Positions 1 to 63,435 of a DNA stretch of 63,435 nucleotides are shown in pieces. This DNA is from a virus. Its lineage: Duplodnaviria; Caudoviricetes. The stretch covers positions 1 through 63,435 of IMG/VR virus record IMGVR_UViG_3300033146_005951. One strand, 5' to 3'. Position numbers and translations under genes: made by a program. Positions within the stretch are counted from its first letter, which is position 1, and the number at the start of each line of letters is the position of its first letter. The notes below the pieces were generated by a model. The model was not told where the DNA came from. It did not search any database and saw only the letters and a program-made list of their open reading frames with translations.

Positions 1-136
1 ACCGGCAAAACCAGCAGTAGCACAACCAGCAGTAGCACAACCAGCAACAGCACAACCAGCAACAGCACAACCAGCAACAGCAAAACCAGCAACAGCACAA
101 CCAGCAACAGCACAACCAGCAACAGCACAACCAGCA
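1..136 (+). repeat. 15-bp tandem repeat (accagcaacagcaca and variants), about 9 copies, encoding PA(T/V)A(Q/K)
   Basis: Seen directly; in frame with the first CDS. Confidence 0.95.
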
Positions 137-1075
137 GCCCCTGCAGTCGATTTTTCATTTAGTAATGCTCTTGAAAAGTTTAAGGAGCAAGGCCGTGCAG
201 AAGTAAATGTAATGCAAAGACAGCCATTGCAGTATCTTAAAGCAGGTGATGTCCATAAATTAAGGATTGTACCTGGAGTTGAAAATCCTATTGAATGGTT
301 TATGTCAATTAAACGCCATTATTTTGGTAACGCTACTATTGCTCCTCTACGTCGTCCTGGAGGTAGGCTTTCTTGTGTTTGTCCTGCAAGCATTGGCAAT
401 CAGCCTTGTTTTAGTGGGTCTATTCAATCTTACTTGGAAGCAATAGGATCATCCATTTCAGGTGAATTTGTTCCAAGAGATGCCGCTCTTGTAAATGCTT
501 ATCGTGCAAATGAAGCAGAACCTCAGCTTTTTCCTTTTTTAATAACAAAGACTAATATCGGTCAGCTTGTTGATTTATGGAAAGAAGGTTATGTATTTTT
601 TCATCCTGAGCAAGGTTTTTCTGTTACATTTAAACCAGTAGAGGGCATGAGTTTATTTACTATAACACCAGATGCTATGAAACAATCACCTTTACCTTCG
701 GGGATAATGAGTTCTGCAAAGGCTTTAACTGAAGTAGCAGAGTCTTTGTTGATTCCTTATGATACTTTAAAAAGTTGGTTTACTGATCCTTTAGTTCGTG
801 CTGTAGATCATTTTGTAAGCACAGGTGAAGCTTTGCCTTTAAATTTAAATACGCAACAGTTTAATTCAACACCAGCGGCTCAATCAACACCAGCGGCTCA
901 ATCAACACCAGCGGCTCAATCAACACCAGCGGCTCAATCAACACCAGCTCTAACTGAGGATCTTCCTTTTACGCCTGATAATAACGTACCTATTCAAGTT
1001 AATGATAATCAAACTAATGGGGGGTTTTTGGACCAATTAAAGACTAAGATGGATAAGCTTCAAGGACAGCAGTAA
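2..1075 (+). CDS. 5'-partial protein, probable phage single-stranded DNA-binding protein (T4 gp32-like) with Pro/Ala/Thr/Gln low-complexity arms
   Basis: The frame of ORF 212..1075 is open back to position 2 (PAKPAVAQPATAQ...). Core 'KLRIVPG..WFMSIKRHYF..SCVCP..PCF' resembles gp32-type Zn-binding SSBs, and the gene lies next to recA. Family call is inference. Confidence 0.45.
   Translation, partial: PAKPAVAQPAVAQPATAQPATAQPATAKPATAQPATAQPATAQPAAPAVDFSFSNALEKFKEQGRAEVNVMQRQPLQYLKAGDVHKLRIVPGVENPIEWFMSIKRHYFGNATIAPLRRPGGRLSCVCPASIGNQPCFSGSIQSYLEAIGSSISGEFVPRDAALVNAYRANEAEPQLFPFLITKTNIGQLVDLWKEGYVFFHPEQGFSVTFKPVEGMSLFTITPDAMKQSPLPSGIMSSAKALTEVAESLLIPYDTLKSWFTDPLVRAVDHFVSTGEALPLNLNTQQFNSTPAAQSTPAAQSTPAAQSTPAAQSTPALTEDLPFTPDNNVPIQVNDNQTNGGFLDQLKTKMDKLQGQQ
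866..948 (+). repeat. 18-bp tandem repeat tcaacaccagcggctcaa x4.6, encoding STPAAQ
   Basis: Exact copies at 866, 884, 902 and 920, partial at 938. Confidence 0.95.
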
Positions 1076-1087
1076 AGTTGCAGTTTA

Positions 1088-1129
1088 ATTAAATGTAGCG
1101 CTACATTTAATAAATAAGTGTAGCGCTAA
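1088..1129. promoter_or_regulatory. 24-bp perfect palindrome attaaatgtagcgctacatttaat plus a second partial site tgtagcgcta; candidate operator or hairpin upstream of recA
   Basis: Palindrome at 1088-1111; core repeated at 1119-1128. Confidence 0.5.
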
Positions 1130-1152
1130 TTAATAAAGGATAGAAAAGTTTT

Positions 1153-2376
1153 ATGGATATTATATCAGTTCGTGATACGTTAGGAGCCGCACCAATTGTC
1201 TCTGCAATTCCTACAATTCCCACAGGAATACATTTAGTAGATGATTTATTAGGTGGAGGCATCGCAGTAGGCAGGACAGTAAGTATAATAGGAAAAGGGG
1301 GTTCAGGTAAATCAACCTTATTGTATGGATTATTGCATAATGTAATTCGTATGGGAGGCTTTGCTATTTTAATTGATCCAGAGCATGCCTATTATGACCA
1401 ACGAATGCATGAGTTAGGTTATAGTGCTTTAAGTAATAAAATACTTTTGTTTAATACTATTACAGTTGATTCTCTATTTAATCAATTTCAAACAATCATT
1501 GATACTGTTATTAAAGTCCCTGGATATAAATTTGGAGTAATTGTTATTGATACTTTTTCTGATTTACCTTCAGAGCAAGAGATGTCAAGTGGGACACCTG
1601 GTATCGGTATTCATGCAAGATTTGCTTCTCTTTTTTTTAGAAATGCATTAAAAATTATGGCTCAAACAAATATGACAGTCATATTTGTTTGTCATGAGAA
1701 AACTAAAATTTCTACTTTTCCAGGTGGTGGTATGGCAGGTTATGGCTATATTGCTCAGAATGCAATTTTTGCCAATGCATTTCAAGAATTTAGAATGATA
1801 CGTACTACTCAAATCAAAAGTGGGACTAATTCAGTAGGTTTTAAAGTTAAAGTAGATGTACGTAAAAATAAGTTAGCTCCACCTTTTCGTGATGTAGTCT
1901 TAGATTATTATTATCAGTTTGGTTATGATCGAGCAAAGAATATTTTAGATGGTTTAATTTTAAAAGGATTGGCTAGTAAAAAAGGTGGATGGTATACTTT
2001 ATATAATGATGAAAAATTTCAGTTAGGTAGTATACGACAAAACGTTGAGTTATTAAATAATCTTGAAGATTTGCTTGTAAATGGAATTACACAAGTTGAA
2101 TTATCAAAAGAAGATATTGCACGAGCAACTGCTATTTTACAATCATTCGTTAAATGTGGTTTAGCTGAAGTTTTAACTGAAGATTCATTTAAACTGCAAA
2201 ACTCAGAGATTATGTCTATTGAATGTTTGGCGGGCAATAATGAATTAATGGATCAATATACTGATATACTTGATCAAGTTACAAATACAAATAATAAAGA
2301 TGATGAAGCAACCAATGTTGAAAGTTCATCATTAGATAATGAGTTAGAAGATTCTGGTATAAGTCAGGAGATTTAG
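1153..2376 (+). CDS. recA: RecA/UvsX-like recombinase
   Basis: TGIHLVDDLLGGGIAVGR, Walker A GKGGSGKST, IDPEHA, Walker B VIVIDT, KNKLAPPFR, KKGGWY, acidic tail. Confidence 0.92.
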   Translation: MDIISVRDTLGAAPIVSAIPTIPTGIHLVDDLLGGGIAVGRTVSIIGKGGSGKSTLLYGLLHNVIRMGGFAILIDPEHAYYDQRMHELGYSALSNKILLFNTITVDSLFNQFQTIIDTVIKVPGYKFGVIVIDTFSDLPSEQEMSSGTPGIGIHARFASLFFRNALKIMAQTNMTVIFVCHEKTKISTFPGGGMAGYGYIAQNAIFANAFQEFRMIRTTQIKSGTNSVGFKVKVDVRKNKLAPPFRDVVLDYYYQFGYDRAKNILDGLILKGLASKKGGWYTLYNDEKFQLGSIRQNVELLNNLEDLLVNGITQVELSKEDIARATAILQSFVKCGLAEVLTEDSFKLQNSEIMSIECLAGNNELMDQYTDILDQVTNTNNKDDEATNVESSSLDNELEDSGISQEI

Positions 2377-2377
2377 A

Positions 2378-3112
2378 ATGGCAAGAGACAAAGAGATTAT
2401 GATACAAAAGCATAAGATGGCTTATTTAGCACATAAAAGTGGTATGCGAACAGAAGAGATAGCTAATCGTTTAGGTGTAGCTAATACAACCATAACAAGT
2501 TGGCGTTCTAATAATATGAAATGTATTTGCCCGTGGCATAATTGGAGTGTGTTGATTACTCTTGATACTCCAGTTAATCATAGACGTGCTTTTGCTTTAG
2601 CAAGTACAGGACATAGTTTTAAAGATATAGGTTCAGGTTTAGGCGTACCTTCAGAGTTAGTTGAAGAATGGAGTATAAAGAGTTTTCCTTGTACTTGTGG
2701 TTGTCATGATTGGGGTTTAAATGCCAATACAGAAGAAGCTCCATCTGCAGATCTTGTAGATATTAAAAATGAAAGTATGACTTCAATTGCGCCAGTTCCA
2801 ATAAATACCCCGGTATTAGATGCACAAACAACTACATTACATGTCACAATGCATGCTTTATCTGTAGCAGTGCAAAAAGAGGCTGTAGTGCCTAGGTCAT
2901 GGAAGGATGTCTTAGACACATTAAAGACAGTATCTGAAATAATTAAAGATTTGGCTCCTAAGATTCCTGTAGTAAGTCCAGATAAAGTAGCTAAATTTAG
3001 TCGCACAGAAACTTTTGAGATTCCAGGAGATCAGCAAAATTCTGTTGGTGAGGAGGCAATTAATTTAGCAACACAATTAAAGAAAGTTGCTACTAGCGGT
3101 GTAATAAAATGA
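2378..3112 (+). CDS. Protein with two tandem HTH + CxCxxHxW units; candidate terminase small subunit
   Basis: 'EEIANRLGVANTTITSW..CICPWHNW' and 'KDIGSGLGVPSELVEEW..CTCGCHDW'; lies upstream of TerL. Confidence 0.5.
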   Translation: MARDKEIMIQKHKMAYLAHKSGMRTEEIANRLGVANTTITSWRSNNMKCICPWHNWSVLITLDTPVNHRRAFALASTGHSFKDIGSGLGVPSELVEEWSIKSFPCTCGCHDWGLNANTEEAPSADLVDIKNESMTSIAPVPINTPVLDAQTTTLHVTMHALSVAVQKEAVVPRSWKDVLDTLKTVSEIIKDLAPKIPVVSPDKVAKFSRTETFEIPGDQQNSVGEEAINLATQLKKVATSGVIK

Positions 3113-3501
3113 AAACAGTTGCTATTATTGATGATGATTTAAATATTAGAAATTTACTATATAATTATTTAAAGAATAGTGAGTTCAAGTTGATAGGTGA
3201 AGAGTCAGGTATTGGCTTTATAAAGTTATTTAAGTCTTATAAGGGACATATTGATATTTTAGTTTTAGATATTATTATTCCTGATTTAATTACATTGAAA
3301 AGTTTTTTTCAAGACACTTCAAATTTTAATATGAATGTGCTTATAATTACTGGCTATAATTTTAATAAAAATTTAATTAAAGAATTACAAATAGTGGGTA
3401 GTAATAAAATTTTTGATTTACTACATAAGCCTTTTTCAAAACAAGTTTTCTTGGAAGCACTACGAAAGCATAAAAATTTAGAAATAACTGGAGCGTTATA
3501 A
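3109..3501 (+). CDS. Stand-alone response-regulator receiver (CheY-like) domain protein
   Basis: VAIIDDD, DILVLD (phospho-acceptor Asp), IITG and KPF motifs; ATGA overlap with the upstream gene. Confidence 0.88.
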   Translation: MKTVAIIDDDLNIRNLLYNYLKNSEFKLIGEESGIGFIKLFKSYKGHIDILVLDIIIPDLITLKSFFQDTSNFNMNVLIITGYNFNKNLIKELQIVGSNKIFDLLHKPFSKQVFLEALRKHKNLEITGAL

Positions 3502-3503
3502 CT

Positions 3504-5762
3504 ATGAGATGGTCATTTCCTCCAATAGAAACTATTAGCCCATATTTAATGGGTAATATGGAATTTGATTTACGAGACCCTCAAATTAAAGAACAAGTTA
3601 GAAATTTAATTTTTTATGATGATGAGTTTTTGTTTCGTACTTTATTGGGTTTAGATGATTCATTATTTTCTTACGATATCCATTCAAACTGGCTTCAGTT
3701 AGCAGAAAAAGATCGCAAGACTATGTTGTTAGCCCCAAGAGATTCTTTAAAATGCTTGCATCCATTAACACTTGTACCTAGTAAATTTGATTGTCATTAT
3801 TTAAAAGATTTACCTGAACAAACTCAAATTAGTTCTGTTTTTAATTCTCAAGAATCAAATGTTAATGTTAAAGGTACAAGTACTACTGATTATGTTATTC
3901 GAATAGTTGCAGATGATCCTTTTAATTTTTGGGTTCATGCATCTAGAGAACACGAGTTTTTTTGCTTTGATATGACCCGGTCCGAATTTGTTGTTATCAA
4001 AGCTGAAAATTTAGATGTCTCTAATCATCTTCCTCTTATATCCAAACCACCTAATTTTAAACCTTTCATTGAGGCTACAGATTCTATTTTAACTTTAATT
4101 GCTTCTGATACTATGAAGAAGTTTAATGCTGAAGGGAAAGTTGATAGCCGAATTTTTAATTTAAGTACTGATTCGTTTATTAAATTATTATCAAAATTAA
4201 AATTTAAACATGTTGATGATGTTAATCCATTTACTTTTAATACCATTCAAGTTTTAAAGTTTTACCATGGATTAATTAAAGGACCTCCTAATATATTATC
4301 TATTATAAAAGAGAAACTTATGCTTAAAAATAAACGTTCTTTAAGTATAGGTGAGATAGCATTTTTACTTGATGCAGATACAGACTTTAAACCAACACCC
4401 TTACAAACATCAGAAGGGACATATTTCACTAAATTAAAAAGTGTTGATCATATATCTATTGCGCCTGAAAGGTTTCAATTTGTAGATATTAATACTACAA
4501 ATAAGCATTATATTGCGAATGGGTTTGTGACACATAATTCAACAGTTCGTACAGTAGGTGGGATTCTTAGACGCGCTCTTAAAAATCCCGAGAAAAGGTA
4601 TGCTATTATTTCTGCTACGGGAAAATTGGCAAGCGGTTATGTTAGAAAAATAAAGCGTATTTGTGAATACAATCCTATAATTAGATATTGTTTTAATGAT
4701 GTGGTTAGTCCTGCAGATATAGTAAAGTGGTCCGGTGAAGCATTGGAATTTAAACGTAAATCAATATTTCCAGAACCGACGATTTGGAGTTTAGGGGTAG
4801 GTACAGACTTTACTGGATTTCATTTTGACGTGGCGTATTTTGAAGATTTAGTAACAATTAAACATAGGCATTCAGTAGCTTTACGTAAATCAACATGGGA
4901 TTGGTTTAAATTAACGGCAATTCCAGCATTGGATAGAAAGAGAGGGGAGGGTCATATTACAGGTACAAGATATCATTGGGATGATATGTATACTAAAATT
5001 ACTGAGATTGCTGAGTCATCTGGATCATGGAAAATATTGAGGCAGCCTGCTTGTGATGAGGATTTGTTAGCCCAAGGTATTTATAAATCGTTTTGGCCTG
5101 AAAGATTTTCTGAAGAAGAGTTGCAATCTATTCGTGAAGAGTATGGAGAAGAAACTTTTCAATTACAATATCAAGTTGCAGGGGGTATTGTATTAGGACA
5201 GAAAGAATATGTTCAAAAATTGCGAGATGCAATCATTCCTTTAGAGTCTAATGTAAAAGTTGTAGATCATGTACTTGGTGTTGATCTTGCAAGTAAGGGA
5301 TTAGCTGATTCGAGAGTTCCAACTCATAGAAAATCAAATTTTAGTATTACTGTGATCGGTAGGCATACTGAAACAGGTAAATATATCGTTTGTGATGTTA
5401 AGAGCATTAAAAGACCTTCTCTTAGCGATCAGCGAGAATATGTATATTCAGAATATACTACATATAATTGTTTAAGTGCAGGAATTGAATTCAATGCATA
5501 TCAGAATGTGTTTAAAGAGTATTTAGAAGAAGGTAGTACTCCAATTGGAATAAAACCAATTAAATCATTTAATTCAAAAGATGCCAGGCATGATTTTATT
5601 ATTGATTTAATTAAATCTGGGGGTTTATTTTTTCTTGAGGGAATGTGCCAACCTTTAATTGATGAGTTATTTACTTACCCTGAAAACACTGCAGATAGTA
5701 TTGATAGCTGTTTTTTTGCTTTAAAGGTCAGTATGCGTGATGTGAATCTTAGGTTTGTTTAA
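3504..5762 (+). CDS. terL: Terminase large subunit containing an intein
   Basis: Walker A APRDSLK|ST interrupted by the intein; Walker B FDVAYFEDL; motif ITGTRYHWDD; nuclease motifs LGVDLA, GIE and terminal DSIDS. Confidence 0.9.
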   Translation: MRWSFPPIETISPYLMGNMEFDLRDPQIKEQVRNLIFYDDEFLFRTLLGLDDSLFSYDIHSNWLQLAEKDRKTMLLAPRDSLKCLHPLTLVPSKFDCHYLKDLPEQTQISSVFNSQESNVNVKGTSTTDYVIRIVADDPFNFWVHASREHEFFCFDMTRSEFVVIKAENLDVSNHLPLISKPPNFKPFIEATDSILTLIASDTMKKFNAEGKVDSRIFNLSTDSFIKLLSKLKFKHVDDVNPFTFNTIQVLKFYHGLIKGPPNILSIIKEKLMLKNKRSLSIGEIAFLLDADTDFKPTPLQTSEGTYFTKLKSVDHISIAPERFQFVDINTTNKHYIANGFVTHNSTVRTVGGILRRALKNPEKRYAIISATGKLASGYVRKIKRICEYNPIIRYCFNDVVSPADIVKWSGEALEFKRKSIFPEPTIWSLGVGTDFTGFHFDVAYFEDLVTIKHRHSVALRKSTWDWFKLTAIPALDRKRGEGHITGTRYHWDDMYTKITEIAESSGSWKILRQPACDEDLLAQGIYKSFWPERFSEEELQSIREEYGEETFQLQYQVAGGIVLGQKEYVQKLRDAIIPLESNVKVVDHVLGVDLASKGLADSRVPTHRKSNFSITVIGRHTETGKYIVCDVKSIKRPSLSDQREYVYSEYTTYNCLSAGIEFNAYQNVFKEYLEEGSTPIGIKPIKSFNSKDARHDFIIDLIKSGGLFFLEGMCQPLIDELFTYPENTADSIDSCFFALKVSMRDVNLRFV
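3753..4538 (+). mobile_element. Intein of 262 aa (residues 84-345 of TerL)
   Basis: Starts CLHPLTLV; block B-like 'VHASREHEFF'; ends FVDINT..HYIANGFVTHN followed by Ser(+1); removal restores the Walker A K-S-T. Confidence 0.9.
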
Positions 5763-5774
5763 GAAGGTGTATAG

Positions 5775-6089
5775 GTGTTTAATATAGATTTTAAAAGTAA
5801 TCATGGGTTTAAATCATTTTTTGAGTCTATTTTAAGTAAAGTGAATGAGAAAGGTATTTCTTGGATTAAAACTACGTTTTCTTTGAGCAAAAATATTTCG
5901 CTTGAAATTAGTTATGTATTAATAAGCCAATATGCTTATACTTTTAGAGCTGCTATAATAGAAAATCAAGTAATAGTAAATCAAATATTTGATTCACAGA
6001 GTTTATTTAATGCGCTTAATCAATTAGAATTATTAGATAGTTTTTATGATGAAGTCATATTATGGTATTTAAATGGAGATAATAAATGA
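5775..6089 (+). CDS. Hypothetical protein
   Basis: ORF with GTG start after aaggtg, co-oriented in the operon. Confidence 0.6.
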   Translation: MFNIDFKSNHGFKSFFESILSKVNEKGISWIKTTFSLSKNISLEISYVLISQYAYTFRAAIIENQVIVNQIFDSQSLFNALNQLELLDSFYDEVILWYLNGDNK

Positions 6090-6382
6090 GTGATTTAAAA
6101 TGTGCAATTTTTGTTAAAGAAGAGTTAATATCTGATTTTAAAAATCTGCTTCTACCTGTTGAAGCTACTTTATTTGTTGACGGATTAAATTTATCTGAAC
6201 GAATGCAATGTCGTAGAGCGGCGAATGATCTTAATGTGGTCAATTTATTAGAGGAGCATGGGATTGTTTTAGTTATACAACAAGGATCTGTTCGTATTAG
6301 AGTTGCTGGTAATGAATCAATAGAACAGTATATTGAAGAGTTTCATAAAAACAAAACAGAAGTAAGCTTGGAGACATTTTAA
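6086..6382 (+). CDS. Hypothetical protein
   Basis: RBS ggag; start and stop overlap the neighbouring genes. Confidence 0.7.
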   Translation: MSDLKCAIFVKEELISDFKNLLLPVEATLFVDGLNLSERMQCRRAANDLNVVNLLEEHGIVLVIQQGSVRIRVAGNESIEQYIEEFHKNKTEVSLETF

Positions 6383-7659
6383 TGAAGTCTTTTATAAAGA
6401 AATCTATTGCTAAGTTTTTTCCTCGAGAATCATCTCAATCAAATGAGGATAGTCTTGTCGTCAGAGAAAGTTTCAGCGGAGAATCTTCGCCCTCATATTT
6501 TCCTAATTTATTTAATATCTATAAAACTAATTCATGGATCCATTCATCAACAAATCTTATAGTAAATTCTTGTGTAGTAGTGCCGATTCGTTTGCGGGAT
6601 AGGGTTAATAAAAAAGTACTTTCCCCTATTGAAGCAATTCCTATGGGTGCAGTATTAAAATACCCTAATCCCTATATGACTCAAATTGATTTAATGGAAA
6701 TGCTTTATTTGCATTTACAAGTCGTAGGTAATGCATTTTGGGAGTTGGTTGTTAGAGATAATAGATTAGTTGGTATTTATCCTTTGAATCCACTTTCTAT
6801 TGAGATAATTCCTGATAAACGTAAATATGTCAAAGAATATATTTATACTGCAGGAGCTTCTGATGTTAATTTTTTACCTGAACAAATTGTTCATTTTAAA
6901 TTTTCTGATCCGCAAAATGAATTTTGGGGTCAAGCACCAGTGGCTGTCACAATTCGTCAAGCTAGGTTAGAAGGTAAGATGAAAGATTTTGGTGAAAAGT
7001 TTTTCGATAATGATGCAACTCCCGGGGGAGTACTACGTACAGACAGAATATTATCAGATCCAACATACAATCGTTTAAAGAAGCGCTGGGACAATAGGCA
7101 TAAAGGAGTTCAACGAAAATTTAATACTGCTATTCTTGAAGATGGAATGAAATATGATAGGATTAGTGCTCCTTTGAATGAAGTTGATTTTTCTAATATC
7201 AAAACTAATATTAGAGATGAGATATTAGTTTCTGGAGGGGTACCTCCTACTTTATTAGGAGTCCCAGGAATTTCTAATTATGCTTCAGCTCGCGTTGCCC
7301 AATCGATTTTTTATGATTCGCATATTGCTCCAATTTTACGTAAGATTGCTGCAATAATGGATAAAGATATAATGAATCGTTTTGCTCCTCAATATGAAGT
7401 AGTTTTTGATACTTCAGTAGCTCCTGTTAATATTGTAAAATTGTCTGCTAACAGTAGAGTTGTTAGTAGGTTATATAAAGAAGATTTAATGACTAAAAAT
7501 GAAGCAAGAGCTTTTGTAGGGCTACCTCCAATCAATACTCCAAGTGGTGATGCCTTTAAGAGTGAAAAGAAATCTGCTGGTGGCGAGGAAGCAAATGCTG
7601 CATCAGGTGAGGTTGAACTTACTGGAGAAACTGAAGTTGCAGGACAACAAGGTAATTAA
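6382..7659 (+). CDS. HK97-family portal protein
   Basis: PNPYMT, GNAFWE, IVHFK...FWGQAP, FFDNDATPGGVL, ILEDGMKY, GVPP.LLG, MTKNEARAFVGLPP. Confidence 0.93.
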   Translation: MKSFIKKSIAKFFPRESSQSNEDSLVVRESFSGESSPSYFPNLFNIYKTNSWIHSSTNLIVNSCVVVPIRLRDRVNKKVLSPIEAIPMGAVLKYPNPYMTQIDLMEMLYLHLQVVGNAFWELVVRDNRLVGIYPLNPLSIEIIPDKRKYVKEYIYTAGASDVNFLPEQIVHFKFSDPQNEFWGQAPVAVTIRQARLEGKMKDFGEKFFDNDATPGGVLRTDRILSDPTYNRLKKRWDNRHKGVQRKFNTAILEDGMKYDRISAPLNEVDFSNIKTNIRDEILVSGGVPPTLLGVPGISNYASARVAQSIFYDSHIAPILRKIAAIMDKDIMNRFAPQYEVVFDTSVAPVNIVKLSANSRVVSRLYKEDLMTKNEARAFVGLPPINTPSGDAFKSEKKSAGGEEANAASGEVELTGETEVAGQQGN

Positions 7660-7661
7660 TA

Positions 7662-9269
7662 ATGAAACTTGAAGATATTATAAGTTCAGATTTATCAATA
7701 ATTGAGAATAGAGAAATATTGCATATGCACTTACGTGTTCATGAGTGGTATGCATCAAGTAAACTTTATGGTCAAAAATTAAAATTAACTTTTATTGGCA
7801 CTGGGGCTTTAAATTCACCTAGAATAGGTTCAAGTTTATTAATTGAGTTTGAAGGTATACGTGTTCAAATAGATGGTGAAAAGCCTGAAGATATTCAAGA
7901 GAATTTAGATGCTATATTAATTACGGATCCAGGAGCATGGAATGTGAAAGCTGCTAAAGAGGTTCAAGGTACAGTTGATACTTTTGAATATGAAGGGTTA
8001 AAGATAGAGCCTTTCAAAATATGCTATACAGATCGTGAAACTTTTGGTTATAAAATTGAAGTCGGAAACATCTCAGTAGCTTATATTCCTAAAATGTTTG
8101 AATGGCCTGAATGGGCTGAGGATATGAATTTAGCTATTGTGGATGGGTCTACATGGGATAGTGATATAAATTTTGCAGATAGAGCAGGTGGCCATAGATC
8201 ATTAAAGTCAATAGCAGAAGATGCACAAAAGCATAAAATGAGACAAGTAATAGCAACTCATATTGATAAAGATACTGAAGAAGCTCTTAGGGATAAGCGT
8301 AAAATTGAAAATATAGATTTTGTTGCAGATGGATCGTATCTGACATTTTCTGCAACAAAATCTTTTAAAGCAAGTATTGTAGAGGCACATTCTAAAATAT
8401 TCTTAGAGTTTATTAAACGTGGGCTTTATCACAGTACTCTTCCTAAAAGCAATCTTGATCGAGATCCGAGAGCTTTTCCTAAAATATCACAAGAATTATT
8501 TTCTCAGTTAATTAATGTTAATGCAAAAATAGGTGAGAATAATGTTCCAGCTGAATTTGAGCTTTGGCATAATTCTTTACATAACATTTGGATTGTATTA
8601 CGTAGGGTTGATCAAGTTATTTCTCCAAGTCAGGAATTATATGATGTTCATGATATGATAGTTAAGAAGTTATCTTCACATTTAATTTGGGACTCTTTGG
8701 ATAGCCATTGGACAGATATGTACAAAAATATGTCTTTTAGTAAAGGGCCTAATAATTTTATTTTATTGTATGAGATAATGAAATCTTTTCCTGAAAAAAT
8801 CAGTTTGGTTCCTGATGCAGTATTGTGCAATTCAGATTCAACATATATTGAAAAAGGTTTTCAGGGTTTATTTGGTGATATTATTAGAGTGAAGTTCTGC
8901 CATAGAAAAAATCTTATAATTATTAAAGATAAGCCAGAGAATTTAATGTATAAATACAGTTTATTTTTAGTTCGTGATAAGAATAAAAGCGGTGAAAACC
9001 AATTTGGATTATTTCCTGAACAAATTATGATTAGCAAGTCATTTTGTTATTTAATTGGAAGTATTGTGAATAATGGAATTTCACAAAATAGTGTTGATCT
9101 ATTACTTCGAAAAGGACTTTCTGATTGGTTATTTCAACATGTAGTTTCGAATTTGATTGTTGAATGTAATAGGAGAGATAAGTTACATATAATTGAAGAT
9201 GATGGGTTAGGCCCAAAATCAAATTTTTATAATTTATATAATTTAACTTTAGAGCGTGAATTCTGTTAG
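7662..9269 (+). CDS. Multidomain protein: metallo-beta-lactamase-like fold, His-rich helical segments and a C-terminal nucleotidyltransferase-like segment
   Basis: LTFIGTGA..SSLLIE..VQIDG, DAILITD, GGH and VIATHI (MBL-like, HxHxDH absent); YLIGSIV...NSVDLLL (Pol-beta NTase-like). Confidence 0.55.
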   Translation: MKLEDIISSDLSIIENREILHMHLRVHEWYASSKLYGQKLKLTFIGTGALNSPRIGSSLLIEFEGIRVQIDGEKPEDIQENLDAILITDPGAWNVKAAKEVQGTVDTFEYEGLKIEPFKICYTDRETFGYKIEVGNISVAYIPKMFEWPEWAEDMNLAIVDGSTWDSDINFADRAGGHRSLKSIAEDAQKHKMRQVIATHIDKDTEEALRDKRKIENIDFVADGSYLTFSATKSFKASIVEAHSKIFLEFIKRGLYHSTLPKSNLDRDPRAFPKISQELFSQLINVNAKIGENNVPAEFELWHNSLHNIWIVLRRVDQVISPSQELYDVHDMIVKKLSSHLIWDSLDSHWTDMYKNMSFSKGPNNFILLYEIMKSFPEKISLVPDAVLCNSDSTYIEKGFQGLFGDIIRVKFCHRKNLIIIKDKPENLMYKYSLFLVRDKNKSGENQFGLFPEQIMISKSFCYLIGSIVNNGISQNSVDLLLRKGLSDWLFQHVVSNLIVECNRRDKLHIIEDDGLGPKSNFYNLYNLTLEREFC

Positions 9270-9281
9270 AGGTATTTAATT

Positions 9282-9827
9282 ATGTTGGTACAGGTTGGCC
9301 CATGTTCAGTTTCTATATCTACAGATCATGGTAATAATTTTATTGAAATATTCGATGCTACAGACGCTACTATTAGTATAGATTATGAATTTATTGATCG
9401 AATTAATGATGGCGTTATAGTAGATTCTGAAATATCATCAGTACGATGTTCATATGAAATAACTTCATTAAATTGGTCAACTCTTTTTTTAGAGGCTTTA
9501 ATGGTTGCTAATTATTCAATAGATGATTCCGGTCCAGGCCCTGGAGAAATAATTAGGTCGTATTTATTTGATGTAGTAGGTTTAACAAATACAGACCCAA
9601 GTACTCATGCTATTTCATTAAAGTCAGTACCAGAAACATATTTGAGATTTATTCCTTTAATAGTAGATAAAGCATCTTATGTTGACTTACCTCGAGTTAG
9701 GATGAACGGGTCAGTACCTTTATCATTTAGTGTTGATCAAGCACCAATTAATATTTCAGGAATTGCTTTAAAAGATGAGGTACATGGGTTAGTTAAGATT
9801 AAGTTAAATGATTGCGTGGTGATATAG
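9282..9827 (+). CDS. Tail-tube-like protein (paralogue of the spliced tail tube)
   Basis: VGPCSV / ATISI / ITSLNWS / NGSVPLSF are co-linear with IGPCVV / ATLTT / FESIEWN / SGALDMTF of the spliced tube protein. Confidence 0.55.
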   Translation: MLVQVGPCSVSISTDHGNNFIEIFDATDATISIDYEFIDRINDGVIVDSEISSVRCSYEITSLNWSTLFLEALMVANYSIDDSGPGPGEIIRSYLFDVVGLTNTDPSTHAISLKSVPETYLRFIPLIVDKASYVDLPRVRMNGSVPLSFSVDQAPINISGIALKDEVHGLVKIKLNDCVVI

Positions 9828-9828
9828 G

Positions 9829-9993
9829 ATGACAAATGCTAAAAATATTTCTTGGATTGGTAGAAATATTAGGTTTGAAGGACGCAGATATATTGTAATT
9901 GATGTTCTTTATTCTTGTCATACTAAAGCAACATTTTTAGTTGAAGATATTAAAACCAAAGCTCAAAAGAAGATTACTCGAAAATTATATTAA
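9829..9993 (+). CDS. Small basic hypothetical protein (54 aa, not in the ORF track)
   Basis: ATG at 9829 directly after the previous stop; open to TAA at 9991-9993 (MTNAKNISWIGRNIRFEGRRY...). Confidence 0.55.
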   Translation: MTNAKNISWIGRNIRFEGRRYIVIDVLYSCHTKATFLVEDIKTKAQKKITRKLY

Positions 9994-10157
9994 TTACTAA
10001 TTAGGTTATAACAGGTGTATTGATTAGGCACTTATCTTGGAGTATATTTTAATTTTAAGCTCTGGGGATAAATAATATTTAGGTAAAATTAAACAAAGTG
10101 ATTGTAAAAAGATACTAATCAATAGTAGAATGTACATAATATAATGAAAGGGAAATT

Positions 10158-10538
10158 ATGAAATTATTGATTAAAATTTTTGGTCAAATTATTCTGTTGC
10201 TTTTTTTAACTAACATTTGTTTTGGTACTGATTCCGATGTATTGATTACTTGGGAAAAGCCTTTATTTAATGTTAATGGTACTAAGTGTATTGACTATTT
10301 GGGCGTCAGAATATATCAACGAATAGATAATGAACAATATAATTTTAATAATCCTATTGCAGTAGTTTATAATAATCTTTATTGGACTAAATCAGATTTT
10401 ACTAAAAGCGGTACTTATTATTGGGTATTACAATCATTTGATACTTCAAACAACGTTTGTCCTGATTATACAAAAGAAGTCACAAAGACGATTAAAATAA
10501 CCGTGCCATTTGCACCACAAAAATTAACTTATCATTAA
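10158..10538 (+). CDS. Secreted or membrane-anchored fibronectin type III-like protein
   Basis: Signal-peptide-like N-terminus; VLITWEKP..G....YLGVRIY..GTYYWVLQSFDTSNN pattern. Confidence 0.65.
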   Translation: MKLLIKIFGQIILLLFLTNICFGTDSDVLITWEKPLFNVNGTKCIDYLGVRIYQRIDNEQYNFNNPIAVVYNNLYWTKSDFTKSGTYYWVLQSFDTSNNVCPDYTKEVTKTIKITVPFAPQKLTYH

Positions 10539-10542
10539 GCCA

Positions 10543-11793
10543 TTGGAAACAGTAATGAAAAATGCACAAGCTATTAAAGATGCTCAACAACAGTCCAAGA
10601 GTGATAAATTATTAGGTCCAGGCCATTTTGTTTATATACCTAAAACAACTGTTTCAATTCAAGGCTATCGTGAAGCAGAAGTTTTTTCTTTAGAACAATT
10701 ATTTGAGTATATAGATAAACTTAAAGTTAAGTTTGATAATAAAATTCCTGAGTTGGCAATACAGAAAAAGTTTGATGGAGTTTCGATTGAGATACATAGA
10801 ACTTCAAGTAAAATAACAATATTCACCGGTCATGGTAATATAGTTACTAAACGGATGCCTTCATTAATAAAGAAAATTTTAGATGAATTACCTAAAGAAG
10901 ATTTTATTGCTATCGCTGAAGTTGAAATATGGAATGAAGGGGTTCATTTAGGAAGAAGCGCTGTATCTGGATATTTAAACGCAAAGACTCACCCTGATGA
11001 TTCAAATTTAGTAATAAATTTCTTTGATTTAATTTGGTTTAATAAAAGAGATATTCATAATAGCGATTATAAATATAGATATGCACAATTAAAAAAATTT
11101 AATTTTTCTCAGTCTCTTATAACTAAACCTAAGCCTGGATTTAATTTAGTACCTACTTTTATAGCTAATCAAATCACAAGTATTCAACAAGCAGTAGAGT
11201 CGGTATCTAAACCTAAAGAGAGTGAAGGTTCAATTTTAAAACTTTGGGGTGGGTTTAAGTTTAGGTTAAATAGATTTACTAATGAAATGATTAAGTATAA
11301 AAAGTTTGCTGAAGGTCATTTCGTTGTTTTAGGCAAAAGGATTATATCAGGAACTAGGAAAACTTTTCAATATGAATTTGGTGTGGCCCTTTCTGTTTCT
11401 GAAAAGAAAGTTGTTGATAAGTCAAAAGTAATAAAATATAATAAACAAGATTATTTGGTATGCGGTAAAACATATAATACTAATATAAAGGCATTAATAG
11501 GTGATGTATTAACCATTAGATTTAACAATTTAAGTATCTATCATAATAAAAAAGACGAATCATATGTTGGTATTTATGGGCCTGTTGTTTATGAAAATAG
11601 GACTTTAGGTCAAGAAGATGAAGATCCCGATACCTTCACTACTCTATTAGCTATTGGTGAGGAGTCTGGTTTGTTAGTTGAGAAGGGTGTTGGGGTATAC
11701 ATTTCTAAAGTTAAAGATATTTTTATGCAATATCCTAAAGAAGGCAGTAGTCTTAGATATGTCATGCAGGAACATTTTCGTGGCAAAGCCTGA
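10543..11793 (+). CDS. ATP-dependent DNA ligase (adenylation + OB domains); the C-terminus begins a LigD-phosphoesterase-like segment
   Basis: Motif I QKKFDG, III IAEVE, IIIa NFFDLI, IV EGSILK, V MIKYK; ends RYVMQEHFRGKA. The start could be ATG 10555. Confidence 0.85.
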   Translation: METVMKNAQAIKDAQQQSKSDKLLGPGHFVYIPKTTVSIQGYREAEVFSLEQLFEYIDKLKVKFDNKIPELAIQKKFDGVSIEIHRTSSKITIFTGHGNIVTKRMPSLIKKILDELPKEDFIAIAEVEIWNEGVHLGRSAVSGYLNAKTHPDDSNLVINFFDLIWFNKRDIHNSDYKYRYAQLKKFNFSQSLITKPKPGFNLVPTFIANQITSIQQAVESVSKPKESEGSILKLWGGFKFRLNRFTNEMIKYKKFAEGHFVVLGKRIISGTRKTFQYEFGVALSVSEKKVVDKSKVIKYNKQDYLVCGKTYNTNIKALIGDVLTIRFNNLSIYHNKKDESYVGIYGPVVYENRTLGQEDEDPDTFTTLLAIGEESGLLVEKGVGVYISKVKDIFMQYPKEGSSLRYVMQEHFRGKA

Positions 11794-13213
11794 GGGTGAT
11801 TTAATTGGATATACAATTATGAATCAAGTTGAAGATGCAATAGATAAACCAGTAATGACGTTTAATCAAGCTGAGGGGTATTTAAAAGATAATAAGAATT
11901 GGAAGTATAATCCTTTAACCGGAAATTTTCAACAGAGAGAAACAGAGCATGGTAAACGTAAAGCAAGTATACAAGCAGCATTAAAAAAAGATACAATGTC
12001 AAATTTATGGTTAAATGTAAGTGGGGTTGTTCCAAAAGGAAGTGTAGGTGCATCAAAGAATTATCCTGGAGTGTTTGTTATTGCTGCTCAAGGAAAAATT
12101 GAATTTGGTTTTAGGGAACCATATTTTCATGAATATTATATTCATAATAAAGATTGGCCCAATAGTGGCACACGTTTAGTTTTCAGAATGCTTACTGGCG
12201 AAACTTTAAACGATAAATTTATCGATATCGAGAAAATGCTTTATGTTTATGGATTAGATGGGCCTATAGAGAGCTATAATTCAACAAATGCTATATCTTA
12301 TTTTGATCGAATGCATCCTAATGGATTAGATGGCTATCCTCTAGCTCCTATTTGTTATGAAACGCCTAGTATTGGTGGCCCTTATTTTATATGGAATTTA
12401 GGCTATTTTGAGATTCCTTTTCAATATGCAATAACTAGAGGCGGTCATTTATGTAAGCTCTTACCTCCTGGAGAAGAACCTGAAAGAGAAACTTCTTTTG
12501 TTTGGTTAACTATTGAACCAAATACACTGGAACCATACATTTTATCATCACGAGCGGAAGAGAAGAAAAAATTTCCTCCCATAGGCATTTCAGCGCTACC
12601 AAAAAATATTAAAGACCAAGTACCAAAAGAATTTAAATACTGGGATTGCTCATCTTCTGAAGAGATGCAAACTCGGTTATCAAATTTACGTATTGCAATA
12701 AAATCAAAGGAGGTGGTATTAAATTGTGATGAGAGAATTTTTGAGGAGAAAGTAAAGTTTGTTAAGTCTGGTACTAAAATAGATGGGTTTGAAAAGACTA
12801 TGTATATATTAAAAAAGAGATCTTGGCATGGACCCGTGGTTATTCGTTTGGGTGTATCAGTAATCTTTTATGATTTATATATACAACAATCTGAAGATGA
12901 ATGGCATCATTTTGTACTTATGAAAAATCTTGTACTTATTGATTCTTTTACGGGATTTAAAGAGCCTAATGTTAATAATTATGCTGCGTCTTTTGAGGGG
13001 GATTTACTGCCTAAACGTGAATTGAATCTAAATAAAGAATTGGATGTGCAGGTGCAAATTTTAACGAAAGGTCAACTATTTTTAAAAGAGGTCATTGAAA
13101 GCGAAAATGAAAATACTTGGCATCTAGAATTTAAGTCAGGTGATTTAAAAAAGAGATCCTTTAAAGCAATAAAAAATGTTGATATATGGAAATTTGAAAT
13201 TAACGATGATTAA
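11783..13213 (+). CDS. Continuation of the ligase-associated protein in the +1 frame (LigD 3'-phosphoesterase-like); frameshifted, split or pseudogenised
   Basis: Long ORF overlapping the ligase end with no convincing own start. 'EGDLIGYT..VPKGSVGA..GVFVIAAQGKIEFG..HEYY' resembles the second half of a LigD PE domain. Confidence 0.5.
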   Translation, partial: AKPEGDLIGYTIMNQVEDAIDKPVMTFNQAEGYLKDNKNWKYNPLTGNFQQRETEHGKRKASIQAALKKDTMSNLWLNVSGVVPKGSVGASKNYPGVFVIAAQGKIEFGFREPYFHEYYIHNKDWPNSGTRLVFRMLTGETLNDKFIDIEKMLYVYGLDGPIESYNSTNAISYFDRMHPNGLDGYPLAPICYETPSIGGPYFIWNLGYFEIPFQYAITRGGHLCKLLPPGEEPERETSFVWLTIEPNTLEPYILSSRAEEKKKFPPIGISALPKNIKDQVPKEFKYWDCSSSEEMQTRLSNLRIAIKSKEVVLNCDERIFEEKVKFVKSGTKIDGFEKTMYILKKRSWHGPVVIRLGVSVIFYDLYIQQSEDEWHHFVLMKNLVLIDSFTGFKEPNVNNYAASFEGDLLPKRELNLNKELDVQVQILTKGQLFLKEVIESENENTWHLEFKSGDLKKRSFKAIKNVDIWKFEINDD

Positions 13214-13230
13214 ATTGATAGGAGGTGTAG

Positions 13231-13902
13231 ATGCCAACGTATATTAATAATACAATTGGTAGAGTTGTTGATCAAGAAATTGCTTTTGATCCGGATCAAA
13301 TAAAATCAACTGATAAAGTTTTAGTTGAAGAAATCATAACTTTGATTAATGTTACAGGTACATTTGTTACTGGTGAGACTATTGTTGGTGATACCAGTGG
13401 AGCGACTGGGGTCATATTACGGTATAATTCAGAAGATCATGTTTTAGATCTTGTTATGCGTGATACTACAGCATTTGGCCCGATAGCAGAACCAGATGCG
13501 ACTCCACCCGTTACAGGTGAAACAATTACTGGTTCTGATAGTTCTGCTACTGGTGAGTTATCTGTTTCAAAAATAAGATTAACCAAAACTTCTGATATGC
13601 CTTATTTTAATCCTATTACTACCACTGAAATTAGTACTAGTGATACTGATCAAGAGGTTGTGGTTGTTGATGTTGATAAAATTAAAGCAGTTATTATTTT
13701 GCGTCACACTGGCAGTTATATAGTAAGCCTTAATTTAGCTGCTAATGTAGTATCCAGAATATCTGAGTCTAATGATGAATACCTTGTTGAAATTAACGGT
13801 GAAGTACAAAATATTATTTTAACTGATGATAGTGGGGCTACATCAACCGCAATAGTATTGCAGTTTGTTTCTAAAGAAGCAGCATATAGGTATTTTGATT
13901 AA
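13231..13902 (+). CDS. Hypothetical virion-associated protein (acidic, beta-rich, duplicated TGETI.G..S.ATG motif)
   Basis: Strong RBS ggaggtg; located in the head cluster. Confidence 0.65.
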   Translation: MPTYINNTIGRVVDQEIAFDPDQIKSTDKVLVEEIITLINVTGTFVTGETIVGDTSGATGVILRYNSEDHVLDLVMRDTTAFGPIAEPDATPPVTGETITGSDSSATGELSVSKIRLTKTSDMPYFNPITTTEISTSDTDQEVVVVDVDKIKAVIILRHTGSYIVSLNLAANVVSRISESNDEYLVEINGEVQNIILTDDSGATSTAIVLQFVSKEAAYRYFD

Positions 13903-13933
13903 TTAATTTTAAATTGAGGGGGGAGTAAGTTTT

Positions 13934-15013
13934 ATGAAAACGTTATTTTTGCGGAAAAAGATGTCCCTTTCCTCACCTGTTAAGTTTGATGCTCTTCTTC
14001 ATATCTCTAAAAAGCAAGAGGAGCCTGATCCTGGTGGTGAAGTCAAGCGAATTGTTGAAGGTAATGCAATAGTTGCCAAAAATATTGATGAGCAGTTTGA
14101 TGTGATTGATGTTGGTGCTCTTGGAAATGCAGTTGGGTATTTAAAAAAATACAAAACTGTTTTATTCAATCATGATCCTAATCGCCCAGTTGGTAAAATA
14201 CTTGATGCCGAAGTACGTGAAGATAAGATTTGGGTTCAAGTACAAATCAGCAAAGCTGAAGATGATTTGTGGGGGAAAATTATTGAAGATATTGTTAATA
14301 GTTTTTCTTTGAGTGGTGAGATTGATGATTTTGAGTTTAAATTTGATAAAAAATTGAATACTCAAGTTCGTATAATTAAAGCATTTCGGGTTCATGAAAT
14401 TTCTTTGGTATCAGTACCTGCAAATCCGGAAGCTAAGACTTTAAGTGCATACCTTACAAAGTCTTTGGATAAAGCAGGATATGACAGGGAGTCCTATGTA
14501 GAGGACGAGGAAAAACATAAAAAGTTTTTAAAAGAACTTGAATTTATTAACATTGCAATGGAGGTAACAAAAGCTATGAATTGGAAAGAAAAACTACAGC
14601 AGGCGATAAAGTCTATTGGGGAGCTTAGTTCTAAGATAGAAGATACGTCTATCCAGGATTCTTTGAAGAATATACAGAAGTTACTGACTGATGTACTGAC
14701 TGATGTATCTAAGGATTCTGACCCAAATGACGATAAGTCTTTGATTGAATTGAAAAATCTGATTAGTGAACTTGAGAAAAAATTTGCTGATTCAAACCAA
14801 CTTTCTCAGTCGTCAGTAGCTAAGGTGGATGATCTCGAAAAGAAAATCAGTGATGTTGATTCGGCTGTAGTCGGGTTGACTGAAATCATTAAAGAGCTCA
14901 TTGATTCTTCTGATGATGCTAATCCGACGGCTGAAGAAATCGAACTGGAGAAAGCCAAGAAGATTCTTCAGGATGCTGGCATAAACCCTAATTTGATTGG
15001 GGCTAGTTCTTAA
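13934..15013 (+). CDS. HK97-family prohead protease fused to a coiled-coil scaffold
   Basis: VLFNHD..PVGK, SFSLSG, HEISLVSVPANPEA; helical acidic C-terminal half. Confidence 0.9.
   Translation: MKTLFLRKKMSLSSPVKFDALLHISKKQEEPDPGGEVKRIVEGNAIVAKNIDEQFDVIDVGALGNAVGYLKKYKTVLFNHDPNRPVGKILDAEVREDKIWVQVQISKAEDDLWGKIIEDIVNSFSLSGEIDDFEFKFDKKLNTQVRIIKAFRVHEISLVSVPANPEAKTLSAYLTKSLDKAGYDRESYVEDEEKHKKFLKELEFINIAMEVTKAMNWKEKLQQAIKSIGELSSKIEDTSIQDSLKNIQKLLTDVLTDVSKDSDPNDDKSLIELKNLISELEKKFADSNQLSQSSVAKVDDLEKKISDVDSAVVGLTEIIKELIDSSDDANPTAEEIELEKAKKILQDAGINPNLIGASS
14576..15013 (+). CDS. Putative nested in-frame scaffold protein (MNWKEKLQQ...)
   Basis: GGAGGT at 14560-14565, 10 nt before the in-frame ATG at 14576. 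Confidence 0.55.
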   Translation: MNWKEKLQQAIKSIGELSSKIEDTSIQDSLKNIQKLLTDVLTDVSKDSDPNDDKSLIELKNLISELEKKFADSNQLSQSSVAKVDDLEKKISDVDSAVVGLTEIIKELIDSSDDANPTAEEIELEKAKKILQDAGINPNLIGASS

Positions 15014-15059
15014 TCAAAAAGGATTAATCCTTTAAATAGCGAATAGGAGATTATATATT

Positions 15060-16418
15060 ATGAAGAGTTTAGACCTCGCTAAAAAGTTAATCCATGATGC
15101 TAAGGCGCTGAAAAAAAGTCGTCAAAATACAGCACAGATTAACGAATTAGTACAGAAAGCCGTTAAAGAACAGGTAGCGGCAATGACAAATAACCCTAAT
15201 TTGAGAAAAGGCGTTTTCAATACTTCTTTAGCAAATAGAACCCCTACCACTTCAGGAAACACTTCTTTAGATAAGACTTTACTTTCTAAAAGTACTCGTA
15301 CTGGTGATTTGAGAGAATTTCAGAAAGCCTGTGATGATGTTTATGTTGCAAGTATTGTTACTGGGTTGCATCCAACTGAATTGGCTTCCTTTGAGGTATT
15401 AAAGGGCATGAAGGTTTACAAGGATGTTTATGATACCGTTGATTTTATGGATACTTCGTGGTGGCCAAACACTTTATCGCGTGATATGATTGAGCAAGTA
15501 GAAGCTGAGTTGAAAGTTGCTGCATTGCACCGTACAATTCAGATGCCTACGAATCCCTATAAGATACCCAGTAAAACTGGCCGAACAACTACATATCTTG
15601 TAGCTGAGTCTACTGATGAAGCAGGTACAAAACCTCCAACTTCAAAAGGCCCAGCTCCTGCAGATGGTGTTTTGTTTGATGCTAAAAAACTAATGGCTTA
15701 TTCAGTCATTTCTGAGGAATCAACTGAAGATCTTGTTATTCCTATAATTGGAATGATTAAAGAAGATATTGCTAAATCAATGGCTGAAGCTATTGAGGAA
15801 GCAACAGTTAATGGCCAGACTGTTGCAGATACAATTGATACTCAACTTGGTCTTGCTGCAAATGATGCTCGTCGTTCTTGGAATGGTCATCGAGTACATG
15901 CATTTGGTGGTGGTTGGACACAAGATCTTGCTGCTTGGTCTGCTACTGCAGCAACTGATTTACTTCGGAAGATGCGTGCGATTATGGGTCGCTATGGTGT
16001 TAATCCCGCCAAACTTGCTTGGATTGTATCTATTAACGGGTATAATCAAATGCTGAAGAATGAGGATGTGAGAACTATTGATAAATACGGTCCAAACGCT
16101 ACTTTGGTTACTGGAGAGATGGCTCGATTTGATAATATTCCTATTATCATCTCTGAGTTTATACCAGAGAACCTTAATGCAAGTGGAGCCTATACGTCAA
16201 ATACTGATAACGATTATACAACTATCGAATTGGTTTATGCTGATGGATTTGCCCATGGTGAAAGGTCTAAGTTTACTATTAAACAAGGCGAAGAAATCAA
16301 AACGGACCAAAAGTTTATCGTATCACGCGCCCGCAGAGATTTTAAACCTCTGTATATGGGACCAACATATGCAGATAGTATTATATGTGTTGGATATGGC
16401 CTGCCGAACGACGTATAA
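15060..16418 (+). CDS. Major capsid protein (HK97 fold)
   Basis: PNTLSRDMIEQV, IQMPTNPYKIP, AKKLMAYSVISEE..ED, EEATVNG, IPIIISEFIP; follows the protease. Confidence 0.9.
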   Translation: MKSLDLAKKLIHDAKALKKSRQNTAQINELVQKAVKEQVAAMTNNPNLRKGVFNTSLANRTPTTSGNTSLDKTLLSKSTRTGDLREFQKACDDVYVASIVTGLHPTELASFEVLKGMKVYKDVYDTVDFMDTSWWPNTLSRDMIEQVEAELKVAALHRTIQMPTNPYKIPSKTGRTTTYLVAESTDEAGTKPPTSKGPAPADGVLFDAKKLMAYSVISEESTEDLVIPIIGMIKEDIAKSMAEAIEEATVNGQTVADTIDTQLGLAANDARRSWNGHRVHAFGGGWTQDLAAWSATAATDLLRKMRAIMGRYGVNPAKLAWIVSINGYNQMLKNEDVRTIDKYGPNATLVTGEMARFDNIPIIISEFIPENLNASGAYTSNTDNDYTTIELVYADGFAHGERSKFTIKQGEEIKTDQKFIVSRARRDFKPLYMGPTYADSIICVGYGLPNDV

Positions 16419-16501
16419 CTTTTCTCTGCTTGTATCAGTGTTTGCTTTGAGTGGGGGATATATGAGCATATATTCTCCACTTAATAAAAAAGGATTTTTG
16501 T

Positions 16502-17125
16502 ATGATTGGTAGTGTGCAAGGATATTCAACTTATATTGGGCAACCTGTTGTAGACCCTGAGATGATTCCTCGGTTAGAAAATGCTATTGTTAATGCTCAA
16601 GCTTTTATTGAAAATTATATTGGGTATCCTTTAGAAATACACGAAAACTCTAGTATTTTAGATGGTACTGGAAATCGTTATATTTTTATCCCAGATTTTC
16701 CAATTGTAGAGATATCCTCAATTAAGTATTACGATGAAGCCGGGGATGAATGGGTGGATTATGTTGTTGAAAACCCAGAAATTCGTTATAGGGTAGATAA
16801 TTCAATTGGACAAATAAAAATTATAAACAGCACATTTTTTTCAGGATTTCAAAATATTCAAGTAAATCATACTTCTGGATATGATTTTACTGTTACAGCA
16901 ATGTTGGATTTTAAAGCAAAAAGTATTTTTCTCGCGTTATATGAAATTGCTACTTTGTTTTATGATAACTCTGGACTTCTTTCTTTTAAGAGCACAGAAG
17001 CAGGTATTACAAAATCAAGGTTTAATTTTACAGCGGGTTCTGGAGATTCTCAAATTATGGCTATGCTATCACCTGAACTTACATTGACTCTTCATTCATT
17101 TGCTAAGAGGGGTGTAAGTAGGTAA
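16502..17125 (+). CDS. Head-tail adaptor (gp6/gp15-like)
   Basis: AQAFIENYIG, LDGTG..IFIPDFPIVEISSI, NIQVNHTSGY; follows the capsid gene. Confidence 0.75.
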   Translation: MIGSVQGYSTYIGQPVVDPEMIPRLENAIVNAQAFIENYIGYPLEIHENSSILDGTGNRYIFIPDFPIVEISSIKYYDEAGDEWVDYVVENPEIRYRVDNSIGQIKIINSTFFSGFQNIQVNHTSGYDFTVTAMLDFKAKSIFLALYEIATLFYDNSGLLSFKSTEAGITKSRFNFTAGSGDSQIMAMLSPELTLTLHSFAKRGVSR

Positions 17126-17661
17126 TGCATAGATATATTGAATTCTATAAACGTTCAGATTATCTTTTCAATGGTACGTTTATTGATGAACAAGAAATTA
17201 ATATATCTATAGAGCCTGAGGGGTATATTAAAGTAAAAGGAAATTGTTATTTAAATATAGAAGGCACTTACCAGGGAAAGACAGTCATTGAGGAGGTAGA
17301 TAGGCTTTCAGACAATTCGTTTTCTTTCATTACTAGAGTTGTACAAGTAGGTTGTACAGACAATACTTTTACTGGTTCAATCAAGGCTGTTACTTCAGGA
17401 GGAGCCCCAGTTCCTATTAATAGAAAATTGTTTAGTGTATCAACAGAAATACAAAGAAATATACCTTCACGTAAACAAGAAGAAATAGGAATATCTTCTT
17501 TTGATAATGCAATATATCTTTCAATTAGAGATGCTAGAGCAAATGAATTAACAATTACTGATTTTGCTATTATTGAAGGTGATCTTATGACCTTTCAGAT
17601 AAGAGATATTTATGAAATTGGGGTAAATTTATTTTTAGTACAGTTAATGTATAAAAGATGA
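17125..17661 (+). CDS. Putative head-closure/neck protein
   Basis: Synteny and overlap with the adaptor stop codon. Confidence 0.45.
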   Translation: MHRYIEFYKRSDYLFNGTFIDEQEINISIEPEGYIKVKGNCYLNIEGTYQGKTVIEEVDRLSDNSFSFITRVVQVGCTDNTFTGSIKAVTSGGAPVPINRKLFSVSTEIQRNIPSRKQEEIGISSFDNAIYLSIRDARANELTITDFAIIEGDLMTFQIRDIYEIGVNLFLVQLMYKR

Positions 17662-17996
17662 TAAAGGTAAATAAAATAAAAAAGATAAGTTTAAGTTCAA
17701 TATCTCCTCGATTTGAACAAGAAAGGCAAAAAGCTCTTATTAAAATAGGAGATGCTTTGGTTGAAGAACTATTTTTCTTATCTTCAGGTGAAGCAGTTAG
17801 GTCAATAACAGGAAATTTACGTCGCAGCATATTTATGATAGTTACTGAAAATAATGTTGAAGTTGGTTATGATATTCAGAAAGCTCCATATGCACGAAAA
17901 TTTAAACACGTAATTCAGTTAGCTTGGGATAATGTTTATAGTTCATCTGTTTATAAAAAAATCATGAAAGAATTCAAATCAAAAGCTTTTAAGTAA
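17658..17996 (+). CDS. HK97 gp10-like neck/tail-completion protein
   Basis: TGNLRRSI...VEVGY...APYA motif. Confidence 0.7.
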   Translation: MIKVNKIKKISLSSISPRFEQERQKALIKIGDALVEELFFLSSGEAVRSITGNLRRSIFMIVTENNVEVGYDIQKAPYARKFKHVIQLAWDNVYSSSVYKKIMKEFKSKAFK

Positions 17997-18007
17997 GGAG
18001 GTATATT

Positions 18008-18205
18008 ATGACAGATATTCAACCTAGTTTAAATGTCAATCACAAAGCAATAACTTTAGGTACAGCGCCAAATTTAGATAATACTCCTGTTGAGAGCCAT
18101 GGTGGATTGTGTACTACTCAACCAACACCTTGGCAAGAACCCCTTGAAGATCCACCTTTGGATCTTGCATCAGATCAATGTATGATTCCTGAGGATAAAG
18201 AATAA
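18008..18205 (+). CDS. Small acidic hypothetical protein
   Basis: Strong RBS aaggagg. Confidence 0.7.
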   Translation: MTDIQPSLNVNHKAITLGTAPNLDNTPVESHGGLCTTQPTPWQEPLEDPPLDLASDQCMIPEDKE

Positions 18206-18208
18206 TCA

Positions 18209-18619
18209 ATGCATATTGATAAGGTTCAAAAAGGAATACAAAGTTTTATTTTTGGATGTGATGAAGATGATATTTTAGATGGAGGAGTACAACCAGCATT
18301 TGATCCAGATTCTGTACCTACAACTATTCCATTAATGACTTTTAGTTTTATTCCTTATCCTTATAGTGGAATTTTTGATGCTTTTTTAATGGAGTGGATT
18401 TTTTGGTTTAATAATCCACATATTGCTGAAATATCAGATTTGATTGATAATATAGAAGTAAATTCAACTAAGTGGTTAGATATTAATTATGGAAGTAGCG
18501 TAATTGGTAGGATGCAAGTTAATTTTTTAAAATCACCTTCAACTGGTGGAATGTATAATTTAAAATTTATAACTTTATATATAAAAATGAGAACGATTTT
18601 TTATGGAGATGCCTGTTAA
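18209..18619 (+). CDS. Putative tail terminator
   Basis: Size and synteny (between gp10-like and tube genes); 'PTTIPLMTFS' motif. Confidence 0.45.
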   Translation: MHIDKVQKGIQSFIFGCDEDDILDGGVQPAFDPDSVPTTIPLMTFSFIPYPYSGIFDAFLMEWIFWFNNPHIAEISDLIDNIEVNSTKWLDINYGSSVIGRMQVNFLKSPSTGGMYNLKFITLYIKMRTIFYGDAC

Positions 18620-18896
18620 GGTGCATAAAGAACTTGGAGTTCAGATTATGACGAAAACAAATACAAAAGGAAAGCATTGGAAAGATCATCCTTGGAAGTG
18701 TGTTAATTGTGGTTTCATGCTTGGAGTACTTTCACAAGATCTTACAGAGCTTAGAGTAAAATGGCGGGATTTATTTATTACAGTTGGTGAAGCTAGATAC
18801 GTAAAAATTATCTGTCGAAGGTGTAGTAAGGAAAATATATTGAGTCAAGATATTAATAAAGATACGACAAAAATAGAGCGCCCTTCGAGTGCCTGA
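18603..18896 (+). CDS. Com-like zinc-ribbon protein
   Basis: WKCVNCGFMLG...VKIICRRCSKEN; the true start may be ATG 18648. Confidence 0.6.
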   Translation: MEMPVKVHKELGVQIMTKTNTKGKHWKDHPWKCVNCGFMLGVLSQDLTELRVKWRDLFITVGEARYVKIICRRCSKENILSQDINKDTTKIERPSSA

Positions 18897-18968
18897 ATAC
18901 AGTGCACATATTGCACATAAATTATTAATTGATCTTAACAGATCATAAATTTTATAGGAGGTAATGCA

Positions 18969-21900
18969 ATGCCTTATAATTTACCTAAGAGGAGGATTTT
19001 TAACTACTCCAATTCACTTGGGCTATCAACCAGTAATGGTTGACGGAATCTCCTTGAATTCGAGGGAAGCCTTATCAGGTGGTGCTGAAGGTAATCTCGA
19101 GCTAAGCTCTATATATTAATATAGAGAAAGTGTAACGGCCATTCCGAAAGGAAGTACTTTACAAGTGTAAAGGAAGCGGGGAGCTCCTTATTAAAAACAA
19201 TAATATAGTGTAAGGCCTATGTTTAATAAGGATGGTGAAATGGTCTAATCTTTATGGAAACATAAAGTTGCAGGTAATGCTGCGAGTAAGGCTTAACGAA
19301 TCTTACTGAATATAAATGAAGTACAGTGCACAAAACTTCTCTATTGGACCTTGTGTTGTCTATATGGGGAATTTTTGCACATCCGGTTTGGCCACGTGTG
19401 AACCTCAGGTAGATGTCGGAGGTGTTAACTCTGGCGCTACACTGACTACTACGCGTGAGAAAACGGAGATCTTTCAAGGGTTCTAGGGAGCCGTCCTTAT
19501 AGGTAACTATGGGGATTATTACTCTGTGAATTGCTGGAATATCCTAAAGCCAAATAAACTACAAAGTAACCTTGAAATAGAGGTAAGCTTGAATGTTGCG
19601 AAAGCAGAAAAAATTATTTGGATTGCATAAGGTTAAATATCCTAAGTGTTAAGTTATAATGGACAATCAGCAGCTAAAAAATTAGTTCATCGACTATTCC
19701 GTAAGGAAGTACTCCGTAAGTACGGAGGAAGCGCAGAGCATCTATTAATTCAATAGATGAAGATATAGTCACAACTTCTTCAGAAATGAAGAGATGCTTA
19801 TTTATTAAGCAACGTAAAAGTAACGATTTTACGTAAGATTAGCAAGTCCCGAATGGTATAGACATGGTACAAGTTTAATACTTGTACTAGTATGGATGTA
19901 AATGAATGTTTGAGTTTGTAATCAATACTAATTCCTAAAGAGGAAATATAATGAGTTTAGATATAGATAAACTATTAGTAGATGTTTTAGATAAAGGTAG
20001 CACTTTTCATAATTACAGTGATAAGGTATCCAATCCAAAATTTAAGGCTGATATGGATTTTGATTTAAAACGCAGAAGAAATGAAGTGGCAAAGTTTTTA
20101 AAAGTTGTTGATTTGGAAGCTTCAAAATCAAATCAAACAGCTAGAGTTTTGCAAAAAGAAGGCTTTCAAGGTAGGATTCCAGAAAATTTAATTGAACTGG
20201 ATTTTGACTTTTCTTCAGTTAAATCTTCTGAGTTTATTCAAATCCTTGATGGGTTGGTATTTAGTGATGGGTATATATCAAAGAGTAATTTTAAATTAGG
20301 TTCTACTTTTCTTTGGTATGTTAATGCTGTACGAGGTTTTTTTGAGCATTTTAATTGGATTACTCGTTGGTATGCGTATCCAGATAAATCTGGCTGGACT
20401 GATAAGTTATCTTTTAATGTAGATACTTATCCTACACGAGACAATCCTTTTTCAATGAAAGCATATCGTAAGTGGTGGTATCCAAATGGAAAAAAAGTTA
20501 TTCCTAAAGATCTGGAAATTTCACCTCTAATGATGAATGCTGCGTGGTGTGGTGATGGTGGCTACATGAGTGATAATGCAGGTATGCTTTATACTAATAG
20601 TTTTACTGTTGAAGACGTAGATTCTTTTATATTACGTTTAAATAAGATCGTAGGTTGCAAAGCCAAAAGAAGATTCAAAAAACAAACTCAACCAGTAATA
20701 TTTTTCTCATCAGATGAATTCCAAAAGCTTTTATTGTTTATGGGTTCTAAACCTATAATTCCAGGTTTTGAGAAAAAGTTTATGATGCATCCAGATAATT
20801 TTCGGCGAGTGCCAGCAATGGTACGGGAAAAATCTCTTCTAATCAATGACGAAAGCTCAAAAGTCAAGGTTATTCAGCCTTGTGAGGGTAACGTACAGCA
20901 AGTTTTGCAAGATGTAAAGGACTTTGCTTCTTTAATTAATAGTGATGGTACTTTTATGATTCACAGGAAAACTAATCAAAGCAATTGTTTTGAGAGGCCT
21001 CAATACTTACCTGTATTAAAGATATCATCTACTAATAGAGAATTAGTTACTGCAGTAGCACGTAACTTACGATTATCTAGAATTAAAGAAACAACTCCTA
21101 AATATGGTATTGCACATAGATTTAGACTAACTACTACAGGCAGACCAGTCATTCAGTTCATTAAAAAACTCCTACCTTATTTAAATGAGGAGAAGAAAAT
21201 TGTGGCTGTTATATTATTAGCTTTGCCTATGGGTAGAGGTTATCATGAATTAAAACATTCAATCTATGAACAATTCTTAGAAACATCCAAGGCATTACAG
21301 CTGCAACGACTGAACGAAGAGACCCCACTGCAATTAAAAGTAGTGGGAGGTGCACCAGTCTAGTTGTTTAAAAAGACTTGTAATGAGTCACTTTATTGTA
21401 AAATAAAGTTTTATATGCAATCGAAACCCTAGTTGATCAATTTGCGACGCAGGAAACGGCTGTACTCAAGTTTGAGTCTATTGAGTGGAACGTTTCCAAT
21501 CTCGTTAAAGCTTTGAGTGCAGGTATTGTTACTCAAGGCACAGATGTAATTGATAAAGCATTAACTCAAGTTACTGCAAATGGTGATGCTGCAGAAACAG
21601 ACTTTACTTTTGCTATGACACCTACTACTGGTATGGCAGTATTGCCTGAATCAGTAATTGTGACAGATGGTACTGAGACATTTACTGATAATGGCGATGG
21701 TACTCTTACAGGTGATGCTACTGGTACTGGTACAGTAAATTATGCAACTGGTGCAGTTAGTGTATCTTTTAATGCTGCCCCTTCAGTAGGAGTAGGTAAC
21801 GTTACATGTGATGCAGATGAAGGAGAGCTTCTTTGTACTGTATCCGGAACGCCAACTTATAACATGCTGTTTTTAAAGTGGCCCTATGTAGCACCTAGTT

Positions 21901-22403
21901 CAGTAACTATTTATACTGGGGGGGGCTTAAGTTGTTCTGATGATGGCGCAGGTGGCTTGACTGGTGATATTGTAGCTGCAACTCCGCCTGACCCGGATAA
22001 TTCTATTGAATATGAAACTGGGCGTGTAGATGTAACTTGGAATGCTGCTCTTACTGCTGGCGAAGTAATTGTTGCTGCGTATGACGGAACAAAAACTGAA
22101 ACATTGAGTTTTGGCGGACAAATTTCTTTTATCGATGTTGCACTTAAACTAGTTCATGATACTCCAAAAGGTAGTACTATTACTATTAAGATTTGGAAGG
22201 CTCAGGGATCTGGTGCACTTGATATGACTTTTGGTGATGATGCCCATACATTCCCGATGGAGTTTAATGCAATGGTTCCGTTTGATCCATGCACTAAGCA
22301 AGTACTCGATTGGGCTGGTGATCCTCTTATCGAAGGTAAACAATTATTTGAGATAACAATTGAGAAGGCTGCCGGAACATGTACTGGTGATTGCGCCACA
22401 TAA
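18969..22403 (+). CDS. Major tail tube protein, spliced: join(18969..18986,19319..19481,19847..19852,21424..22403), 388 aa
   Basis: RBS ggagg at 18957-61. Exons total 1167 nt and read MPYNLP|KYSAQNFSIGPCVVYMG..GATLTTTREKTEIFQG|FP|KTLVDQFATQETAVLKFESIEWNVSNLVKALSAG.., joining ORF 21513..22403. The exon 3/intron 3 boundary is least certain. Confidence 0.8.
18987..19318 (+). ncRNA. Group I intron 1 (ORF-less, IA-like, 332 nt)
   Basis: P1 CCU|AAG:CUUGGG with U-G at the splice site; P10 AAGU:ACUU; P gaattcgaggga; Q aatctcgagc; P7 ggcca:tggtc with P7.1/P7.2 hairpins; P8 tccttattaaa:tttaataagga; terminal G 19318. Confidence 0.85.
19482..19846 (+). ncRNA. Group I intron 2 (ORF-less, IA-like, 365 nt)
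   Basis: P1 GGU|UC:GAGCC with U-G; P10 UCCC:GGGA; P gaattgctgga; Q aatcagcagc; R gttcatcgacta; S aagatatagtc; P3 ctctg:cagag; terminal G 19846. Confidence 0.9.
19853..21423 (+). mobile_element. Group I intron 3 (IB-like, about 1571 nt) carrying a homing endonuclease ORF
   Basis: Candidate IGS ttttcgg 20799-805; P2 gtgcca-gcaa-tggtac; P3 tctcttc:gaagaga; P7 gactg:cagtc; P8 cccactgc:gtagtggg; terminal G 21423. The 5' boundary is inferred from reading frame. Confidence 0.75.
19951..21363 (+). CDS. Intron-encoded LAGLIDADG homing endonuclease with three LAGLIDADG-like motifs
   Basis: ILDGLVFSDGYI, WWYPNGKKVIP, NAAWCGDGG, LYTNSFT (LAGLIDADG_2-like), plus DFASLINSDGTF. Confidence 0.85.
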   Translation: MSLDIDKLLVDVLDKGSTFHNYSDKVSNPKFKADMDFDLKRRRNEVAKFLKVVDLEASKSNQTARVLQKEGFQGRIPENLIELDFDFSSVKSSEFIQILDGLVFSDGYISKSNFKLGSTFLWYVNAVRGFFEHFNWITRWYAYPDKSGWTDKLSFNVDTYPTRDNPFSMKAYRKWWYPNGKKVIPKDLEISPLMMNAAWCGDGGYMSDNAGMLYTNSFTVEDVDSFILRLNKIVGCKAKRRFKKQTQPVIFFSSDEFQKLLLFMGSKPIIPGFEKKFMMHPDNFRRVPAMVREKSLLINDESSKVKVIQPCEGNVQQVLQDVKDFASLINSDGTFMIHRKTNQSNCFERPQYLPVLKISSTNRELVTAVARNLRLSRIKETTPKYGIAHRFRLTTTGRPVIQFIKKLLPYLNEEKKIVAVILLALPMGRGYHELKHSIYEQFLETSKALQLQRLNEETPLQLKVVGGAPV

Positions 22404-22438
22404 TTTTTCAGATTAAGGCACATTTTAATCTGCTTCAT

Positions 22439-22475
22439 AGTTGAGCTAAATATAATTTAGCTCAACTTATTATTT
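22439..22475 (+). terminator. 13-bp-stem hairpin after the tail tube gene (terminator or mRNA-stabilising hairpin)
   Basis: agttgagctaaat-ata-atttagctcaact followed by tattattt. Confidence 0.55.
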
Positions 22476-22497
22476 AGTTATGAGGAGGTATTTGTAA

Positions 22498-22704
22498 ATG
22501 GCATTATTAGAAAATGACGCTTATGATGGCGCAAAAGGCAGTATTGGCCATACATCACCCACAAACGGTTCAAGCCCTAATTTAAGTGTTGCAGTTAAGT
22601 CAACAAAAAGCAATTTTAAAGTTGGATCTGAGCGTGCTTCTGGTACTGGTTTTGGAAATATCAAATCAGTCAATCCGAGTGGGGGTTCGAAAGGGCCAAG
22701 ATAA
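22498..22704 (+). CDS. Small Gly/Ser-rich hypothetical protein
   Basis: Strong RBS gaggaggt. Confidence 0.75.
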   Translation: MALLENDAYDGAKGSIGHTSPTNGSSPNLSVAVKSTKSNFKVGSERASGTGFGNIKSVNPSGGSKGPR

Positions 22705-22809
22705 ATTTTAATACAATATGATTTAATTTAACAATACAATTAATTGCTGAAAGACATTACTAAAATGTCTTTCAGCAATTATATTTCTTTAGAGAAAAGG
22801 AGCATTAAA

Positions 22810-23421
22810 ATGTCAGATACTACTATTAATAATACAACACCCGACCCTACTACTTCTACAGAAGCCCTTCCTATCAACCCTGTAGAAATTACACCTATTA
22901 CACCTACTTCCGCTCCTGAAGGCACTGCAGAAGTAATGCCAAAGCCAGCGCCTGTCTTTATTCTTAAAGATATCAATGGAGGGAGTTTTCAAATTCCAAA
23001 TACTTTGCCTTGGGGTAAGGAAAAGAAAGTTCTTTCTATTGTAGGTAAGGCATTTAAAGAATTAATGCCTAAAAAGGAAGATAAAGATAATAAGAAGATT
23101 CCTTTTGATGCAGCTCATTTTATGAATTATGTAAATGAAAATTTTGATCTTGATGGTGAGGTTATCAAATCTTTTGAAAACATCGCTTTAGCATATGCTT
23201 CAGAAGAAGTTGCAGATACAAAAATCAATGTAGAAGAGCTCCTTCAATTTTTTGCGATTCAAGCTCCAGGCATTATAACAACACTCATTTCTGTTATCAC
23301 TGGTAAAAGTGAGGCTGATATTGACGAGCAATATGCTGGGGATTCAGTACTTGCATTTGCTGTTCCTTATGTTATTTATGCAATGCAAAAGTACGCTGGA
23401 TCGTTTATGAGTAATTTTTAA
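22810..23421 (+). CDS. Putative tail assembly chaperone
   Basis: Between tube and TMP genes; RBS aaggag favours ATG 22810 over TTG 22744. Confidence 0.6.
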   Translation: MSDTTINNTTPDPTTSTEALPINPVEITPITPTSAPEGTAEVMPKPAPVFILKDINGGSFQIPNTLPWGKEKKVLSIVGKAFKELMPKKEDKDNKKIPFDAAHFMNYVNENFDLDGEVIKSFENIALAYASEEVADTKINVEELLQFFAIQAPGIITTLISVITGKSEADIDEQYAGDSVLAFAVPYVIYAMQKYAGSFMSNF

Positions 23422-23452
23422 TTTCCCACAAGCATTATATAGGTGTTTGTGA

Positions 23453-24091
23453 ATGTTTCGTACACAATGGGTCGAGTCCCTTAATAATAAGTGGTATAAG
23501 TTCGAGTTGCCCATCTCATTGAAGCTCGAACTTACCATTATTTCTATCCTCAAAGAATGTAATTCTATTCAAGATGTTCTTTCTTTAATTGTATCTGAGG
23601 TTCTATCAGTTTCAATTAAAGAAATTGAAGAAGAATTGACCTATCATCAATTAACTAGTATTGTAAATTTAGTTATCCCACAAGTCACTAATAACTCCAC
23701 AAATGACACTTCGGATCAATTATCTTCAGATGAGGTTGATAAGATTGAATCGCCATTTTATTCTATATCTCGAATGATGGCTTTTTTATCATATCATGGC
23801 AAGATGCAACCATCTGAAGTTTTAAAATTACCTCGTGCAATTGTAATGGAAATGATGAAAGAGGTAACTGAATTATTGAGTACAGATAAAGAAATGGAAT
23901 ATGAATTATCTGTTGTGAGTGCTTTAAGCAAAATATTTGGTGGAGGTAAGAGTAGTAATTCAACCGCTAATTCAGCACCTAAGCCTGTTGATAATAATAC
24001 AATAGATTTATCAAATATTAATACAGATGATTTAGTTAATAAACTTGGTGTTATGGAAGGCATAACTGGAGTAATAAAGGTAGAGAGATAA
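23453..24091 (+). CDS. Putative second tail assembly chaperone
   Basis: Immediately precedes TMP; own RBS aggtg; 'MQPSEVLKLP' chaperone-like motif. Confidence 0.55.
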   Translation: MFRTQWVESLNNKWYKFELPISLKLELTIISILKECNSIQDVLSLIVSEVLSVSIKEIEEELTYHQLTSIVNLVIPQVTNNSTNDTSDQLSSDEVDKIESPFYSISRMMAFLSYHGKMQPSEVLKLPRAIVMEMMKEVTELLSTDKEMEYELSVVSALSKIFGGGKSSNSTANSAPKPVDNNTIDLSNINTDDLVNKLGVMEGITGVIKVER

Positions 24092-27000
24092 ATGGAAAAT
24101 ACAATAATTCCTTTAAGTTTTGATGTAAGTGCTCTTCAAGGCCAACTTGATGATATTACTAAAATAATGAATAAGACTTTTGCTTCGTTTGGTAGCAAAG
24201 GACAATTCAAAAGTCTTTCTACTGCCATGAATTCATTTAAAGGTAGTTTTGGTACTATCAATAAATCATTAAAAAGTATTGATTCTAATTTAGGTTTACT
24301 TGTCATTAATATAAATAAGATGTCGAGTAGTTTACAAGAAACAGGTAAAGAAATGAGTACCTTACGACAAGGTACTAAAGATAGTATTGTTACTACAGAA
24401 AAACTTGTTGGTGGTTTTAGTAAAGTTCAATCTGAAGTTAAAGAAACTCAATCATTATTAAAGAAACCTATGAGTTTAAATATTGATTTAGGTAAGACAG
24501 ATCTTGTAGGTCCTCTTGAAAAGCAATTAAGTACAGCACAACAAAAAATTAACCAAGCTTATAAATTTGAAACCCCTATTGGAAAGAAAGCTATATCTTT
24601 TGTTGATGAGACTAAAGTCAAAAATGATGTCAAAGTTTTTGAGAATGCTTATTCTGAAATTAAAAATTCGTCAGATGCTATGATAACTTATGTTCGTGGG
24701 ACTACTCGAGATATTCTTAAGCATCCTATGAATTCACTTGAGCAGTTTCAAAATTTATGGACTAGAACTATTTATAATCTACAGTCGCATAAGACAGGGC
24801 GAGAAGCAATTCCTTTATTCACTCTTACAGGTTCTGAGCTTGGCCCCATATCTGCTGCAATAGAAAAATTAGCTGAATTTCGAAAAGTAAGGCGAGGTTT
24901 AGATGTTGAATCCTTAAAGAGTTTTGAAAGTAGGCCTTTTGAAGAATTAGCTAAATCTTTAAGTAAATCTGGGTTTGCATATGACGAATTAATTGAAGCA
25001 GCTAGGGCTTTTAATGTATTGGAAGTAACTGGAGAAAAGCATATAGATGCTAATATTAAACAAACCAAAGAATATAAAGTTTTAGAAAAAGCTATTAAAT
25101 TATATTCAGAGGCTGTGGCTGTGGCTGATAGACAAATGGAAAAATCAGGAACAGTATCTGATGGGCAGGTAACAAAAGTAAAAAAATTAAAGCTTGCAAT
25201 GGATGAAGCAAGAAAGTCTGTAAGCTTAAAAGGAGAAATCGTATCAGTTAATGCTTTAGCTGGGACATTAGAAAATTTAGGTGATGTTGCCGGCACAAAA
25301 GTTACAGCTGCATTTCATAAGTTAGCTAGTTCATCTAAAAAGATTGGTAAGGAAACATGGGCTAAAGTTTTTGAGGCTAAAGATATTGGGGGATTTCAAA
25401 AAGCATTAGTTGTTTTAGAATCAAAATTAGGTCAAGTTGGTAAATCTAATCCACAAATTGAAGCGTTATATAAAAACTTTAGTAATATAAAACAAATTGC
25501 TGAAACTCATTTTGCTGCAAAGATGTCTGCTGAGTTTGAGGAAGGTGCAAGTAAATCTGAGAAAAAAATTGGTGAGTTATATACTAAGATAACTAAGTTA
25601 CAAAGTCAAGTTGCAAAAGGGGAGCTTCCTCAAAGTGCTTTAGTTGGTCCATTCAAAGCACTTTCAAAAGAAGTTGAATCTCTAATCAAACGCTCTCAAG
25701 TATTAAATGTTTCTTTAGATCAAATAGAGCAATCTAAGGGTCCTTCGGCAATGCGGTATGAGAAAGGACCGAAATCAAGTAGTACAGAATCTCGTGACCT
25801 TGCAACAACATATCAGGAAGGTGTTAGTGAAAAACAAATTTCTTCTTTAAGCACTCTTCAGTCTGGATTAAGAGGAGTTGCTGATCAATTAATATATGCA
25901 AATACTGAACTTAAGGTTTCTGAGGCTGCGTGGGTAAGTTGGGGAGAAGCTAGAAAAAAGATTGTTTTTGATCTTCGTAAAATTACAAGCGAATTTGAAG
26001 TACCGGTTGAAGATGTTTCTCGTACAGATATATCTAAGAAACATAGACAGTATGCAGATTATCAAAAACAAATTGATAGTTTAGTTAAAAAAAGAAAATT
26101 GCTTGGTATGGTTGATAAATCAAGCTATTCAGAATCTCTTTCACAAATGAAAAAAGTATTATCTGGATTACCTCAATTAAATGATTTACAAAAAAGAGGT
26201 AACCAAATTGTACGTGAAAGAAAAGCTTTACTTGATGCTACTGCAGGTAAAGAAAAGACCCCAGAACAAATAGCTCATCTTGAAAAATTAAAGAAGCAAT
26301 ATAAGGAAGTTAAAACTGCTGAAACCGAAGTTGCGAACGTTACTTTATTAATTGCAAATGAAATGGATGTTCTTGCAAGTAAGTCCGCTTTTAATCCAAC
26401 AGATATCGCACGTATCTCAGAGTTTGCTATTGAATTACAAAGAATAGATTCTCTTATTAAAACCATTAGCGGTAAGTCTTCATTGAGTATAAGCGCAGAT
26501 GTTGAAACCTTACAGAGAAGTTTAGGTACGATTAGTAAGGATGCTATTCCAATTAAGACAAAAATCACTATTGATCAGAAAGCAATAGATAAAGAGATTG
26601 CTACATTAGGCCAAAAATTTCATGCTGCAATGGCTAAAGAACCTAAAATTCGTACAGAGACAAGAACAAAAACTGCGTTACAAACTATCCGTTCAACTCA
26701 AAATGCAATTGGTAAGTTAGATAAACAATTGTTTGCAATGACGGATTCTGCAAATGTTGCTTTGCGTAATATCAGAATGGATAAAGCTTTAAATCCTAAA
26801 GATGCAGAGCAGTTAATGAAACCATTACAAAATTTAGTTTCTGAATTTTCTGGCTTACAAAAAGATATTTTGTTAATAGATGAGTCTTTAACTAAATTAG
26901 GTTCTAACCCAACTGAAGAACAAATGCAGAAGGCCTGGTCTCAGCTTGAGCCTGTCTTTTCTAATGCTTATGAGAAGATGAATTTATTTTCTGGGGTATA

Positions 27001-30000
27001 TGATAATCTTTCAAAAAAACAAGGTGGTGCGACTGCTGCAACTAATAATATGGTTTCATCACTAGAAAGGTTAATGCAAAAACCTACACGTGCAGCAAAG
27101 TCATTTGATATTTTAATTGATTCATTATTAAGAACTCAGGGTATAGCAGGAAAAACAGATTTAGCTAAACAGTTAAAATCCCCCGATAAAGCAATTCGTG
27201 AATATGCACAGAAAATTTCTGCGTCAATTGGAAAAGCAAGAACTGGCTTAGATACTATTGCTGGAGAAGCTCTTGGCCCTGAGGCAAATAAAAAAATTAA
27301 GCAGAATATAAAAAGAGCAGAAGAGAATTATGTGAAGCAGGTTGCTGATGCACAAAAGCGAGCCAGACGTAAATTAGACTCATTAATTAAGAAGGCAGAG
27401 GCTGGTCCTGGGTTAAAACGTAGTGGTGCTATTGATAGTGCAAAAGCGGCATTTGGTAAAGAAATTGGCGCATCTATTATTTCTGCAAAAAAAAGCTTAG
27501 AACAAGAGAAAGAAAGAATTCTTAATGTTCCTGTAAAATTAAAACCAGGTGTTGAGGCTGATCTTGTACTTAAAAAATGGAAAAGTACAATACAAGCTTT
27601 AGTTACTGATTTTGGTCAAGGAGGTAATTTAGCTGCTCAGAAATTTCAAGAAATGTATGCTTCAACAGCAGGCGGTTTTAAATTTGATCAGTCATTGTAT
27701 AATGTAGCATCTAAAACTAAAAGCTTATTGGGTCAAACTGGTTCGTTCTTTAAAACAATGGGCTCTCGTAGTGGTGATGTTCTGCCTTTAGAAGAATTCG
27801 ATCAATTAATTAAAAGACAAAAGCAGTTTCAAAAAGAAGGGGCACTTAGTACTGTAGCTCTTAATCCAATTATTGAGTTAGGTAGTGTTATATCAAATAC
27901 TGCTAATGTATTTGATAAGATGAAATTAGCAGTTAAAGCTTCTGCTTCTCCAGAGGTTATAGATAGTATTCAAAAAGAAATTGATCAATTCATACGTCTT
28001 CGTAAAACATCAAAAGATTCAACTGCACAATTATCTCAGCAAACTAAAGAAACCCGTGGCTTAGGTTTCACCATGGAAAAATTTGGTTATGCTATTGATC
28101 TCCTTATTCAATATTTAGAAAAAGCCATTAATAAATTTCAAGGTTTAGGTAAAACTGCGCACACTGCACTTAGTGGCATTGGGTCAAGTTTAAGAGGCCA
28201 AGCTGGTTTATTTAAATCAGGTTTAGCAGATATTGAAGGACCAATGTTTGATATTAAGCCTGAAGGATTTAAGTTAACCAAGCCTTTAGAGTCTATGTTT
28301 TCTGAGATATATAATTCTTCATTAACTAGTTTGCAAGATTTACGTAAGGTGACTGATAAAGGGTTATCTGCTTGGTCTGTAAGTTTTAAAGGAGGATTGT
28401 CGAAGACTGATAATGTAATAAAGCAAAATGGGTCTGCTTTAATTGGGGGTTTAAGTAAAATAAGAAAAAGTGTTCAAGCATCTACTGTTGTAAATTGGGG
28501 TAATATAATTGATCCTAAGGGGGCTGAATTATTAAGAAAATCAGCAGTGGGTATTGATTTACAATTAAAAGAACTGCAAACAAGTATCGCAAGGTTTAAA
28601 ACTGGTAAGATTTCAGAGGTATCTTCCTTTCCTACAGTTAAAGCTTTACAAACTCAATTAAAAACAGTATTATCTGTATCTGAAGAAGTTAAGCGTAAGC
28701 TTGCAGCAGGTAAATTAGGCATGGAACATTTTCCAGCAGTTGATAAATTACAACAATATGCCCTACAATTAACTGCTGCAATTGATATGATCGAAAAACC
28801 ATATAAATCTATGAAAGGATTAGCTGGTCAAGAAGAAAAAGTTAGCACAAAACAATTAGGCAAATCTTTTAGGTCAGGAATAATAGGTGCTCAAAAAGAA
28901 TTAGAGGCTGCTGTTAAACAGGTAAAGACTCCAATGAAGTCTGTTATGGTCAGGTTATTTGAAGACGTGCTTTCAATGACACCTACTGAGATTCCCCAGG
29001 CAGCAGGAATGATGAGGAGTTTAGCTGAACAGTTTCCAAGTCAAATGCAATCTGCTTTTAATGTAATGGGTAAGAAAAAATATGAAGTAGGTAAGTTCAT
29101 TGCAAAAATGTTTAGCATAGATCCAAGTGAATTTAAAACAGTTGAAGCAGCTATGGAAAAGAGGGGAGCTGAAATTCCTAAAATGCTTCTCAAGGCTATT
29201 TTTCTAACTGAAGGTCAGGCAAAGTTTGCAGCAGATGCAAAGAAGTTGGCTAATCAAGTAATTACTGCTCCCCTAAACAAAGCCCTTCGGTCAGCAGGAG
29301 AAGTCACTATGCCCAAATTCGAAACTTTTCGAATTGGTGATGAAATGATGAGAGCCGCAAAATTTGAAGGTGAAAAATTTACTCAAGTAAAGTCTCAATA
29401 CGGAACTTACATTTCAAGTTTAATTAATGATATAAGCAAACTTATGAAAGTTTCTCCATCAAAAACAATGAAACCAATATTGGAGAAAATTTTTAATGCA
29501 AGTGATGTTAATGATATTAATGCTTATGCAAATGGCATGAAAGGGGCTTTAAGCAATATAAAAGATTATCTTCAGAAAGCTGTATCTGGTAAATTGCCAA
29601 AAGGGCAATTAGCAGCTGGTTTAGGTTTGCAAGAAGAATTTAAAGTAGCAGGTTTAGATATAGATGAAAATGAACTATCTCAAATGTTTGAGCAAATGTA
29701 TAAGACGGCAGGTCAATCATTAAAAGATTTTGTTGCTCAAGAAAAAAGGTGGAGCTCAGATTCGATTAAAGATTTAATAATATTAATGGAGTACTGGGAA
29801 AATTTAGGTGGCATGGTTGATATGGTAACCAAAAAGATACCTAAAGTTTCTAATATGAAAAACATTTCTGAAACAATGTTTAAGGGCACAGAGAGCGGTT
29901 CAGTTGCAGCTGGCCGTGATATGGCTCGATTAATGGTTACAGCATTAACATCTACTTTATCTGAGGGAAGCGGAATAAAACAACCTTTAGCTGCAATGAT

Positions 30001-33000
30001 TGGCAAATCTCCTGAGGTCATATTTGAAATAATGCGAGGTACAAATCAAAAACTTAAAAATGAATTAAGAGATTTAGGTTTTAATTTACGTGGAAGTACT
30101 ACAGATTTAGTTAAAAGTATTTCTAAGTTGGGTGATGTAAAAGTAGGTACTGAATGGTTTGAACAATATAGATTGGCAAATGAGAGATTTAATATAGAAG
30201 GTGAAAAAACAGGCATAGTATTAAAAAAGATCCGTGATGGATTTAATACAATAACACCTTTAAGTTCTGAGGGGTTATCTGAACTTGCAACTCGTTCGCA
30301 AGATTTTCTTACTAGAGCAGGTATTGCATTTGAAAGCTTTGATACAAAGTTGTTTAAGCACTCTATTAACTTTAATGCATTTAGTGAAAAAGAAAAAGCT
30401 AATGTTGGAAAGTATACTAATATACTTTCTAAAGGTATGCGTACTATAGGACAATTCCTCCAAGAAGATCCTTTTTCAGGTAGCATAATGCGTTTAGTTA
30501 GAGAAGAAGATGTTCTTTGGGAGAAACTAATTGTTTCTGCTGATAAAGGAGGCAAGAAACTTAAAACAAGCATTCAATCTGAATTAGCTAGGGCACTTGA
30601 TACAACCAAACGTGAAGGAATTAATTTAAATAGATTATTCAAAGGCACTGGTAAAGTTCCTGAGCTCCAAGAAATTATTGGGCAGTTAATGGAGTTACGA
30701 AAAACCAAGCGTGCAGTTGATACTGAAATGATGGCACCTGGTGTTAGACCTTTTAGTAATCTTATTAAAGACGCTTCATTACTGCAAGGAACATTATTAA
30801 CTGCTTTTGGTAGTATATCTAAAGGATTGTCTCGTGTAGGTGAGACAGGCAAAGTAGATATTAAGATGGGCAATTCTATCAGAAATCTTGATACAGTTAC
30901 TCAACATTTAAATATACTTCAAGCAGAAATTGACGAAACAATTGCATATGCAAAAAAGACAGGTCAAACTTTACCTTTAGAGTTTCAATTAGTAACGCGC
31001 TCAGTTTCAGATATGGGTTCGAGCCTTAATAGTTCATATGAAGTTTTAAAAAAGTTACCTACTCACGCAAAGGTCTCTGAAAAAGATATGGAGAAACTTG
31101 CTGAGACAGTAAATAAATCTGCAAGCGCTTTGAAGAAATTTGATCAGATAGATCTTAAAGAATTTTCTTCTAGAGTAGGTACAGCAATGTCTATTGCTAT
31201 GAATAAGGTTAATGCTTTTAGTAAGCAAGCTCAAATAAGGCCTTCATTTCAGCTAGGTAAAACTGGTGTTGATCAAATACTTAAAGCTACTGGCAGTGAT
31301 TCTGATAAGATGATTCAGCAATGGAGAGAGTCTGCTGTAGCAGGTGGTGATACATGGAAACAGATGACAATGTTTCTAAAAGAATTAGAACCTGAAATGA
31401 AAGGAATTTTTGAACGTTTTGCAAGTAAGCCTAGATTATTATTAAAAGCTTTTGATAAAATGACTCCCCAGATGAGAATATTAATGTCTTTATATTTTAA
31501 TGAAATGGGTCATTCTACCGCACAAGGTTTTCAAAAGTGGATGCAGACATATGATAAATATTTTAGCGGTATGACAAAAACAAATAAAAGGCATCTTGAA
31601 ACCTTTTTAGGATATACCTCTCAAACTATGGCATCTTTTAAAGCCCCTGATGTAACTAAGTATTTTGCTCCTGAAACAGGATTAGAAGCAGATAAAACAA
31701 CAGAAGGGTTAAAGAGGCTTGGTAATGCTTTATCTAAACTTGGCATTAATATGAAAGAATTAAAAGATCTTTCTGGAGATACTTCGTGGTTGAAAAAGTG
31801 GGGAGAAGCTTTTGCTACACCTATAGATTGGGATTTTGGCCCAGGCAAAGGGAAGACAATTCAACTTACTGGTACGTTTAGTATGTTTGCTAAAGCAATT
31901 ACTCATGTAGGTGAGGGGTTAGATATATTAATGACTCAGTTGCGTAGAGTAGGAGAAGAAACTCAATCTGGTGCAATTCAAAAAGGAATCAAACAATTAG
32001 TTGCCCTCATTATGCAATTAGATGCTGAGTTTAGTAAAACTTCTAAATTTAAATTATCTATTGGTGCAGGATTAAGTACAAGCTTAAAACCTTTAAGAGA
32101 TGTAGGTTATGCAATAAATAGTTTCTTTGATGCAATGGAAAAAATCAAACTTGCTTCAGATTTTACTTTAACTCAAAAAGAAATTAGTTCATTTGGTAAT
32201 ATAGTTATAATAACAATGAATCAAGTTGCTGCTGCAATGAGTCCTGCTGTTAAAGCTTTAACTGGGTTTGCAAATACAACTGCTGTTAAAAGATTCTCTC
32301 AGTTTGCTCAAGGATTACGTGATTTAGTTGCTGCGACAAAAGACCTTTATCAATTTACAGCTGTATTTAGTGAGATAGACAAAGATTCTAAAAAAGGAGC
32401 TACTGCGTTAGGTCATTTTGAAAAAGTAATGAAATCAATGATGATCTTATTGAATAGCATTCCTGATATATCTAAAAAACTTAATTTTGGTGTAAGTAAA
32501 GATGCAGCAAATAATGCTAGAATGCTTGTTGAGGTATTAAAGCCACTGGCTCAATCTATGTTAATGATTGGTGAGGCTTTTAAAGGAAATGTTAATATCG
32601 AAAGCAATATGAAGAGATTTTCTTCAGCTTTAAAAGGAATGATTAATGTTATTAGAAGTGTTGATTTAGATCCAGTAACTAAAGATTTATTAAATGATAT
32701 ACGTAAACTAACTCAAATATTTAGTTCTAAAGCTTTAGTTGCAACACCTGATGAGGCAGAAAAAAGGCTTCAAGTCTTGGCTCAAGTAATTGAGCAAGGA
32801 TCAAATAAAGTTGCACAAAAAACTAAGCAGGGTATTGAGAAGATGAATCGAGCTTCAAAGACCCCAAAGACTGATTTTTTAACTGATTTAGGTATTACTC
32901 CAGGCAAGGCTACAGGTGGTGGGGGTATTGTATCTGATTTAATGGATATTCAAACTAGTTTTTCAGAGCCAGTGCCAAATTTTGATGCCAGTGAACAAGC

Positions 33001-36000
33001 AATGGGGCATTTAGCTAGTGCTGGAAAAGAAGTAGGAAAAGTACTTCAAGTTATTAACAATGCTGTAATTAAGTTAGGTTCAGAATTTAAAGAAATTCTT
33101 CCTGGAGAAGAAAAGTTTATTACAGAATTGACTCAATTAGCTGCATTGAATCCTGCTGCAGCTATTGATAAATTAAATATTAAATTGAATTCGTTAGGTA
33201 AAAATTTAGCGGGTGATAATTTAAAGAAATCACAAGATGCAATACAAGGGTTTATAATTGAATTATTAAATGGTGCTGCAGGTCTTAAATCAATGGGTGC
33301 TGCAGGTACTGAACTGCAGAAGATCCATGATAACTTAAATAAAGATACAGTTAGCACTAAAGAATTAACTATTGCATTGACAAAAGTTAAAGGAGTTTTA
33401 AAGAGTGTAGAGGTTGAATCTGCAAAACTTGATTTACAAAATCGATTATTAAAAACAAGAGGGGAGGCTAAAGGTGTCCATACAGAAATAAAAAGTTTAC
33501 TTATGTCTATGAAAGCATTAGGTCCCGAGTTTAGAAAATCTCTTTCTACTGGTGATGCTAGGCGTGAATTCCTTTCTTATTCAAATGAGCTAGGTTCAAA
33601 ATTAGAGACTGCAATGGGTCCAATGAGGGCATTTTCTGGATTCAAAGGAGTTAGCGAAGAAATTAAAAAAATGACTTCGAGTATGGCCGTATTAAAAAGC
33701 CAATCTCAAGGCATGGTTACTTTAGCAGATCGGTTTACAGGTAAATTAAGAATTGCAGGAGATCAGTTTTTAAATCTAGTTGCATATCAAACTAGGTGGT
33801 ATGTTTCACAACAAATCTTTTTTATGGGGTTTGGTCAGATACAAAAAATACTTTCTAATTTTGGTGCTTTGGATATTCAAGTAAGAAGAGTTCTTCGTGT
33901 TCTTCGTGATTCTAATAATGCAGTGTTGGGTATTGATTCTTCAATTCGGGCTTTATCTGGAGCAGGTGTTAAGTGGGCTTCTGATTGGGCTCAGAATATG
34001 GAAGTAATGTTTAAGGCCCAGACAAGATCTACGTTTTATAGTTTATTTAAACAACTTGGTACAACCTCTGAAGAAATTGGTGAGTCCATGTATCAGTTGG
34101 GTTCTGCAGGTTTGCAAGCAAATGAAGTAATGTCTGCCATTGAACCAACTCTTCGAATGATAATTGCTACTGAAGGTGAAGTTAAAGATACTACTCGATT
34201 GATAGCAGGTGTTTTTAATTTATATGGAAATTCAATTGAAGGAGCAAGAACAAATACTGAAAAGTTTGTATATATCACTGATGTATTAACTGCAACATTT
34301 AGAGATCATATGGTTACGATTGGAGAACTCATTACTGGTATAAGTTATACAATCGCTACTGCTAAACTTTCTGGTATGCAATTTGAAGAAGTAACTGCGG
34401 CACTTGCAGTTTTAAATGATAATATGTTAAAGGGTTCAAAGGCGGGCCGTGCATTTAATAGGATGCTTTTAAATTCAACTAAAAGATTAGATGAAACAAA
34501 AGATATTTTACAAGCAATTGGAAATCAGGCAAATATAGGAGTTGATTTAACAAAGATTTTTGAGGGGTTGGAAGTCAGTGGAGCTAGACCATTTGATTAT
34601 ATTATTCAAGCTGGCATAGCAATGCAAGAACAATTAAAGACTGCTAATCTTACAGTAGAGAATTTAACTAGGACTTTTAAGTCTATGGGTGTAGTTGGTG
34701 CTCGTGCTTTTGCCATCCTTTTATTAAAAGCTGGTGATTATGAAAAGACATTATTTCAGTTAAAATATGCTGCGTTTAGTGCTGGCGAAGATATGTCTGA
34801 ATTATTAATTGGTGGTTTTGATAGATCAATTCATCGAATTGAAGGTTTCACTCGAGCAGGTTATGCGCGTGTAATGGGAATAGCTCGTGGCGGCGTTACC
34901 GTATTAGCTTCAATGGTTCAGCAAGTAGAAAGTGGTATTAAGAGAATTTCTGAAATGCCTTTTATTCCAGATATTCCAGATGTTAAAAGTTATATTTCAT
35001 TTTTTGGTGTAGTTGCAACTGGTGCTGCAATATTTGCTGGAATTAAGAAAAAGCCTTTGCCTGGATTAGATGCTTTGAGGTTTGATAAGTGGGCTAAAGG
35101 AATTAATAAGTTTACTCTTAATATAGATCAAAACAGAACTGCATTAAAGTTACTCAATGTTGAATTAAGAAAGACTGGATTAAATGCAATTAATTTAGGT
35201 CAAGCATATGAAACTGCAGCAAATAAAATGACTGCAATGAGTAAAATGGGATCTACAATGTCTACGTTTAAAGGACTAACTGGATTAACGTCGTCTTTTA
35301 AACCTCAACAACAACTTATTATATCTGGTTTAAAAGATATTGAAAGAGCTTATACAAAAGTAACTTCAGGCAAATGGAGTATGGGAGATCTGACTGAATT
35401 TAATAGCCAGATGAAATCAATTGCTGCATTCGAACCGACTTTCTTAGCCCGTGAGAAAGAATTTACTATTAAAACTAATTTAACTCGAACCATTAGTGAG
35501 TTTCAAAGAGGATCAATTTCTGCTGATCAATTTAGAGATAGACTTAATGCTGTTCATAAAGAAACTATTAAAGCCAGTGGAATGTCAAATTTAACTACTA
35601 AATTAGATATTTTCGAAAAAGAATTAGCAAGTGGTTCTATGACTATGAGCCAATATACTACTAAATTACGTCAGTTGGGTATTGAAGCAAATAAATTAGG
35701 TAGTATAAAAACTTTTGGATTAGGTGCTGTATCTACAAAAGGATTTGCTGAATCATTTAAAGGAATGAGTAAGTTAAATAAATTATATTCTTCGAACATG
35801 GATCAAATGAGCAAGATAGGCATTAAGTCTATGGATCAAGTTTTTAATTTAGTTAGAAATCCTGCAGCTTGGAGTGAATTTGCATCTAATATGACTAAGA
35901 GTTATAGTAAATTTGATTCTCAAACTCAAAAAGTTTCAAATCAGTTTGGTAGGTTAGTCGATCAAATATCAACACCAATTCGTAAAGTATCTATAGGAAT

Positions 36001-39000
36001 TTCTCAAGATGCTATGGAAAAAGATTTTGTTAAGCAAACAAAAAGCATGTCTGTTTTAAAAGAATCTTGGAAAGGATTTGCAGGAGGTGTTGGCCTTGGT
36101 ACTTCAAAGTTAACAAGTTGGTTTAAAACTATGCGAAAAGTAATGAGTGGCATAGTTCCTCAAATTGGAGAATTTGATTCTTCATTCAGTAAAGCAGTTG
36201 CCAAACGTGAAGCTTTAGTTAAGGTAGCTGCAGGATTTAGAGGAATAGGTGGAGCAGCACGTGGAGCAGCTATAGCAGTTAAAGGATTCTTAGCGTCTAC
36301 TATTGCACTTTTAGCTTTATCTGTTGCAGTGCAAAAAGCTTTTGAGTGGTTCGAAAAACTTTCGCGTGGTACTGAGTATTATGCACAAATATTGGGTACA
36401 GTAAACGCTGAATTTAATAAAACTGTTGCAAGCCTTACAGGAAATATATCAGGAATTACTAGATATGTTGATAAGCTTAGTGAATTACGTGAGTCCATGA
36501 ATATGCGTCTTAAAATTGATGCGGATATAGAAACCAAAGAATTTAATAGAGATTTGTCTCATTTAAGTGGTTTATTAGAAGGTACTTTTCAATTTGAAAA
36601 TTTTGAATTTAATGTAAAATATGGTACTGTAACTGATGCAATTGTTGCTTGGAGGGATTTAAATGATGTTATTGCAAATTTAAAAGAAGAGACATCAAAT
36701 AAAGCAATTGGTCGATTTGTTGAATTAGGCAATGAGTATAAAAAGGCAAGTGAAATTTATAAAAATACAATTACAACTGCACTCGAAGGTTCTTGGTTGA
36801 AATCTCGTTGGGATTCTTTTAGGGGCAAAGAGAAAAGCACTAGTTTAAAAATTAAAATAGAAGATTTGAGTGACCCAGATAAAGTTAAATTTAAACGCCA
36901 AGGCCAAGAAGCAGCCAAGCTCATGATTGATTCAGCTAAAATAGTTTTGCAGCAGGGCGCTACAACTTTTGATTTAGTGTGGGATAAAAATTCAATTGCT
37001 ACTTTCGATCGACAATTAAATAATGTTTTTGAATCTACAACTTTGTTTGGTGATAGCCTCAAAACTACTAATTTAAAATTTAATGTTTTTATTAAAAGAA
37101 TGAAGCAAAGTGCAAAAACTGCTGAATTATTTGATCAATTTAAAGAAGTTGGTGAAAATTTAAACAAGGTATTTCAAGTAGGGGGTGCTGAAGAGTTTGC
37201 TACTTTTATGAAAATGTTTCCTAATTTAGCTTCTGAAAGTAAAGATGAAGTTAAAGGTCTTGCTGATTCGTGGGCTAGTTTAGGGGAAGATGAGAGAGCA
37301 GTTGTTTTGATTAACGCAGCACGTAAAGATCTTAAATTATTTCATAAATCTATGAAAGCAGTTTCTGCAGATGGTAGCATGTTACAAGCAGCAGATTCAA
37401 CTAAAAAATTTGTTGAGGTTGCTATTACTGACATATCAATGTTAAATACTAGTATTGCACAGATGGGAGGTACATTAGCAAGAGAATTTGAAAGTACTTG
37501 GAGTCGTGCTTGGGGTCAATGGGTCAATGAAGGAGTTACTGCTTCACTTGATGTAGATAAAGCTTTAACTGGTTCTTTTGAGTATGGTTCAAAATCTATT
37601 TTAGGTAAATTAGAAAGAGATATTTCAAAAACCACAGATCCAATAGTTAAGAGTTTTACTTCAGCATATACAAAAGTGGGTAGCGTTTGGGCTAAAGAAA
37701 CCTCTAAAATGATAAAGGACAATAAACTCCCTAAAGCATTTAGTAATTGGGGTAATGAATTAAGAGTTGCTTTAACTAGTCCTTGGGCAAAAGCTAGATC
37801 AGCACAAGATGAGTGGCGTTCAGGTATGAACAATGCTGTTGATGCTGCAATGATGAGATTTAATTTATTGCAAGAATCAATGTCTAAAATGGGTAGTTTA
37901 GTTTCAGAAGAGTGGCTGCGCGCTCAATCAGCAATATCCAATAACACTTCATTTGGTTCTGAAAAAGATGGTGAGGATGCAATAGAAAAATTTACTGATG
38001 GAATAGAGAAATCTTTAAAAGCAGCAATTAAGAGTGGTCATAAGGGAATTCAAGATTTAGCAAAGGCTATGTCTGGTGATGTATCAGGTGCAATAGATTT
38101 AACAGTTAAGCGCATGGAACGCTTAACTAATGTAATTGCACAAGCTAAGAGTCTCAGTATTGAAGTAAAAGATGCAATAAGTAAGTGGGAGGGTAGTATT
38201 GTTTTAACAAATAAAGTTCTTAGTGTTACTCTTGATTATTTGAAGAAGTTTGCTAAAAATGCTGATATATCTAAAACAGTTCGAGATATGAATGTTGCTT
38301 TATTAAAGAATGAAAAACTTAGAGCTAAAGAAGCATTTGAAAGGGGAAAAAAGTTAGGTGTCTCTGATGAGGATAAATTGAAAGGGGCTAAAACTTATTT
38401 AGAAAGATTAGATCAAATCAACGAGAAGCTGATGTCTTCAGCAGTAGAAAGCCTTAAGAAGCATATATCAGATAAGGCTAAAGCTGAAAAGAAAGAAATG
38501 ATTGAGCGACATAAACGAGAGAACAGAGCAGCTAAAGAAAGCCAGTCTTTACGAAAAATATCTTATCGTGAAGAAGTTAAAGATGCAAAAATTCAAGCTG
38601 CTTCTATAAAGAAAATTGAAAAGCTTAGGTGGAAAAGACCAGGTTATAAGGCAGATGTTGATCAGAAAATTGAAAATGAAAAAATGTGGGGTGAGCGATC
38701 TCGAGATGAAAATAGGCATAATAGCGAAATGTCAGCTCAACAAAAAAAGTTTAATGATGATGCAACAAAAGCTCGTAAAGAAAGACAAGCTGCTGAGTTA
38801 AAAACACTTGAAGAGACTGGCGGAAAAACTGCTAAGTCAATGCAAAAATTAGCTGAAGTTTTGGCTGATATTGACAGTGGTGAATTAAAAATAAAAAGTA
38901 TGGATGAATTATTAGTTCATATTACTTCATTGGGTGATCCTGAATTAACTAAGAATTTTAAGTTATATTTAGATGAAATCAAAAATACTAATGTGGAAAT

Positions 39001-42000
39001 ATCTTCTATTGGTGTTGAAGCGAAAGAAGTTGCTGATCGAGCAGAAAAGTCTCGACTTGAGACAAAAGATGCTTTAAAGAGTTTAGTCTCATTGCAAGAG
39101 AAACTTACAAAGTACTCAGAGACAGTTTCTAAACAAAGCAAAGTAATTGCTGATTTATTAAAACGCGAAGGATTAACTCAAGCAATTCAAGCATTAAGTG
39201 CTATGGGATTTAATGTTAAGTTAGATAAAGAAGGAGTGTTTAAAGATGATAAGACTCTTGGAATGTTCAATAAATTAATTGGAGAAGCCAGTGAAGGTTT
39301 AGTTGATGCAGCAAATAAATTACAAGCACAAGTTCAACCTATTAAAGCTTTTGGTAAGATTCCAGTAGAAAAAGAAGATGTTGTTTCTAGCATATCTCGA
39401 CAATTACTTAATCTTGGTAAATCTTTTCCAGAAGTCAGTTCTCATATCGATGAACTTAGCACACAATTTATTATTCAGTTAGATCGTATGAAAGCATCTG
39501 GAAAAACTCAAGAAGAAATTGATTCTAGATTAGGTGTTGTTTTAAGCAGTATTACTGGCATAAGTGATGACGCTAAAAATTTAAATCCGACATCAATGAG
39601 CTCTTATTTAGATGATATAACTAGCATGTTGAAAATCACAAGCAATGATCTTAAGCAAATTGATATTTCAAATATTCAACCATCAACTACAAAAGCTTTA
39701 TTGCAAGAAAAGATTCAACCAATTGCATCAGAAACTACATTGAAAAATATTCAAAAGAATCAGAATAAAATTGATTCTTTTGTTAGTGAATTGCCTCAAT
39801 GGACTGAAGTTGCTGATAAAGTTGAAGAAGTTGCAATTTCTTCTTTTGAGGATGTAAGTCAAATGGCTCAAAATATTTTTGATGCTCAGAAGAAGAAAGT
39901 TCAGGAAGGGTATCTTGCCAGAGATGATTTTCGTTTGCGAGATGGAAAGCTTCAAAAACGTACTGCACAAGCAGATGTAGTGCTTGGAAAAATGATTCCG
40001 ATTGACATCACTAAAATTCTCGATGCAGATACTTTTCAAACTAAAATTGGGGATGCAGTTGTTAATCTAAGACTTGCTTTCATTGATGCATTAGAATCAA
40101 ATCAAGCAGGTAGTACCTTACAAACCGAAGGAATAAGAAATTTAGTTGATGAGTATAAAAAATCAGGTTATAGCATTCAAGCATTTTTTAAAGAGTATGA
40201 TGAGAAAAGCAATAGATTAATATCTACTATTTATGCAACTAAAGATGGTGAAAGTATAGATATCAACCAGGAAGCAATTGCTAGAGGAATTGCACAAGTA
40301 TTTGTCCCTAAAGGAATTATTTCTACTGAAGATAGAAACGTTATTCAGGGTTATGGTAAAATCCAAGAAGCAGCTAAAGAAATGAGTGCAGGTATTCATG
40401 GATTTTCACAATGGTTGTCTACTACGTATCCAAATATGACAATGCAGCTACCTGAGAATTTTAGGGAGATAGTTGGTCGTGGTGATGAAGTAGATATCAG
40501 AACTATTCTTGAAAATGAATCTAAATTAAAGGTTGCATTTAATGAATATTTAGATAAACTTGGTAAAAGTCCAATATACACTGAAGAAGAAATGGCAGTG
40601 ACTGATAATGCAGTTAATCAATTACTTAAATTAGGTTCAACTAAAGGTTCGATATTTGTCCATGATGTTCATTTAGATGAATCGATAAAAAATTTATTTT
40701 CTGCAATAAAAGCTCCTGGTGTGAATTATGAAATACAACAAATGCCTGAAATAAATTCTGAGGTATCAGGTAATTCTATTAAGAATGCTACTGTTAAGTT
40801 AGAAGAAAGTACTTTTAAAGTTAGTGAATTAATGCAAAATCTTGAAGGTGTGTTTGATCAAAATTTTATTAAAACATTGCTTGATGCACTTCCTACAACA
40901 CAAGATACTACAGAAAATTTAATGAGTAAGCTTGCTCAGGAATTTTCTGATTTAAGAGATGTTTTTGTTAAAGGCGTACAATCAATAATATCTGCAATTA
41001 TATCAAAGCAGTTAGTTGTGAATTTACCTAATAACAATGAAATGGCTAATAATATTAAAAAATTTACTGATCAAGCAACTGAGAAAGGGTCAATATTTAC
41101 TCATGATATTCATTCAGAAAGTGCAATAGTAGATTCTGCTAAACAATCAAAAGAAGGTTTAAGTAAAGTTGCAAAAGCACAGTCAGAAACTTCAGTTAAA
41201 GTAGGTAATTATATTTTTGAATTAGATAAAGCAAATGATAGAATTTTTCCTGCTGCAACTACGGGTGTATTTGGTGTGGAAGGTTTAGCTTATGAAAAAT
41301 TTAAAGCATTAGAATTTAAAATTCCAGATGAAGATGTAAAAGGGCTAAGTGAAGGTATTGTTAATTCAATGAAACAATATGCTGCACAGGATAAAAGAAG
41401 ATCAGAAACTACATTGCCAAGTAAAGACTGGTCTGATCAAGAATATCGATCCTTAAAACTTACAAACGCTTTTGATACTGTAATTCCTCAATTATATGAT
41501 ACAGTTGCAGAATTATCTAAAAGTGTACCGGAATCTGCTTATAAAGAGATGATATCTGCAGTTAATGACGCCTCAATGACTTTATCAAATTTTAGTAGAG
41601 AAAAATTAGGAGGCAACCAAAGTATAGTTTATGATGTCTTAATGGAAGCAAGGAATAAAATAAATTCAATATCACAACAATCGCAAATCCAAACAAAATT
41701 ACAACCAGACAATACAAGTAGTAGAGTTGGATTAATTCAAGAATCTTCTAATTTTATTAATTCAATGTCAAAAGTAACAGATCAATTTAATGAGGAATTT
41801 TTAATTAACAATAAGTTACTTAATACAATTAAATCTACTGATTTAAGCGGTTCGATGTTCGATAGAGATAAGATTAAAAATTTATCAATGGAAATTGTCA
41901 ACGGGATGATTTTAATCAAAGATAGTACTACGGGAATAGCCCATGGATTTAAAACAGCAGAAGAAGCAGTTGCTAAAATTGGAGACACAACTTTTAATGC

Positions 42001-43348
42001 TTTGAAAATCAAAAAAAGAGAACAGAAATTTGAAATATCAAATCCTCAGTATGAAGCAAGCTTTCAAAATCCATACGAACAACCAATTACTTATGAAGTT
42101 CAAGGTGCGCAGGAAATAGATGCAAAAATATCTGATGAAAGCATCCAAATATTTAGAGATATTTTAACAGGTGCTGTATATGCTTCTAATGTAGGTTTTA
42201 CTGGTTTTACTGGAAGTGGTGCAGCAGCTGTTGAAAGATCTAGAGAAATTTCTAACTTGATGCAAGGAATAGAAGATACTTTTGGGAAGGGCTTAACTAA
42301 TGCGTTATCGAACGCTTTTCCTTCTTTAGGCAGTCAAGCGCAAAGTTCAATGGTAGAACTTTCGCAAAAATTCACAGATTTACAAACCGCCTTATCTTCA
42401 AAAGGTTCGACAGAAGCAAATTCCGAAGTTCAATCTTTCTTGTCTTACTTAGAAGGATTGTCTAATAAAATGGGTGAAGTTCAATCAAAGATGACTGTTC
42501 CTAGTGAGAAATATACAGCCCAAATAGAAATGTTTTCTGAGGCCTTAAATACTATTAAAACTAAAGTTGCAGATTTTACTTTGGAGGCACCTAAAGAAGC
42601 AGAAGTTTTAAGTGAAGCTACAGATGATGCATCTACTGAAATGGTAGAGTCTGTAGTTCCAATGTCTAATGCAACTAAAAATTCTACTGAATCAATCAAT
42701 ATTTTTGGTTCAGGATTAATTTCTTCATCTGCAAACATTTCTGAAGCAATAAGTTCAGCTATATTTACAATTAATACAGCTGCATCTAATGTAAGAAGTG
42801 GTGGTGTAAATATGGGGCTTTTTCAAGATGGGGAATCTGAAATTTCAATGAGTGAAGTTGCTGATATGGTATCTCAGTCATTAGAAAATTTTAGTAGTAG
42901 TTTAGATAATGCTGCAGGTGGGGCCAGTGACGCTTTGGAAGATATGGGAGATGCAGCTGATAATGCTGGAAATGTATTAGGTGGTATGAGTAGGTTTGGT
43001 GCACGTACTGGTATTGTGTTACCTGGCTATGGTGGAGGAGATCGTATTCCATTTGATTTAGAGCCAGGTGAAGCAGTAATAAATAAAGAAGCTGTTCGAA
43101 TGTTTGGCAGAGATTTATTTAATAATTATAATCAAGGCAAAAGTGCAACAAGTATGCCTTCTGTAGGTAAACGATTAACTAAAGTTCGTTCTGTTGTTGA
43201 AAAGAAATTATTAAATGACGATTCTCCAATAAGAAAATTCGATATTAATTTAGCTGGTGTGCCTTTTAAGGGTCTCGCTACAGAAGATATGATCAATCAA
43301 TTAGAGAAAGGTTTGAAACGCAAACAATTAGTAGGTCAAAATATATAA
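24092..43348 (+). CDS. Giant tape measure protein (6418 aa) with a central TP901-type core and a C-terminal SNase-like domain
   Basis: Helical K/A/S/L-rich sequence; core 'EEIGESMYQLGSAGL..ITDVLTAT..FEEVTAALAVL...KGSKAG' near nt 34000-34750; C-terminal 'PGYGGGDRIPFDLEPGEAVINKEAV'; synteny. Confidence 0.9.
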   Translation: MENTIIPLSFDVSALQGQLDDITKIMNKTFASFGSKGQFKSLSTAMNSFKGSFGTINKSLKSIDSNLGLLVININKMSSSLQETGKEMSTLRQGTKDSIVTTEKLVGGFSKVQSEVKETQSLLKKPMSLNIDLGKTDLVGPLEKQLSTAQQKINQAYKFETPIGKKAISFVDETKVKNDVKVFENAYSEIKNSSDAMITYVRGTTRDILKHPMNSLEQFQNLWTRTIYNLQSHKTGREAIPLFTLTGSELGPISAAIEKLAEFRKVRRGLDVESLKSFESRPFEELAKSLSKSGFAYDELIEAARAFNVLEVTGEKHIDANIKQTKEYKVLEKAIKLYSEAVAVADRQMEKSGTVSDGQVTKVKKLKLAMDEARKSVSLKGEIVSVNALAGTLENLGDVAGTKVTAAFHKLASSSKKIGKETWAKVFEAKDIGGFQKALVVLESKLGQVGKSNPQIEALYKNFSNIKQIAETHFAAKMSAEFEEGASKSEKKIGELYTKITKLQSQVAKGELPQSALVGPFKALSKEVESLIKRSQVLNVSLDQIEQSKGPSAMRYEKGPKSSSTESRDLATTYQEGVSEKQISSLSTLQSGLRGVADQLIYANTELKVSEAAWVSWGEARKKIVFDLRKITSEFEVPVEDVSRTDISKKHRQYADYQKQIDSLVKKRKLLGMVDKSSYSESLSQMKKVLSGLPQLNDLQKRGNQIVRERKALLDATAGKEKTPEQIAHLEKLKKQYKEVKTAETEVANVTLLIANEMDVLASKSAFNPTDIARISEFAIELQRIDSLIKTISGKSSLSISADVETLQRSLGTISKDAIPIKTKITIDQKAIDKEIATLGQKFHAAMAKEPKIRTETRTKTALQTIRSTQNAIGKLDKQLFAMTDSANVALRNIRMDKALNPKDAEQLMKPLQNLVSEFSGLQKDILLIDESLTKLGSNPTEEQMQKAWSQLEPVFSNAYEKMNLFSGVYDNLSKKQGGATAATNNMVSSLERLMQKPTRAAKSFDILIDSLLRTQGIAGKTDLAKQLKSPDKAIREYAQKISASIGKARTGLDTIAGEALGPEANKKIKQNIKRAEENYVKQVADAQKRARRKLDSLIKKAEAGPGLKRSGAIDSAKAAFGKEIGASIISAKKSLEQEKERILNVPVKLKPGVEADLVLKKWKSTIQALVTDFGQGGNLAAQKFQEMYASTAGGFKFDQSLYNVASKTKSLLGQTGSFFKTMGSRSGDVLPLEEFDQLIKRQKQFQKEGALSTVALNPIIELGSVISNTANVFDKMKLAVKASASPEVIDSIQKEIDQFIRLRKTSKDSTAQLSQQTKETRGLGFTMEKFGYAIDLLIQYLEKAINKFQGLGKTAHTALSGIGSSLRGQAGLFKSGLADIEGPMFDIKPEGFKLTKPLESMFSEIYNSSLTSLQDLRKVTDKGLSAWSVSFKGGLSKTDNVIKQNGSALIGGLSKIRKSVQASTVVNWGNIIDPKGAELLRKSAVGIDLQLKELQTSIARFKTGKISEVSSFPTVKALQTQLKTVLSVSEEVKRKLAAGKLGMEHFPAVDKLQQYALQLTAAIDMIEKPYKSMKGLAGQEEKVSTKQLGKSFRSGIIGAQKELEAAVKQVKTPMKSVMVRLFEDVLSMTPTEIPQAAGMMRSLAEQFPSQMQSAFNVMGKKKYEVGKFIAKMFSIDPSEFKTVEAAMEKRGAEIPKMLLKAIFLTEGQAKFAADAKKLANQVITAPLNKALRSAGEVTMPKFETFRIGDEMMRAAKFEGEKFTQVKSQYGTYISSLINDISKLMKVSPSKTMKPILEKIFNASDVNDINAYANGMKGALSNIKDYLQKAVSGKLPKGQLAAGLGLQEEFKVAGLDIDENELSQMFEQMYKTAGQSLKDFVAQEKRWSSDSIKDLIILMEYWENLGGMVDMVTKKIPKVSNMKNISETMFKGTESGSVAAGRDMARLMVTALTSTLSEGSGIKQPLAAMIGKSPEVIFEIMRGTNQKLKNELRDLGFNLRGSTTDLVKSISKLGDVKVGTEWFEQYRLANERFNIEGEKTGIVLKKIRDGFNTITPLSSEGLSELATRSQDFLTRAGIAFESFDTKLFKHSINFNAFSEKEKANVGKYTNILSKGMRTIGQFLQEDPFSGSIMRLVREEDVLWEKLIVSADKGGKKLKTSIQSELARALDTTKREGINLNRLFKGTGKVPELQEIIGQLMELRKTKRAVDTEMMAPGVRPFSNLIKDASLLQGTLLTAFGSISKGLSRVGETGKVDIKMGNSIRNLDTVTQHLNILQAEIDETIAYAKKTGQTLPLEFQLVTRSVSDMGSSLNSSYEVLKKLPTHAKVSEKDMEKLAETVNKSASALKKFDQIDLKEFSSRVGTAMSIAMNKVNAFSKQAQIRPSFQLGKTGVDQILKATGSDSDKMIQQWRESAVAGGDTWKQMTMFLKELEPEMKGIFERFASKPRLLLKAFDKMTPQMRILMSLYFNEMGHSTAQGFQKWMQTYDKYFSGMTKTNKRHLETFLGYTSQTMASFKAPDVTKYFAPETGLEADKTTEGLKRLGNALSKLGINMKELKDLSGDTSWLKKWGEAFATPIDWDFGPGKGKTIQLTGTFSMFAKAITHVGEGLDILMTQLRRVGEETQSGAIQKGIKQLVALIMQLDAEFSKTSKFKLSIGAGLSTSLKPLRDVGYAINSFFDAMEKIKLASDFTLTQKEISSFGNIVIITMNQVAAAMSPAVKALTGFANTTAVKRFSQFAQGLRDLVAATKDLYQFTAVFSEIDKDSKKGATALGHFEKVMKSMMILLNSIPDISKKLNFGVSKDAANNARMLVEVLKPLAQSMLMIGEAFKGNVNIESNMKRFSSALKGMINVIRSVDLDPVTKDLLNDIRKLTQIFSSKALVATPDEAEKRLQVLAQVIEQGSNKVAQKTKQGIEKMNRASKTPKTDFLTDLGITPGKATGGGGIVSDLMDIQTSFSEPVPNFDASEQAMGHLASAGKEVGKVLQVINNAVIKLGSEFKEILPGEEKFITELTQLAALNPAAAIDKLNIKLNSLGKNLAGDNLKKSQDAIQGFIIELLNGAAGLKSMGAAGTELQKIHDNLNKDTVSTKELTIALTKVKGVLKSVEVESAKLDLQNRLLKTRGEAKGVHTEIKSLLMSMKALGPEFRKSLSTGDARREFLSYSNELGSKLETAMGPMRAFSGFKGVSEEIKKMTSSMAVLKSQSQGMVTLADRFTGKLRIAGDQFLNLVAYQTRWYVSQQIFFMGFGQIQKILSNFGALDIQVRRVLRVLRDSNNAVLGIDSSIRALSGAGVKWASDWAQNMEVMFKAQTRSTFYSLFKQLGTTSEEIGESMYQLGSAGLQANEVMSAIEPTLRMIIATEGEVKDTTRLIAGVFNLYGNSIEGARTNTEKFVYITDVLTATFRDHMVTIGELITGISYTIATAKLSGMQFEEVTAALAVLNDNMLKGSKAGRAFNRMLLNSTKRLDETKDILQAIGNQANIGVDLTKIFEGLEVSGARPFDYIIQAGIAMQEQLKTANLTVENLTRTFKSMGVVGARAFAILLLKAGDYEKTLFQLKYAAFSAGEDMSELLIGGFDRSIHRIEGFTRAGYARVMGIARGGVTVLASMVQQVESGIKRISEMPFIPDIPDVKSYISFFGVVATGAAIFAGIKKKPLPGLDALRFDKWAKGINKFTLNIDQNRTALKLLNVELRKTGLNAINLGQAYETAANKMTAMSKMGSTMSTFKGLTGLTSSFKPQQQLIISGLKDIERAYTKVTSGKWSMGDLTEFNSQMKSIAAFEPTFLAREKEFTIKTNLTRTISEFQRGSISADQFRDRLNAVHKETIKASGMSNLTTKLDIFEKELASGSMTMSQYTTKLRQLGIEANKLGSIKTFGLGAVSTKGFAESFKGMSKLNKLYSSNMDQMSKIGIKSMDQVFNLVRNPAAWSEFASNMTKSYSKFDSQTQKVSNQFGRLVDQISTPIRKVSIGISQDAMEKDFVKQTKSMSVLKESWKGFAGGVGLGTSKLTSWFKTMRKVMSGIVPQIGEFDSSFSKAVAKREALVKVAAGFRGIGGAARGAAIAVKGFLASTIALLALSVAVQKAFEWFEKLSRGTEYYAQILGTVNAEFNKTVASLTGNISGITRYVDKLSELRESMNMRLKIDADIETKEFNRDLSHLSGLLEGTFQFENFEFNVKYGTVTDAIVAWRDLNDVIANLKEETSNKAIGRFVELGNEYKKASEIYKNTITTALEGSWLKSRWDSFRGKEKSTSLKIKIEDLSDPDKVKFKRQGQEAAKLMIDSAKIVLQQGATTFDLVWDKNSIATFDRQLNNVFESTTLFGDSLKTTNLKFNVFIKRMKQSAKTAELFDQFKEVGENLNKVFQVGGAEEFATFMKMFPNLASESKDEVKGLADSWASLGEDERAVVLINAARKDLKLFHKSMKAVSADGSMLQAADSTKKFVEVAITDISMLNTSIAQMGGTLAREFESTWSRAWGQWVNEGVTASLDVDKALTGSFEYGSKSILGKLERDISKTTDPIVKSFTSAYTKVGSVWAKETSKMIKDNKLPKAFSNWGNELRVALTSPWAKARSAQDEWRSGMNNAVDAAMMRFNLLQESMSKMGSLVSEEWLRAQSAISNNTSFGSEKDGEDAIEKFTDGIEKSLKAAIKSGHKGIQDLAKAMSGDVSGAIDLTVKRMERLTNVIAQAKSLSIEVKDAISKWEGSIVLTNKVLSVTLDYLKKFAKNADISKTVRDMNVALLKNEKLRAKEAFERGKKLGVSDEDKLKGAKTYLERLDQINEKLMSSAVESLKKHISDKAKAEKKEMIERHKRENRAAKESQSLRKISYREEVKDAKIQAASIKKIEKLRWKRPGYKADVDQKIENEKMWGERSRDENRHNSEMSAQQKKFNDDATKARKERQAAELKTLEETGGKTAKSMQKLAEVLADIDSGELKIKSMDELLVHITSLGDPELTKNFKLYLDEIKNTNVEISSIGVEAKEVADRAEKSRLETKDALKSLVSLQEKLTKYSETVSKQSKVIADLLKREGLTQAIQALSAMGFNVKLDKEGVFKDDKTLGMFNKLIGEASEGLVDAANKLQAQVQPIKAFGKIPVEKEDVVSSISRQLLNLGKSFPEVSSHIDELSTQFIIQLDRMKASGKTQEEIDSRLGVVLSSITGISDDAKNLNPTSMSSYLDDITSMLKITSNDLKQIDISNIQPSTTKALLQEKIQPIASETTLKNIQKNQNKIDSFVSELPQWTEVADKVEEVAISSFEDVSQMAQNIFDAQKKKVQEGYLARDDFRLRDGKLQKRTAQADVVLGKMIPIDITKILDADTFQTKIGDAVVNLRLAFIDALESNQAGSTLQTEGIRNLVDEYKKSGYSIQAFFKEYDEKSNRLISTIYATKDGESIDINQEAIARGIAQVFVPKGIISTEDRNVIQGYGKIQEAAKEMSAGIHGFSQWLSTTYPNMTMQLPENFREIVGRGDEVDIRTILENESKLKVAFNEYLDKLGKSPIYTEEEMAVTDNAVNQLLKLGSTKGSIFVHDVHLDESIKNLFSAIKAPGVNYEIQQMPEINSEVSGNSIKNATVKLEESTFKVSELMQNLEGVFDQNFIKTLLDALPTTQDTTENLMSKLAQEFSDLRDVFVKGVQSIISAIISKQLVVNLPNNNEMANNIKKFTDQATEKGSIFTHDIHSESAIVDSAKQSKEGLSKVAKAQSETSVKVGNYIFELDKANDRIFPAATTGVFGVEGLAYEKFKALEFKIPDEDVKGLSEGIVNSMKQYAAQDKRRSETTLPSKDWSDQEYRSLKLTNAFDTVIPQLYDTVAELSKSVPESAYKEMISAVNDASMTLSNFSREKLGGNQSIVYDVLMEARNKINSISQQSQIQTKLQPDNTSSRVGLIQESSNFINSMSKVTDQFNEEFLINNKLLNTIKSTDLSGSMFDRDKIKNLSMEIVNGMILIKDSTTGIAHGFKTAEEAVAKIGDTTFNALKIKKREQKFEISNPQYEASFQNPYEQPITYEVQGAQEIDAKISDESIQIFRDILTGAVYASNVGFTGFTGSGAAAVERSREISNLMQGIEDTFGKGLTNALSNAFPSLGSQAQSSMVELSQKFTDLQTALSSKGSTEANSEVQSFLSYLEGLSNKMGEVQSKMTVPSEKYTAQIEMFSEALNTIKTKVADFTLEAPKEAEVLSEATDDASTEMVESVVPMSNATKNSTESINIFGSGLISSSANISEAISSAIFTINTAASNVRSGGVNMGLFQDGESEISMSEVADMVSQSLENFSSSLDNAAGGASDALEDMGDAADNAGNVLGGMSRFGARTGIVLPGYGGGDRIPFDLEPGEAVINKEAVRMFGRDLFNNYNQGKSATSMPSVGKRLTKVRSVVEKKLLNDDSPIRKFDINLAGVPFKGLATEDMINQLEKGLKRKQLVGQNI

Positions 43349-43366
43349 TAATGGAGGAATTCAATT

Positions 43367-43879
43367 ATGGCCGAACAAGCCACTAGGATTGCTGATCAAG
43401 ATGAAGGTGATTATATTGCTACTCGAGATGCTTATGAGCAAGATACAGAATCTCATAGTAGAGTAGTACAGATGGTTGAAATAACTGCTCGACAATTAAC
43501 TACAGTACTTACAATTAGAGGTTCTGGTGGTGCAATTAGTTCAGCTGATGGTGTTAATCTTTTAAGTCTTCCTACGGATTTAACAAATAATTTGTTAACT
43601 GTAGGAGATAAAACAGTTCTTATTGTTATGCCTGAGCATACATCCAGTAGTGGAAATGTATATATTACACCCATTATATTTAATTCTTTAGATGCTGTTG
43701 TTGGCGTAAGAGCAACTAAAGCATCTGGAATGGGTTCTTATGCTTTTAGGTATGGATCTGGATCCGGTAATTATGCATCTCCTCAATTACAATGGGATAT
43801 TATGGGGGCAGAGAAGATAGGTTTGCATATAACTCAAATCGATGCTGGAAGTGTTGTGCTTAAAGGAGGCTTGATATAA
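43367..43879 (+). CDS. Hypothetical tail-region protein
   Basis: RBS ggagg; follows TMP. Confidence 0.7.
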   Translation: MAEQATRIADQDEGDYIATRDAYEQDTESHSRVVQMVEITARQLTTVLTIRGSGGAISSADGVNLLSLPTDLTNNLLTVGDKTVLIVMPEHTSSSGNVYITPIIFNSLDAVVGVRATKASGMGSYAFRYGSGSGNYASPQLQWDIMGAEKIGLHITQIDAGSVVLKGGLI

Positions 43880-45108
43880 TGAGGACTTTTGATGGTTTTA
43901 ATTCTCAACTTCTATCGGGTAATGGAAACACTATTTTGTCTGGGGCACCAGTTGAAAATATACCAAATCAAGTAAATTTCCTTCAAACATTACGTGCAAG
44001 TTATGATGCTGGAGAAGCCTATAGTTGGCTTGATAGAGCAGATGCATTAAAAATTTATGATTCTGTCGGTAATTTATTTTCATTTGCACCAAGTTCTGTA
44101 GAGTATGTTGAAACTGTTATTGCTGCACATGGATTGTATGCTTATGATAGTACACCTTTAAGTTCAGTACTTAGTATTCGAGATGCATTAGTTGATGAAA
44201 ACTTAAATACTAGTGCTGGGTATTCATGGACTGGTAATCGAGCTTTTGGTTTAGAGTTAATTAGTGCAGCTGAATTAATGGGTTTGCGCGTTAGGGTTAG
44301 GTGTAATACTCAAGGTTTTACTCCAGATCAATGGGCTGCAGGTTCGTCTGGTACTTTTGTCGCATATCAATCAAGTGATAATAATACGTGGACTCAAATA
44401 AAAAGTTTCTCTGTTGATGATTCAGATAATTTAAATAGGTATATTACAGATGCTGAATCAGGATATTACTATTTAGATTTTTGGTTTGATCAAGCAGTTA
44501 CTGCAAAGTATTTTAAAATATTTACATCTTCATCTTTTCAAATTTCAGATGGATCCACTAATTCTTCTTTTACCCCATGTGAAGTTTTGGGTTATGTAGT
44601 ACCAGGTGATAGCTTTGCTTCTTTACGTAACGGCTCTTTCTTTACAGGTAACAATCCATTAACTGATCCTTACACTACTTTAAGTTTATCTGGCGGTACA
44701 ACTCTTTACAATGGTACAGAATGTTCTGGTATTAGCAGTGAATGGGAGCTCGAATATAGTCTTGGGTTAAGACTTAGTAAAATAACCAAAGTTTCATCAA
44801 TGAGCATTAATGCAGTAAATTATACGGGTGGAGATAATTTTAATCCAGATCATTTTGTGGCAGGAGAATCATTTTCTATCTATCGTTCATTTGATAACAT
44901 TTATTGGGATGCATTGGTTACTGCAGCTGGGTCTTCTAGTGGCATAATGTCAGAAGAGCAGAATTGTGGTACTTTTGATATTGGTTTTGGCGGCTCTTAT
45001 CTTGGAAAATATTTTATTGCAATTCCAGATGATGATACTCCTCGATGGGAAGATATGGGTGGTAGTTATACTGATACTTTAAATCCGGCTGAAATTTATT
45101 TATCTTAA
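43879..45108 (+). CDS. Tail-region protein with two discoidin/galactose-binding-like beta-sandwiches
   Basis: 'FVAYQSSDNNTWTQI..FDQAVTAKYFKI' and 'FSIYRSFDNIYW..GKYFIA' repeats. Confidence 0.55.
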   Translation: MRTFDGFNSQLLSGNGNTILSGAPVENIPNQVNFLQTLRASYDAGEAYSWLDRADALKIYDSVGNLFSFAPSSVEYVETVIAAHGLYAYDSTPLSSVLSIRDALVDENLNTSAGYSWTGNRAFGLELISAAELMGLRVRVRCNTQGFTPDQWAAGSSGTFVAYQSSDNNTWTQIKSFSVDDSDNLNRYITDAESGYYYLDFWFDQAVTAKYFKIFTSSSFQISDGSTNSSFTPCEVLGYVVPGDSFASLRNGSFFTGNNPLTDPYTTLSLSGGTTLYNGTECSGISSEWELEYSLGLRLSKITKVSSMSINAVNYTGGDNFNPDHFVAGESFSIYRSFDNIYWDALVTAAGSSSGIMSEEQNCGTFDIGFGGSYLGKYFIAIPDDDTPRWEDMGGSYTDTLNPAEIYLS

Positions 45109-45111
45109 GAT

Positions 45112-45540
45112 ATGGAAATAAAATTAATCATAGTTGCAGGTTCATTTGAGATAATATTACCTCCTGATTTAATTTGGGTTAATGAATTTGATTGGGTTGC
45201 TATTGCAGGTGGTGTTGATCGAACTCTTGGAGGCACTCAAATAATCTGGGCTAATCCTATTCAAAAAGGAAGACCTATTGATTTAGTTGCAAATGAGACA
45301 AGAGGCTGGTTAACAAGAGAAACAGTTGAACTTTTACATAATGCATTAGAAGCAATGACCCCAATGGAATTAGTATTTACATATTCAGATACTTCAATGT
45401 CAGGTAATCCCTTTACTTTTAATGTTGCATTTAGATATCATGAACCACCTGCAGTTGAAGTTCAACCATTAATGGCATCAAGAGTAGAATTTAGTAATAA
45501 TGATAAATACATAGGAACAATTAAATTGATGGAGGTCTAA
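45112..45540 (+). CDS. Putative distal tail (Dit-like) protein
   Basis: LPPDLIWVNEFDW..RTLGG..GRPIDL..GWLTR..TIKLMEV pattern of post-TMP siphophage proteins. Confidence 0.6.
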   Translation: MEIKLIIVAGSFEIILPPDLIWVNEFDWVAIAGGVDRTLGGTQIIWANPIQKGRPIDLVANETRGWLTRETVELLHNALEAMTPMELVFTYSDTSMSGNPFTFNVAFRYHEPPAVEVQPLMASRVEFSNNDKYIGTIKLMEV

Positions 45541-45546
45541 GAGACA

Positions 45547-45891
45547 ATGAAGAATATTGTATTTTTTGATGATAGGTCACAGACAGAAACTACGTTGGTG
45601 TTAAATGAAAATGGTGAAGTTATTGGCATAGAAACATATTTTGCTACACCAAGAGAATTGTCTTCTTTTTTTAATAAAAATGAAATATTTCGACAACAAC
45701 CGGTTCCTAGAATAAGCAAACCAAATTCTCATGCGCAAAACAAGAGAGTTGATTTACCTCCTCAATTTAATGCTTTAGATTCAAATTTGCAATTTGCACC
45801 GGATCATCTTGCACCGAATCATCCAAATGTGCGATTTGAAATTTCTAAAAATACGCCTTGTGGTGGGCCAAGACAAAGACCTTGTAAATAA
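45547..45891 (+). CDS. Hypothetical protein
   Basis: Co-oriented ORF in the tail operon. Confidence 0.6.
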   Translation: MKNIVFFDDRSQTETTLVLNENGEVIGIETYFATPRELSSFFNKNEIFRQQPVPRISKPNSHAQNKRVDLPPQFNALDSNLQFAPDHLAPNHPNVRFEISKNTPCGGPRQRPCK

Positions 45892-45900
45892 GGAGATACT

Positions 45901-47319
45901 ATGACTATTGCACGATCTGATTTAAAATTTGTTAAAAGTGCAACTGTTACTGATACAAATGCAAATGGTGGCCGAATGAGTTATATCGAAGTTCTTAATC
46001 GAACCAAATATAACTTATTTCCAAGAGTAACAAAACCTGAACGCACTGCTGGTATAACCAGGTATCGAAAAGAATTTGTTTGGAATGCAAATTCAAGTGA
46101 CGAAACAGCTTTTGATGTTTTAGCTTATTTAACATTACCAAGTTTAGCAGATGATGCATTTAGAATTGCTGCAGGTTCACAAACAGATATTCAAAGCAAT
46201 ATTGATTCAACTTATAAATGGTATGGTTCAGGTTATTTAAGTGCTGATGTAAATGCTGGAGACGATACTATTTCAATTGATTTTGAAGATACTAATGTAG
46301 ATCTTGAAAATGGCATTTTGTTGGCAATTAACAGTCACATACTTTTAAATGAAGACGTTAATTCAACAGTAAAGCCTTTAGATCAAGTTTATTATAATGG
46401 ATCCCAGTGGGTGTCACAGGCAGCACCTACTGTTGAAGAAGAAGATGTTCATCCTTATGGTACTTGTCTTGAATTACTTGGTGGTAATAAAGCCAATATT
46501 TTTTCATATAGCAATAATGGTCATTTAGAGTATCATTATGTTGATGCAACAGTTTCAACTGAGAATATGTCACCTGCTCCTGACGGATCACAAACAGCAT
46601 TTTCATTAACTTGTTCTAATACTCCAACTAAAGCAGGTTCATTCCATATTCAATATACTATAGGAACCTCTGTATATGATGCTTATGATGATGGGTCTGG
46701 AAATATTTCAGGAGCTAATATTTCATCAGGTTCAGTTAATTATTCTACTGGAGTTGTAGATATTACTTTTTCTACTGCACCAGATAATGGATCTACAATT
46801 CCTGTTGCATATCAAAAAAATAATGTCACTTGGACTGGTAATACTGTAGCTGTAAAATTAGCAGATACTTTATTGAACAATTATGTAACCACTAACACTG
46901 TTGTAGGAATGTGTTTGAGTTTAGGTGACTTAGAACCAACTAAATCAAAATTTTCTGAAAATCTTCAAGGTGGATCATTTGATGAAGATCAAATTGTTTT
47001 AGCTAACAAAGGTACTATAGAGCAAAGATGGACTCTCACTTTTACAAATGGATCTGATTTTACTTGTGTTGGGGATACTGTTGGTTCTGTCGGTGCTGGT
47101 AATTATGTGAGTACTTTTGCACCAAATAACCCTGATCAAGGATCTCCTTATTTAACAATACCTGCATCATGTTGGGTTGGTGTTACTGCAATTGCAGGTA
47201 ATACTGTAGTAATTGACACTCATCCTTCTTCTTTTGGGATTTGGTGGAGAGAAAATGTTCCGATAAATACAAATGCATATAGTAATAATTTAACTTTATT
47301 AGAAATATATGTTGAATAA
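45901..47319 (+). CDS. Virion structural (tail tip) protein
   Basis: MTI..SDLKFVKS....DTNANGGRM..NLFP.V...ER.AG..RYRK N-terminus; contains a copy of the tube-insert domain. Confidence 0.7.
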   Translation: MTIARSDLKFVKSATVTDTNANGGRMSYIEVLNRTKYNLFPRVTKPERTAGITRYRKEFVWNANSSDETAFDVLAYLTLPSLADDAFRIAAGSQTDIQSNIDSTYKWYGSGYLSADVNAGDDTISIDFEDTNVDLENGILLAINSHILLNEDVNSTVKPLDQVYYNGSQWVSQAAPTVEEEDVHPYGTCLELLGGNKANIFSYSNNGHLEYHYVDATVSTENMSPAPDGSQTAFSLTCSNTPTKAGSFHIQYTIGTSVYDAYDDGSGNISGANISSGSVNYSTGVVDITFSTAPDNGSTIPVAYQKNNVTWTGNTVAVKLADTLLNNYVTTNTVVGMCLSLGDLEPTKSKFSENLQGGSFDEDQIVLANKGTIEQRWTLTFTNGSDFTCVGDTVGSVGAGNYVSTFAPNNPDQGSPYLTIPASCWVGVTAIAGNTVVIDTHPSSFGIWWRENVPINTNAYSNNLTLLEIYVE

Positions 47320-47346
47320 ATAAAATTTAAACAGGAGGTTAGTTAA

Positions 47347-47778
47347 ATGGCTATTGTATCAACCTTAAGTAATCATTATAAATTTCAAGTTCTCAGTGGG
47401 AATATTGATTTTGATGCCGATACATTTAAAATGATTTTGCTTGATTCATCATTTGCATTTAATGAGGATTCTCATGCAACTTATTCTGATGTAAGCGCAA
47501 ATGAATTAAGTGGCGGGAATGGGTATACTGTTGGTGGTGAAACTATGACAGGAGTATCTGTTATTGAAGATGATTCTAATAATAGAGGTCGCGTCACTTG
47601 GGATAATGTTCAATGGGATGCAAGTGGTGGTTCGATTGGGCCAACTGGATCTGCAGTTTTATATGATGATACAATTGCAGACAAGACTATTATTGGGTGT
47701 ATTGATTTTGATGCTGACTATACAATTTCAGATGGTAGTAGTTTGCAGCTTCAAAATATTGCAGTAAATAATTCTTAA
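47347..47778 (+). CDS. Virion structural protein
   Basis: IDFDADTFKMILL..ANELSGGNGYTVGG pattern; RBS ggaggt. Confidence 0.7.
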   Translation: MAIVSTLSNHYKFQVLSGNIDFDADTFKMILLDSSFAFNEDSHATYSDVSANELSGGNGYTVGGETMTGVSVIEDDSNNRGRVTWDNVQWDASGGSIGPTGSAVLYDDTIADKTIIGCIDFDADYTISDGSSLQLQNIAVNNS

Positions 47779-47807
47779 TTATTATTTTTGGGATAAGGAA
47801 CTGAATT

Positions 47808-48278
47808 ATGTCTTTGCTTTTGCTTTTCTCTGGTGGTGGTGGGGCTAAATTTCCAAATCTTTATGTGAGAGATGTGCAATCAGGCCAACCAGTTCCAGTT
47901 GGAGGCTTGGCAGGTTGGGATGAGGCTTTTTTGCAATCTACAACTATATGCCAAGCTCCAATGTTATTTCAAGATAAAGGAGCAGTTACTGTTGGATCTG
48001 AAACTAGCGATATTGTTAGTATGAGATCATCATCCCTTTTAATTAGAACTCTTTTTTCAGATTCTGGTGCTAATTGTGTAATTCGAGTAAAATATAAAGA
48101 TCAAAACAATGAAGTAGCATATTCAAGTAGTTATACAATCAACGCAACGCTAATCCAAATCAATACAGACTATATTGGTGAATTGCTTGAAGTAAATACC
48201 TTAGGTGCCCAAAAAGTAGCAGTATATGTAGTGTCAATTTCTGCAGGTACTGTTAGTCTTGGCTTGGCTTGTGTTTAA
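47808..48278 (+). CDS. Hypothetical virion protein
   Basis: ORF in the tail operon with RBS aagga. Confidence 0.6.
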   Translation: MSLLLLFSGGGGAKFPNLYVRDVQSGQPVPVGGLAGWDEAFLQSTTICQAPMLFQDKGAVTVGSETSDIVSMRSSSLLIRTLFSDSGANCVIRVKYKDQNNEVAYSSSYTINATLIQINTDYIGELLEVNTLGAQKVAVYVVSISAGTVSLGLACV

Positions 48279-48299
48279 ATTTAACAACTAGGGCATAAA

Positions 48300-51200
48300 A
48301 TGGGCATAGTAGTACTTCTCGAATCAGAAAGTATAGTCAATTCTTTAGATTTTGAGTCAACTTCTTCTTTTGACTCAACTTCTTCAATTAAGATACTCTC
48401 TTGCGAATTTAATCATACATCTGGTTTTGAATGTAGTGATGCATTTAACGGCATTGTTGTAAATTTTTATGCTCATAAAGAATTTATAAGTTACAATCAA
48501 TTCCATAATCATTATTCTTTTCCTTATCCCAGTATTCAAATTCAAGTCGATTCTATTTTTGAACATGTAAGTTCTTTAGAATGCTCACATGTTCATAGAG
48601 CATTACTTGTACCAGCTCCAGATTTTGAAAATATATCTTCTTTTGAAGCAAGCACTAATTATATAATTGGCCCTTCCATTTTTGAAAATGTTTCAGCCTA
48701 TAAAGGATCAATTGCATTTGTATATTTCCCTCCTGATTTTGAATTAATTTCAGAATTCGAAACCTCCTCTATATATTTTGGATATTTGATTCAAAAAGAA
48801 TTCGATACAGAAAACTATTTCCAAGATGTGGTATTGGGACTTCCCAAACCAGTATTTATTTTACCTGCAGAAAATTTTGAGCATTCTTCTTCTTTTGAAT
48901 GTAGTAAAGTAAATGTAGCAAAATTAATCGATTGCCCTAATTTTAATTCAGTATCTAATTTAGGGGCTCCTACATATAAAGTCAGTATTTATTCATTAGA
49001 AGATTTAGATTGCACAAGTTCATTTACATCAGGCCTAAGCAGAGTTATTCCATCTAATTTCGATTTTACGTCGTCTTTTGAATGTAATGATGTATTTCTT
49101 GGTCAGTTTATTTCAGCCACGAATTTTGAGCTTACTTCTGAGTTTTTAGGGGGTTTTCCTTATGAAATAGTAGTTGAAGATTTTAATAGTACTTTTTCAT
49201 TTGAAAGTAAATTTTGCCAACCAATTATTAGTTCAGGTTTTTATCATACTTCATCTTTTCATTGTAGTGGGACTTACGATGATAATTATTTTATTTGCCA
49301 AGTATTCAGTAGCGTAAATGATATTGAAGTAGATACTTATTTTCAATGGACCCCGCCTAATTTCAATAGTAGTAATTCATTTGAAGTCACATTGTTTTCA
49401 GGTGATTTTGTTAATATTCCAGTATTCAATTTAAATTCTTCATTTGAAATAGATGTTGTTTTTAAACCAGCTATTGTTGAATTAATTACTACAAATAATA
49501 TTGAAGTTGATGTTTATTTTCAAAATATAATTCCTAGTTTTGATAACATAAGTACCCTTGAATGTAGTGAAGTTTTTATTGGGCTTCCTATAGTAGCAGA
49601 TAATTTTGAATTAAATAGTGATTATGAAATTGCAATATTTTATAGTCCGATTATGCCTGATTTTGAAAATAGTTCTTCTTTTGAAAGCAGTGGCATATAT
49701 TTTGGTGATTTAATTGAAGCGCAACCTTTTAATACCTCATCCTCTTTTGAATGCTATGATTTATATGATGGTGATTATTTTGATTGCCCAACATTTAATA
49801 ATGTAAATATTCTTGAAATCTATACAAAGCATATTTTTTATAAACCATTTGATTCAATTTCAAATTTTGATTGCAGTGAAGCTTTTGTTGGGATTCCAGT
49901 TCCTGTAGATAATTTTGAGTTAATTAGTGAGTTTGAATCTCCCAATATAGCATTTTGTTTAAACACCTTAGATTTTGAGTTAATAAGTGAAAGTTTTTCA
50001 GCTGTTGAAGGCACTGATTGGAAAATGTGTTTTATATTTCCAACTGTGTTCGTCAGCAATAATATATTTGAATGTTATGATGCGTATTATGGTATTCCAA
50101 TACTTACAGATAATTTTGAGTTAGTAAGTGAATTAGTTTCCACAACATTTTTCAGTATAAATGTTATAGACTTTGATGAAAATTTAACTTTTGATTGTTA
50201 TGATGTAATTTATGGTTATTTATTTCCAGTCGTTGATTTTGAATTAATAAGTGAATATATTTGTGATGATGTAAAAAAGATTTGGAGATTGTTTGCTCAT
50301 ACATCTGGAGGTCAATTAGCACAAGGAACCCACCAGATTAATTTAACCCCATTGGTATTATATGAATATTCTAATTATTTTGTTAATGAATTAAGCACTG
50401 AAATTGTGTTTTTTAATTCATTTCATAATTCACTTAGAGATTCAGATTTGACTTTTAATCAATACAGTTTTAATTCTATAGGATTAAATAAAGACCAATA
50501 TATCAGTAATTCTGTTTTAGATTCAATAATTAAAGAGCAATATATAAGTGTTCCTTTAGCAAATGATTCTTTTATTTCTGAGCATTATGTTTGGGGTAAT
50601 TTAAGTGGATATAATTTTACAGCTGCTCAATTTATCAATCTTGATATAGAGTATTTTGGCCAAGCAGGCTCTAACGGGTTAGCTTCATTATGGTATGATC
50701 CGCCTCCAGGACCACAGCCTGGAAGTATTCCAGTAATAACATATATTTATTTTGATATATTTATAGATGGCATTTCTATTAAAGAAAGAATTAAGGATAT
50801 AAATCTTACTCAAAGAGAATCTGATGTCATTTCTCATATTGAAATTGAGTTTAAAGATACTCTCTCATTTAATATGTGTGATGTTAATCAAGGAACAGGT
50901 ATAGGCACTGAACGAATTGAATTAAGAATTGGTGGTGATTTATCTGATCCTAATAAGTATACTACATATAAATTTTTATTAGAAGAAAGATCTGCTAATG
51001 AATCAAATCATTCTTTTACTGTTTGGGGTAGACAAATTACTGCTTTATTGGCGGAACCTTTTAGTGAACCTATTACTCAAACATTTGAAAACAGGACTTC
51101 AAGTAGCATTGCTCAAGAATTAGCTGGTTCTATTAGTGTTAATTGGACTGCTTATGACAATTTAAATTTAGAATATAATTTAGATGGTACACCTTTAGCT

Positions 51201-52301
51201 GGTATACAAAGATTAGCTGAAGTAGTAAATGCTATTGTAAGGACAGACCCAGATGGAAGTATCGTCGTAAGACCAAGATTTCCAGTAAGGCCTATGGATT
51301 TAATTGATGGTAATTGTACAATCAATATTACTTTAGATAGGTACCTTAATATTGTTTCAGCTGATTATTCTGAAGAACAATCTCAATATAATACAGTTGA
51401 GGTTCAAGGTGGAAGTAATAATGATGATACTAATATTTCAATTGTGTCTTATAAGGAATATAATTATAATATTCCACAAGAGGTAGTTGACGCTGAATCA
51501 AAATCAGATTTTCAACTTGATGATATAGCTTATTTACGAGTTTATCATAATAATAGTATAATATATGACCCTACAAATCAATTCGATGATTCTAGTGCTT
51601 TAATAGGATATTCACTCTGCACTACTTTTAATTCTACTAATATGATTCAACTTGATAATGATGAATTAATAGAAGATGAGGTTGTTGATATTATAAATGG
51701 AACTGGAAATTTATCTAAAAATCCATTTACAGTTAATTCTTGGCATTGGGAAGGTATTCCTAAATTTGGAGATTGCCAAGAAAATACTGTTATAGTTTCT
51801 TTTGATGAAGGCAATATTACTGTAAAAGATCCTAATGATAATAATGTGTTAATTGGTAAGATGAAAGTAACTTACACCACTCGATATGATTTATTTGAAA
51901 TAACTTGTGATGAGGAAAAAGAAATCATTATAGCAGCATTAACATCTGAACATCTTGGAGTGTATTTAAAAATCACAATGGATTCAGTATCAGATCCTTC
52001 AGAAGAAAAACCTGCACCCAAAATTGATGATGATTTAATTACAAATGAAACAACTGCTTTGATGAGAGGACAATCTATTTTAGATGATACATATTATAAA
52101 AAGTTAAAGCATACTATTCAAATTCCTTTTTATTTAGATATAGGTTTATTTGATGGTAATGTGGTAAGAATGGAAGATGATTTTTGGAATATAATAGGTA
52201 ATGCTATAATACGTAGTGCAGATATTTCGATTAGCGTTGAAGATTCTGGTGTGATTAAAATTTGGCAAAATATTGAATTGCATCAATATGCAAGGCCATA
52301 A
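48300..52301 (+). CDS. Large tail protein: N-terminal FxxxSxFE pseudo-repeats and a C-terminal tail hub (Tal/gp27-like) region
   Basis: Repeats over about aa 15-660; 'FTVWGRQITALL..IQRLAEVVNAIVRTDPDGSIVVRP..YNTVEVQG..DDLIT...ALMRG' is hub-like. Confidence 0.6.
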   Translation: MGIVVLLESESIVNSLDFESTSSFDSTSSIKILSCEFNHTSGFECSDAFNGIVVNFYAHKEFISYNQFHNHYSFPYPSIQIQVDSIFEHVSSLECSHVHRALLVPAPDFENISSFEASTNYIIGPSIFENVSAYKGSIAFVYFPPDFELISEFETSSIYFGYLIQKEFDTENYFQDVVLGLPKPVFILPAENFEHSSSFECSKVNVAKLIDCPNFNSVSNLGAPTYKVSIYSLEDLDCTSSFTSGLSRVIPSNFDFTSSFECNDVFLGQFISATNFELTSEFLGGFPYEIVVEDFNSTFSFESKFCQPIISSGFYHTSSFHCSGTYDDNYFICQVFSSVNDIEVDTYFQWTPPNFNSSNSFEVTLFSGDFVNIPVFNLNSSFEIDVVFKPAIVELITTNNIEVDVYFQNIIPSFDNISTLECSEVFIGLPIVADNFELNSDYEIAIFYSPIMPDFENSSSFESSGIYFGDLIEAQPFNTSSSFECYDLYDGDYFDCPTFNNVNILEIYTKHIFYKPFDSISNFDCSEAFVGIPVPVDNFELISEFESPNIAFCLNTLDFELISESFSAVEGTDWKMCFIFPTVFVSNNIFECYDAYYGIPILTDNFELVSELVSTTFFSINVIDFDENLTFDCYDVIYGYLFPVVDFELISEYICDDVKKIWRLFAHTSGGQLAQGTHQINLTPLVLYEYSNYFVNELSTEIVFFNSFHNSLRDSDLTFNQYSFNSIGLNKDQYISNSVLDSIIKEQYISVPLANDSFISEHYVWGNLSGYNFTAAQFINLDIEYFGQAGSNGLASLWYDPPPGPQPGSIPVITYIYFDIFIDGISIKERIKDINLTQRESDVISHIEIEFKDTLSFNMCDVNQGTGIGTERIELRIGGDLSDPNKYTTYKFLLEERSANESNHSFTVWGRQITALLAEPFSEPITQTFENRTSSSIAQELAGSISVNWTAYDNLNLEYNLDGTPLAGIQRLAEVVNAIVRTDPDGSIVVRPRFPVRPMDLIDGNCTINITLDRYLNIVSADYSEEQSQYNTVEVQGGSNNDDTNISIVSYKEYNYNIPQEVVDAESKSDFQLDDIAYLRVYHNNSIIYDPTNQFDDSSALIGYSLCTTFNSTNMIQLDNDELIEDEVVDIINGTGNLSKNPFTVNSWHWEGIPKFGDCQENTVIVSFDEGNITVKDPNDNNVLIGKMKVTYTTRYDLFEITCDEEKEIIIAALTSEHLGVYLKITMDSVSDPSEEKPAPKIDDDLITNETTALMRGQSILDDTYYKKLKHTIQIPFYLDIGLFDGNVVRMEDDFWNIIGNAIIRSADISISVEDSGVIKIWQNIELHQYARP

Positions 52302-52313
52302 AGGACATTAAAA

Positions 52314-52541
52314 ATGCAATTAACAACTATTCCACAAGAGCAATTACGTAGGGGAAAAATTATTGCTTTAGTCGCAAATCGATATATTGTGCAGGTTGGA
52401 AAAGGAACTGTGAATGCCAGTGGTCAAGGTTTTAATGTTGGAGATACAGTCGTTATTTCTAAAATTAATGGTGTTTTTCAAATAATTTCTAAATTTAAAG
52501 CTGTTTCTTCTGTATTAAAAGAAGTCTTTATTGCCAGTTAA
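52314..52541 (+). CDS. Small OB-fold-like tail protein
   Basis: RGKII..YIVQVG....NASG.GFNVGDTVVI. Confidence 0.55.
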   Translation: MQLTTIPQEQLRRGKIIALVANRYIVQVGKGTVNASGQGFNVGDTVVISKINGVFQIISKFKAVSSVLKEVFIAS

Positions 52542-52546
52542 ATCTC

Positions 52547-52660
52547 TAATGATTTCAATAGGTTATAAAAATAGATTGGCTTTAAATTTCTGATAAATTG
52601 ATAAAGATTTGCGATTTAAGCTATAGAAAATATTTTTTGCATATGATTATATGCATTTTA
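52547..52660. repeat. Dispersed non-coding element, copy A (diverged inverted copy at about 61980-62100)
   Basis: agctatagaaaatat (52619-33) is the exact reverse complement of 62003-17; flanking blocks also align. Confidence 0.7.
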
Positions 52661-52678
52661 TGAAAAGAGGACAAACCA

Positions 52679-53227
52679 ATGGCTAAAACATTAGTAAATT
52701 CAAACATTACTATTACATTTTCTACACTTACAGGTGATGGAAACATACAAATAGAATTAGATGATGAACTCAATGATGATAAATCATCTTTTGGTTTTGG
52801 TGAAGTTGCTCATTTTAAAGTTTATACTTCTCCACTTGATATGGAATTCGATTGTTATTGTAGTGATTCTGCTGCTACTCTAATTGCACCAACTCATGCA
52901 AATGTGGTTCAACAATCAATTACCGATGAAGATAATATCAATTTATCCTTTATAGATACAGATGAATCAAATATAAATTATCCTTGTAATGGAGGATTAA
53001 CTGCAACGTATTGGTTTGGTAATAATTGGGATCCATTATCATTAATAGGTGAAACTACTATTAAAGCATCTAGGCCTAATTCCACACCATTAACACAGCC
53101 AAGTGCATGTGCTATATGTAGAGTAAACTACAACACAGAATATCACCCAGGATCAGTTTCAGTTGTTGAAACTCCTGGCGAATCAGAATGGCCTGTGATT
53201 ATTTATGTAATCGAAAGAGGAATATAA
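52679..53227 (+). CDS. Virion structural protein
   Basis: N-terminus paralogous to the next gene (N.TITFS..IELDDELN..S.F..GE). Confidence 0.65.
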   Translation: MAKTLVNSNITITFSTLTGDGNIQIELDDELNDDKSSFGFGEVAHFKVYTSPLDMEFDCYCSDSAATLIAPTHANVVQQSITDEDNINLSFIDTDESNINYPCNGGLTATYWFGNNWDPLSLIGETTIKASRPNSTPLTQPSACAICRVNYNTEYHPGSVSVVETPGESEWPVIIYVIERGI

Positions 53228-53242
53228 TAAGGAGATAAATAA

Positions 53243-54004
53243 ATGGCAAATCAAGATTTAGCTAATGCTAACTTAACAGTTACATTTTCAAAAGAATCAG
53301 ATAGTGTAGGGTTTGAGTTAGAATTAGATGAAGTACTAAACAAAGGGAATTCAACTTTTGCACCAGGTGATGAGGTGTTCATTCGTATATATCCGGGTGG
53401 ACATAATCCAAACCACAATAGTACAATGGGTAACATTACTGTTATAGCTACTAATAAATATGAAACAATTCCAAGTGAAGGTTTTGAATATTTAGTATTT
53501 GCTAGAGATAAAGAACAAAATGTTAGTCATATTATTAAAGATATAACAGATTTAAGATGGTGTGGTTACATTCCAAACACACCACCAATTTTTGGAGAAA
53601 CTAAAATTTCTTTTTCTGAAGAAGTCTCTTGTGTAATGAAATTAGTGTATCGCACTACTTACGATAGTTGGAAATTGTCTGGTGTTAATGTTCCATGCCG
53701 TGTCTTAGTTGAAGCTATAAAAGAAAGTGAAGATAGATATGGATCTATGACAATTGATTTTACTGAAGATGAAAAGAGCGAAAGTGAAGATAGAATATAT
53801 CTTACTGTAAGAGATGCATGTACTCAGCAAGCAATTTCTGGGGCAACAGTTGAAATAAATGGTGGTACATATACAACTGATGCTAATGGGAGAATTGATT
53901 TAGGTTTAATGAGTAAAGGAACATATCCAGTTAAAATTACTGCAACAGATTATCAAGACTCTGATAAAGATAGAATTGGTAATGATGAATTAGTAATAGG
54001 ATAA
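53243..54004 (+). CDS. Virion protein with a C-terminal carboxypeptidase-regulatory/PEGA-like domain
   Basis: TVRDA.TQQAISGATVEI....TTDANG..L..GTYPVKITATDY. Confidence 0.65.
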   Translation: MANQDLANANLTVTFSKESDSVGFELELDEVLNKGNSTFAPGDEVFIRIYPGGHNPNHNSTMGNITVIATNKYETIPSEGFEYLVFARDKEQNVSHIIKDITDLRWCGYIPNTPPIFGETKISFSEEVSCVMKLVYRTTYDSWKLSGVNVPCRVLVEAIKESEDRYGSMTIDFTEDEKSESEDRIYLTVRDACTQQAISGATVEINGGTYTTDANGRIDLGLMSKGTYPVKITATDYQDSDKDRIGNDELVIG

Positions 54005-54008
54005 TATT

Positions 54009-56171
54009 ATGGCTGAATATACCGCATACTTAGAAAGAAAACAGTGGATCGCTCCAGGCATCTCTAGCAACTATACTTCAGCTAAATGCTTAACAAATGT
54101 TGATTCAGAGAATGATAGGGAGTCTCAAGAAGCAAAAATTGATAAAAGATTTGTTTATGCCAAATCTCAAACAATACAAGTATTGCATTTTAATAGTTCT
54201 GATGAAGCAGAATTTGATTATCCTTATTTAGGTCCATGCGGTAAATTTTACACAACACCATTACCTGCAATTTCTTCAGGTAATGCAATAGATATTGAAT
54301 CATTAAGAGAATATCATAGAGAGTGGTGTAAGAAGCATCCTAAACTTCCTAGAGGAATTAAATTATTATCTTATACTCCAGAATATAAAGAAGAAGCTGG
54401 TTGGTATGAATATTTAACAGGACCTAGAACTGGTCAATTGTGGAGGCATGAGCCCCCTTTAAAGAAATGGAAATATAAATGGGTTACTAATAGAGTAGAA
54501 GTAGGTATTCCAACATTTTCTTTTACTAAAGGAGAAACATTAGTAAAATCAAGCCATCCATGGACTGGAATAATTCAAGTTGAATATTATTATGATAGAG
54601 CAGTAGATATAAAAAAGAAACTTAAAAGTAAACTTTCGGTACAGGCTAATTATAATTTCTATATGAATCCAGTAGGTTTTGATGCTTCAGGTAAAGAAAT
54701 AGATGCTTTTATTATGCCAGCTGAAGATAGTAGTTATTGGACTGATGATATAAATGAAATTGATTGTTTAATATGTAATCCTATTACTGGTGCTGCATCA
54801 GAAAGAGGAGAACCCCCAACACCTCCTGCAGGCACTATGGTTGATAAGATAAATAATGCACGAATTACTCATTCAACAGAATGCACAGGTGACCCTGTAA
54901 GGTCTGTTCTTGAATCAGAAGCAATGATGAAATTGTCAGAAGATTATGCTAATGTATTAAAAAAATTAATTCAGTATAGACCTTCAATTACTATAGATAA
55001 TAGTAGGTGGGATCCTTATAACTATACTTTAAATGCCGCTGATTCAATTGGTTTAGATAATTTCACTATGCCTGAAACAGATATATTTCTTCCTAGTACT
55101 CCAAATGATCGAATTGAATTATATGCAAATAGTTATGATAATTTTTTTAGTGAAGGCACAACCAAAAGAGAATTTTTTTCTGGAGATGAAATTATTTTTA
55201 CTAAGTCATATAGTAAAGAAGAAGATCCTGGTGAAGATAAAATTGAAGAAATTGCATTTGCTTATTTCATGGAGATTAAAAAAGGATTAATACTTAACGG
55301 AAATTATGACATGGCAGGAGCAAAGTCTTTAAAATTTGCAATTTGGGGCAAAGGTACATACTTAGAACCAGAACCAGAACCAGGTGATTTTAGATGGGGT
55401 TATGTTGTTGTTTTGGATATATATCGACCAAATAGTGATGCTCCTGTATTAGAAGATGAAGGTGTTACTGGAGTAGATCATGGTTTTACATGTTCTCCAG
55501 AATGCATCTCTAAACCTTGTGAATGGTACTCAGAATTTGGCTATGGTGCAATATTCCCATGTTACGTCCCCTGGATTTGTGCACTACGTTCAGTAACATT
55601 ATTTTCTGAAAGTCGTACAATTGCTAGTACTGCACCTCAATGGGGTATGGAGAGAGGATTTGGAGATGTAGATTACCCTCAACCATATATTGACCTTAAT
55701 GAAGTAAATTTCACAGTTTCTTTTAGTTTAAGTAATGTAGTAATCATGATGATCCCAGGAGAGTATTTTTTCTTCATTTATGAGGTCAATTTTGGAGAGG
55801 GCATGCCTTGTACCTATTTATATGGCCCGTCCGGTTATTTCGAAACTCATTGCATGACATCAGGCATTGTTAGAGGTTGTGCTACTGATACTCATGGAGG
55901 TGAAGGACATGAATATGATGAGGATTGGGCTATAGATGAAAGTTTACATTGGTTAGTTGAATATCACAGTTCAAAATTTTGGGTTCGTCCTTTAGACTTT
56001 GCTAAATACAATATAGGTGATAGAGTATTAATACTTAAAGGAATGGTGGATTCACCTTGTGCTTCTACTAGCCCATATTATAATAATACATTAATTAGTT
56101 ATCAAACTGTAACTAATAAATTAGATGATAATTGTAGAGTAGCTCCTTTTAGATTGTCTGGAATGATATAA
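54009..56171 (+). CDS. Hypothetical tail-tip protein (Cys/Tyr/Trp-rich)
   Basis: 720-aa ORF in the tail operon. Confidence 0.65.
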   Translation: MAEYTAYLERKQWIAPGISSNYTSAKCLTNVDSENDRESQEAKIDKRFVYAKSQTIQVLHFNSSDEAEFDYPYLGPCGKFYTTPLPAISSGNAIDIESLREYHREWCKKHPKLPRGIKLLSYTPEYKEEAGWYEYLTGPRTGQLWRHEPPLKKWKYKWVTNRVEVGIPTFSFTKGETLVKSSHPWTGIIQVEYYYDRAVDIKKKLKSKLSVQANYNFYMNPVGFDASGKEIDAFIMPAEDSSYWTDDINEIDCLICNPITGAASERGEPPTPPAGTMVDKINNARITHSTECTGDPVRSVLESEAMMKLSEDYANVLKKLIQYRPSITIDNSRWDPYNYTLNAADSIGLDNFTMPETDIFLPSTPNDRIELYANSYDNFFSEGTTKREFFSGDEIIFTKSYSKEEDPGEDKIEEIAFAYFMEIKKGLILNGNYDMAGAKSLKFAIWGKGTYLEPEPEPGDFRWGYVVVLDIYRPNSDAPVLEDEGVTGVDHGFTCSPECISKPCEWYSEFGYGAIFPCYVPWICALRSVTLFSESRTIASTAPQWGMERGFGDVDYPQPYIDLNEVNFTVSFSLSNVVIMMIPGEYFFFIYEVNFGEGMPCTYLYGPSGYFETHCMTSGIVRGCATDTHGGEGHEYDEDWAIDESLHWLVEYHSSKFWVRPLDFAKYNIGDRVLILKGMVDSPCASTSPYYNNTLISYQTVTNKLDDNCRVAPFRLSGMI

Positions 56172-56184
56172 GGATAAAACAAAA

Positions 56185-57654
56185 ATGGCAAGATTAACTG
56201 AAAACATATTCGAACAACGTCAATCTTCATTCGTTGAGGCAGTTATAGTAGATTGTCCTACAGGAGATTCTCCTGATGCTGATCATGATACTGCTTGTGT
56301 AGAAGTACCAAGTATGTATAGTACAGTACATGGAGAAAAGATTCTTAAAGACGTTCCAATTTTTTATCATTGTGAAGCCAATCCTGATAGACATGGACGA
56401 AGTTTAGAAAATGCAGCCACTGCTTTTAGAAAAGGTGATCATGTTATACTTAGTACTAATCCTGTAGCCATAGTTGGTTTTGCTGATGGGTCTTTAAGAA
56501 GATGTAGGAAGTTATATTTGTGGATAAGTATTCAAAGTTATTTTTATTGTCCTTCCTTTCATCCAATAGTTCCTGGTTCTGATATAAGATCTTCTTATTC
56601 TTATGAAGTATTTCGTGCAGGTTCAAGGCAATATGTAATTTGGGATGTAGAAGAAAATGACTTTGCTGAAATTAAAAAACCAGATGGGACTGACGTAACT
56701 TATCCTTGTACTGCAGAAGATTTACATGATTGGAAGAAAAATTGGGAAAGTGTAGGAAGTCCTCTTTTTCATACTCCACTTCAAGATAACATTACAAAAG
56801 AAATAACTGAAAGTAGTGACGTAAATGTAACTGATGATGGATTTGAGTGTTATCTTATTCGAACATATTCTGTAAACATAAAAAATTATGAGTTAGAAAA
56901 TTTAAGTTGTCCTTTAATGCACCCGATAATAAAATACGAATATTCAATAGATGTAGAAAAAAGTAATGATAGCGGTTCTTCATCACTTAAAAAAGAAATT
57001 GAAACTACTTATGGAGAAAATTTTGTAGCTACGTATGAGCATTATGGTGATAGAGATAGTTGGCCTCCTCCCTGGATGCCATGGAACCCAGTATGGACTG
57101 AGCGTATAAGCGATTGCGACATCGTTTCTATTCAGTGTACTGAGTTTGATTATAATGATTACATAGCTACAGGTTTTGCTGAGTTTGATTATAATGATTA
57201 TAGAATAGATAATTTTGATATTTACTACAAAACTTTAGGTACTTCTAGTAGATTTAAGAATTATGCTTTTGATTCAAATATTTTTATGATTAGACGTAAT
57301 GTTGCAACTGAAAGAATTCTTGTCGAATCTGGTATTGAGTATTATGCTGATGCATCATTACTTACTACTAATGAAGATATCGATCCGGACAAATCTTTTA
57401 ATTTAGCTGATTTACGTTATGCTTCACTTCCTAGCAAATTTTGTGATACTCTTAAGGACGCCATGGAAATTTCTTATAAAAATATGATGGAAGAAAACGT
57501 TCCTCCAGATGGCATTGAATTTGGGTATAATACAGATGTAGTAAAAAGTCTTTATGGACAAAATTTTCCTTATAAAAATTATATATACCCTGGGTATTAT
57601 AAATTTTATAAATATTTTGATTTTAATCAATTTTGTGATTTTGGTTATGCTTAA
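56185..57654 (+). CDS. Hypothetical tail-tip or receptor-binding protein with an N-terminal OB-like domain
   Basis: DVPIFYHC..AFRKGDHVIL..IVGFADG; last gene of the structural operon; internal 22-bp duplication at 57140/57179. Confidence 0.6.
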   Translation: MARLTENIFEQRQSSFVEAVIVDCPTGDSPDADHDTACVEVPSMYSTVHGEKILKDVPIFYHCEANPDRHGRSLENAATAFRKGDHVILSTNPVAIVGFADGSLRRCRKLYLWISIQSYFYCPSFHPIVPGSDIRSSYSYEVFRAGSRQYVIWDVEENDFAEIKKPDGTDVTYPCTAEDLHDWKKNWESVGSPLFHTPLQDNITKEITESSDVNVTDDGFECYLIRTYSVNIKNYELENLSCPLMHPIIKYEYSIDVEKSNDSGSSSLKKEIETTYGENFVATYEHYGDRDSWPPPWMPWNPVWTERISDCDIVSIQCTEFDYNDYIATGFAEFDYNDYRIDNFDIYYKTLGTSSRFKNYAFDSNIFMIRRNVATERILVESGIEYYADASLLTTNEDIDPDKSFNLADLRYASLPSKFCDTLKDAMEISYKNMMEENVPPDGIEFGYNTDVVKSLYGQNFPYKNYIYPGYYKFYKYFDFNQFCDFGYA

Positions 57655-57676
57655 TCATTATACAAAACCAAATCAT

Positions 57677-58272
57677 AAACACTTAATAAATAAAAATTGA
57701 ATACTTTCTCCAATGTTTGTATTAAATAAAAAACCTAAGGAAATATTTTCTTAAAAATAATTTTATATATATATCAATAAACAATATTTCTTTCTATTCA
57801 GTATAACATTAGTTAACCTCTTTTCTTTTAGTATAATCATAATCTTTTTAACTAACAACTATATAACAAACATTAACCATTCAAAGGGACACCCAACAAC
57901 TATATACCAAACACTTAATAAATAAAAATTGAATACTTTCTCCAATGTTTGTATTGAATAATCTTCTAAGGGAATAAATTTTTATTTAAATAATTTTTAT
58001 ATATAATATCTTCTCTCTCTCTTCTTAGTATATATATCAAATAAACAATATATCTTTCTTTTCTTTATTACAACATAATCAATTCATTCATTTATATAGG
58101 TTCTTTCAGTATATTTATTGTTATAATCATATAGCTTATTTCTTTTCTTTTAGCATAATCATAATCATATAGCTAACTAACTTCTTTTCTCTTAGCATAA
58201 TCAATAAGTAAACACAATCAATAAGTAAAACACTTAATAAATAAAAATTGAATACTTTCTCCAATGTTTGTA
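57677..58272 (+). repeat. Three identical 45-bp direct repeats (aaacacttaataaataaaaattgaatactttctccaatgtttgta) at 57677, 57909 and 58228
   Basis: Seen directly; each is followed by related ctaagg..atttt..aaataatttt..atatat blocks. Confidence 0.9.
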
Positions 58273-58380
58273 CTGAATAAAAAACCTAAGGGAATAAATT
58301 TTTATTTAAATAATTTTATATATAATATTCTCTTTTATCTTTTCAGTATATCTATCAATATATCTATCAATAAACAATAT

Positions 58381-58755
58381 TTCTTTCTTTTAGTATAATC
58401 ATATAACTAACTAACTTTTTTTCTTTTAGTATAATCATATAACTAACTAACTTCTTTTCTTTTAGTATAATCATAATCATATAACTAACTTCTTTTCTTT
58501 TAGTATAATCATAATCATATAACTAACTTCTTTTACTGAAGCATAACATAATCTTTTAGCCAATCTCTTTCTTTTAGTATAATGTAATCTTTTAGCCAAT
58601 CTCTTTTACTGAAGCATAACATAATCTTTTAGCCAATCTCTTTCTCTTAGTATAATGTAATCTTTTAGCCAATCTCTTTCTCTGAAATAAAAACACAGAC
58701 GTAATAATCTTTTAGCCAATCTCTTTCTCTGAAATAAAAACACAGACGTAATATT
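58381..58755 (+). repeat. Iteron-like arrays: about 4 copies of ttcttttagtataatcat..ataactaact, then 5 copies of 22-bp taatcttttagccaatctcttt (58549, 58585, 58622, 58658, 58705)
   Basis: Seen directly; the spacers are themselves repeated. Confidence 0.9.
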
Positions 58756-58881
58756 ATTAGTAGTTAGGTTTAAATTAATTTAGTTAATTGTTTAAATATG
58801 ATAGTAGTTATGATTGTTTTAATATATGAATAAATATGAATAAAATAATAATTTAATTAATTAATGATAAGGAGATTAAAA

Positions 58882-59013
58882 ATGAAGAAGATAATAATGA
58901 TAGTAGTTATGGTAGTAGTTGGTTATGCGTATGTTAGTAATAATGTAATTGATAATGGAGTTAATGCAATAAATAATCATAAGGCTCAACTTGAAGAAGT
59001 AATGAATTATTAG
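58882..59013 (+). CDS. Small membrane peptide (43 aa, not in the ORF track)
   Basis: RBS aaggag; MKKIIMIVVMVVVGYAYV... Confidence 0.65.
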   Translation: MKKIIMIVVMVVVGYAYVSNNVIDNGVNAINNHKAQLEEVMNY

Positions 59014-59053
59014 TAATGAATTATTAGTAATTAACAATAATAGGAGGTAAGTT

Positions 59054-59308
59054 ATGATAAAGCATAAAATTGAAGTTAGTGAGATTAATAAAGATAAATT
59101 TGTTGCATTATTCAGACAAATACGAACAGGAATTTGGAGGTTTACTGATATTGGTATTAAAGGTTATGAAAATGATTATCTTCGTGAGCAAGATATTGTT
59201 GTTGAGTTGGATGGTGTTGATTGGGGTGATGAAATTATAATTGATGATAATTCTGAATTTGTGTTTGTTGGGCATGATGATGAAAATAATAGTTTTAATA
59301 AGTATTAG
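59054..59308 (+). CDS. Hypothetical early-type protein
   Basis: RBS ggaggt. Confidence 0.75.
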   Translation: MIKHKIEVSEINKDKFVALFRQIRTGIWRFTDIGIKGYENDYLREQDIVVELDGVDWGDEIIIDDNSEFVFVGHDDENNSFNKY

Positions 59309-59323
59309 TGTAGGAGGTAAATC

Positions 59324-59575
59324 ATGAAAAAGTCTATTAGATTAATTAAAGGCGATGATAGTGTTTCAGTAACGATGGGTATAAGCATTTATTCAGATAT
59401 AATAGAGAAGGAAAAACTCACAGTGGATATATATTCTCTGCATGATAATAACTTGATGTTATTTGAGTATATTAAAGGCAAAAAGGTAAGGATTAAGCTT
59501 TATAATAGTTTAGAGGTAAAGGATAAGTTAGAGGTTATATCAAAAGAAGAGGGTTTTCAAATACATAATGTATAA
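59324..59575 (+). CDS. Hypothetical early-type protein
   Basis: RBS ggaggt. Confidence 0.75.
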   Translation: MKKSIRLIKGDDSVSVTMGISIYSDIIEKEKLTVDIYSLHDNNLMLFEYIKGKKVRIKLYNSLEVKDKLEVISKEEGFQIHNV

Positions 59576-59586
59576 GGAGGATATAA

Positions 59587-59766
59587 ATGAAGATAATAAT
59601 GATAAGTATATGTAGTTATTGTAATAAAATTACTAAGGCAAAGGTTGTTATTGTTAATAGTGCAACTGAAGAAGAAATAGAACGTGGTTTTCAGATTTCT
59701 CATGGTATATGTGAGGAATGTTATGCGTATGTTATCAAACAAGTTAGAGAAGGAGAATATGTATGA
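59587..59766 (+). CDS. 59-aa zinc-binding peptide CSYC...SHGICEEC (not in the ORF track)
   Basis: RBS aaggagg; ORF open from 59587 to 59766. Confidence 0.75.
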   Translation: MKIIMISICSYCNKITKAKVVIVNSATEEEIERGFQISHGICEECYAYVIKQVREGEYV

Positions 59767-59871
59767 GAAAAAGGATTGTTCAAATAAGTAAAGTACGTAC
59801 AATAAGTAAAATGGAACTCAAATTAATGAATGAGATTAACCGATTTCTTAAAAAGAAAAGGAGAATTGAAA

Positions 59872-60114
59872 ATGAAAGAAAAAATAGAATTTATACTTAG
59901 TTATATTCTTATATTTTGTTTTTGTATTAGTTTTTGGGCCTTGATATTTAGTAGTTATTTTGTTTATAATAATTATAGACATGAAAAAGCTCGAGAAAAG
60001 CTCATTGAAGAAGTTGTTATAGATCCTGATTATCAAGATTGGGAAAATCCTGATGATTGGGAAGGTAGTGATTGGAGTGGTGTTATATATACAGATGAAG
60101 CATTAACAGATTAA
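59872..60114 (+). CDS. Single-TM protein with an acidic tail
   Basis: RBS aaggag before MKEKIEF; hydrophobic helix. Confidence 0.7.
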   Translation: MKEKIEFILSYILIFCFCISFWALIFSSYFVYNNYRHEKAREKLIEEVVIDPDYQDWENPDDWEGSDWSGVIYTDEALTD

Positions 60115-60134
60115 TTATTAAAATAAAGGAGGGT

Positions 60135-60329
60135 ATGGTTATGAAAGATTTGGCATTGAAAGAAGTTTTTGGTGTATATGATAATGGTGCAATTGATTGT
60201 TTTAGGTGGTACGACAAGGATATTGATTTGTCTCATGAATTAAGAATCCTTACTAAAGAATATCCAAATGTTATTACATGGGTTATAGGTTCAAATATCC
60301 TTTTAAGAAAAGCAGAACAGTTTAAATAA
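60135..60329 (+). CDS. Hypothetical early-type protein
   Basis: RBS aaggagg (start 60135 or 60141). Confidence 0.7.
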   Translation: MVMKDLALKEVFGVYDNGAIDCFRWYDKDIDLSHELRILTKEYPNVITWVIGSNILLRKAEQFK

Positions 60330-60341
60330 AGGAGGTTAGTC

Positions 60342-60758
60342 GTGTATAGAGTTTATGAACTTAGCAAAAGTGAAATTGATAAAGTACAGTTCAGTGTGAG
60401 GTTTATTGATAATAGATTGGAGAGACCTTATTATATTGATTCAAACAAAAAGTACAATAAGAAAGTATATGAAGATTTTAATAGCTTTCGTAGATGGGAT
60501 ATGTTTTGGGTTAATTGTGTTCTTGGGGATGTCTATCTGGGTAGTGCGTGCATTGATCCTATATTTAAAACAGATGACTCAGGAAAGTTTGTTATTTCAA
60601 AAAACCATTGTGAAGTAACTCAAGAGAATTGGTTTATTCTGGCTGAAAGGATAAGAGAGTACTTTGTGAAAACACCTTATTATAAACAACAAAAGAAGTG
60701 GGTTAAGGAAATAAATATGAAGATGGCTTGGGATAAAAAAGAATCGGAAGAATATTAA
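60342..60758 (+). CDS. Hypothetical early-type protein
   Basis: RBS aaggaggt, GTG start. Confidence 0.75.
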   Translation: MYRVYELSKSEIDKVQFSVRFIDNRLERPYYIDSNKKYNKKVYEDFNSFRRWDMFWVNCVLGDVYLGSACIDPIFKTDDSGKFVISKNHCEVTQENWFILAERIREYFVKTPYYKQQKKWVKEINMKMAWDKKESEEY

Positions 60759-60848
60759 AGGAGGATAAAAAAGAATCATAGGTAGTAAAGATAGTTTGTA
60801 TTGATTTTGCAATAATAATTTTAATAAAGATAACAGGAGAATAGTATT

Positions 60849-61085
60849 ATGGAAAATGTTACTTGGGACTATCGATATGAGAATACCTTGAGGTTGAATT
60901 TTGTTAGTGAAGTTTATGGTACTAATGTAGAAGATTGGGTTAATGAAATTATTCATCAAGTACTTGGAGAAGATGTGGAGTTGGATTGGAGGGATAATTG
61001 GGAACTTGAAATACATAATGTAGTGGAGAGGGGTTTTGAAAATGAATTGGTTTATCAAATAACAGAGTACATAAATAAATTTTAA
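60849..61085 (+). CDS. Acidic hypothetical protein
   Basis: RBS aggag. Confidence 0.7.
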   Translation: MENVTWDYRYENTLRLNFVSEVYGTNVEDWVNEIIHQVLGEDVELDWRDNWELEIHNVVERGFENELVYQITEYINKF

Positions 61086-61304
61086 AGTAAAGGAGAATTA
61101 TAATGAAAAGAATTCGAAGCCCGCCATTAGTCACCTTAGAGTAGTCACTAAAGTATTGTTTAATTGTTTATTATATAATAGTTATAGTAGTATTAATTAA
61201 TTCATATTGGAGGCTAGTATGACATGTGTATTAGTTGTATTTATTATTCTGATGTGGGTTAATTCGTAATAATCTTATAATCTTATTCAAGAAGGAGGAG
61301 TAAA

Positions 61305-61652
61305 ATGGCTAAGGATGGAGGAGTACAATTATCGGCACTGGTAAAAAGCATTACATCATATGCACCTCAGCAAACCGGAGTTCGTTCGTTAGTATTTGGG
61401 TTTTGCGACAAAGCTATGGTAGAGCTTAAGAAAGCCGATATCAAAACTTCGTTTCAAAGAGCAGCATTATCTTCATTGGCAAGAAAAGATGAGACGATTA
61501 TGTCGGCAATGGAAAAAGCTGGAGTTCATAAGAGTGATAGATATAATCGAGTGTCTATGTATATTGGACATTGGATTGTAAAACAGCTCAAAGCCGATAC
61601 ACTTTCAGTTAAGAAAGATGAGGCAAAGAGAGTCTGGCTTACTTTAAAATAA
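61305..61652 (+). CDS. Basic hypothetical protein, possibly DNA-binding
   Basis: RBS aaggaggag; followed by a terminator. Confidence 0.75.
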   Translation: MAKDGGVQLSALVKSITSYAPQQTGVRSLVFGFCDKAMVELKKADIKTSFQRAALSSLARKDETIMSAMEKAGVHKSDRYNRVSMYIGHWIVKQLKADTLSVKKDEAKRVWLTLK

Positions 61653-61660
61653 CCCAAGAG

Positions 61661-61692
61661 AGGTCACTGGCTTCGGCTAGTGGCCTTTTTTT
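61661..61692 (+). terminator. Rho-independent terminator
   Basis: aggtcactggc-ttcg-gctagtggcct (cUUCGg loop) followed by a T tract. Confidence 0.92.
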
Positions 61693-61770
61693 ATGCTTAG
61701 CTAATATTATTTTATTATTTTTGTTTTTAAGGCATCCTGCCAAACACACACCTCGCAACTCCCCTATGTG

Positions 61771-61865
61771 TATCACCCGCCTTGGCATGCATCTATCTAT
61801 CGTAGCTATAATATATATCACCCGCCTTGGCATGCATCTATCTATCGTAGCTATAATATATATCA
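61771..61865 (+). repeat. 45-bp tandem duplication
   Basis: tatcacccgccttggcatgcatctatctatcgtagctataatata at 61771 and 61816. Confidence 0.95.
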
Positions 61866-61979
61866 AGTGTTTCGGATTATATCTTAATCACATTTATATG
61901 AATTTATCTTTCAGAAAGACAGTACTTATTTTTAATACCATTTTTGATTTAAGCTATGAATTATGGCCAATTTTATAAG

Positions 61980-62100
61980 ATGCATATGATTTTATGTAAT
62001 TTATATTTTCTATAGCTAGCTTCGCATGGAGCACTATAACTTCATATAATAAGCCAGATTTTTAAAGCCATAAAATAGTAGATAACTTATTGAAATTATT
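61980..62100. repeat. Dispersed non-coding element, copy B (inverted relative to 52547-52660)
   Basis: atgcatat..atattttctatagct..tcgca..tttaaagcca..ataacttattgaaat aligns to the reverse complement of copy A. Confidence 0.7.
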
Positions 62101-62350
62101 GTAAATTTAAGAAATCTGGTTTTTGGTGGTTTTTGATGCCCAAAAATTCAATTTGAAAAATTTTAGTGCTTATAAATTAACCACTGAAATCAATCACCAC
62201 ATTCTAATTTATACAAATAAACATAAGTAAATCACATAAATATTTTTATTGTTTGTATCTTTATTATGTTTAGTACTTAGTGTTTAATTTGAAGTCAAGG
62301 TTTATGTTTGTATGCATTAACCACATCTATAATACATTTCTTTTCAGTAA

Positions 62351-62575
62351 GCCTGGCTTCGATTTTTTAACATAGCAATTATCTATTAAGCCATTGGTTT
62401 TATTAAAGAAATTAATAAGCTGAAAATCAGATAACTTAGTGTTTGATTTGGTGCCTGGCTTCGATTTTTTAACACAGCAATTATCTATAATGATTTATAT
62501 AAGTTATCTATAAGCCATTGGTTTTATTAAAGAAATTAATAAGCTGAAAATCAGATAGCTTAGTGTTTAATTTGG
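62351..62575 (+). repeat. About 100-bp imperfect tandem duplication
   Basis: gcctggcttcgattttttaaca...aagccattggttttattaaagaaattaataagctgaaaatcagata at 62351 and 62453; the second copy has an insertion. Confidence 0.9.
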
Positions 62576-62696
62576 AGTTAAAATTAAAGTTGGGGGGCCC
62601 CCGGCAAATACAATGAAGAGATAGTACTCATACGGCGGGGGGGCGTAGGGCGGGGGTAGGGGTTTACGAATTTAATTTAGTCCGATTTTTCTTGGC

Positions 62697-62893
62697 AGCC
62701 TATCAAATTTACTAAACTATAATAACATACTCAAGCTAATGTTATAGCCTATCAAATTTACTAAACTATAATAACATACTCAAGCCAAAGTTTATAACGA
62801 CATGTTCATACTCAAGCCAATATTACCTCACGCACATGTTTACCTCAACATCAACGACTAATATCAACGACTAATATCAACGACTAATATCAA
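62697..62893 (+). repeat. 40-bp duplication (62697, 62746) and 13-bp tandem atcaacgactaat x3 (62850-62888)
   Basis: Seen directly. Confidence 0.9.
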
Positions 62894-63070
62894 TACCCAG
62901 CATTAGGCCTGGTTTAACCCCATTAAGTTAAGAATACTGTGTTATTAGCAAAAATTCTTTTCAGTAAGTTTATACAAAAAACTATAAAAAAACTCTTTTT
63001 GTTTACTAAAATTTATTATATAATAAAATTAAATAAAAATTTAATTTTATTATGTCATGTATAGGAATTA

Positions 63071-63307
63071 TTGATGAGCTGGTTAAAAGCAGTTGAACAA
63101 AATGGCTGGGCATTAAAATTTTGTTCAGTTCAGACTAAAGAAATATGTTTAGCTGCAGTAAAGCAAAATGGCTTAGCTTTAGAATATTGCTTAGTTCAGG
63201 ATGAAGAGATATGCTTAGTAGCTGTTAAGCAAAATGGCTTAGCTTTAAAATATGTTGATAAGCAGTTTGTTGATATTTATACTTATTGTAAATTACTATA
63301 TAGTTAG
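63071..63307 (+). CDS. DUF4116-like repeat protein
   Basis: Three (IC)LxAVxQNGxALxY/F repeats. Confidence 0.8.
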   Translation: MMSWLKAVEQNGWALKFCSVQTKEICLAAVKQNGLALEYCLVQDEEICLVAVKQNGLALKYVDKQFVDIYTYCKLLYS

Positions 63308-63315
63308 GAGGTATT

Positions 63316-63435
63316 ATGGACTGGAATAATGAAAAGCAATGTTTAATAGCAGTAAAGCAAAATGGTTGGATTTTGCAATATTGTTTAGTTCAAAATGAAG
63401 AAATATGTTTAGCTGCTGTTGAACAAAATGGTTTA
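63316..63435 (+). CDS. DUF4116-like repeat protein, 3'-partial
   Basis: RBS ggaggt; MDWNNEKQCLIAVKQNGWILQYCLVQNEEICLAAVEQNGL runs off the window. Confidence 0.8.
   Translation, partial: MDWNNEKQCLIAVKQNGWILQYCLVQNEEICLAAVEQNGL

Follow-up and report, generated by a model that had tools for sequence, protein, structure and literature searches.

A phage tail-tube gene interrupted three times, with exons of 18 and 6 nt, two group I introns and a third element that may be a divergent group I intron

A tail-tube gene with three introns is already known: Twort orf142 carries three group I introns of type IA2 (Landthaler & Shub 1999, as cited in PMC11878797 and PMC10136302). According to these later accounts a 23-nt exon lies between its introns 2 and 3, and exon skipping occurs. 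In Staphylococcus phage SapYZU04 (OP432864) we found three matches to the group I model RF00028 (79-95 bits) after a 122-aa first exon, just past the tail-sheath gene. Very short exons are also described from mitochondrial genes, in which exons of less than about four codons flanked by self-splicing introns are said to "occur regularly" (PMC10352661), and a 1-bp cox1 exon was reported for placozoans (PMC5436844). Such mini-exons between introns of fungal and other mitochondrial genes belong to an organellar setting, whereas the exons considered here lie in a phage. LAGLIDADG reading frames are typical of organellar introns of groups I and II, fungal and other mitochondrial. For phages, a table in PMC11878797 lists one LAGLIDADG-bearing group I intron in a Nitunavirus polymerase gene, and our literature searches turned up no shorter exon in a phage than the 23-nt one described for Twort.

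The locus described here lies in an environmental phage contig of 63,435 nt (IMG/VR record IMGVR_UViG_3300033146_005951), the whole of which we call the window. Like Twort orf142, as far as the cited accounts describe it, it contains a tube gene with three tandem intervening sequences and very short internal exons, and over core segments its introns 1 and 2 share about 76% DNA identity with introns of Twort relatives. It differs from Twort in the siphovirus-like gene order with a 6418-aa ORF, in its occurrence on environmental contigs and in a tube-protein family that is unrelated at the sequence level. The exons are 18 and 6 nt long, compared to the 23 nt given for Twort, and the third element, with a length of 1.6 kb, carries a LAGLIDADG gene, has no covariance-model match and lacks the U at its 5' splice site. 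The Twort-like situation of three introns in a tube gene recurs here in an unrelated environmental phage with related introns, which suggests that such elements have landed in tube genes repeatedly.

All features of the gene lie on the + strand. An RBS (AGGAGG, 18957-18962) can be read 6 nt before the ATG at 18969 and is also found in front of the uninterrupted alleles L049 and L050. Exon 1 (18 nt, 18969-18986, MPYNLP) is identical to residues 1-6 of the homologues P0003-P0006 and P0010, and its DNA is colinear with L049 and L050. Exon 2 (163 nt, 19319-19481) was placed by homologue colinearity and covers positions 3-49 of the phrog_2175 profile. Exon 3 (6 nt, 19847-19852) completes a codon for F, encodes P and starts the codon for K; it is required for the motif FQGFPKTL, which is invariant in close homologues, and uninterrupted DNA alleles are colinear there as well. 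Exon 4 (980 nt including the stop codon, 21424-22403) was assigned by its homologue match and covers 100% of the homologues' residues 63-388 with 86-90% identity. Joining the four exons yields 1167 nt that encode a stop-free protein of 388 aa plus the stop. This protein is identical to the uninterrupted 388-aa metagenomic homologue P0003 at 347 of 388 positions and colinear with it at all three junctions, with 99 identities and no gap over the first 100 residues. At the DNA level four uninterrupted alleles (L049, L050, L001 and L051) run through all three insertion sites without a break. The gene is interrupted three times and its exact junctions are established; that all three intervening sequences are indeed spliced from the mRNA is what the sequence predicts. 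A search for sequencing runs that contain the stretch listed no RNA run among 8.

The annotated ORF at 21513-22403 (P0001, 296 aa, TTG start) is only the tail end of the tube gene, and a start at this position would be without RBS and lose 29 conserved residues. The first-pass annotation had proposed a good RBS and ATG, exons of 18 and 6 nt, a stop-free 388-aa product, and a called ORF deprived of its N-terminus and RBS; these proposals were borne out, the two micro-exons being real as judged from homologue colinearity at both. As it also foresaw, standard annotation misses the gene: gene calling gave P0001 only. The most abundant tail protein of the virion is therewith corrected from a called fragment of 296 aa to 388 aa. 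Downstream of the stop codon a consensus scan gave a terminator-like hairpin of 13 pairs with a T-rich tail (22439-22467), which is weak evidence given that the two such sites in 4 kb equal the shuffle mean of 2.0.

The assignment as major tail-tube gene was likewise supported. The family profile matches the PDB entry "Tail tube" 9n71_B at 1.8e-6. The 388-aa homologue P0003 gave a poor AF2 model (pLDDT 71 overall, 30-65 in the tube core), so we modelled the 189-aa homologue P0019, which is not the window's own joined protein, with a pLDDT of 88.8. Its best Foldseek matches were tail-tube proteins, 25 of them at E<=0.001, headed by 9n71 (7.7e-9), YSD1, Chi, lambda V and SPP1, such that the protein family has a tube fold as seen in this model. 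The 388-aa protein would consist of a tube core of about 190 aa and an insert of roughly 200 aa with two Ig-like domains. The gene order (terminase, portal, protease, capsid, adaptor, tube gene, two ORFs, 6418-aa ORF) places the tube gene between head-tail connector genes and chaperone/tape-measure genes; the 6418-aa ORF is a putative tape measure by its position only. A tblastn search with exon 4 gave no match in a phage collection of 50,697 records.

Intron 1 (332 nt, 18987-19318) and intron 2 (365 nt, 19482-19846) are ORF-less and Rfam-confirmed as group I introns. RF00028, which has a gathering score of 50 bits, matched them with 67.9 bits (18977-19267) and 77.3 bits (19461-19793), respectively, in both cases over the full model (1-253). 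Inspection by eye gives for intron 1 the pair U18986·G19020 in P1, a P10 pairing of 19016-19019 with 19319-19322 and the terminal G19318. For intron 2, P1 is formed by 19476-19481 with 19493-19498 including U19481·G19493, P10 by 19486-19489 with 19847-19850, and the terminal residue is G19846. Three group I cores had been claimed, and introns 1 and 2 had been credited with U-G pairs in P1, P10 pairings and a terminal G. These latter features can be read directly from the sequence and two of the cores stand, while the third element found no RF00028 match at E<=10 in any of five permissive scans. Intron 1 folds with a z-score of -3.66. The nearest DNA relatives of both introns are tube-gene introns of Twort-like Staphylococcus phages; alignments with the SapYZU04 introns gave scores of 93 and 127 for introns 1 and 2, which none of 200 shuffles reached. 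Both are Twort-like ribozymes and would be spliced in the usual two steps, initiated by guanosine, with the 6-nt exon 3 as P10 partner of intron 2.

The intervening sequences vary among relatives. Intron 1 is exactly absent from the relative X1 (record 1 joins 18986 to 19319), and a close relative without intron 1 bears a different insertion elsewhere, which fits selfish mobile introns rather than a timing checkpoint. Intron 2 is present in X1, the X3 contig joins 19481 to 19847, possibly with letters in between, and other relatives are intron-free. All insertion sites sit on the most conserved peptide motifs, and together the close relatives show at least four of them in the tube gene, so that the gain and loss of introns can be studied here in a natural setting. 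The first-pass annotation had suggested that the three splicing steps gate the tube protein and could serve as a timing or regulatory checkpoint, which we assessed as an adaptive control of timing or dosage. Nothing direct speaks for this idea; the accounts cited (PMC10136302, PMC11878797) document exon skipping in the tube gene of Twort, and joining the 5' site of intron 2 to the 3' site of the third element would create a UAA stop. However, relatives of 80-90% identity manage without one, two or all introns, the insertions lie at the most conserved motifs as homing predicts, and one element carries an intact homing endonuclease. The checkpoint was thus not supported, and we regard it as very improbable. 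Variable introns, an intact endonuclease and conserved-motif sites are the signature of selfish homing elements. We consider it fairly probable that the tube gene was invaded at three conserved motifs by elements that are all selfish, introns 1 and 2 being group I introns and the third a divergent one. The elements would be homing DNA and not a regulatory device: mobile sequences at three highly conserved peptide motifs whose removal from the mRNA is needed for the 388-aa protein, and which the gene would tolerate because they splice out.

The third intervening sequence has a length of 1571 nt (19853-21423, equally 19854-21424), as defined by colinearity with uninterrupted alleles. It ends in G21423, and the 5' exon in front of it ends in A, not U. 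It contains a 470-aa ORF (19951-21363) with its own RBS that belongs to the LAGLIDADG homing-endonuclease family: residues 97-260 match Pfam PF03161 (LAGLIDADG_2; 1e-11, 45.5 bits at a cut-off of 25), the protein matches phrog_11023 at 2.9e-17, and a second region (residues 325-416) matches phrog_5046. As such it would be expected to cleave the intron-less allele at a specific site. The relative X1 also carries the element, and in this 92%-identical relative the ORF is intact, with 447 of 470 residues identical. Searches of viral and genome contigs gave no relatives of the endonuclease, and a large protein collection held only two besides itself. The endonuclease of the DNA-polymerase intron of Bacillus phage phiNIT1 is of the same PHROG family, phrog_11023, with 28.5% identity over only 34% of the protein; its host gene is a DNA polymerase, whereas the host gene here is structural.

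Were the third element not spliced, the tube gene would be dead in this genome or, in the manner of some T4-like split genes, would yield two separate polypeptides with a free-standing endonuclease gene between their coding parts. Consistent with this, the covariance model confirms no ribozyme in the element, and in X1 a TTG just after the endonuclease stop, with GGAGG 13 nt upstream, is in frame with exon 4, and gene calling placed the start of P0002 (346 aa) at this TTG. For the window and X3, however, indels of +1 and -1 at 21418 and 21409 put the frame of this TTG out of step with exon 4, and the first in-frame start of the window is the TTG at 21513. The 3' tail of the element takes a different reading phase in each of the window, X1 and X3 and is therefore not translated, for which reason we rejected split-gene translation. 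Furthermore, the element together with an intact micro-exon occurs in an abundant relative with a contig depth of 181, and only the A19852/G21423 junction (or the one that follows A19853) restores the conserved FPKT in the window as well as in X1. We judge an unspliced element to be highly unlikely. Alternative U...G splice pairs were enumerated by hand: U19481 with G21417 or G21408 would give GSIETL or GFLYAIETL, products that are not conserved in X1, U19481 with G21423 gives a stop codon, and U19854 or U19857 as 5' splice site has no in-frame G partner. An intein, which would have to be in frame with the host protein, was rejected: a stop occurs 9 codons into the element, and exon 4 does not share the frame in which the ORF ends.

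We lean towards the third element being a divergent group I intron. With regard to the RF00028 scans, one of the five began right at the R-like element, and the 1.4-kb ORF limits the span of the model; as matched control, the 3' half of intron 2 alone scored 45.3 bits. The last 264 nt form a structured 3' domain (21160-21423) with a folding z-score of -3.65, none of 200 shuffles being equally stable, compared with -0.28 and 77 of 200 shuffles for a control from the middle of the ORF. Folding and a hand model place here an R-like element (21303-21312), P3' (21316-21322), P8 (21324-21347), an S-like/P7' element (21356-21360) and distal hairpins. Between the tail 21364-21411 and the P8'-J8/7-P7'-P9 region of intron 1 we obtained an alignment whose score was reached by 1 of 300 shuffles, and the R element aligns to a Staphylococcus phage intron (37 of 500 shuffles). 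When the 3' domain was aligned globally to known introns, no result was significant (z from 0.3 to 3.0, with one control at 2.5).

The other half of the putative core was assigned post hoc to 20824-20850, inside the inter-domain linker of the endonuclease, and comprises a guide (20824-20829), the P3 5' strand (20833-20839), J3/4 and the P4 5' strand (20845-20850). Of 149 windows across the whole element, this region forms the most stable duplex with the 5' splice-site segment (-13.1 kcal/mol). It contains a perfect 7-bp complement to 21316-21322, and its local alignment to P3-P4 of a group I intron from a Staphylococcus phage has a score reached by 18 of 500 shuffles. For the R-like, S-like and P3-J3/4-P4-like stretches the best match is a single group I intron of a Staphylococcus phage, with which their order is colinear. 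A strict descriptor of the helices (guide, P3, P7 and P8), whose thresholds were set post hoc, is satisfied by the real sequence and by 2 of 3000 dinucleotide shuffles. Both ribozyme class and helix assignments are putative, the hand model being built on a single sequence: P1, P3, P4, P7 and P8 were placed, P6 was not found and the 3' strand of P4 is unsettled.

Alternatively, the third element may be a real intron but not a group I ribozyme, its removal being protein-dependent or proceeding by an undescribed RNA mechanism. A candidate structure is a long imperfect helix of the end of the 5' exon and the start of the element (19850-19862) with its last 14 nt (21410-21423), and MFE folds of the joined ends pair both splice sites. 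The lack of RF00028 matches next to a 45-bit control, the A in place of U at the 5' splice site and a lenient group I descriptor met by 151 of 400 shuffles, i.e. not significant, point in the same direction. Against it, the changes in X1 at 19856 and 19857, in the 5' strand of the end-to-end helix, are uncompensated, and the element ends in G, encodes an endonuclease of the group I type and contains stretches that resemble R, S and P3-P4 of group I introns. Other described classes also fail by hand inspection: for an archaeal bulge-helix-bulge intron (two 3-nt bulges around a 4-bp helix, cut after the second base of the bulge) the central helix is impossible in both splice registers, and for a group II intron both the GUGYG start and a domain-V-like hairpin are absent. 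Overall we find this route unlikely.

Under the favoured group I assignment, core helices would be interleaved with the element's own endonuclease gene: the stretch coding for the inter-domain linker VREKSLLINDES would double as guide sequence, P3 and P4, and that for the C-terminal tail as P7, P3' and P8. In P1 of the third element, exon 3 would form the larger part of the partner strand. It would serve as 3' exon guide partner of one intron and as 5' exon guide partner of the next, which would imply an obligatory splicing order. Cleavage would occur after A, and the hand model puts an A opposite this splice-site A, while the U·G pair of P1 has been described as completely conserved (PMC11835236). 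That the element is in full a working group I-type intron of this kind, with helices threaded through an endonuclease ORF and only 6 nt from a neighbouring ribozyme, is a tentative proposal which we rate somewhat below an even chance. With its 6-nt exon and the A at the 5' splice site of the third element, the gene challenges accepted rules of group I splice-site recognition in a testable way: should this element self-splice, U·G would be dispensable in spite of its supposed invariance, and should it not, another removal route for a 1.6-kb phage mRNA insert must exist.

Several other pairings were discarded. A nearer guide candidate (21148-21154, -6.7 kcal/mol) was reached by 1051 of 2000 shuffles and is no better than chance, the longest perfect helix between 5' leader and 3' domain (9 bp) was reached by 300 of 2000, and a first hand model (P4 21200-21209/21297-21306, P7' 21385-21389) was dropped after comparison with the Staphylococcus phage introns. 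The distal hairpin at 21390-21409 appears to have lost its GNRA loop in X1, as deduced from P0002. The endonuclease copies differ at 1 amino acid in the last 80 residues and at 22 in the first 390, numbers too small to use. Centred 2 nt from the insertion site of the third element lies a pseudo-palindrome with 8 of 11 symmetric positions.

The gene caller's product in this region (P0001, 296 aa) begins at a TTG codon at 21513 and lacks a ribosome-binding site (RBS). Joining 18969-18986, 19319-19481, 19847-19852 and 21424-22403 gives instead 1167 nt, i.e. 388 codons and a stop. With the last exon (exon 4) alone as query we obtained 63 proteins at E<=1e-3, four of which (P0003-P0006) are exactly 388 aa long. 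Their N-termini read MPYNLP/KYSAQN... and ...FQGF/P/KTLVDQ (slashes mark exon junctions), with zero gaps at any junction. Over the first 100 residues 99 are identical between the joined product and P0003, and 347 of 388 overall; for the homologues P0004, P0005, P0006, P0010 and P0013 the identities are 340, 321, 317, 236 and 204 of 388. Uninterrupted DNA alleles were found at the loci L049 and L050 (about 80% amino-acid identity) and L001/L051 (57%), which carry an RBS region upstream as in the window and read continuously across all three sites. The first-pass annotation had named colinearity of intron-less homologues with the joined exons as its own test, and these alleles confirm it. Judged by this sequence comparison, the joined four-exon gene is real.

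We then consider what the gene encodes. In the homologue alignment A2 a family of 189-190-aa proteins matches the N-terminal ~100 and the C-terminal ~90 residues, while the 388-aa forms contain a ~200-aa insert made of two Ig-like modules. A profile of the short forms matched 189 cluster representatives at E<=1e-3, as well as the sequence of 9n71_B, named 'Tail tube', at 1.8e-6. An AlphaFold model of the homologue P0019, built from a 96-sequence alignment, reached a pLDDT of 88.8. Its best PDB match in Foldseek was the tail tube of phage Mystique (9n71, 7.7e-9), and the 25 matches at E<=0.001 further included the tail tubes of YSD1, Chi, Bxb1, lambda V and SPP1. According to this model, for which the homologue P0019 was used, the 388-aa protein is a tail tube. 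The two Ig-like modules of the insert lie in exon 4 at 21690-22090 (motif DGTETFTDNGDGTLTGD...). The module recurs in a 472-aa ORF at 45901-47319 (phrog_6128). Many unrelated phage proteins contain it as well; their precomputed domain assignments are head-decoration (PF02924) or Gp23-type capsid (PF07068).

The gene order of the window is that of a long-tailed phage, the 63,435-bp record having a completeness of about 56% by the source collection's estimate. It comprises the large terminase (3504-5762, plus strand), portal (6382-7659), protease (13934-15013), major capsid (15060-16418) and head-tail adaptor (16502-17125) genes. These are followed by the tube region, two small ORFs and a 6418-aa ORF (24092-43348, plus strand) in the position of a tape measure. 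If the latter is the tape measure, the tail would be of micrometre order. The large-terminase ORF has 752 aa, of which the PHROG terminase profiles span residues 346-736 only, such that the N-terminal ~345 residues lie beyond their coverage. Just 5' of the tube gene a 97-aa ORF (18603-18896, plus strand) contains two CxxC pairs (CVNCG ... CRRCS), a sequence feature that suggests a zinc ribbon. Directly 3' of the tube gene stop codon a 13-pair hairpin followed by a T-rich run (22439-22467, plus strand) looks like a terminator.

Introns 1 (18987-19318) and 2 (19482-19846) gave the only two matches to the Rfam group I model RF00028 in the window, at 18977-19267 (67.9 bits) and 19461-19793 (77.3 bits). 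Reading of the sequence of intron 1 provided a P1 in which U18986 is paired with G19020, a P10 formed by 19016-19019 with the first four bases of exon 2, and a terminal G19318. For intron 2, P1 is formed by 19476-19481 with 19493-19498, including U19481·G19493, P10 by 19486-19489 with the first four bases of the 6-nt exon, and the terminal G is G19846. Neither intron contains an ORF of note. A search of 50,697 phage records gave 166 with matches; 113 of these are Staphylococcus phages, where the closest DNA relatives of the two introns are found.

The third element comprises 1571 nt, and the uninterrupted alleles set its bounds to within one base (19853-21423 or 19854-21424). Within it lies an ORF of 470 aa, preceded by its own RBS, whose product gives matches to LAGLIDADG_2 (45.5 bits against a cut-off of 25) and to phrog_11023. 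The copy in X1, a coded sequencing run with contigs of related phages, is intact (447 of 470 residues identical). Besides this copy only two relatives of the endonuclease were found in a collection of 5.8 billion proteins, one of which (P0066, 41% identity) has a tube-gene fragment on the same 27,544-nt contig. Reading the exon frame into the element leads to a stop after 9 codons. The first start in the exon-4 frame is the TTG at 21513, the use of which would lose 29 conserved residues. The phase of the 60-nt tail 3' of the endonuclease stop relative to exon 4 differs among the window, X1 (+1 after 21418) and a further run of this kind, X3 (-1 at 21409). This tail is therefore non-coding. Since the element can also not be read through, its removal at the RNA level is the sole route to the conserved protein in all variants.

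The first-pass annotation had proposed three group I cores, which holds for introns 1 and 2 but not, by the RF00028 model, for the third element: five permissive scans (19780-21520, 21120-21440, 19830-20240, 20812-21432 and 21293-21432) gave no alignment at E<=10. The last of these ranges begins just 5' of an R-like element and permits a 5'-truncated alignment; the equivalent 3' half of intron 2, used as control, scored 45.3 bits as a truncated match. The element ends in a terminal G, and its 5' exon ends in A. A U·G pair is termed 'completely conserved' and used as a filter in a section of a recent database paper (PMC11835236). We enumerated all alternative pairs of a nearby U and a nearby G; the outcome was in each case a shifted frame, a stop codon or a peptide lacking conservation in X1.

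Several features, among them its terminal G, suggest from the sequence that the third element is nonetheless a group I ribozyme. The folding of its last 264 nt (z = -3.65, 0/200 shuffles as stable) equals that of intron 1 (z = -3.66, 0/100 shuffles), with z = -0.28 (77/200 shuffles) for a control piece of the same length from the middle of the ORF. R-like (21303-21312) and S-like (21356-21364) elements are near-identical to those of bona fide introns of Staphylococcus phage SapYZU04 and can pair as a P7 of 5 bp. The interval from R to S consists of 3 nt, a stretch of 7 nt (21316-21322), the P8 hairpin of 8 bp (21324-21347) and 8 nt, which is the canonical group I order and spacing. The stretch 21316-21322 has a perfect complement at 20833-20839 (P3), which is followed by UAAUC and a P4-like strand. 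Three bases 5' of the P3 complement, 20824-20829 form a perfect 6-bp complement to the six exon bases that immediately precede the splice-site A. Among 149 windows across the whole element, this guide/P3/P4 stretch ranks first for duplex formation with the 5' splice-site segment (-13.1 kcal/mol). The best alignment of 20828-20860 is to P3-J3/4-P4-J4/5-P5 of one SapYZU04 intron (18/500 shuffles), and this intron also gives, with its own R region, the best alignment to the R region of the third element (37/500 shuffles). A strict descriptor (guide, P3, P7 and P8) with thresholds set post hoc was satisfied by the real sequence and 2/3000 dinucleotide shuffles, a lenient one by 151/400 shuffles. 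Candidates for P6 or the 3' strand of P4 are 20869-20874 and 21148-21153.

In the resulting helix model the endonuclease ORF would thread the ribozyme: domain 1 would lie in the P1 loop. The guide sequence, P3 and P4 would coincide with the coding sequence of the conserved linker VREKSLLINDES, and the R element, P7 and P3' with that of the conserved C-terminal SKALQLQRLNEE. The S-like element would contain the endonuclease stop codon as its UAG. Separately, the distal tail (21364-21411) resembles P8'-J8/7-P7'-P9 of intron 1 (19219-19269; 1/300 shuffles). Because it lies 3' of the model's S-like element, the third element may be a composite that kept the 3' end of an older intron, of which the tail would be a remnant.

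We propose that splicing of the late transcript would remove introns 1 and 2, both group I introns of Twort-like kind, together with a divergent group I-type intron that bears the endonuclease gene, and would thus yield the tube protein of 388 aa. Within the 6-nt exon, four bases would act as the P10 partner of intron 2; in the helix model five of the six bases together with the last U of exon 2 would pair with the guide of the third element. The guide helix would have 6 bp only once intron 2 is gone, which suggests that intron 2 may splice before the third element. Joining the 5' site of intron 2 to the 3' site of the third element would create a UAA stop, such that exon skipping as in Twort would yield no functional product.

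To compare relatives, Logan DNA contigs from four runs were aligned to window positions 18700-22600 at 80% likeness; no RNA run with this stretch was found among eight runs. One X1 contig joins 18986 directly to 19319, so that precisely intron 1 is missing. Further along, this contig has an insert of 693 other letters in exon 2 at 19405/19409, inside the conserved VDVG motif, which makes a fourth insertion site for the tube gene, and it continues into intron 2. The X1 contig that follows (29,301 nt, depth 181) shows 236 differences and 14 gaps over 19572-22559, a range that reaches from intron 2 through the 6-nt exon and the third element to exon 4; all four are therefore present there. In X3 a contig joins 19481 to 19847 and runs on into the third element; as intervening letters are possible, the absence of intron 2 is only probable. 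All insertion sites lie in motifs conserved among the close homologues of A2 (MPYNLP, VDVG and FQGFPKTL), and the introns are gained or lost among relatives of 80-92% identity. The target around the third site is a pseudo-palindrome (8/11 symmetric positions) whose centre lies 2 nt away from the insertion. Such gain and loss is how homing elements behave, and the earlier idea that splicing acts as a timing or regulatory checkpoint on the tube protein is unsupported.

Twort already provides a known case of a tube gene interrupted by three group I introns. Its orf142 is described as carrying three IA2 introns and an exon of 23 nt and as undergoing exon skipping (PMC10136302); the gene was later shown to encode the tail tube (PMC11878797). 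Mini-exons between self-splicing introns are described as common in mitochondria (PMC10352661). In the present case the host lineage and the tube-protein family are new. The 18- and 6-nt exons are counted as new because no phage exon below 23 nt was found in the literature searched. Also new are the occurrence, across close relatives, of four insertion sites within a single gene, and a third element that fits neither the RF00028 model nor the U·G rule. In SapYZU04 the matching intron DNA, with three RF00028 matches of 79-95 bits, comes directly after the gene for the tail sheath and a first exon of 122 aa that belongs to phrog_985, a virion protein of 141 positions; this is the layout described for orf142. 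The unannotated 1.4 kb at 1494-2938 of SapYZU04 (L105, OP432864) lie 3' of the 122-aa 'capsid protein' orf92, which looks more like the first exon of the tail-tube gene than like a capsid protein. Besides the three RF00028 matches, this region contains at ~1501-1700 a fourth stretch with an R element, which aligns to intron 2 of the window.

Follow-up and report, generated by a model that had tools for sequence, protein, structure and literature searches.

Group I introns are taught to choose their 5' splice site through a U-G wobble in P1. The stretch of phage DNA analysed here (63,435 nt, hereafter the window) carries, from position 18969, a gene interrupted by three introns of the self-splicing type, two of them six bases apart, and raises the question of whether the third can be cut after an A. 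A sequence-only reading of the window had described a 6-nt exon shared by two ribozymes and an apparent A-U pair where intron 3 has its 5' splice site, with an ordered, twintron-like pathway as the other option. The sequence elements that it named were all found in place: TCCCGA at 19847-19852, GGGA at 19486-19489, TTTTCGG at 20799-20805, and G21423 followed by AAACCC. The features of the locus are collected in Table 1.

Table 1. Exons, introns and predicted structural elements of the three-intron gene
Feature	Position	Strand	Description and basis
Exon 1	18969-18986	+	18 nt, MPYNLP; AGGAGG ribosome-binding site 5' of it; homolog N-termini, X1 contig
Intron 1	18987-19318	+	Group I, 332 nt; U precedes the cut, terminal G19318; RF00028 67.9 bits at 18977-19267
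Exon 2	19319-19481	+	163 nt, last base U19481; homolog alignment
Intron 2	19482-19846	+	Group I, 365 nt, terminal G19846; RF00028 77.3 bits at 19461-19793
Exon 3 (micro-exon TCCCGA)	19847-19852	+	6 nt: completes the Phe codon (two bases), encodes Pro and opens the Lys codon (one base)
Intron 3	19853-21423	+	1571 nt under the productive reading; equivalent placement 19854-21424
LAGLIDADG homing-endonuclease gene	19951-21363	+	470 aa; PF03161 at aa 97-260, E 1e-11; phrog_11023, E 2.9e-17
Guide a (candidate)	20799-20808	+	The guide of the sequence-only reading; 20802-20805 pairs with 19849-19852, A19852 opposite U20802
Hairpin (P2 in the sequence-only reading)	20809-20824	+	6 bp, GCAA loop, -8.1 kcal/mol; 3' strand overlaps guide b
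Guide b (candidate)	20821-20828	+	Corresponds in position to the relatives' guide; G20821 stands 12 nt 5' of P3
P3, 5' strand	20833-20839	+	Pairs with 21316-21322; each strand unique in the region; identical in L059
P4, 5' strand	20845-20850	+	Pairs with 21148-21153; MFE fold and by-eye analogy to L059
P6, 5' strand	21154-21157	+	Pairs with 21300-21303; adjoins the 3' side of P4'; by eye, same motif and place in L059
P7, 5' strand	21308-21312	+	Pairs with 21356-21360; fold of 21304-21365; aligned with P7 of L059, L007 and L056
P8 hairpin	21324-21347	+	8 bp, fold; each relative has a different hairpin at the same place
Terminal C and G of intron 3	21422-21423	+	CG invariant when the window, L059 and L007 are aligned at their 3' ends
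Exon 4	21424-22403	+	Completes the Lys codon (two bases) and continues with TLVDQF... up to the stop; homolog alignment

Exon structure of the host gene

The product of the host gene is probably the major tail protein, given its position after the head and adaptor genes. Joined together, the four exons make 1167 nt and encode 388 aa with no internal stops. This product and the intron-less homologs P0003-P0006, each likewise 388 aa long, aligned without gaps at 82-89% identity; P0003 matched it at 99 of the first 100 positions. The variant X1 is about 5% diverged from the window (118 differences and 4 gaps over 19572-21700), and among the differences listed all seven in exon 2 fell at third codon positions. 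A host protein search for related loci returned three, at 53% identity. Phage GenBank records yielded no relative of exon 4 and no DNA match to the 3' core of intron 3, a match of only 154 nt for intron 2, and endonuclease domains that were only 28.5% identical.

Independent insertions and the six-nucleotide exon

Introns 1 and 2 are ordinary group I introns, with RF00028 scores above threshold, U before the cut, a terminal G, and precise absence in relatives. Intron 1 is missing from an X1 DNA contig, in which 18986 is joined to 19319, and in a 151-nt X3 contig 19481 is joined directly to 19847 and the sequence continues to 19963, which confirms the boundaries of both introns at the DNA level. 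Read by eye, P1 of intron 2 pairs 19476-19481 with 19493-19498 and places U19481-G19493 at the cut, and a possible P10 pairs 19486-19489 with 19847-19850.

The X3 contig carries intron 3 without intron 2, and X1 carries introns 2 and 3 without intron 1. Both arrangements contradict the twintron-like pathway, and the six bases between introns 2 and 3 are exon sequence; the micro-exon is the product of two independent insertions, and the three introns of the gene are independent insertions standing side by side. The 6-nt exon itself proved real, supported by the X3 join, the homolog alignment, and Phe-Pro-Lys in all 14 homologs that span the region (63 hits in all). The sequence-only reading had added that the two ribozymes could not hold this exon at the same time. 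The overlapping pairings on which this was based are real, but mutual exclusion would go a step further than they do; in the Tetrahymena tandem system, disruption of P10 only lowered splicing, according to the accessible text of PMC10136302.

Core of intron 3 and its relatives

No match to Rfam RF00028 was obtained within 19853-21423 at E up to 10, whether the whole window or stretches of 2.9 kb, 661 nt and 135 nt were searched, and intron 3 did not reach the gathering threshold of the model (50 bits). As controls, the relative L007 was also blank and the compact relative L059 scored just 18.4 bits (E 0.019), indicating that the model is insensitive to this lineage. The P3-J3/4-P4 and P6'-P7-P3'-P8-P7' elements of intron 3 are shared by the loci L059, L007 and L056, and in L007 and L056 both sides of P3 are changed at three positions. 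On the strength of these shared elements and their covariation, intron 3 is read as a probable divergent group I intron whose core is homologous to that of canonical relatives.

At locus L059 a compact intron interrupts a major head gene (phrog_267, 1e-42); it has 21 bases identical to the window at 20829-20849 and the same P3 and P3'. L007, with copies L012, L016, L025, L026 and L058, is inserted after ...FGP in a homolog of the same host gene family; it has a 5-bp P10 and a related endonuclease gene that likewise reads through P7 to P7'. The placed 3' ends of L007 and L059 are a terminal G, and in all three relatives a P1 hairpin bearing U-G immediately precedes P3, with P2 absent. Unlike them, intron 3 of the window has its endonuclease domain on the 5' side of the guide and an additional hairpin, and it offers no pair of canonical sites that is in frame.

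The predicted helices of intron 3 stand in the right order, with a P3-P7 pseudoknot, P8 between P3' and P7', and P4-P6 between P3 and P7 (P4 and P6 placed by eye); about 296 nt between the P4 strands code for the C-terminal domain of the endonuclease. In P7 the candidate G-binding pair is G21308-C21360, with C21307 bulged and A21306-U21361, and intron 2 has the same layout. Topology alone is not above chance, as a loose group I descriptor matched 256 of 300 shuffles. The best-architecture score was reached by 9 of 130 shuffles, and the hand-built model of intron 3 lay near the shuffle mean, which is not significant.

The endonuclease open reading frame scored 45.5 bits against PF03161, for which the cut-off is 25. 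It reads through the guide, P2, P3 and P4, and again through P6', P7, P3', P8 and P7', with its stop codon directly after P7'. The codons over P2'-P3-J3/4-P4 and P6'-J6/7-P7 are invariant in all four close homologs (39-95% identical), among which those over guide a differ, and LQRL(N/S) occurs near the C-terminus in seven of ten aligned sequences. Neither the protein nor its homolog alignment retrieved a relative from viral contigs or genome contigs. The 98 nt ahead of the open reading frame were searched for the 5' half of the core, and nothing complementary to P3' or P6' turned up.

An exact 20-mer of the R region had no match in viral contigs. The R-pattern scan returned 50 loci in viral contigs, roughly the number estimated for chance, and an open-frame filter kept seven, six of them real relatives. 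The 5'-core pattern found only L060, on the same contig as L059, in metagenome contigs; in genome contigs it found 20 loci, and only L073 (the same as L007) looked real by eye. A 7-nt direct repeat (19852-19858 and 20817-20823) was considered as an insertion scar and rejected, since the implied compact form could not form P1.

Reading frame and boundaries of intron 3

Comparative data show the length (1571 nt) and the frame of what would have to be removed as intron 3. At the DNA level the intron-less motif is restored only by one of the two equivalent placements given in Table 1, so the productive cut would fall after A19852, or equivalently after A19853 with A21424; only these rebuild Phe-Pro-Lys-Thr. 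The same junctions are kept in X1 and X3. An assembly error at the splice sites, which the sequence-only reading had named as a point to check, is unlikely: the differences listed for the X1 and X3 contigs include none at 19847-19855, and an X2 contig that spans 21347-21497 showed no differences from the window.

A script that combined every 5' end in 19846-19899 with every 3' end in 21380-21444 returned 476 stop-free in-frame joins; joins beyond those listed share their 3' partner sets with listed ones by 3-nt periodicity. Among the joins listed, and by this periodicity, a U as last exon base is in frame with a terminal G only for U19876 with G21408, G21417 or a G deeper in exon 4, and for the exon-skipping U19481 with G21417. 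The enumeration agrees with the sequence-only reading that a U as the last exon base cannot keep the frame with terminal G21423; the cut after A19852 rebuilds the conserved protein, with its invariant Phe-Pro-Lys-Thr and 388 gap-free residues. G21423 is the sole G that gives the productive frame together with A19852.

The canonical sites predicted by homology, U19854 and G21423, are 2 nt out of frame with each other. The productive cut itself has no U-G wobble: A19852 faces U20802 in guide a or A20823 in guide b, and the U19854-G20821 pair lies 2 nt away. Relatives carry 1-nt indels at 19890, at 21409 (a deletion in X3) and behind 21418 (an insertion in X1), which mark those stretches as non-coding. 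In the frame that runs on from the exon, two of the X1 changes listed, 19856 and 19874, hit second codon positions, and another, 19857, hits a third.

Two candidate guides for one exon

Guide a was originally picked by the earlier reader with the junction already known. Its pairing can be extended by 20807-20808 with 19847-19848, C20806 being bulged, so that all six exon bases are paired, and 20799-20801 could form a P10 with 21424-21426; the computed duplex energy is -11.0 to -11.7 kcal/mol. The 7-mer TTTTCGG is unique in the region and, as had been claimed, perfectly complementary across the productive junction and located directly 5' of the hairpin and P3. When the intron was dinucleotide-shuffled 2000 times, 248 of the shuffles contained a 7-mer complementary across the junction, and its occurrence is not significant by itself; the chance expectation is about 0.16 matches in 1565 positions, from which our own arithmetic derives about 0.001 for a 10-nt placement window. 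The weight of the match is its location 3 nt before the hairpin, not its existence.

Guide b, overlooked in the sequence-only reading, matches the placement seen in the relatives, since the guide G of L059, L007 and L056 lies 12 nt before P3 in all of them and its equivalent in the window is G20821. It pairs with 19847-19854 at seven of eight places, with a U19854-G20821 wobble and A19852 opposite A20823 (-10.4 kcal/mol). This guide sets U-G at U19854, two bases inside the productive intron, so the A-U pair is one of at least two possible geometries. The strongest computed duplex (-13.1 kcal/mol) involved 20824-20828 together with 20809-20814, and not guide a. The loop of the hairpin has U in place of C in X1, as implied by an Ala-to-Val change in P0067.

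The reading that we favour, giving it an even chance of being correct, is that three independent mobile group I introns occupy one gene and that intron 3 would be cut after A19852 through guide a, with A-U replacing U-G. The LAGLIDADG gene would fill a long P1 loop and then continue through the ribozyme core. The intron would sit inside the Lys codon of the invariant Phe-Pro-Lys-Thr, six bases past intron 2, and a working tail protein would require a 5' cut after A19852 and exon ligation after G21423. The newer guide (20799-20808) would pair along the full length of the micro-exon and with exon 4's first three bases, putting A-U at the usual place of U-G, while the ancestral guide (20819-20828) may be locked up in a GNRA-capped hairpin of 6 bp, which would now act as P2. 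Self-splicing of the RNA, the guide used and the exact cut in intron 3 are matters that we infer from the sequence. Counted against the favoured reading are the blank RF00028 result, a topology not above chance, the homologous guide G at 20821, and relatives without P2; in the literature searched, no published natural group I intron cut after A was found.

Alternative readings

A bolder proposal, which we regard as unlikely, is that both guides could serve the same exon. The ancestral one would set U-G two bases too far 3' and the newer one A-U, and formation or melting of the hairpin at 20809-20824 would choose between them, deciding the frame of the tail protein.

The same junction might also be produced with the ancestral guide b (20821-20828), the cut falling two bases 5' of U19854-G20821, where A19852 and A20823 are mismatched. 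Such a cut would stretch further the one-base displacement of group B IStrons, whose U-G lies one bp off the proven splice site with a loop after it (accessible text of PMC4227781), as in the window. The positional homology of G20821 to the wobble G of L059, L007 and L056 and the seven paired places out of eight speak for guide b, but a precedent for a two-base shift was not found, the local hairpin (-8.1 kcal/mol) competes for 20819-20824, and no P10 adjoins this guide. We consider this rather improbable.

Quite improbable, in our view, is a canonical cut after U19854, paired with G20821, followed by ligation after A21425, which would remove 19855-21425, leave the intron with a terminal A and give Phe-Pro-Asn-Thr. 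Such a cut would use a canonical wobble at the homologous guide, the join 19854/21425 is in frame, and a natural intron without a terminal G reportedly exists in Coxiella 23S rRNA. However, it would replace a Lys that all 14 homologs covering the region share, the aligned terminal CG is C21422-G21423, there is no P10, and an exon substitution would be needed besides the insertion.

Use of both homology-predicted canonical sites, U19854 and G21423, would make an mRNA 2 nt too long that ends in ...FPNKP-stop, so that the gene would be dead or only a minor mis-spliced fraction productive; we hold this to be quite improbable too. Against it, the arrangement persists in at least three diverged variants (window, X1 and X3), the exon changes among the differences listed are confined to third codon positions, and X1 has kept its endonuclease gene and exon 4 intact (P0067 95% and P0002 90% identical). 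Rescue of the canonical product by frameshifting or slippage was rejected, as it needs a -1 shift and inspection by eye revealed no slippery heptamer or other site restoring the frame.

A longer exon 3 (U19876 with G21417 or G21408), or skipping of exon 3 (U19481 to 21418), would keep both U and G canonical. Either is very unlikely, even though these are the sole in-frame joins of U with a terminal G (among the joins listed and by periodicity) and a 9-bp helix of 19868-19876 with 19912-19920 includes a U-G wobble. About 10 residues would be inserted into the invariant Phe-Pro-Lys, or the motif replaced; the X1 change at U19874 breaks the helix, and the changes at 19856 and 19874 would alter second codon positions. 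The longer exon 3 with the intron ending at G21417, named in the sequence-only reading as a case that would overturn it, fails because the 1-nt X3 deletion at 21409 and the 1-nt X1 insertion behind 21418 would shift the frame. It is equally hard to credit that there is no intron at all and that a free-standing endonuclease gene splits the host gene into two separately translated pieces: in X1 a frame is open from just past the endonuclease stop into exon 4 (P0002), but that frame is closed in the window, the first in-frame start in exon 4 (TTG 21513) would lose 30 conserved residues, the flanks rebuild Phe-Pro-Lys-Thr exactly, and a group I core homologous to relatives of the spliced type is present.

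Discussion

Micro-exons and cuts after bases other than U are, as such, already published, the latter with G in group B IStrons. According to the accessible text of Tourasse et al. (2014, PMC4227781), the ribozymes of these IS607-type IStrons, such as BcISt1 of Bacillus cereus, have a proven cut after G, which is the only experimentally shown purine exception that we found in print. Intron 3, with its predicted splicing, would resemble them in having a purine before the cut, a U-G displaced from the cut and then a loop, and a terminal G; it would differ in having A rather than G, a two-base shift or a second guide rather than a one-base shift, and a LAGLIDADG endonuclease rather than a transposase.

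Short exons between group I introns are described, in the accessible text of PMC10136302, for orf142 of Staphylococcus phage Twort (three group I introns, with a 23-nt exon) and for the 23S rRNA of Coxiella burnetii (two introns flanking a 34-nt exon). There, as in the window, a short exon has to serve two introns, at the 3' site of the first and at the 5' site of the second, and exon skipping is a known risk. In contrast to these cases, the exon of the window is 6 nt long, its skipping would give a UAA stop, and the flanking introns belong to different families. A further parallel is placozoan cox1, with a 1-nt exon between two group IB introns and RNA evidence (PMC5436844, in the part available); there too, neighbouring independent group I introns have left an exon of a few bases, and since that exon is C, its downstream intron also lacks U before the cut. 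Mini-exons 'occur regularly' in mitochondrial genes, in the wording of the available part of PMC10352661. Unlike these organellar micro-exons, that of the window is in a phage.

Among phages, the accessible text of PMC11878797 reports for Bastillevirinae a small exon flanked by two introns in phiNIT1, found by cDNA sequencing, and exon skipping in SIOphi. Common to the window and these phages are more than one group I intron per gene and the presence of phrog_11023 LAGLIDADG genes; that text mentions no non-U site for the Bastillevirinae introns, unlike what is proposed here for intron 3.

The locus adds to these systems a 6-nt phage exon shared between two unrelated ribozymes, and a putative group I intron lineage that the Rfam model does not detect. 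With the removal of 1571 nt fixed and the canonical sites 2 nt out of register, a conserved and apparently functional phage gene would depend on a cut after A. The locus lends itself, as a compact natural system, to testing how far from the wobble a cut can be moved, or whether A-U can replace it, in a construct of about 2.3 kb, which becomes far smaller once the endonuclease gene is removed. Should the two-guide proposal be true, intron 3 would be a natural example of a group I intron cutting after A and, at the same time, an inbuilt switch over a structural gene's output.

The interrupted gene and its homologs

The window is a single 63,435-nt IMG/VR virus record. The interrupted gene starts at an ATG (18969) with an AGGAGG site in front. 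Genes at 13934, 15060 and 16502 upstream encode a head protease-like protein, a major head protein and a head-tail adaptor, respectively, and small ORFs followed by a 6418-aa ORF are found downstream; from this gene order, we infer that it encodes the major tail protein. A Pfam search with its protein found nothing. Through the intron-less homolog P0003, which matches phrog_2175 over the junction region with E 1.8e-13, it was assigned to that family, annotated 'protein with Ig domain'. The 6418-aa sequence is a single ORF (24092-43348, plus strand) located after tail-region genes; its first 1000 aa had no PHROG match, and, given where it lies, it may encode a giant tape-measure or virion protein.

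Searching proteins with exon 4 gave 63 homologs, four of which are 388 aa long and read MPYNLP/KYSAQ...EVFQG F-P-K TLVDQF... uninterrupted. The FPK motif is kept in all 14 homologs covering the region, the remaining 49 hits being fragments or matches to the Ig-like part only. The joined exons (1167 nt, 388 aa) align without gaps to all four 388-aa homologs (82-89% identity), and their product agrees with P0003 at 99 of the first 100 residues.

Exons and introns of the interrupted gene, and the related intron at locus L007
Feature	Position	Length	Content
Exon 1	18969-18986	18 nt	
Intron 1	18987-19318	332 nt	
Exon 2	19319-19481	163 nt	
Intron 2	19482-19846	365 nt	
Exon 3	19847-19852	6 nt	
Intron 3	19853-21423	1571 nt	
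Exon 4	21424-22403	980 nt	
L007 intron	L007 2454-3641	about 1.2 kb	361-aa LAGLIDADG gene inside

Independent insertion of the introns

Introns 1 and 2 were detected by Rfam (67.9 and 77.3 bits). The Rfam alignment of P1 in intron 2 was off; by eye, the actual P1 pairs 19476-81 with 19493-98, with U19481 facing G19493. Over 154 nt, the intron 2 segment 19525-19678 matches an unannotated part of Staphylococcus phage PT1-4 (PP212901.1) at 83.8% identity, which suggests that the intron 2 lineage may be common to very different phages.

Intron presence in relatives was read from Logan contigs (DNA only). A contig of the close relative X1 joins 18986 to 19319, so that intron 1 is absent, and has a different 693-nt insert between 19405 and 19409 (exon 2, at ...EP/QV...), followed by intron 2. 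A 29,301-nt X1 contig spans 19572-21700, differing from the window at 118 positions and showing 4 gaps, and therefore contains intron 2, exon 3 and intron 3. In a 151-nt contig of X3, 19481 is joined to 19847 and on to 19963, that is, intron 3 without intron 2, and a contig of X4 shows an intron-less allele (...GFPKT...). This mixed presence indicates that the three introns are independent insertions, which rules out the twintron idea raised for introns 2 and 3 in the sequence-only reading; the 6-nt exon is the remainder between two neighbouring insertion sites. With the 693-nt insert of X1 and the L007 site (after ...FGP) counted, introns are inserted at five or more sites in this gene family.

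Group I nature of intron 3

Rfam gave no group I match on intron 3. A loose topology descriptor matched 256 of 300 shuffles, the best real architecture score was equalled by 9 of 130 shuffles, and a hand-built model scored near the shuffle mean. A P3/P7/P8/P4/P6 topology of such strength is common in AU-rich sequence in these tests, and the group I case therefore rests on homology.

The intron at L007, the locus of P0076 (one of the more distant endonuclease relatives), interrupts a homolog from this host gene family. It follows ...RLSFGP, a junction confirmed by the intron-less P0015 (RLSIGP-GVIYLG), and its features include a terminal G, a 5-bp P10 and a 7-bp P1 hairpin containing U-G. Its J, P3, J3/4 and P4 align to window 20829-20856, and its P6'-J6/7-P7-P3'-P8-J8/7-P7' block to 21298-21360. 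L007-type introns are also present in L012, L016, L025 and L026/L058, and a 104-nt stretch around the L007 R element, starting 12 nt ahead of the pattern and ending 75 nt beyond it, is identical at five IMG/VR loci on four contigs. Pattern scans found two more relatives, L056 and L059. The latter interrupts a major head gene (phrog_267, 1e-42) and is compact, with no ORF inside; 21 of its bases are identical to window 20829-20849, and its P3/P3' is the same (alignment A6).

The Rfam group I model RF00028 matched L059 over its full length but below threshold (18.4 bits, E 0.019) and L007 not at all, so the blank on the window reflects insensitivity to this lineage. Across the window, L059, L007 and L056, seven P3 pairs are kept, with both-sided changes at three positions; P7 is constant and P8 is a different hairpin in each. 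By eye, P4/P4' and P6/P6' of the window parallel those of L059. We conclude from these alignments that intron 3 belongs to group I and that its L1, P5 region and L6 contain large coding insertions.

Predicted splice sites and possible competing guides

Among the joins enumerated by script, only 19852/21423 and the equivalent 19853/21424 yield the conserved FPKT. For 5' ends at U, a terminal G in frame was available only to U19876 (G21408 or G21417); joining U19481 to G21417, which skips the exon, also keeps the frame. These U/G-canonical alternatives were rejected on comparative grounds: X1 has 1-nt indels (an insertion behind 21418, a deletion at 19890), X3 has a 1-nt deletion at 21409, and X1 substitutions at 19856 and 19874 fall at second codon positions of the run-on frame. 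In exon 2, 7 of 7 X1 changes among the differences listed are at third codon positions. The earlier observation of a 6-nt exon, with A as the base before the predicted productive cut, is confirmed. In P0011, from a Logan contig (host protein 47% identical), the ORF call begins M-KTLIDQ, exactly at the Lys of FPK, a hint that this relative has another intron, with its end directly upstream of the Lys codon and possibly a U ahead of the cut.

In all three relatives (L059, L007 and L056), the G that forms the U-G wobble on the guide side is located exactly 12 nt upstream of P3; P2 is lacking, and P1 leads directly into J and P3. The equivalent in the window is G20821. This ancestral guide (20821-28) pairs with 19847-19854 at 7 of 8 places (-10.4 kcal/mol), with five pairs to UCCCG, A19852 facing A20823, then A19853-U20822 and U19854-G20821. 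At the intron 3' end, a CG (C21422-G21423) is invariant in the alignment of intron 3 with L059 and L007 (alignment A7). Homology therefore predicts a canonical cut after U19854 and ligation after G21423, which would remove 1569 nt and give ...FPNKP-stop. This sharpens the splice-site anomaly: sites predicted to be canonical are present, but they miss the host frame by two bases.

The guide TTTTCGG (20799-805) is, as originally noted, a perfect complement of the productive junction CCGA/AAA, and with C20806 bulged this guide (20799-20808) pairs to all six exon bases (-11.0 to -11.7 kcal/mol). Although 12% of shuffles contain such a 7-mer at some position, the one here is placed 3 nt upstream of a 6-bp GNRA-loop hairpin (20809-24), which is followed by J2/3 and P3; with P2 present, this is the canonical guide location. 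The ancestral guide region forms the 3' strand of the hairpin. A 7-nt direct repeat (19852-19858/20817-20823) was also found, in which the first intron 3 bases repeat the loop and 3' strand of this hairpin, and because of it 19854-59 can also pair with 20809-14 (-13.1 kcal/mol structure).

In the simplest productive model, to which we give an even chance, the newer guide would pair with the micro-exon, the old guide would be sequestered as P2, and an A-U pair would stand at the cut; the original interpretation is partly supported. Use of the ancestral guide with the cut displaced by two bases is unlikely. A canonical cut with terminal A21425, which would change Lys to Asn, is slightly more doubtful, and canonical, non-productive splicing, ending in the FPNKP-stop product, a little more so. 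The minor alternatives are each very improbable.

The endonuclease gene

The LAGLIDADG gene of intron 3 (19951-21363) has few close relatives, three at E <=1e-30 among 612 at E <=1e-3. Among the four closest sequences (alignment A1), codons over P2'-J2/3-P3-J3/4-P4 and P6'-J6/7-P7 are invariant, and those over the guide at 20799-805 differ. More distant relatives (alignment A2) retain LQRL(N/S) and a short C-terminal motif with variable spacing, which would fit a gene that continues through P7, P3', a variable P8 and P7'. Residues 281-300, over the guide, hairpin and P3, are 20 residues missing from the more distant A2 homologs, and in L007 the corresponding RNA elements are upstream of the ORF. 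This suggests in-frame uptake of the 5' portion of the ribozyme core between two protein domains. P0069 (JGI contig, 466 aa) has an N-terminal part with the C-terminal motifs of the family (...LQRLNEG...) and then a complete second LAGLIDADG domain (A2), and looks like a possible read-through of two adjacent elements.

Comparison with published introns

According to Tourasse et al. 2014, the last exon base is practically always U, exceptionally C, and BcISt1 splices after G by RT-PCR, its U-G pair being displaced by one bp, with a loop after it (PMC4227781). Group I introns separated by short exons are described for Twort orf142 (23 nt) and Coxiella 23S rRNA (34 nt), both with exon skipping and both longer than the 6-nt exon 3 (PMC10136302), for phiNIT1 (a 'small exon', size unspecified; PMC11878797) and for placozoan cox1 (1 nt; PMC5436844); in mitochondria, mini-exons are said to occur regularly (PMC10352661). 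A literature search for a group I cut after A found no printed case. Micro-exons and non-U cuts are both known as categories; what would be new is the combination predicted from sequence, in which the cut follows A, the canonical sites expected from homology miss the frame by two bases, and two guides compete.

What the first reader, a model, noticed from the sequence alone, without database searches (positions are those of the whole stretch)
40001..40403. Staphylococcal-nuclease (SNase)-like domain embedded in the tape measure protein
Seen at about aa 5304-5437: ITKILDADTF..NLRLAFIDALESNQ..YDEKSNRLISTIY...DINQEAIARGIAQV..AAKEMSAGIH. Knowledge: this follows the SNase pattern (DGDT, RLxxIDxPE, DxYGRxLAxVY, NxxLVxxGLA, AK...GIW). 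Equivalents of catalytic D21, R35, D40, E43 and R87 appear retained. TMP cargo domains are usually peptidoglycan hydrolases. Inference: an ejected nuclease delivered with the genome, for example for host nucleic-acid attack, counter-defence, or clearing extracellular DNA.
Basis: partly seen in the sequence, partly recalled or inferred. Interest (0 to 1): 0.75.

Follow-up and report, generated by a model that had tools for sequence, protein, structure and literature searches.

The report
Staphylococcal-type nuclease inside giant tape measure
The 6,418-residue tail "ruler" protein of this uncultured phage really contains a diverged but intact-looking staphylococcal-type nuclease domain, so the tail probably carries a ready-made nucleic-acid-cutting enzyme into the host envelope, though no activity has been shown.

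Summary
Observation confirmed. Window 40001-40403 lies in one 19.2-kb ORF (24092-43348, 6,418 aa, no cysteine), a tape measure protein (TMP). TMP aa about 5300-5465 (window 39989-40483) is a diverged homologue of staphylococcal nuclease (SNase). Pfam scores it below its cut-off (17.3 against 21 bits). An exhaustive search of 1.8 billion proteins gave four hits: two relatives' TMPs and two true SNase proteins. Profile-profile comparison gave 97.6% probability. The AlphaFold model built on an SNase-family alignment (pLDDT 90.3) matches SNase 1sta at Z 15.9.

The counterparts of D19, D21, R35, D40, E43 and R87 are present in all four relatives. G20, P42, Y85 and G86 are replaced. dN/dS is 0.21-0.24 in the domain and 0.39-0.46 in its flanks.

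Catalytically intact-looking SNase domains also sit in an unrelated 1,864-aa siphophage TMP, in the baseplate hub of Acinetobacter phage ME3 next to an M23 peptidase, and at the N-terminus of five gp16-like internal virion proteins.

Best reading: an enzyme expelled with the TMP at infection. Activity, site of action and substrate are all inferred. My six literature searches on this found no paper describing an SNase in a TMP. This scan has noted a thermonuclease in a TMP before, on other DNA (e1-6016933).

The parts
24092..43348 (+). Tape measure protein gene: 6,418 aa and no cysteine
   Evidence: Single ORF. PF10145 PhageMin_Tail E 3e-23. PHROG TMP families phrog_1533, 28, 4704 and 167. It lies downstream of the terminase, portal, protease, major head and adaptor genes and upstream of tail protein genes. 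A 6,416-aa homologue, P0003, exists. 0 Cys.
34046..34573 (+). PhageMin_Tail (PF10145) core of the TMP, aa 3319-3494
   Evidence: It is the most constrained part of the protein: dN/dS 0.05-0.09 against L001 and L002.
34988..35044 (+). Transmembrane-like hydrophobic segment, aa 3633-3651
   Evidence: Kyte-Doolittle 19-residue window, maximum 1.72.
36263..36343 (+). Transmembrane-like hydrophobic segment, aa 4058-4084
   Evidence: Kyte-Doolittle 19-residue window, maximum 1.99.
39989..40483 (+). SNase-like domain, TMP aa about 5300-5464. Aligned catalytic set: D5311 (D19), D5313 (D21), R5327 (R35), D5332 (D40), E5335 (E43), K5372 (K84), R5375 (R87).
   Evidence: AF2 with an alignment: pLDDT 90.3, pTM 0.84. 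Foldseek PDB: all 50 listed rows are SNase, TM 0.82 normalised to the target. VIA-align: 1sta_A Z 15.9, rmsd 1.9 A over 125 residues. Residue table. dN/dS 0.24 and 0.21.
40484..40672 (+). Conserved extension behind the domain, ending in the first GSIFVHDVH motif (aa 5519-5527)
   Evidence: Nearly identical in P0003, P0004, L001 and L002. Motif found.
40709..41911 (+). Indel-rich variable stretch, aa about 5540-5940. It holds the second GSIFTHDIH motif at aa 5666-5674 (41087-41113).
   Evidence: L001 lacks about 400 aa here and L002 aligns poorly. Motif.

Best explanation
TMP aa about 5300-5465 is a genuine, strongly diverged member of the staphylococcal (micrococcal) nuclease superfamily, built into a 6,418-residue cysteine-free tape measure protein. 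It sits in the C-terminal sixth of the TMP, behind the two membrane-like segments. That is the tip-proximal part, which leaves the tail first (established knowledge of siphophage TMPs). I infer that the domain is stored inside the tail tube with the rest of the TMP and is expelled ahead of the DNA at infection. I further infer that it then folds or refolds and works as a metal-dependent phosphodiesterase on nucleic acid at or inside the host envelope. Shown here: homology, fold, the aligned catalytic residues, purifying selection, and recurrence of the same domain in other virion penetration proteins. Inferred: catalysis, delivery, site of action and substrate. The envelope or periplasm is my preferred site for three reasons. 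The nearest free-standing relatives begin with signal-peptide-like hydrophobic N-termini. In phage ME3 the domain is followed after 59 residues by a peptidoglycan peptidase domain. SNase enzymes need Ca2+ at concentrations found outside the cytoplasm (recalled).
For: Homology: 4 hits in 1.84 billion representatives, of which the 2 that are not relatives' TMPs are true PF00565 proteins. hhalign gave 97.6%. The three top-ranked ESM Atlas clusters by features are thermonuclease clusters, scores 0.89-0.90.

Fold: AF2 pLDDT 90.3. All 50 listed Foldseek PDB rows are SNase. VIA-align, which does not depend on Foldseek, ranks SNase 1sta first at Z 15.9, ahead of Tudor-SN domains at Z 13.6-14.1.

Catalytic set: D19, D21, R35, D40, E43 and R87 are all present in 4 of 4 giant-TMP sequences (window, P0003, L001, L002).

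Selection: dN/dS is 0.24 and 0.21 in the domain, 0.39 and 0.46 in the 200-codon flanks, and 0.30 and 0.32 in the rest of the TMP. The domain is kept in L001 although about 400 aa just downstream are missing there.

Recurrence, with the catalytic set intact each time: a 1,864-aa TMP of a siphophage with Mu-type head genes (L003: PF00565 51.1 bits, PHROG TMP families); the ME3_37 baseplate hub of the cultured Acinetobacter phage ME3 (SNase at aa 1126-1241, Peptidase_M23 at aa 1301-1401); and five 1,506-1,892-aa proteins with an N-terminal SNase and a C-terminal 'internal virion protein D' part.

Precedents in print: the TMP-fused virion RNA polymerase of Thermus phage P23-45 (PMC10770324; abstract and section 6 read), and an SNase domain noted on the BtI1 baseplate hub (PMC2147016; passages read).
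Against: Pfam scores the domain below its own cut-off (17.3 against 21 bits). No PHROG family matched at E<=0.01. A profile of the three TMP segments hit PDB thermonuclease only at E 0.43.

The confident model was built on an alignment of SNase proteins, so the fold match is not independent of the sequence homology. The single-sequence model failed (pLDDT 46).

Four positions that are at least 90% conserved in the 26 reference proteins are changed. G20A is shared only with L003 and L004. P42L occurs in 0 of 40 other sequences examined. Y85 is S or T, and G86 is N. These lie beside the metal and phosphate sites and could weaken or abolish activity.

The domain sits on a very long stem in the tree (2.26 changes per column). 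Its dN/dS is only a little below the TMP average.

Three copies of a folded 165-residue domain would not easily fit in a tail-tube lumen (established knowledge), so its stored state is unknown. Nothing here shows delivery, cleavage from the TMP, or a substrate.
Confidence: 0.55

Rival explanations
1. The domain is an active nuclease whose target lies in the cytoplasm. The whole TMP is threaded into the cell ahead of the DNA, and the nuclease attacks host DNA or RNA or nucleic-acid components of defence systems (host takeover or counter-defence).
For: The P23-45 TMP-fused RNA polymerase transcribes pre-early phage genes, so at least part of a TMP can act on the injected DNA (PMC10770324 abstract). 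The catalytic set is intact.
Against: SNase-type enzymes need far more Ca2+ than the cytoplasm offers (recalled). The nearest relatives look secreted (N-terminal hydrophobic leaders in the alignment). In ME3 the domain sits 59 residues upstream of a peptidoglycan peptidase domain. A non-specific nuclease entering just ahead of the phage's own DNA would endanger that DNA.
Confidence: 0.15
2. The domain is catalytically dead or nearly so and serves as a folding, plug or binding module. For example, it could be an OB-fold that binds nucleic acid or another tail part, or a fast-refolding knot that helps pull the TMP out of the tube.
For: G20A, P42L, Y85S/T and G86N replace near-invariant family positions. 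The score is sub-threshold for Pfam and the branch is long. SNase folds without catalysis exist: Tudor-SN domains match the model at Z 13.6-14.1. Earlier notes of this scan report dead SNase folds in giant tail-module proteins of jumbo phages (unchecked).
Against: All six residues of the catalytic and metal-binding set are kept in 4 of 4 relatives, and also in the L003 TMP, the ME3 hub and the five internal-virion-protein fusions. Binding-only SNase folds typically lose these residues (recalled).
Confidence: 0.22
3. The domain is an active phosphodiesterase, but its substrate is a non-nucleic-acid envelope polymer with phosphodiester links, so it helps penetration as the usual TMP muralytic domains do.
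For: In the three scaffolds it occupies, or adjoins, the slot where wall-degrading domains usually sit. It lies next to M23 in ME3. It lies at the N-terminus of gp16-like proteins, where T7 gp16 carries a transglycosylase (recalled). No muralytic Pfam domain was found anywhere in this TMP.
Against: I know of no SNase-family enzyme with such a substrate (recalled, not searched). The host and its envelope type are unknown.
Confidence: 0.06
4. The resemblance is chance and the segment is ordinary TMP sequence.
For: Pfam is below its cut-off. The PDB sequence hits have E 0.2-0.7.
Against: all point independently to SNase. The segment is also a locally conserved island between variable flanks.
Confidence: 0.02

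Closest known systems
Staphylococcus aureus nuclease A (thermonuclease, micrococcal nuclease; Pfam PF00565; e.g. PDB 1sta, 3bdc)
   Same: The OB-barrel-plus-helices fold: Z 15.9, rmsd 1.9 A over 125 residues. Aligned D19, D21, R35, D40, E43, K84 and R87.
   Different: About 21-22% identity. It is embedded in a 6,418-aa virion protein instead of being a small secreted enzyme. G20A, P42L, Y85S, G86N and Y113F are changed. There is a 3-residue insert in the helix-1 region and a 5-residue insert before the C-terminal Trp. It has no cysteine, whereas the bacterial relatives have conserved Cys.
Thermus phage P23-45 gp96, a 5,002-aa TMP with a fused virion RNA polymerase (PMC10770324)
   Same: A giant TMP that carries an enzyme acting on nucleic acid, a class of cargo other than a wall hydrolase (abstract and section 6 read).
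   Different: In gp96 the enzyme is N-terminal, is an RNA polymerase, and its activity and presence in virions were shown experimentally. Here the enzyme is a nuclease fold in the C-terminal sixth and nothing has been shown experimentally. No sequence relation was tested.
Baseplate hub proteins with an SNase domain: Acinetobacter phage vB_AbaM_ME3 ME3_37 (KU935715) and the BtI1 hub homologue (PMC2147016)
   Same: A true SNase domain with an intact catalytic set inside a virion cell-penetration protein (passages).
   Different: These are hubs of contractile tails, not tape measures. In ME3 the SNase scores well above the Pfam cut-off (53.2 bits) and an M23 peptidase domain follows 59 residues later. 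The placement relative to the window's domain is unresolved in the tree.
L003 ORF 6269-11863, the 1,864-aa TMP of an uncultured siphophage with Mu-type portal and head genes
   Same: An SNase domain with the catalytic set and the same G20A change, in the C-terminal part of a TMP. It is 26% identical to the window's domain over 193 columns, pairwise E 9e-8.
   Different: The phage is unrelated and the TMP is 3.4 times shorter. The domain is clearly above the Pfam cut-off (51.1 bits) and P42 is kept.
gp16-like 'internal virion protein D' fusions P0061, P0063, P0064, P0067 and P0069
   Same: An SNase domain with an intact catalytic set on a protein class that is ejected from the virion.
   Different: This is a podovirus-type scaffold with the domain at the N-terminus. 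The domain forms a separate clade nested among free-standing bacterial SNases, so the capture was probably independent. In the 25 cultured-phage homologues listed of 58 records, the match begins at query residue 1020 or later, so none covers the SNase part.

Membership tests
SNase / thermonuclease superfamily (Pfam PF00565, COG1525) | Score at or above Pfam's curated gathering cut-off (an operational criterion, not a biological one) | tested here: not met
   17.3 bits against 21, E 0.0069. I therefore call it a diverged homologue, not a Pfam-defined member.
SNase / thermonuclease superfamily (Pfam PF00565, COG1525) | Statistically supported sequence homology to bona fide members | tested here: met
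   phmmer E 5.4e-5 and 4.4e-4 to P0005 and P0006 in a library of 1.84 billion proteins; both are PF00565 at 63.5 and 72.7 bits. hhalign probability 97.6%. BLASTP E 9e-8 to the L003 domain.
SNase / thermonuclease superfamily (Pfam PF00565, COG1525) | Five-stranded OB barrel packed against three helices | tested here: met
   AF2 pLDDT 90.3. Foldseek: all 50 listed rows are SNase. VIA-align: Z 15.9 to 1sta_A. Caveat: the model used an SNase-family alignment, and the single-sequence model failed.
SNase / thermonuclease superfamily (Pfam PF00565, COG1525) | Metal ligands D21 and D40, general base E43, phosphate-binding R35 and R87 (roles recalled from the SNase literature) | tested here: met
   All present in the window, P0003, L001 and L002. 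The neighbouring G20, P42, Y85 and G86 are replaced.
SNase / thermonuclease superfamily (Pfam PF00565, COG1525) | Ca2+-dependent hydrolysis of DNA and RNA | not testable with these tools
   Needs a biochemical assay.
Phage tail tape measure protein | TMP family profile match | tested here: met
   PF10145: 83.2 bits against a cut-off of 33.2. Four PHROG TMP families at E 4e-17 to 1e-14.
Phage tail tape measure protein | Position in the tail module, after the head and connector genes and before the distal tail genes | tested here: met
   Terminase, portal, protease, major head and adaptor genes lie upstream; tail proteins phrog_6079 and phrog_1887 lie downstream.
Phage tail tape measure protein | Sets tail length; present in the tail lumen and ejected at infection | not testable with these tools
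   The phage is uncultured (an IMG/VR record, 56% complete by CheckV).
TMP with an embedded enzyme delivered at infection (e.g. P23-45 gp96) | Enzyme domain within the same polypeptide as the TMP core | tested here: met
   One uninterrupted ORF, with the same architecture in P0003, L001 and L002.
TMP with an embedded enzyme delivered at infection (e.g. P23-45 gp96) | Enzyme activity and presence in virions shown | not testable with these tools

The most novel reading that the evidence does not exclude
SNase-type nucleases may be a recurrent and so far undescribed class of virion-delivered enzyme. They have been captured at least twice independently and are now found on four kinds of penetration or ejection scaffold: two unrelated tape measures, jumbo-myophage baseplate hubs, and gp16-like internal virion proteins. 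This would imply that cutting nucleic acid in or at the host envelope is a regular step of entry for some phages, on a par with cutting peptidoglycan. SNase's chaperone-free, disulfide-free refolding (recalled) would make it particularly suited to passage through a tail tube.
Probability: 0.3. Interest if true: 0.75.

Novelty: new variant of a known kind. Interest (0 to 1): 0.6.

Why it matters
TMPs are known to carry wall-degrading domains and, in one studied case, an RNA polymerase. A nuclease would add a different kind of pre-made activity that arrives before any phage gene is expressed.

If active, it raises concrete questions. What nucleic acid does a phage meet in the envelope? How is its own DNA spared? 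Does this bear on biofilm DNA, competing phages or host defences?

The same domain occurs in the hub of a cultured phage, Acinetobacter phage ME3, which makes the question testable at the bench. The protein is also, at 6,418 aa, longer than the 5,002-aa P23-45 TMP, and it is entirely free of cysteine.

Tried and rejected
- Single-sequence AlphaFold of the domain: pLDDT 46, unusable.
- tblastn of the domain against 50,697 phage records: no match.
- IMG/VR scans with the domain and with the TMP C-terminus: no relative.
- PF00565 search of the window's own record through six-frame translation: no match at E<=10. That route is less sensitive than hmmscan of the cut-out protein.
- PHROGs on the domain: nothing at E<=0.01 and only phrog_34965 at E 0.06.
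- A profile of only the three near-identical TMP segments against the PDB was no better than the single sequence: thermonuclease at E 0.43, behind a designed protein.
- Self-BLAST of the TMP found no internal repeats. Only the 9-residue motif GSIFxHDxH occurs twice.
- Terminase tblastn for host or taxon clues gave one uncultured record at 26% identity. No tRNA genes were found. The host remains unknown.
- tblastn with the free SNase P0006 found 372 phage records. None of the 60 rows shown lay under a tape measure annotation; the other 312 were not seen.
- Literature. 'tape measure protein' + 'staphylococcal nuclease' gave 3 papers, none on a TMP nuclease. 'tape measure' + 'SNase' gave 0. 'tape measure protein' + 'thermonuclease' gave 4; I checked the passages of PMC9376991 and judged the other three from title and abstract only; none concerned a TMP nuclease. 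'tape measure' + 'micrococcal nuclease' + 'domain' gave 0. 'tape measure proteins' + 'nuclease' + 'cargo' gave 12 (9 listed), none relevant. 'virion-associated nuclease' gave 0. 'tape measure protein' + 'nuclease domain' gave 60 papers; 20 were listed and only one was checked.
- The tree cannot say whether the TMP and hub SNase domains share one origin, because long branches meet.
Full report
**What is at the coordinates.** The window is an IMG/VR virus record of 63,435 bases, estimated 56% complete, with about 33% G+C and no tRNA genes. Window 40001-40403 lies inside one uninterrupted ORF, 24092-43348 on the + strand, of 6,418 codons.

The ORF is a tape measure protein (TMP). PF10145 PhageMin_Tail matches aa 3319-3494 at E 3e-23 (83.2 bits, cut-off 33.2). 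Four PHROG 'tail length tape measure protein' families match the same part. The gene follows the terminase, portal, protease, major head and adaptor genes and precedes tail genes. Two transmembrane-like segments lie at aa 3633-3651 and 4058-4084. The whole protein has no cysteine.

**Is the SNase resemblance real?** Direct library scores are weak.
- Pfam SNase scores E 0.0069 and 17.3 bits, below the 21-bit cut-off.
- In the PDB sequence search, 14 of 15 listed chains are thermonuclease, but at E 0.2-0.7.
- PHROGs gave nothing.

- phmmer over 1.84 billion representatives gave four hits at E<=0.001. Two are the same domain in relatives' TMPs: P0003 (6,416 aa, 79% identical) and P0004 (3,034 aa, 71%, apparently a 5'-truncated call). 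The other two, P0005 (E 5.4e-5) and P0006 (E 4.4e-4), are small proteins that score 63.5 and 72.7 bits on PF00565.
- I collected 28 relatives of P0005 and aligned 26 SNase proteins in all, P0006 among them. hhalign of the three TMP segments against that alignment gave probability 97.6% and pairwise E 4.4e-12 over 139 columns.
- The three top-ranked ESM Atlas clusters by features are thermonuclease clusters, at 0.89-0.90.

**Fold.**
- Without an alignment, AlphaFold failed (pLDDT 46).
- With the 27-row alignment A4 it gave pLDDT 90.3 and pTM 0.84, with a beta-barrel followed by helices.
- Foldseek against the PDB listed 50 rows, all staphylococcal nuclease: E about 4e-9, TM 0.82 normalised to the target.
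- VIA-align does not lean on Foldseek. Over 48,161 chains it ranked SNase 1sta_A first (Z 15.9, rmsd 1.9 A, 125 residues), followed by Tudor-SN domains at Z 13.6-14.1.
- In BFVD the best matches are viral thermonucleases, plus a few long viral proteins.

The caveat is that the model rests on an SNase-family alignment. The fold result therefore confirms the sequence homology and is not independent of it.

**Active site.** In the alignments the counterparts of SNase D19, D21, R35, D40, E43, K84 and R87 are D5311, D5313, R5327, D5332, E5335, K5372 and R5375. The functional roles of these residues are recalled from the SNase literature. All are present in the window, P0003, L001 and L002.

Against this, four positions that are at least 90% conserved in the reference set are changed:
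- G20 to A, otherwise seen only in L003 and L004.
- P42 to L, seen in 0 of 40 other sequences.
- Y85 to S or T.
- G86 to N.

The family's conserved cysteines are also gone.

**Selection.** The one metagenome scan gave DNA of two relatives, L001 and L002, which are 71% and 69% identical in the domain. Nei-Gojobori dN/dS against L001 and L002 respectively was:

| Region | vs L001 | vs L002 |
|---|---|---|
| Domain | 0.24 | 0.21 |
| 200-codon flanks | 0.39 | 0.46 |
| Rest of the TMP | 0.30 | 0.32 |

The PhageMin_Tail core gave 0.05-0.09 across the two comparisons.

The domain is thus a conserved island in a fast-evolving C-terminal third, but not an outlier. Downstream, aa about 5540-5940 are indel-rich and L001 lacks about 400 residues there. 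The domain and a conserved extension ending in GSIFVHDxH are kept.

**The same domain in other virion proteins.**
- *A second, unrelated TMP.* The metagenome scan also returned L003 and L004. L003 carries a Mu-type portal, protease, major head, adaptor and major tail genes, followed by a 1,864-aa ORF. That ORF matches three PHROG TMP families and contains PF00565 at 51.1 bits, aa 1265-1377. Its domain is 26% identical to the window's (E 9e-8) and shares the DADT variant.
- *Internal virion proteins.* A 'longer proteins' search with A4 (37 hits) included five proteins of 1,506-1,892 aa. Their C-terminal halves match phrog_6651 'internal virion protein'. For P0063 this part also matches 'internal virion protein D' of pelagiphages, roseophages and cyanopodophages (58 records; in the 25 listed the match begins at query residue 1020 or later, so none covers the SNase part). 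Their N-termini are SNase domains with the catalytic set.
- *A baseplate hub.* tblastn with the L003 domain hit ME3_37, the 2,329-aa 'baseplate hub protein' of the cultured Acinetobacter phage vB_AbaM_ME3. It has PF00565 at 53.2 bits (aa 1126-1241), with Peptidase_M23 following at aa 1301-1401. Its catalytic set is intact.
- *Precedent in print.* A 2007 paper had already remarked on an SNase domain on the BtI1 hub homologue and found its purpose 'not obvious' (PMC2147016, passages read).
- *Tree.* In a 44-row tree the internal-virion-protein domains form a clade nested among free-standing SNases, apart from the others. The placement of the giant-TMP clade (stem 2.26), L003 and ME3 is unresolved, and long-branch attraction is flagged.

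**How it most likely works.** Shown: a TMP polypeptide with an SNase-fold domain that keeps the catalytic set, is under purifying selection, and recurs on proteins that leave the virion at infection. The rest is inferred. The domain lies in the tip-proximal part of the TMP, which exits first (established knowledge of siphophage TMPs). It would be expelled before the DNA.

I favour action at or in the envelope, for three reasons:
- The nearest free relatives carry signal-peptide-like N-termini.
- ME3 places the SNase 59 residues upstream of a peptidoglycan peptidase domain.
- SNase enzymes need Ca2+ at extracytoplasmic levels (recalled).

The substrate is unknown. The rivals are a cytoplasmic target, a non-catalytic structural or binding role, and a non-nucleic-acid phosphodiester substrate.

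**Comparison and novelty.** P23-45 gp96 shows that a giant TMP can carry a nucleic-acid enzyme (PMC10770324; abstract and section 6 read). Rocchi et al. 2019, on a nuclease effector injected by a phage-tail-like structure, I saw only as a reference-list entry. My six literature searches on this found no paper describing an SNase domain in a tape measure protein. A seventh, broader search gave 60 papers, of which I saw 20 in the listing and checked one.

This scan has noted the same kind of thing before on other DNA. Note e1-6016933 reports a thermonuclease in a marine phage TMP, and several notes report dead SNase folds in jumbo-phage tail proteins. I could not retrieve those sequences. Sequence look-ups with the window's domain and with L003's domain found no overlap with earlier notes.

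**Verdict.** This is a new variant of a known kind: an enzyme-bearing TMP whose enzyme type is new. The homology and fold are well supported. Function is untested.

Noticed in passing
window 24092-43348: At 6,418 aa this TMP is longer than the 5,002-aa P23-45 gp96, which its authors call giant. It contains no cysteine at all, and neither do the 3,516- and 4,015-aa fragments of its relatives. If it all acted as a helical ruler at about 1.5 A per residue (recalled), the tail would approach 1 micrometre.
   Followed up: partly
window 40646-40672 and 41087-41113: The nine-residue motif GSIFxHDxH occurs twice in the TMP (aa 5519 and 5666), both copies behind the SNase domain. The first copy is conserved in L001 and L002. 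Its meaning is unknown; the H-D-x-H could bind a metal.
   Followed up: no
window 40709-41911: This stretch of the TMP is indel-rich. Relative L001 lacks about 400 residues here and L002 aligns poorly, so TMP length differs among close relatives.
   Followed up: partly
window 19951-21363: A 470-aa ORF inside the structural module matches a LAGLIDADG homing endonuclease (phrog_11023, E 3e-17) and also an HNH endonuclease (phrog_5046).
   Followed up: no
L003 6269-11863: An unrelated uncultured siphophage with Mu-type head genes has a 1,864-aa TMP with a clear SNase domain (PF00565 51.1 bits, aa 1265-1377) and an intact catalytic set. L004 is a fragment of the same type.
   Followed up: yes
L005 710-7699 (KU935715, ME3_37): The 2,329-aa baseplate hub protein of the cultured Acinetobacter phage vB_AbaM_ME3 carries an SNase domain (53.2 bits, aa 1126-1241), with Peptidase_M23 following at aa 1301-1401. 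The record annotates it only as 'baseplate hub protein' or 'peptidase'.
   Followed up: partly
proteins P0061, P0063, P0064, P0067, P0069: Five metagenomic proteins of 1,506-1,892 aa join an N-terminal SNase domain with an intact catalytic set to a C-terminal T7-gp16-like 'internal virion protein D' part. In the 25 cultured-phage homologues listed of 58 records, the match begins at query residue 1020 or later, so none covers the SNase part.
   Followed up: partly
proteins P0044, P0055, P0062: Further large proteins (1,166-1,838 aa) have PF00565 as their only Pfam hit; P0044 stands for 174 member sequences. Their nature is unknown, and P0062 sits on a 50-kb contig.
   Followed up: no
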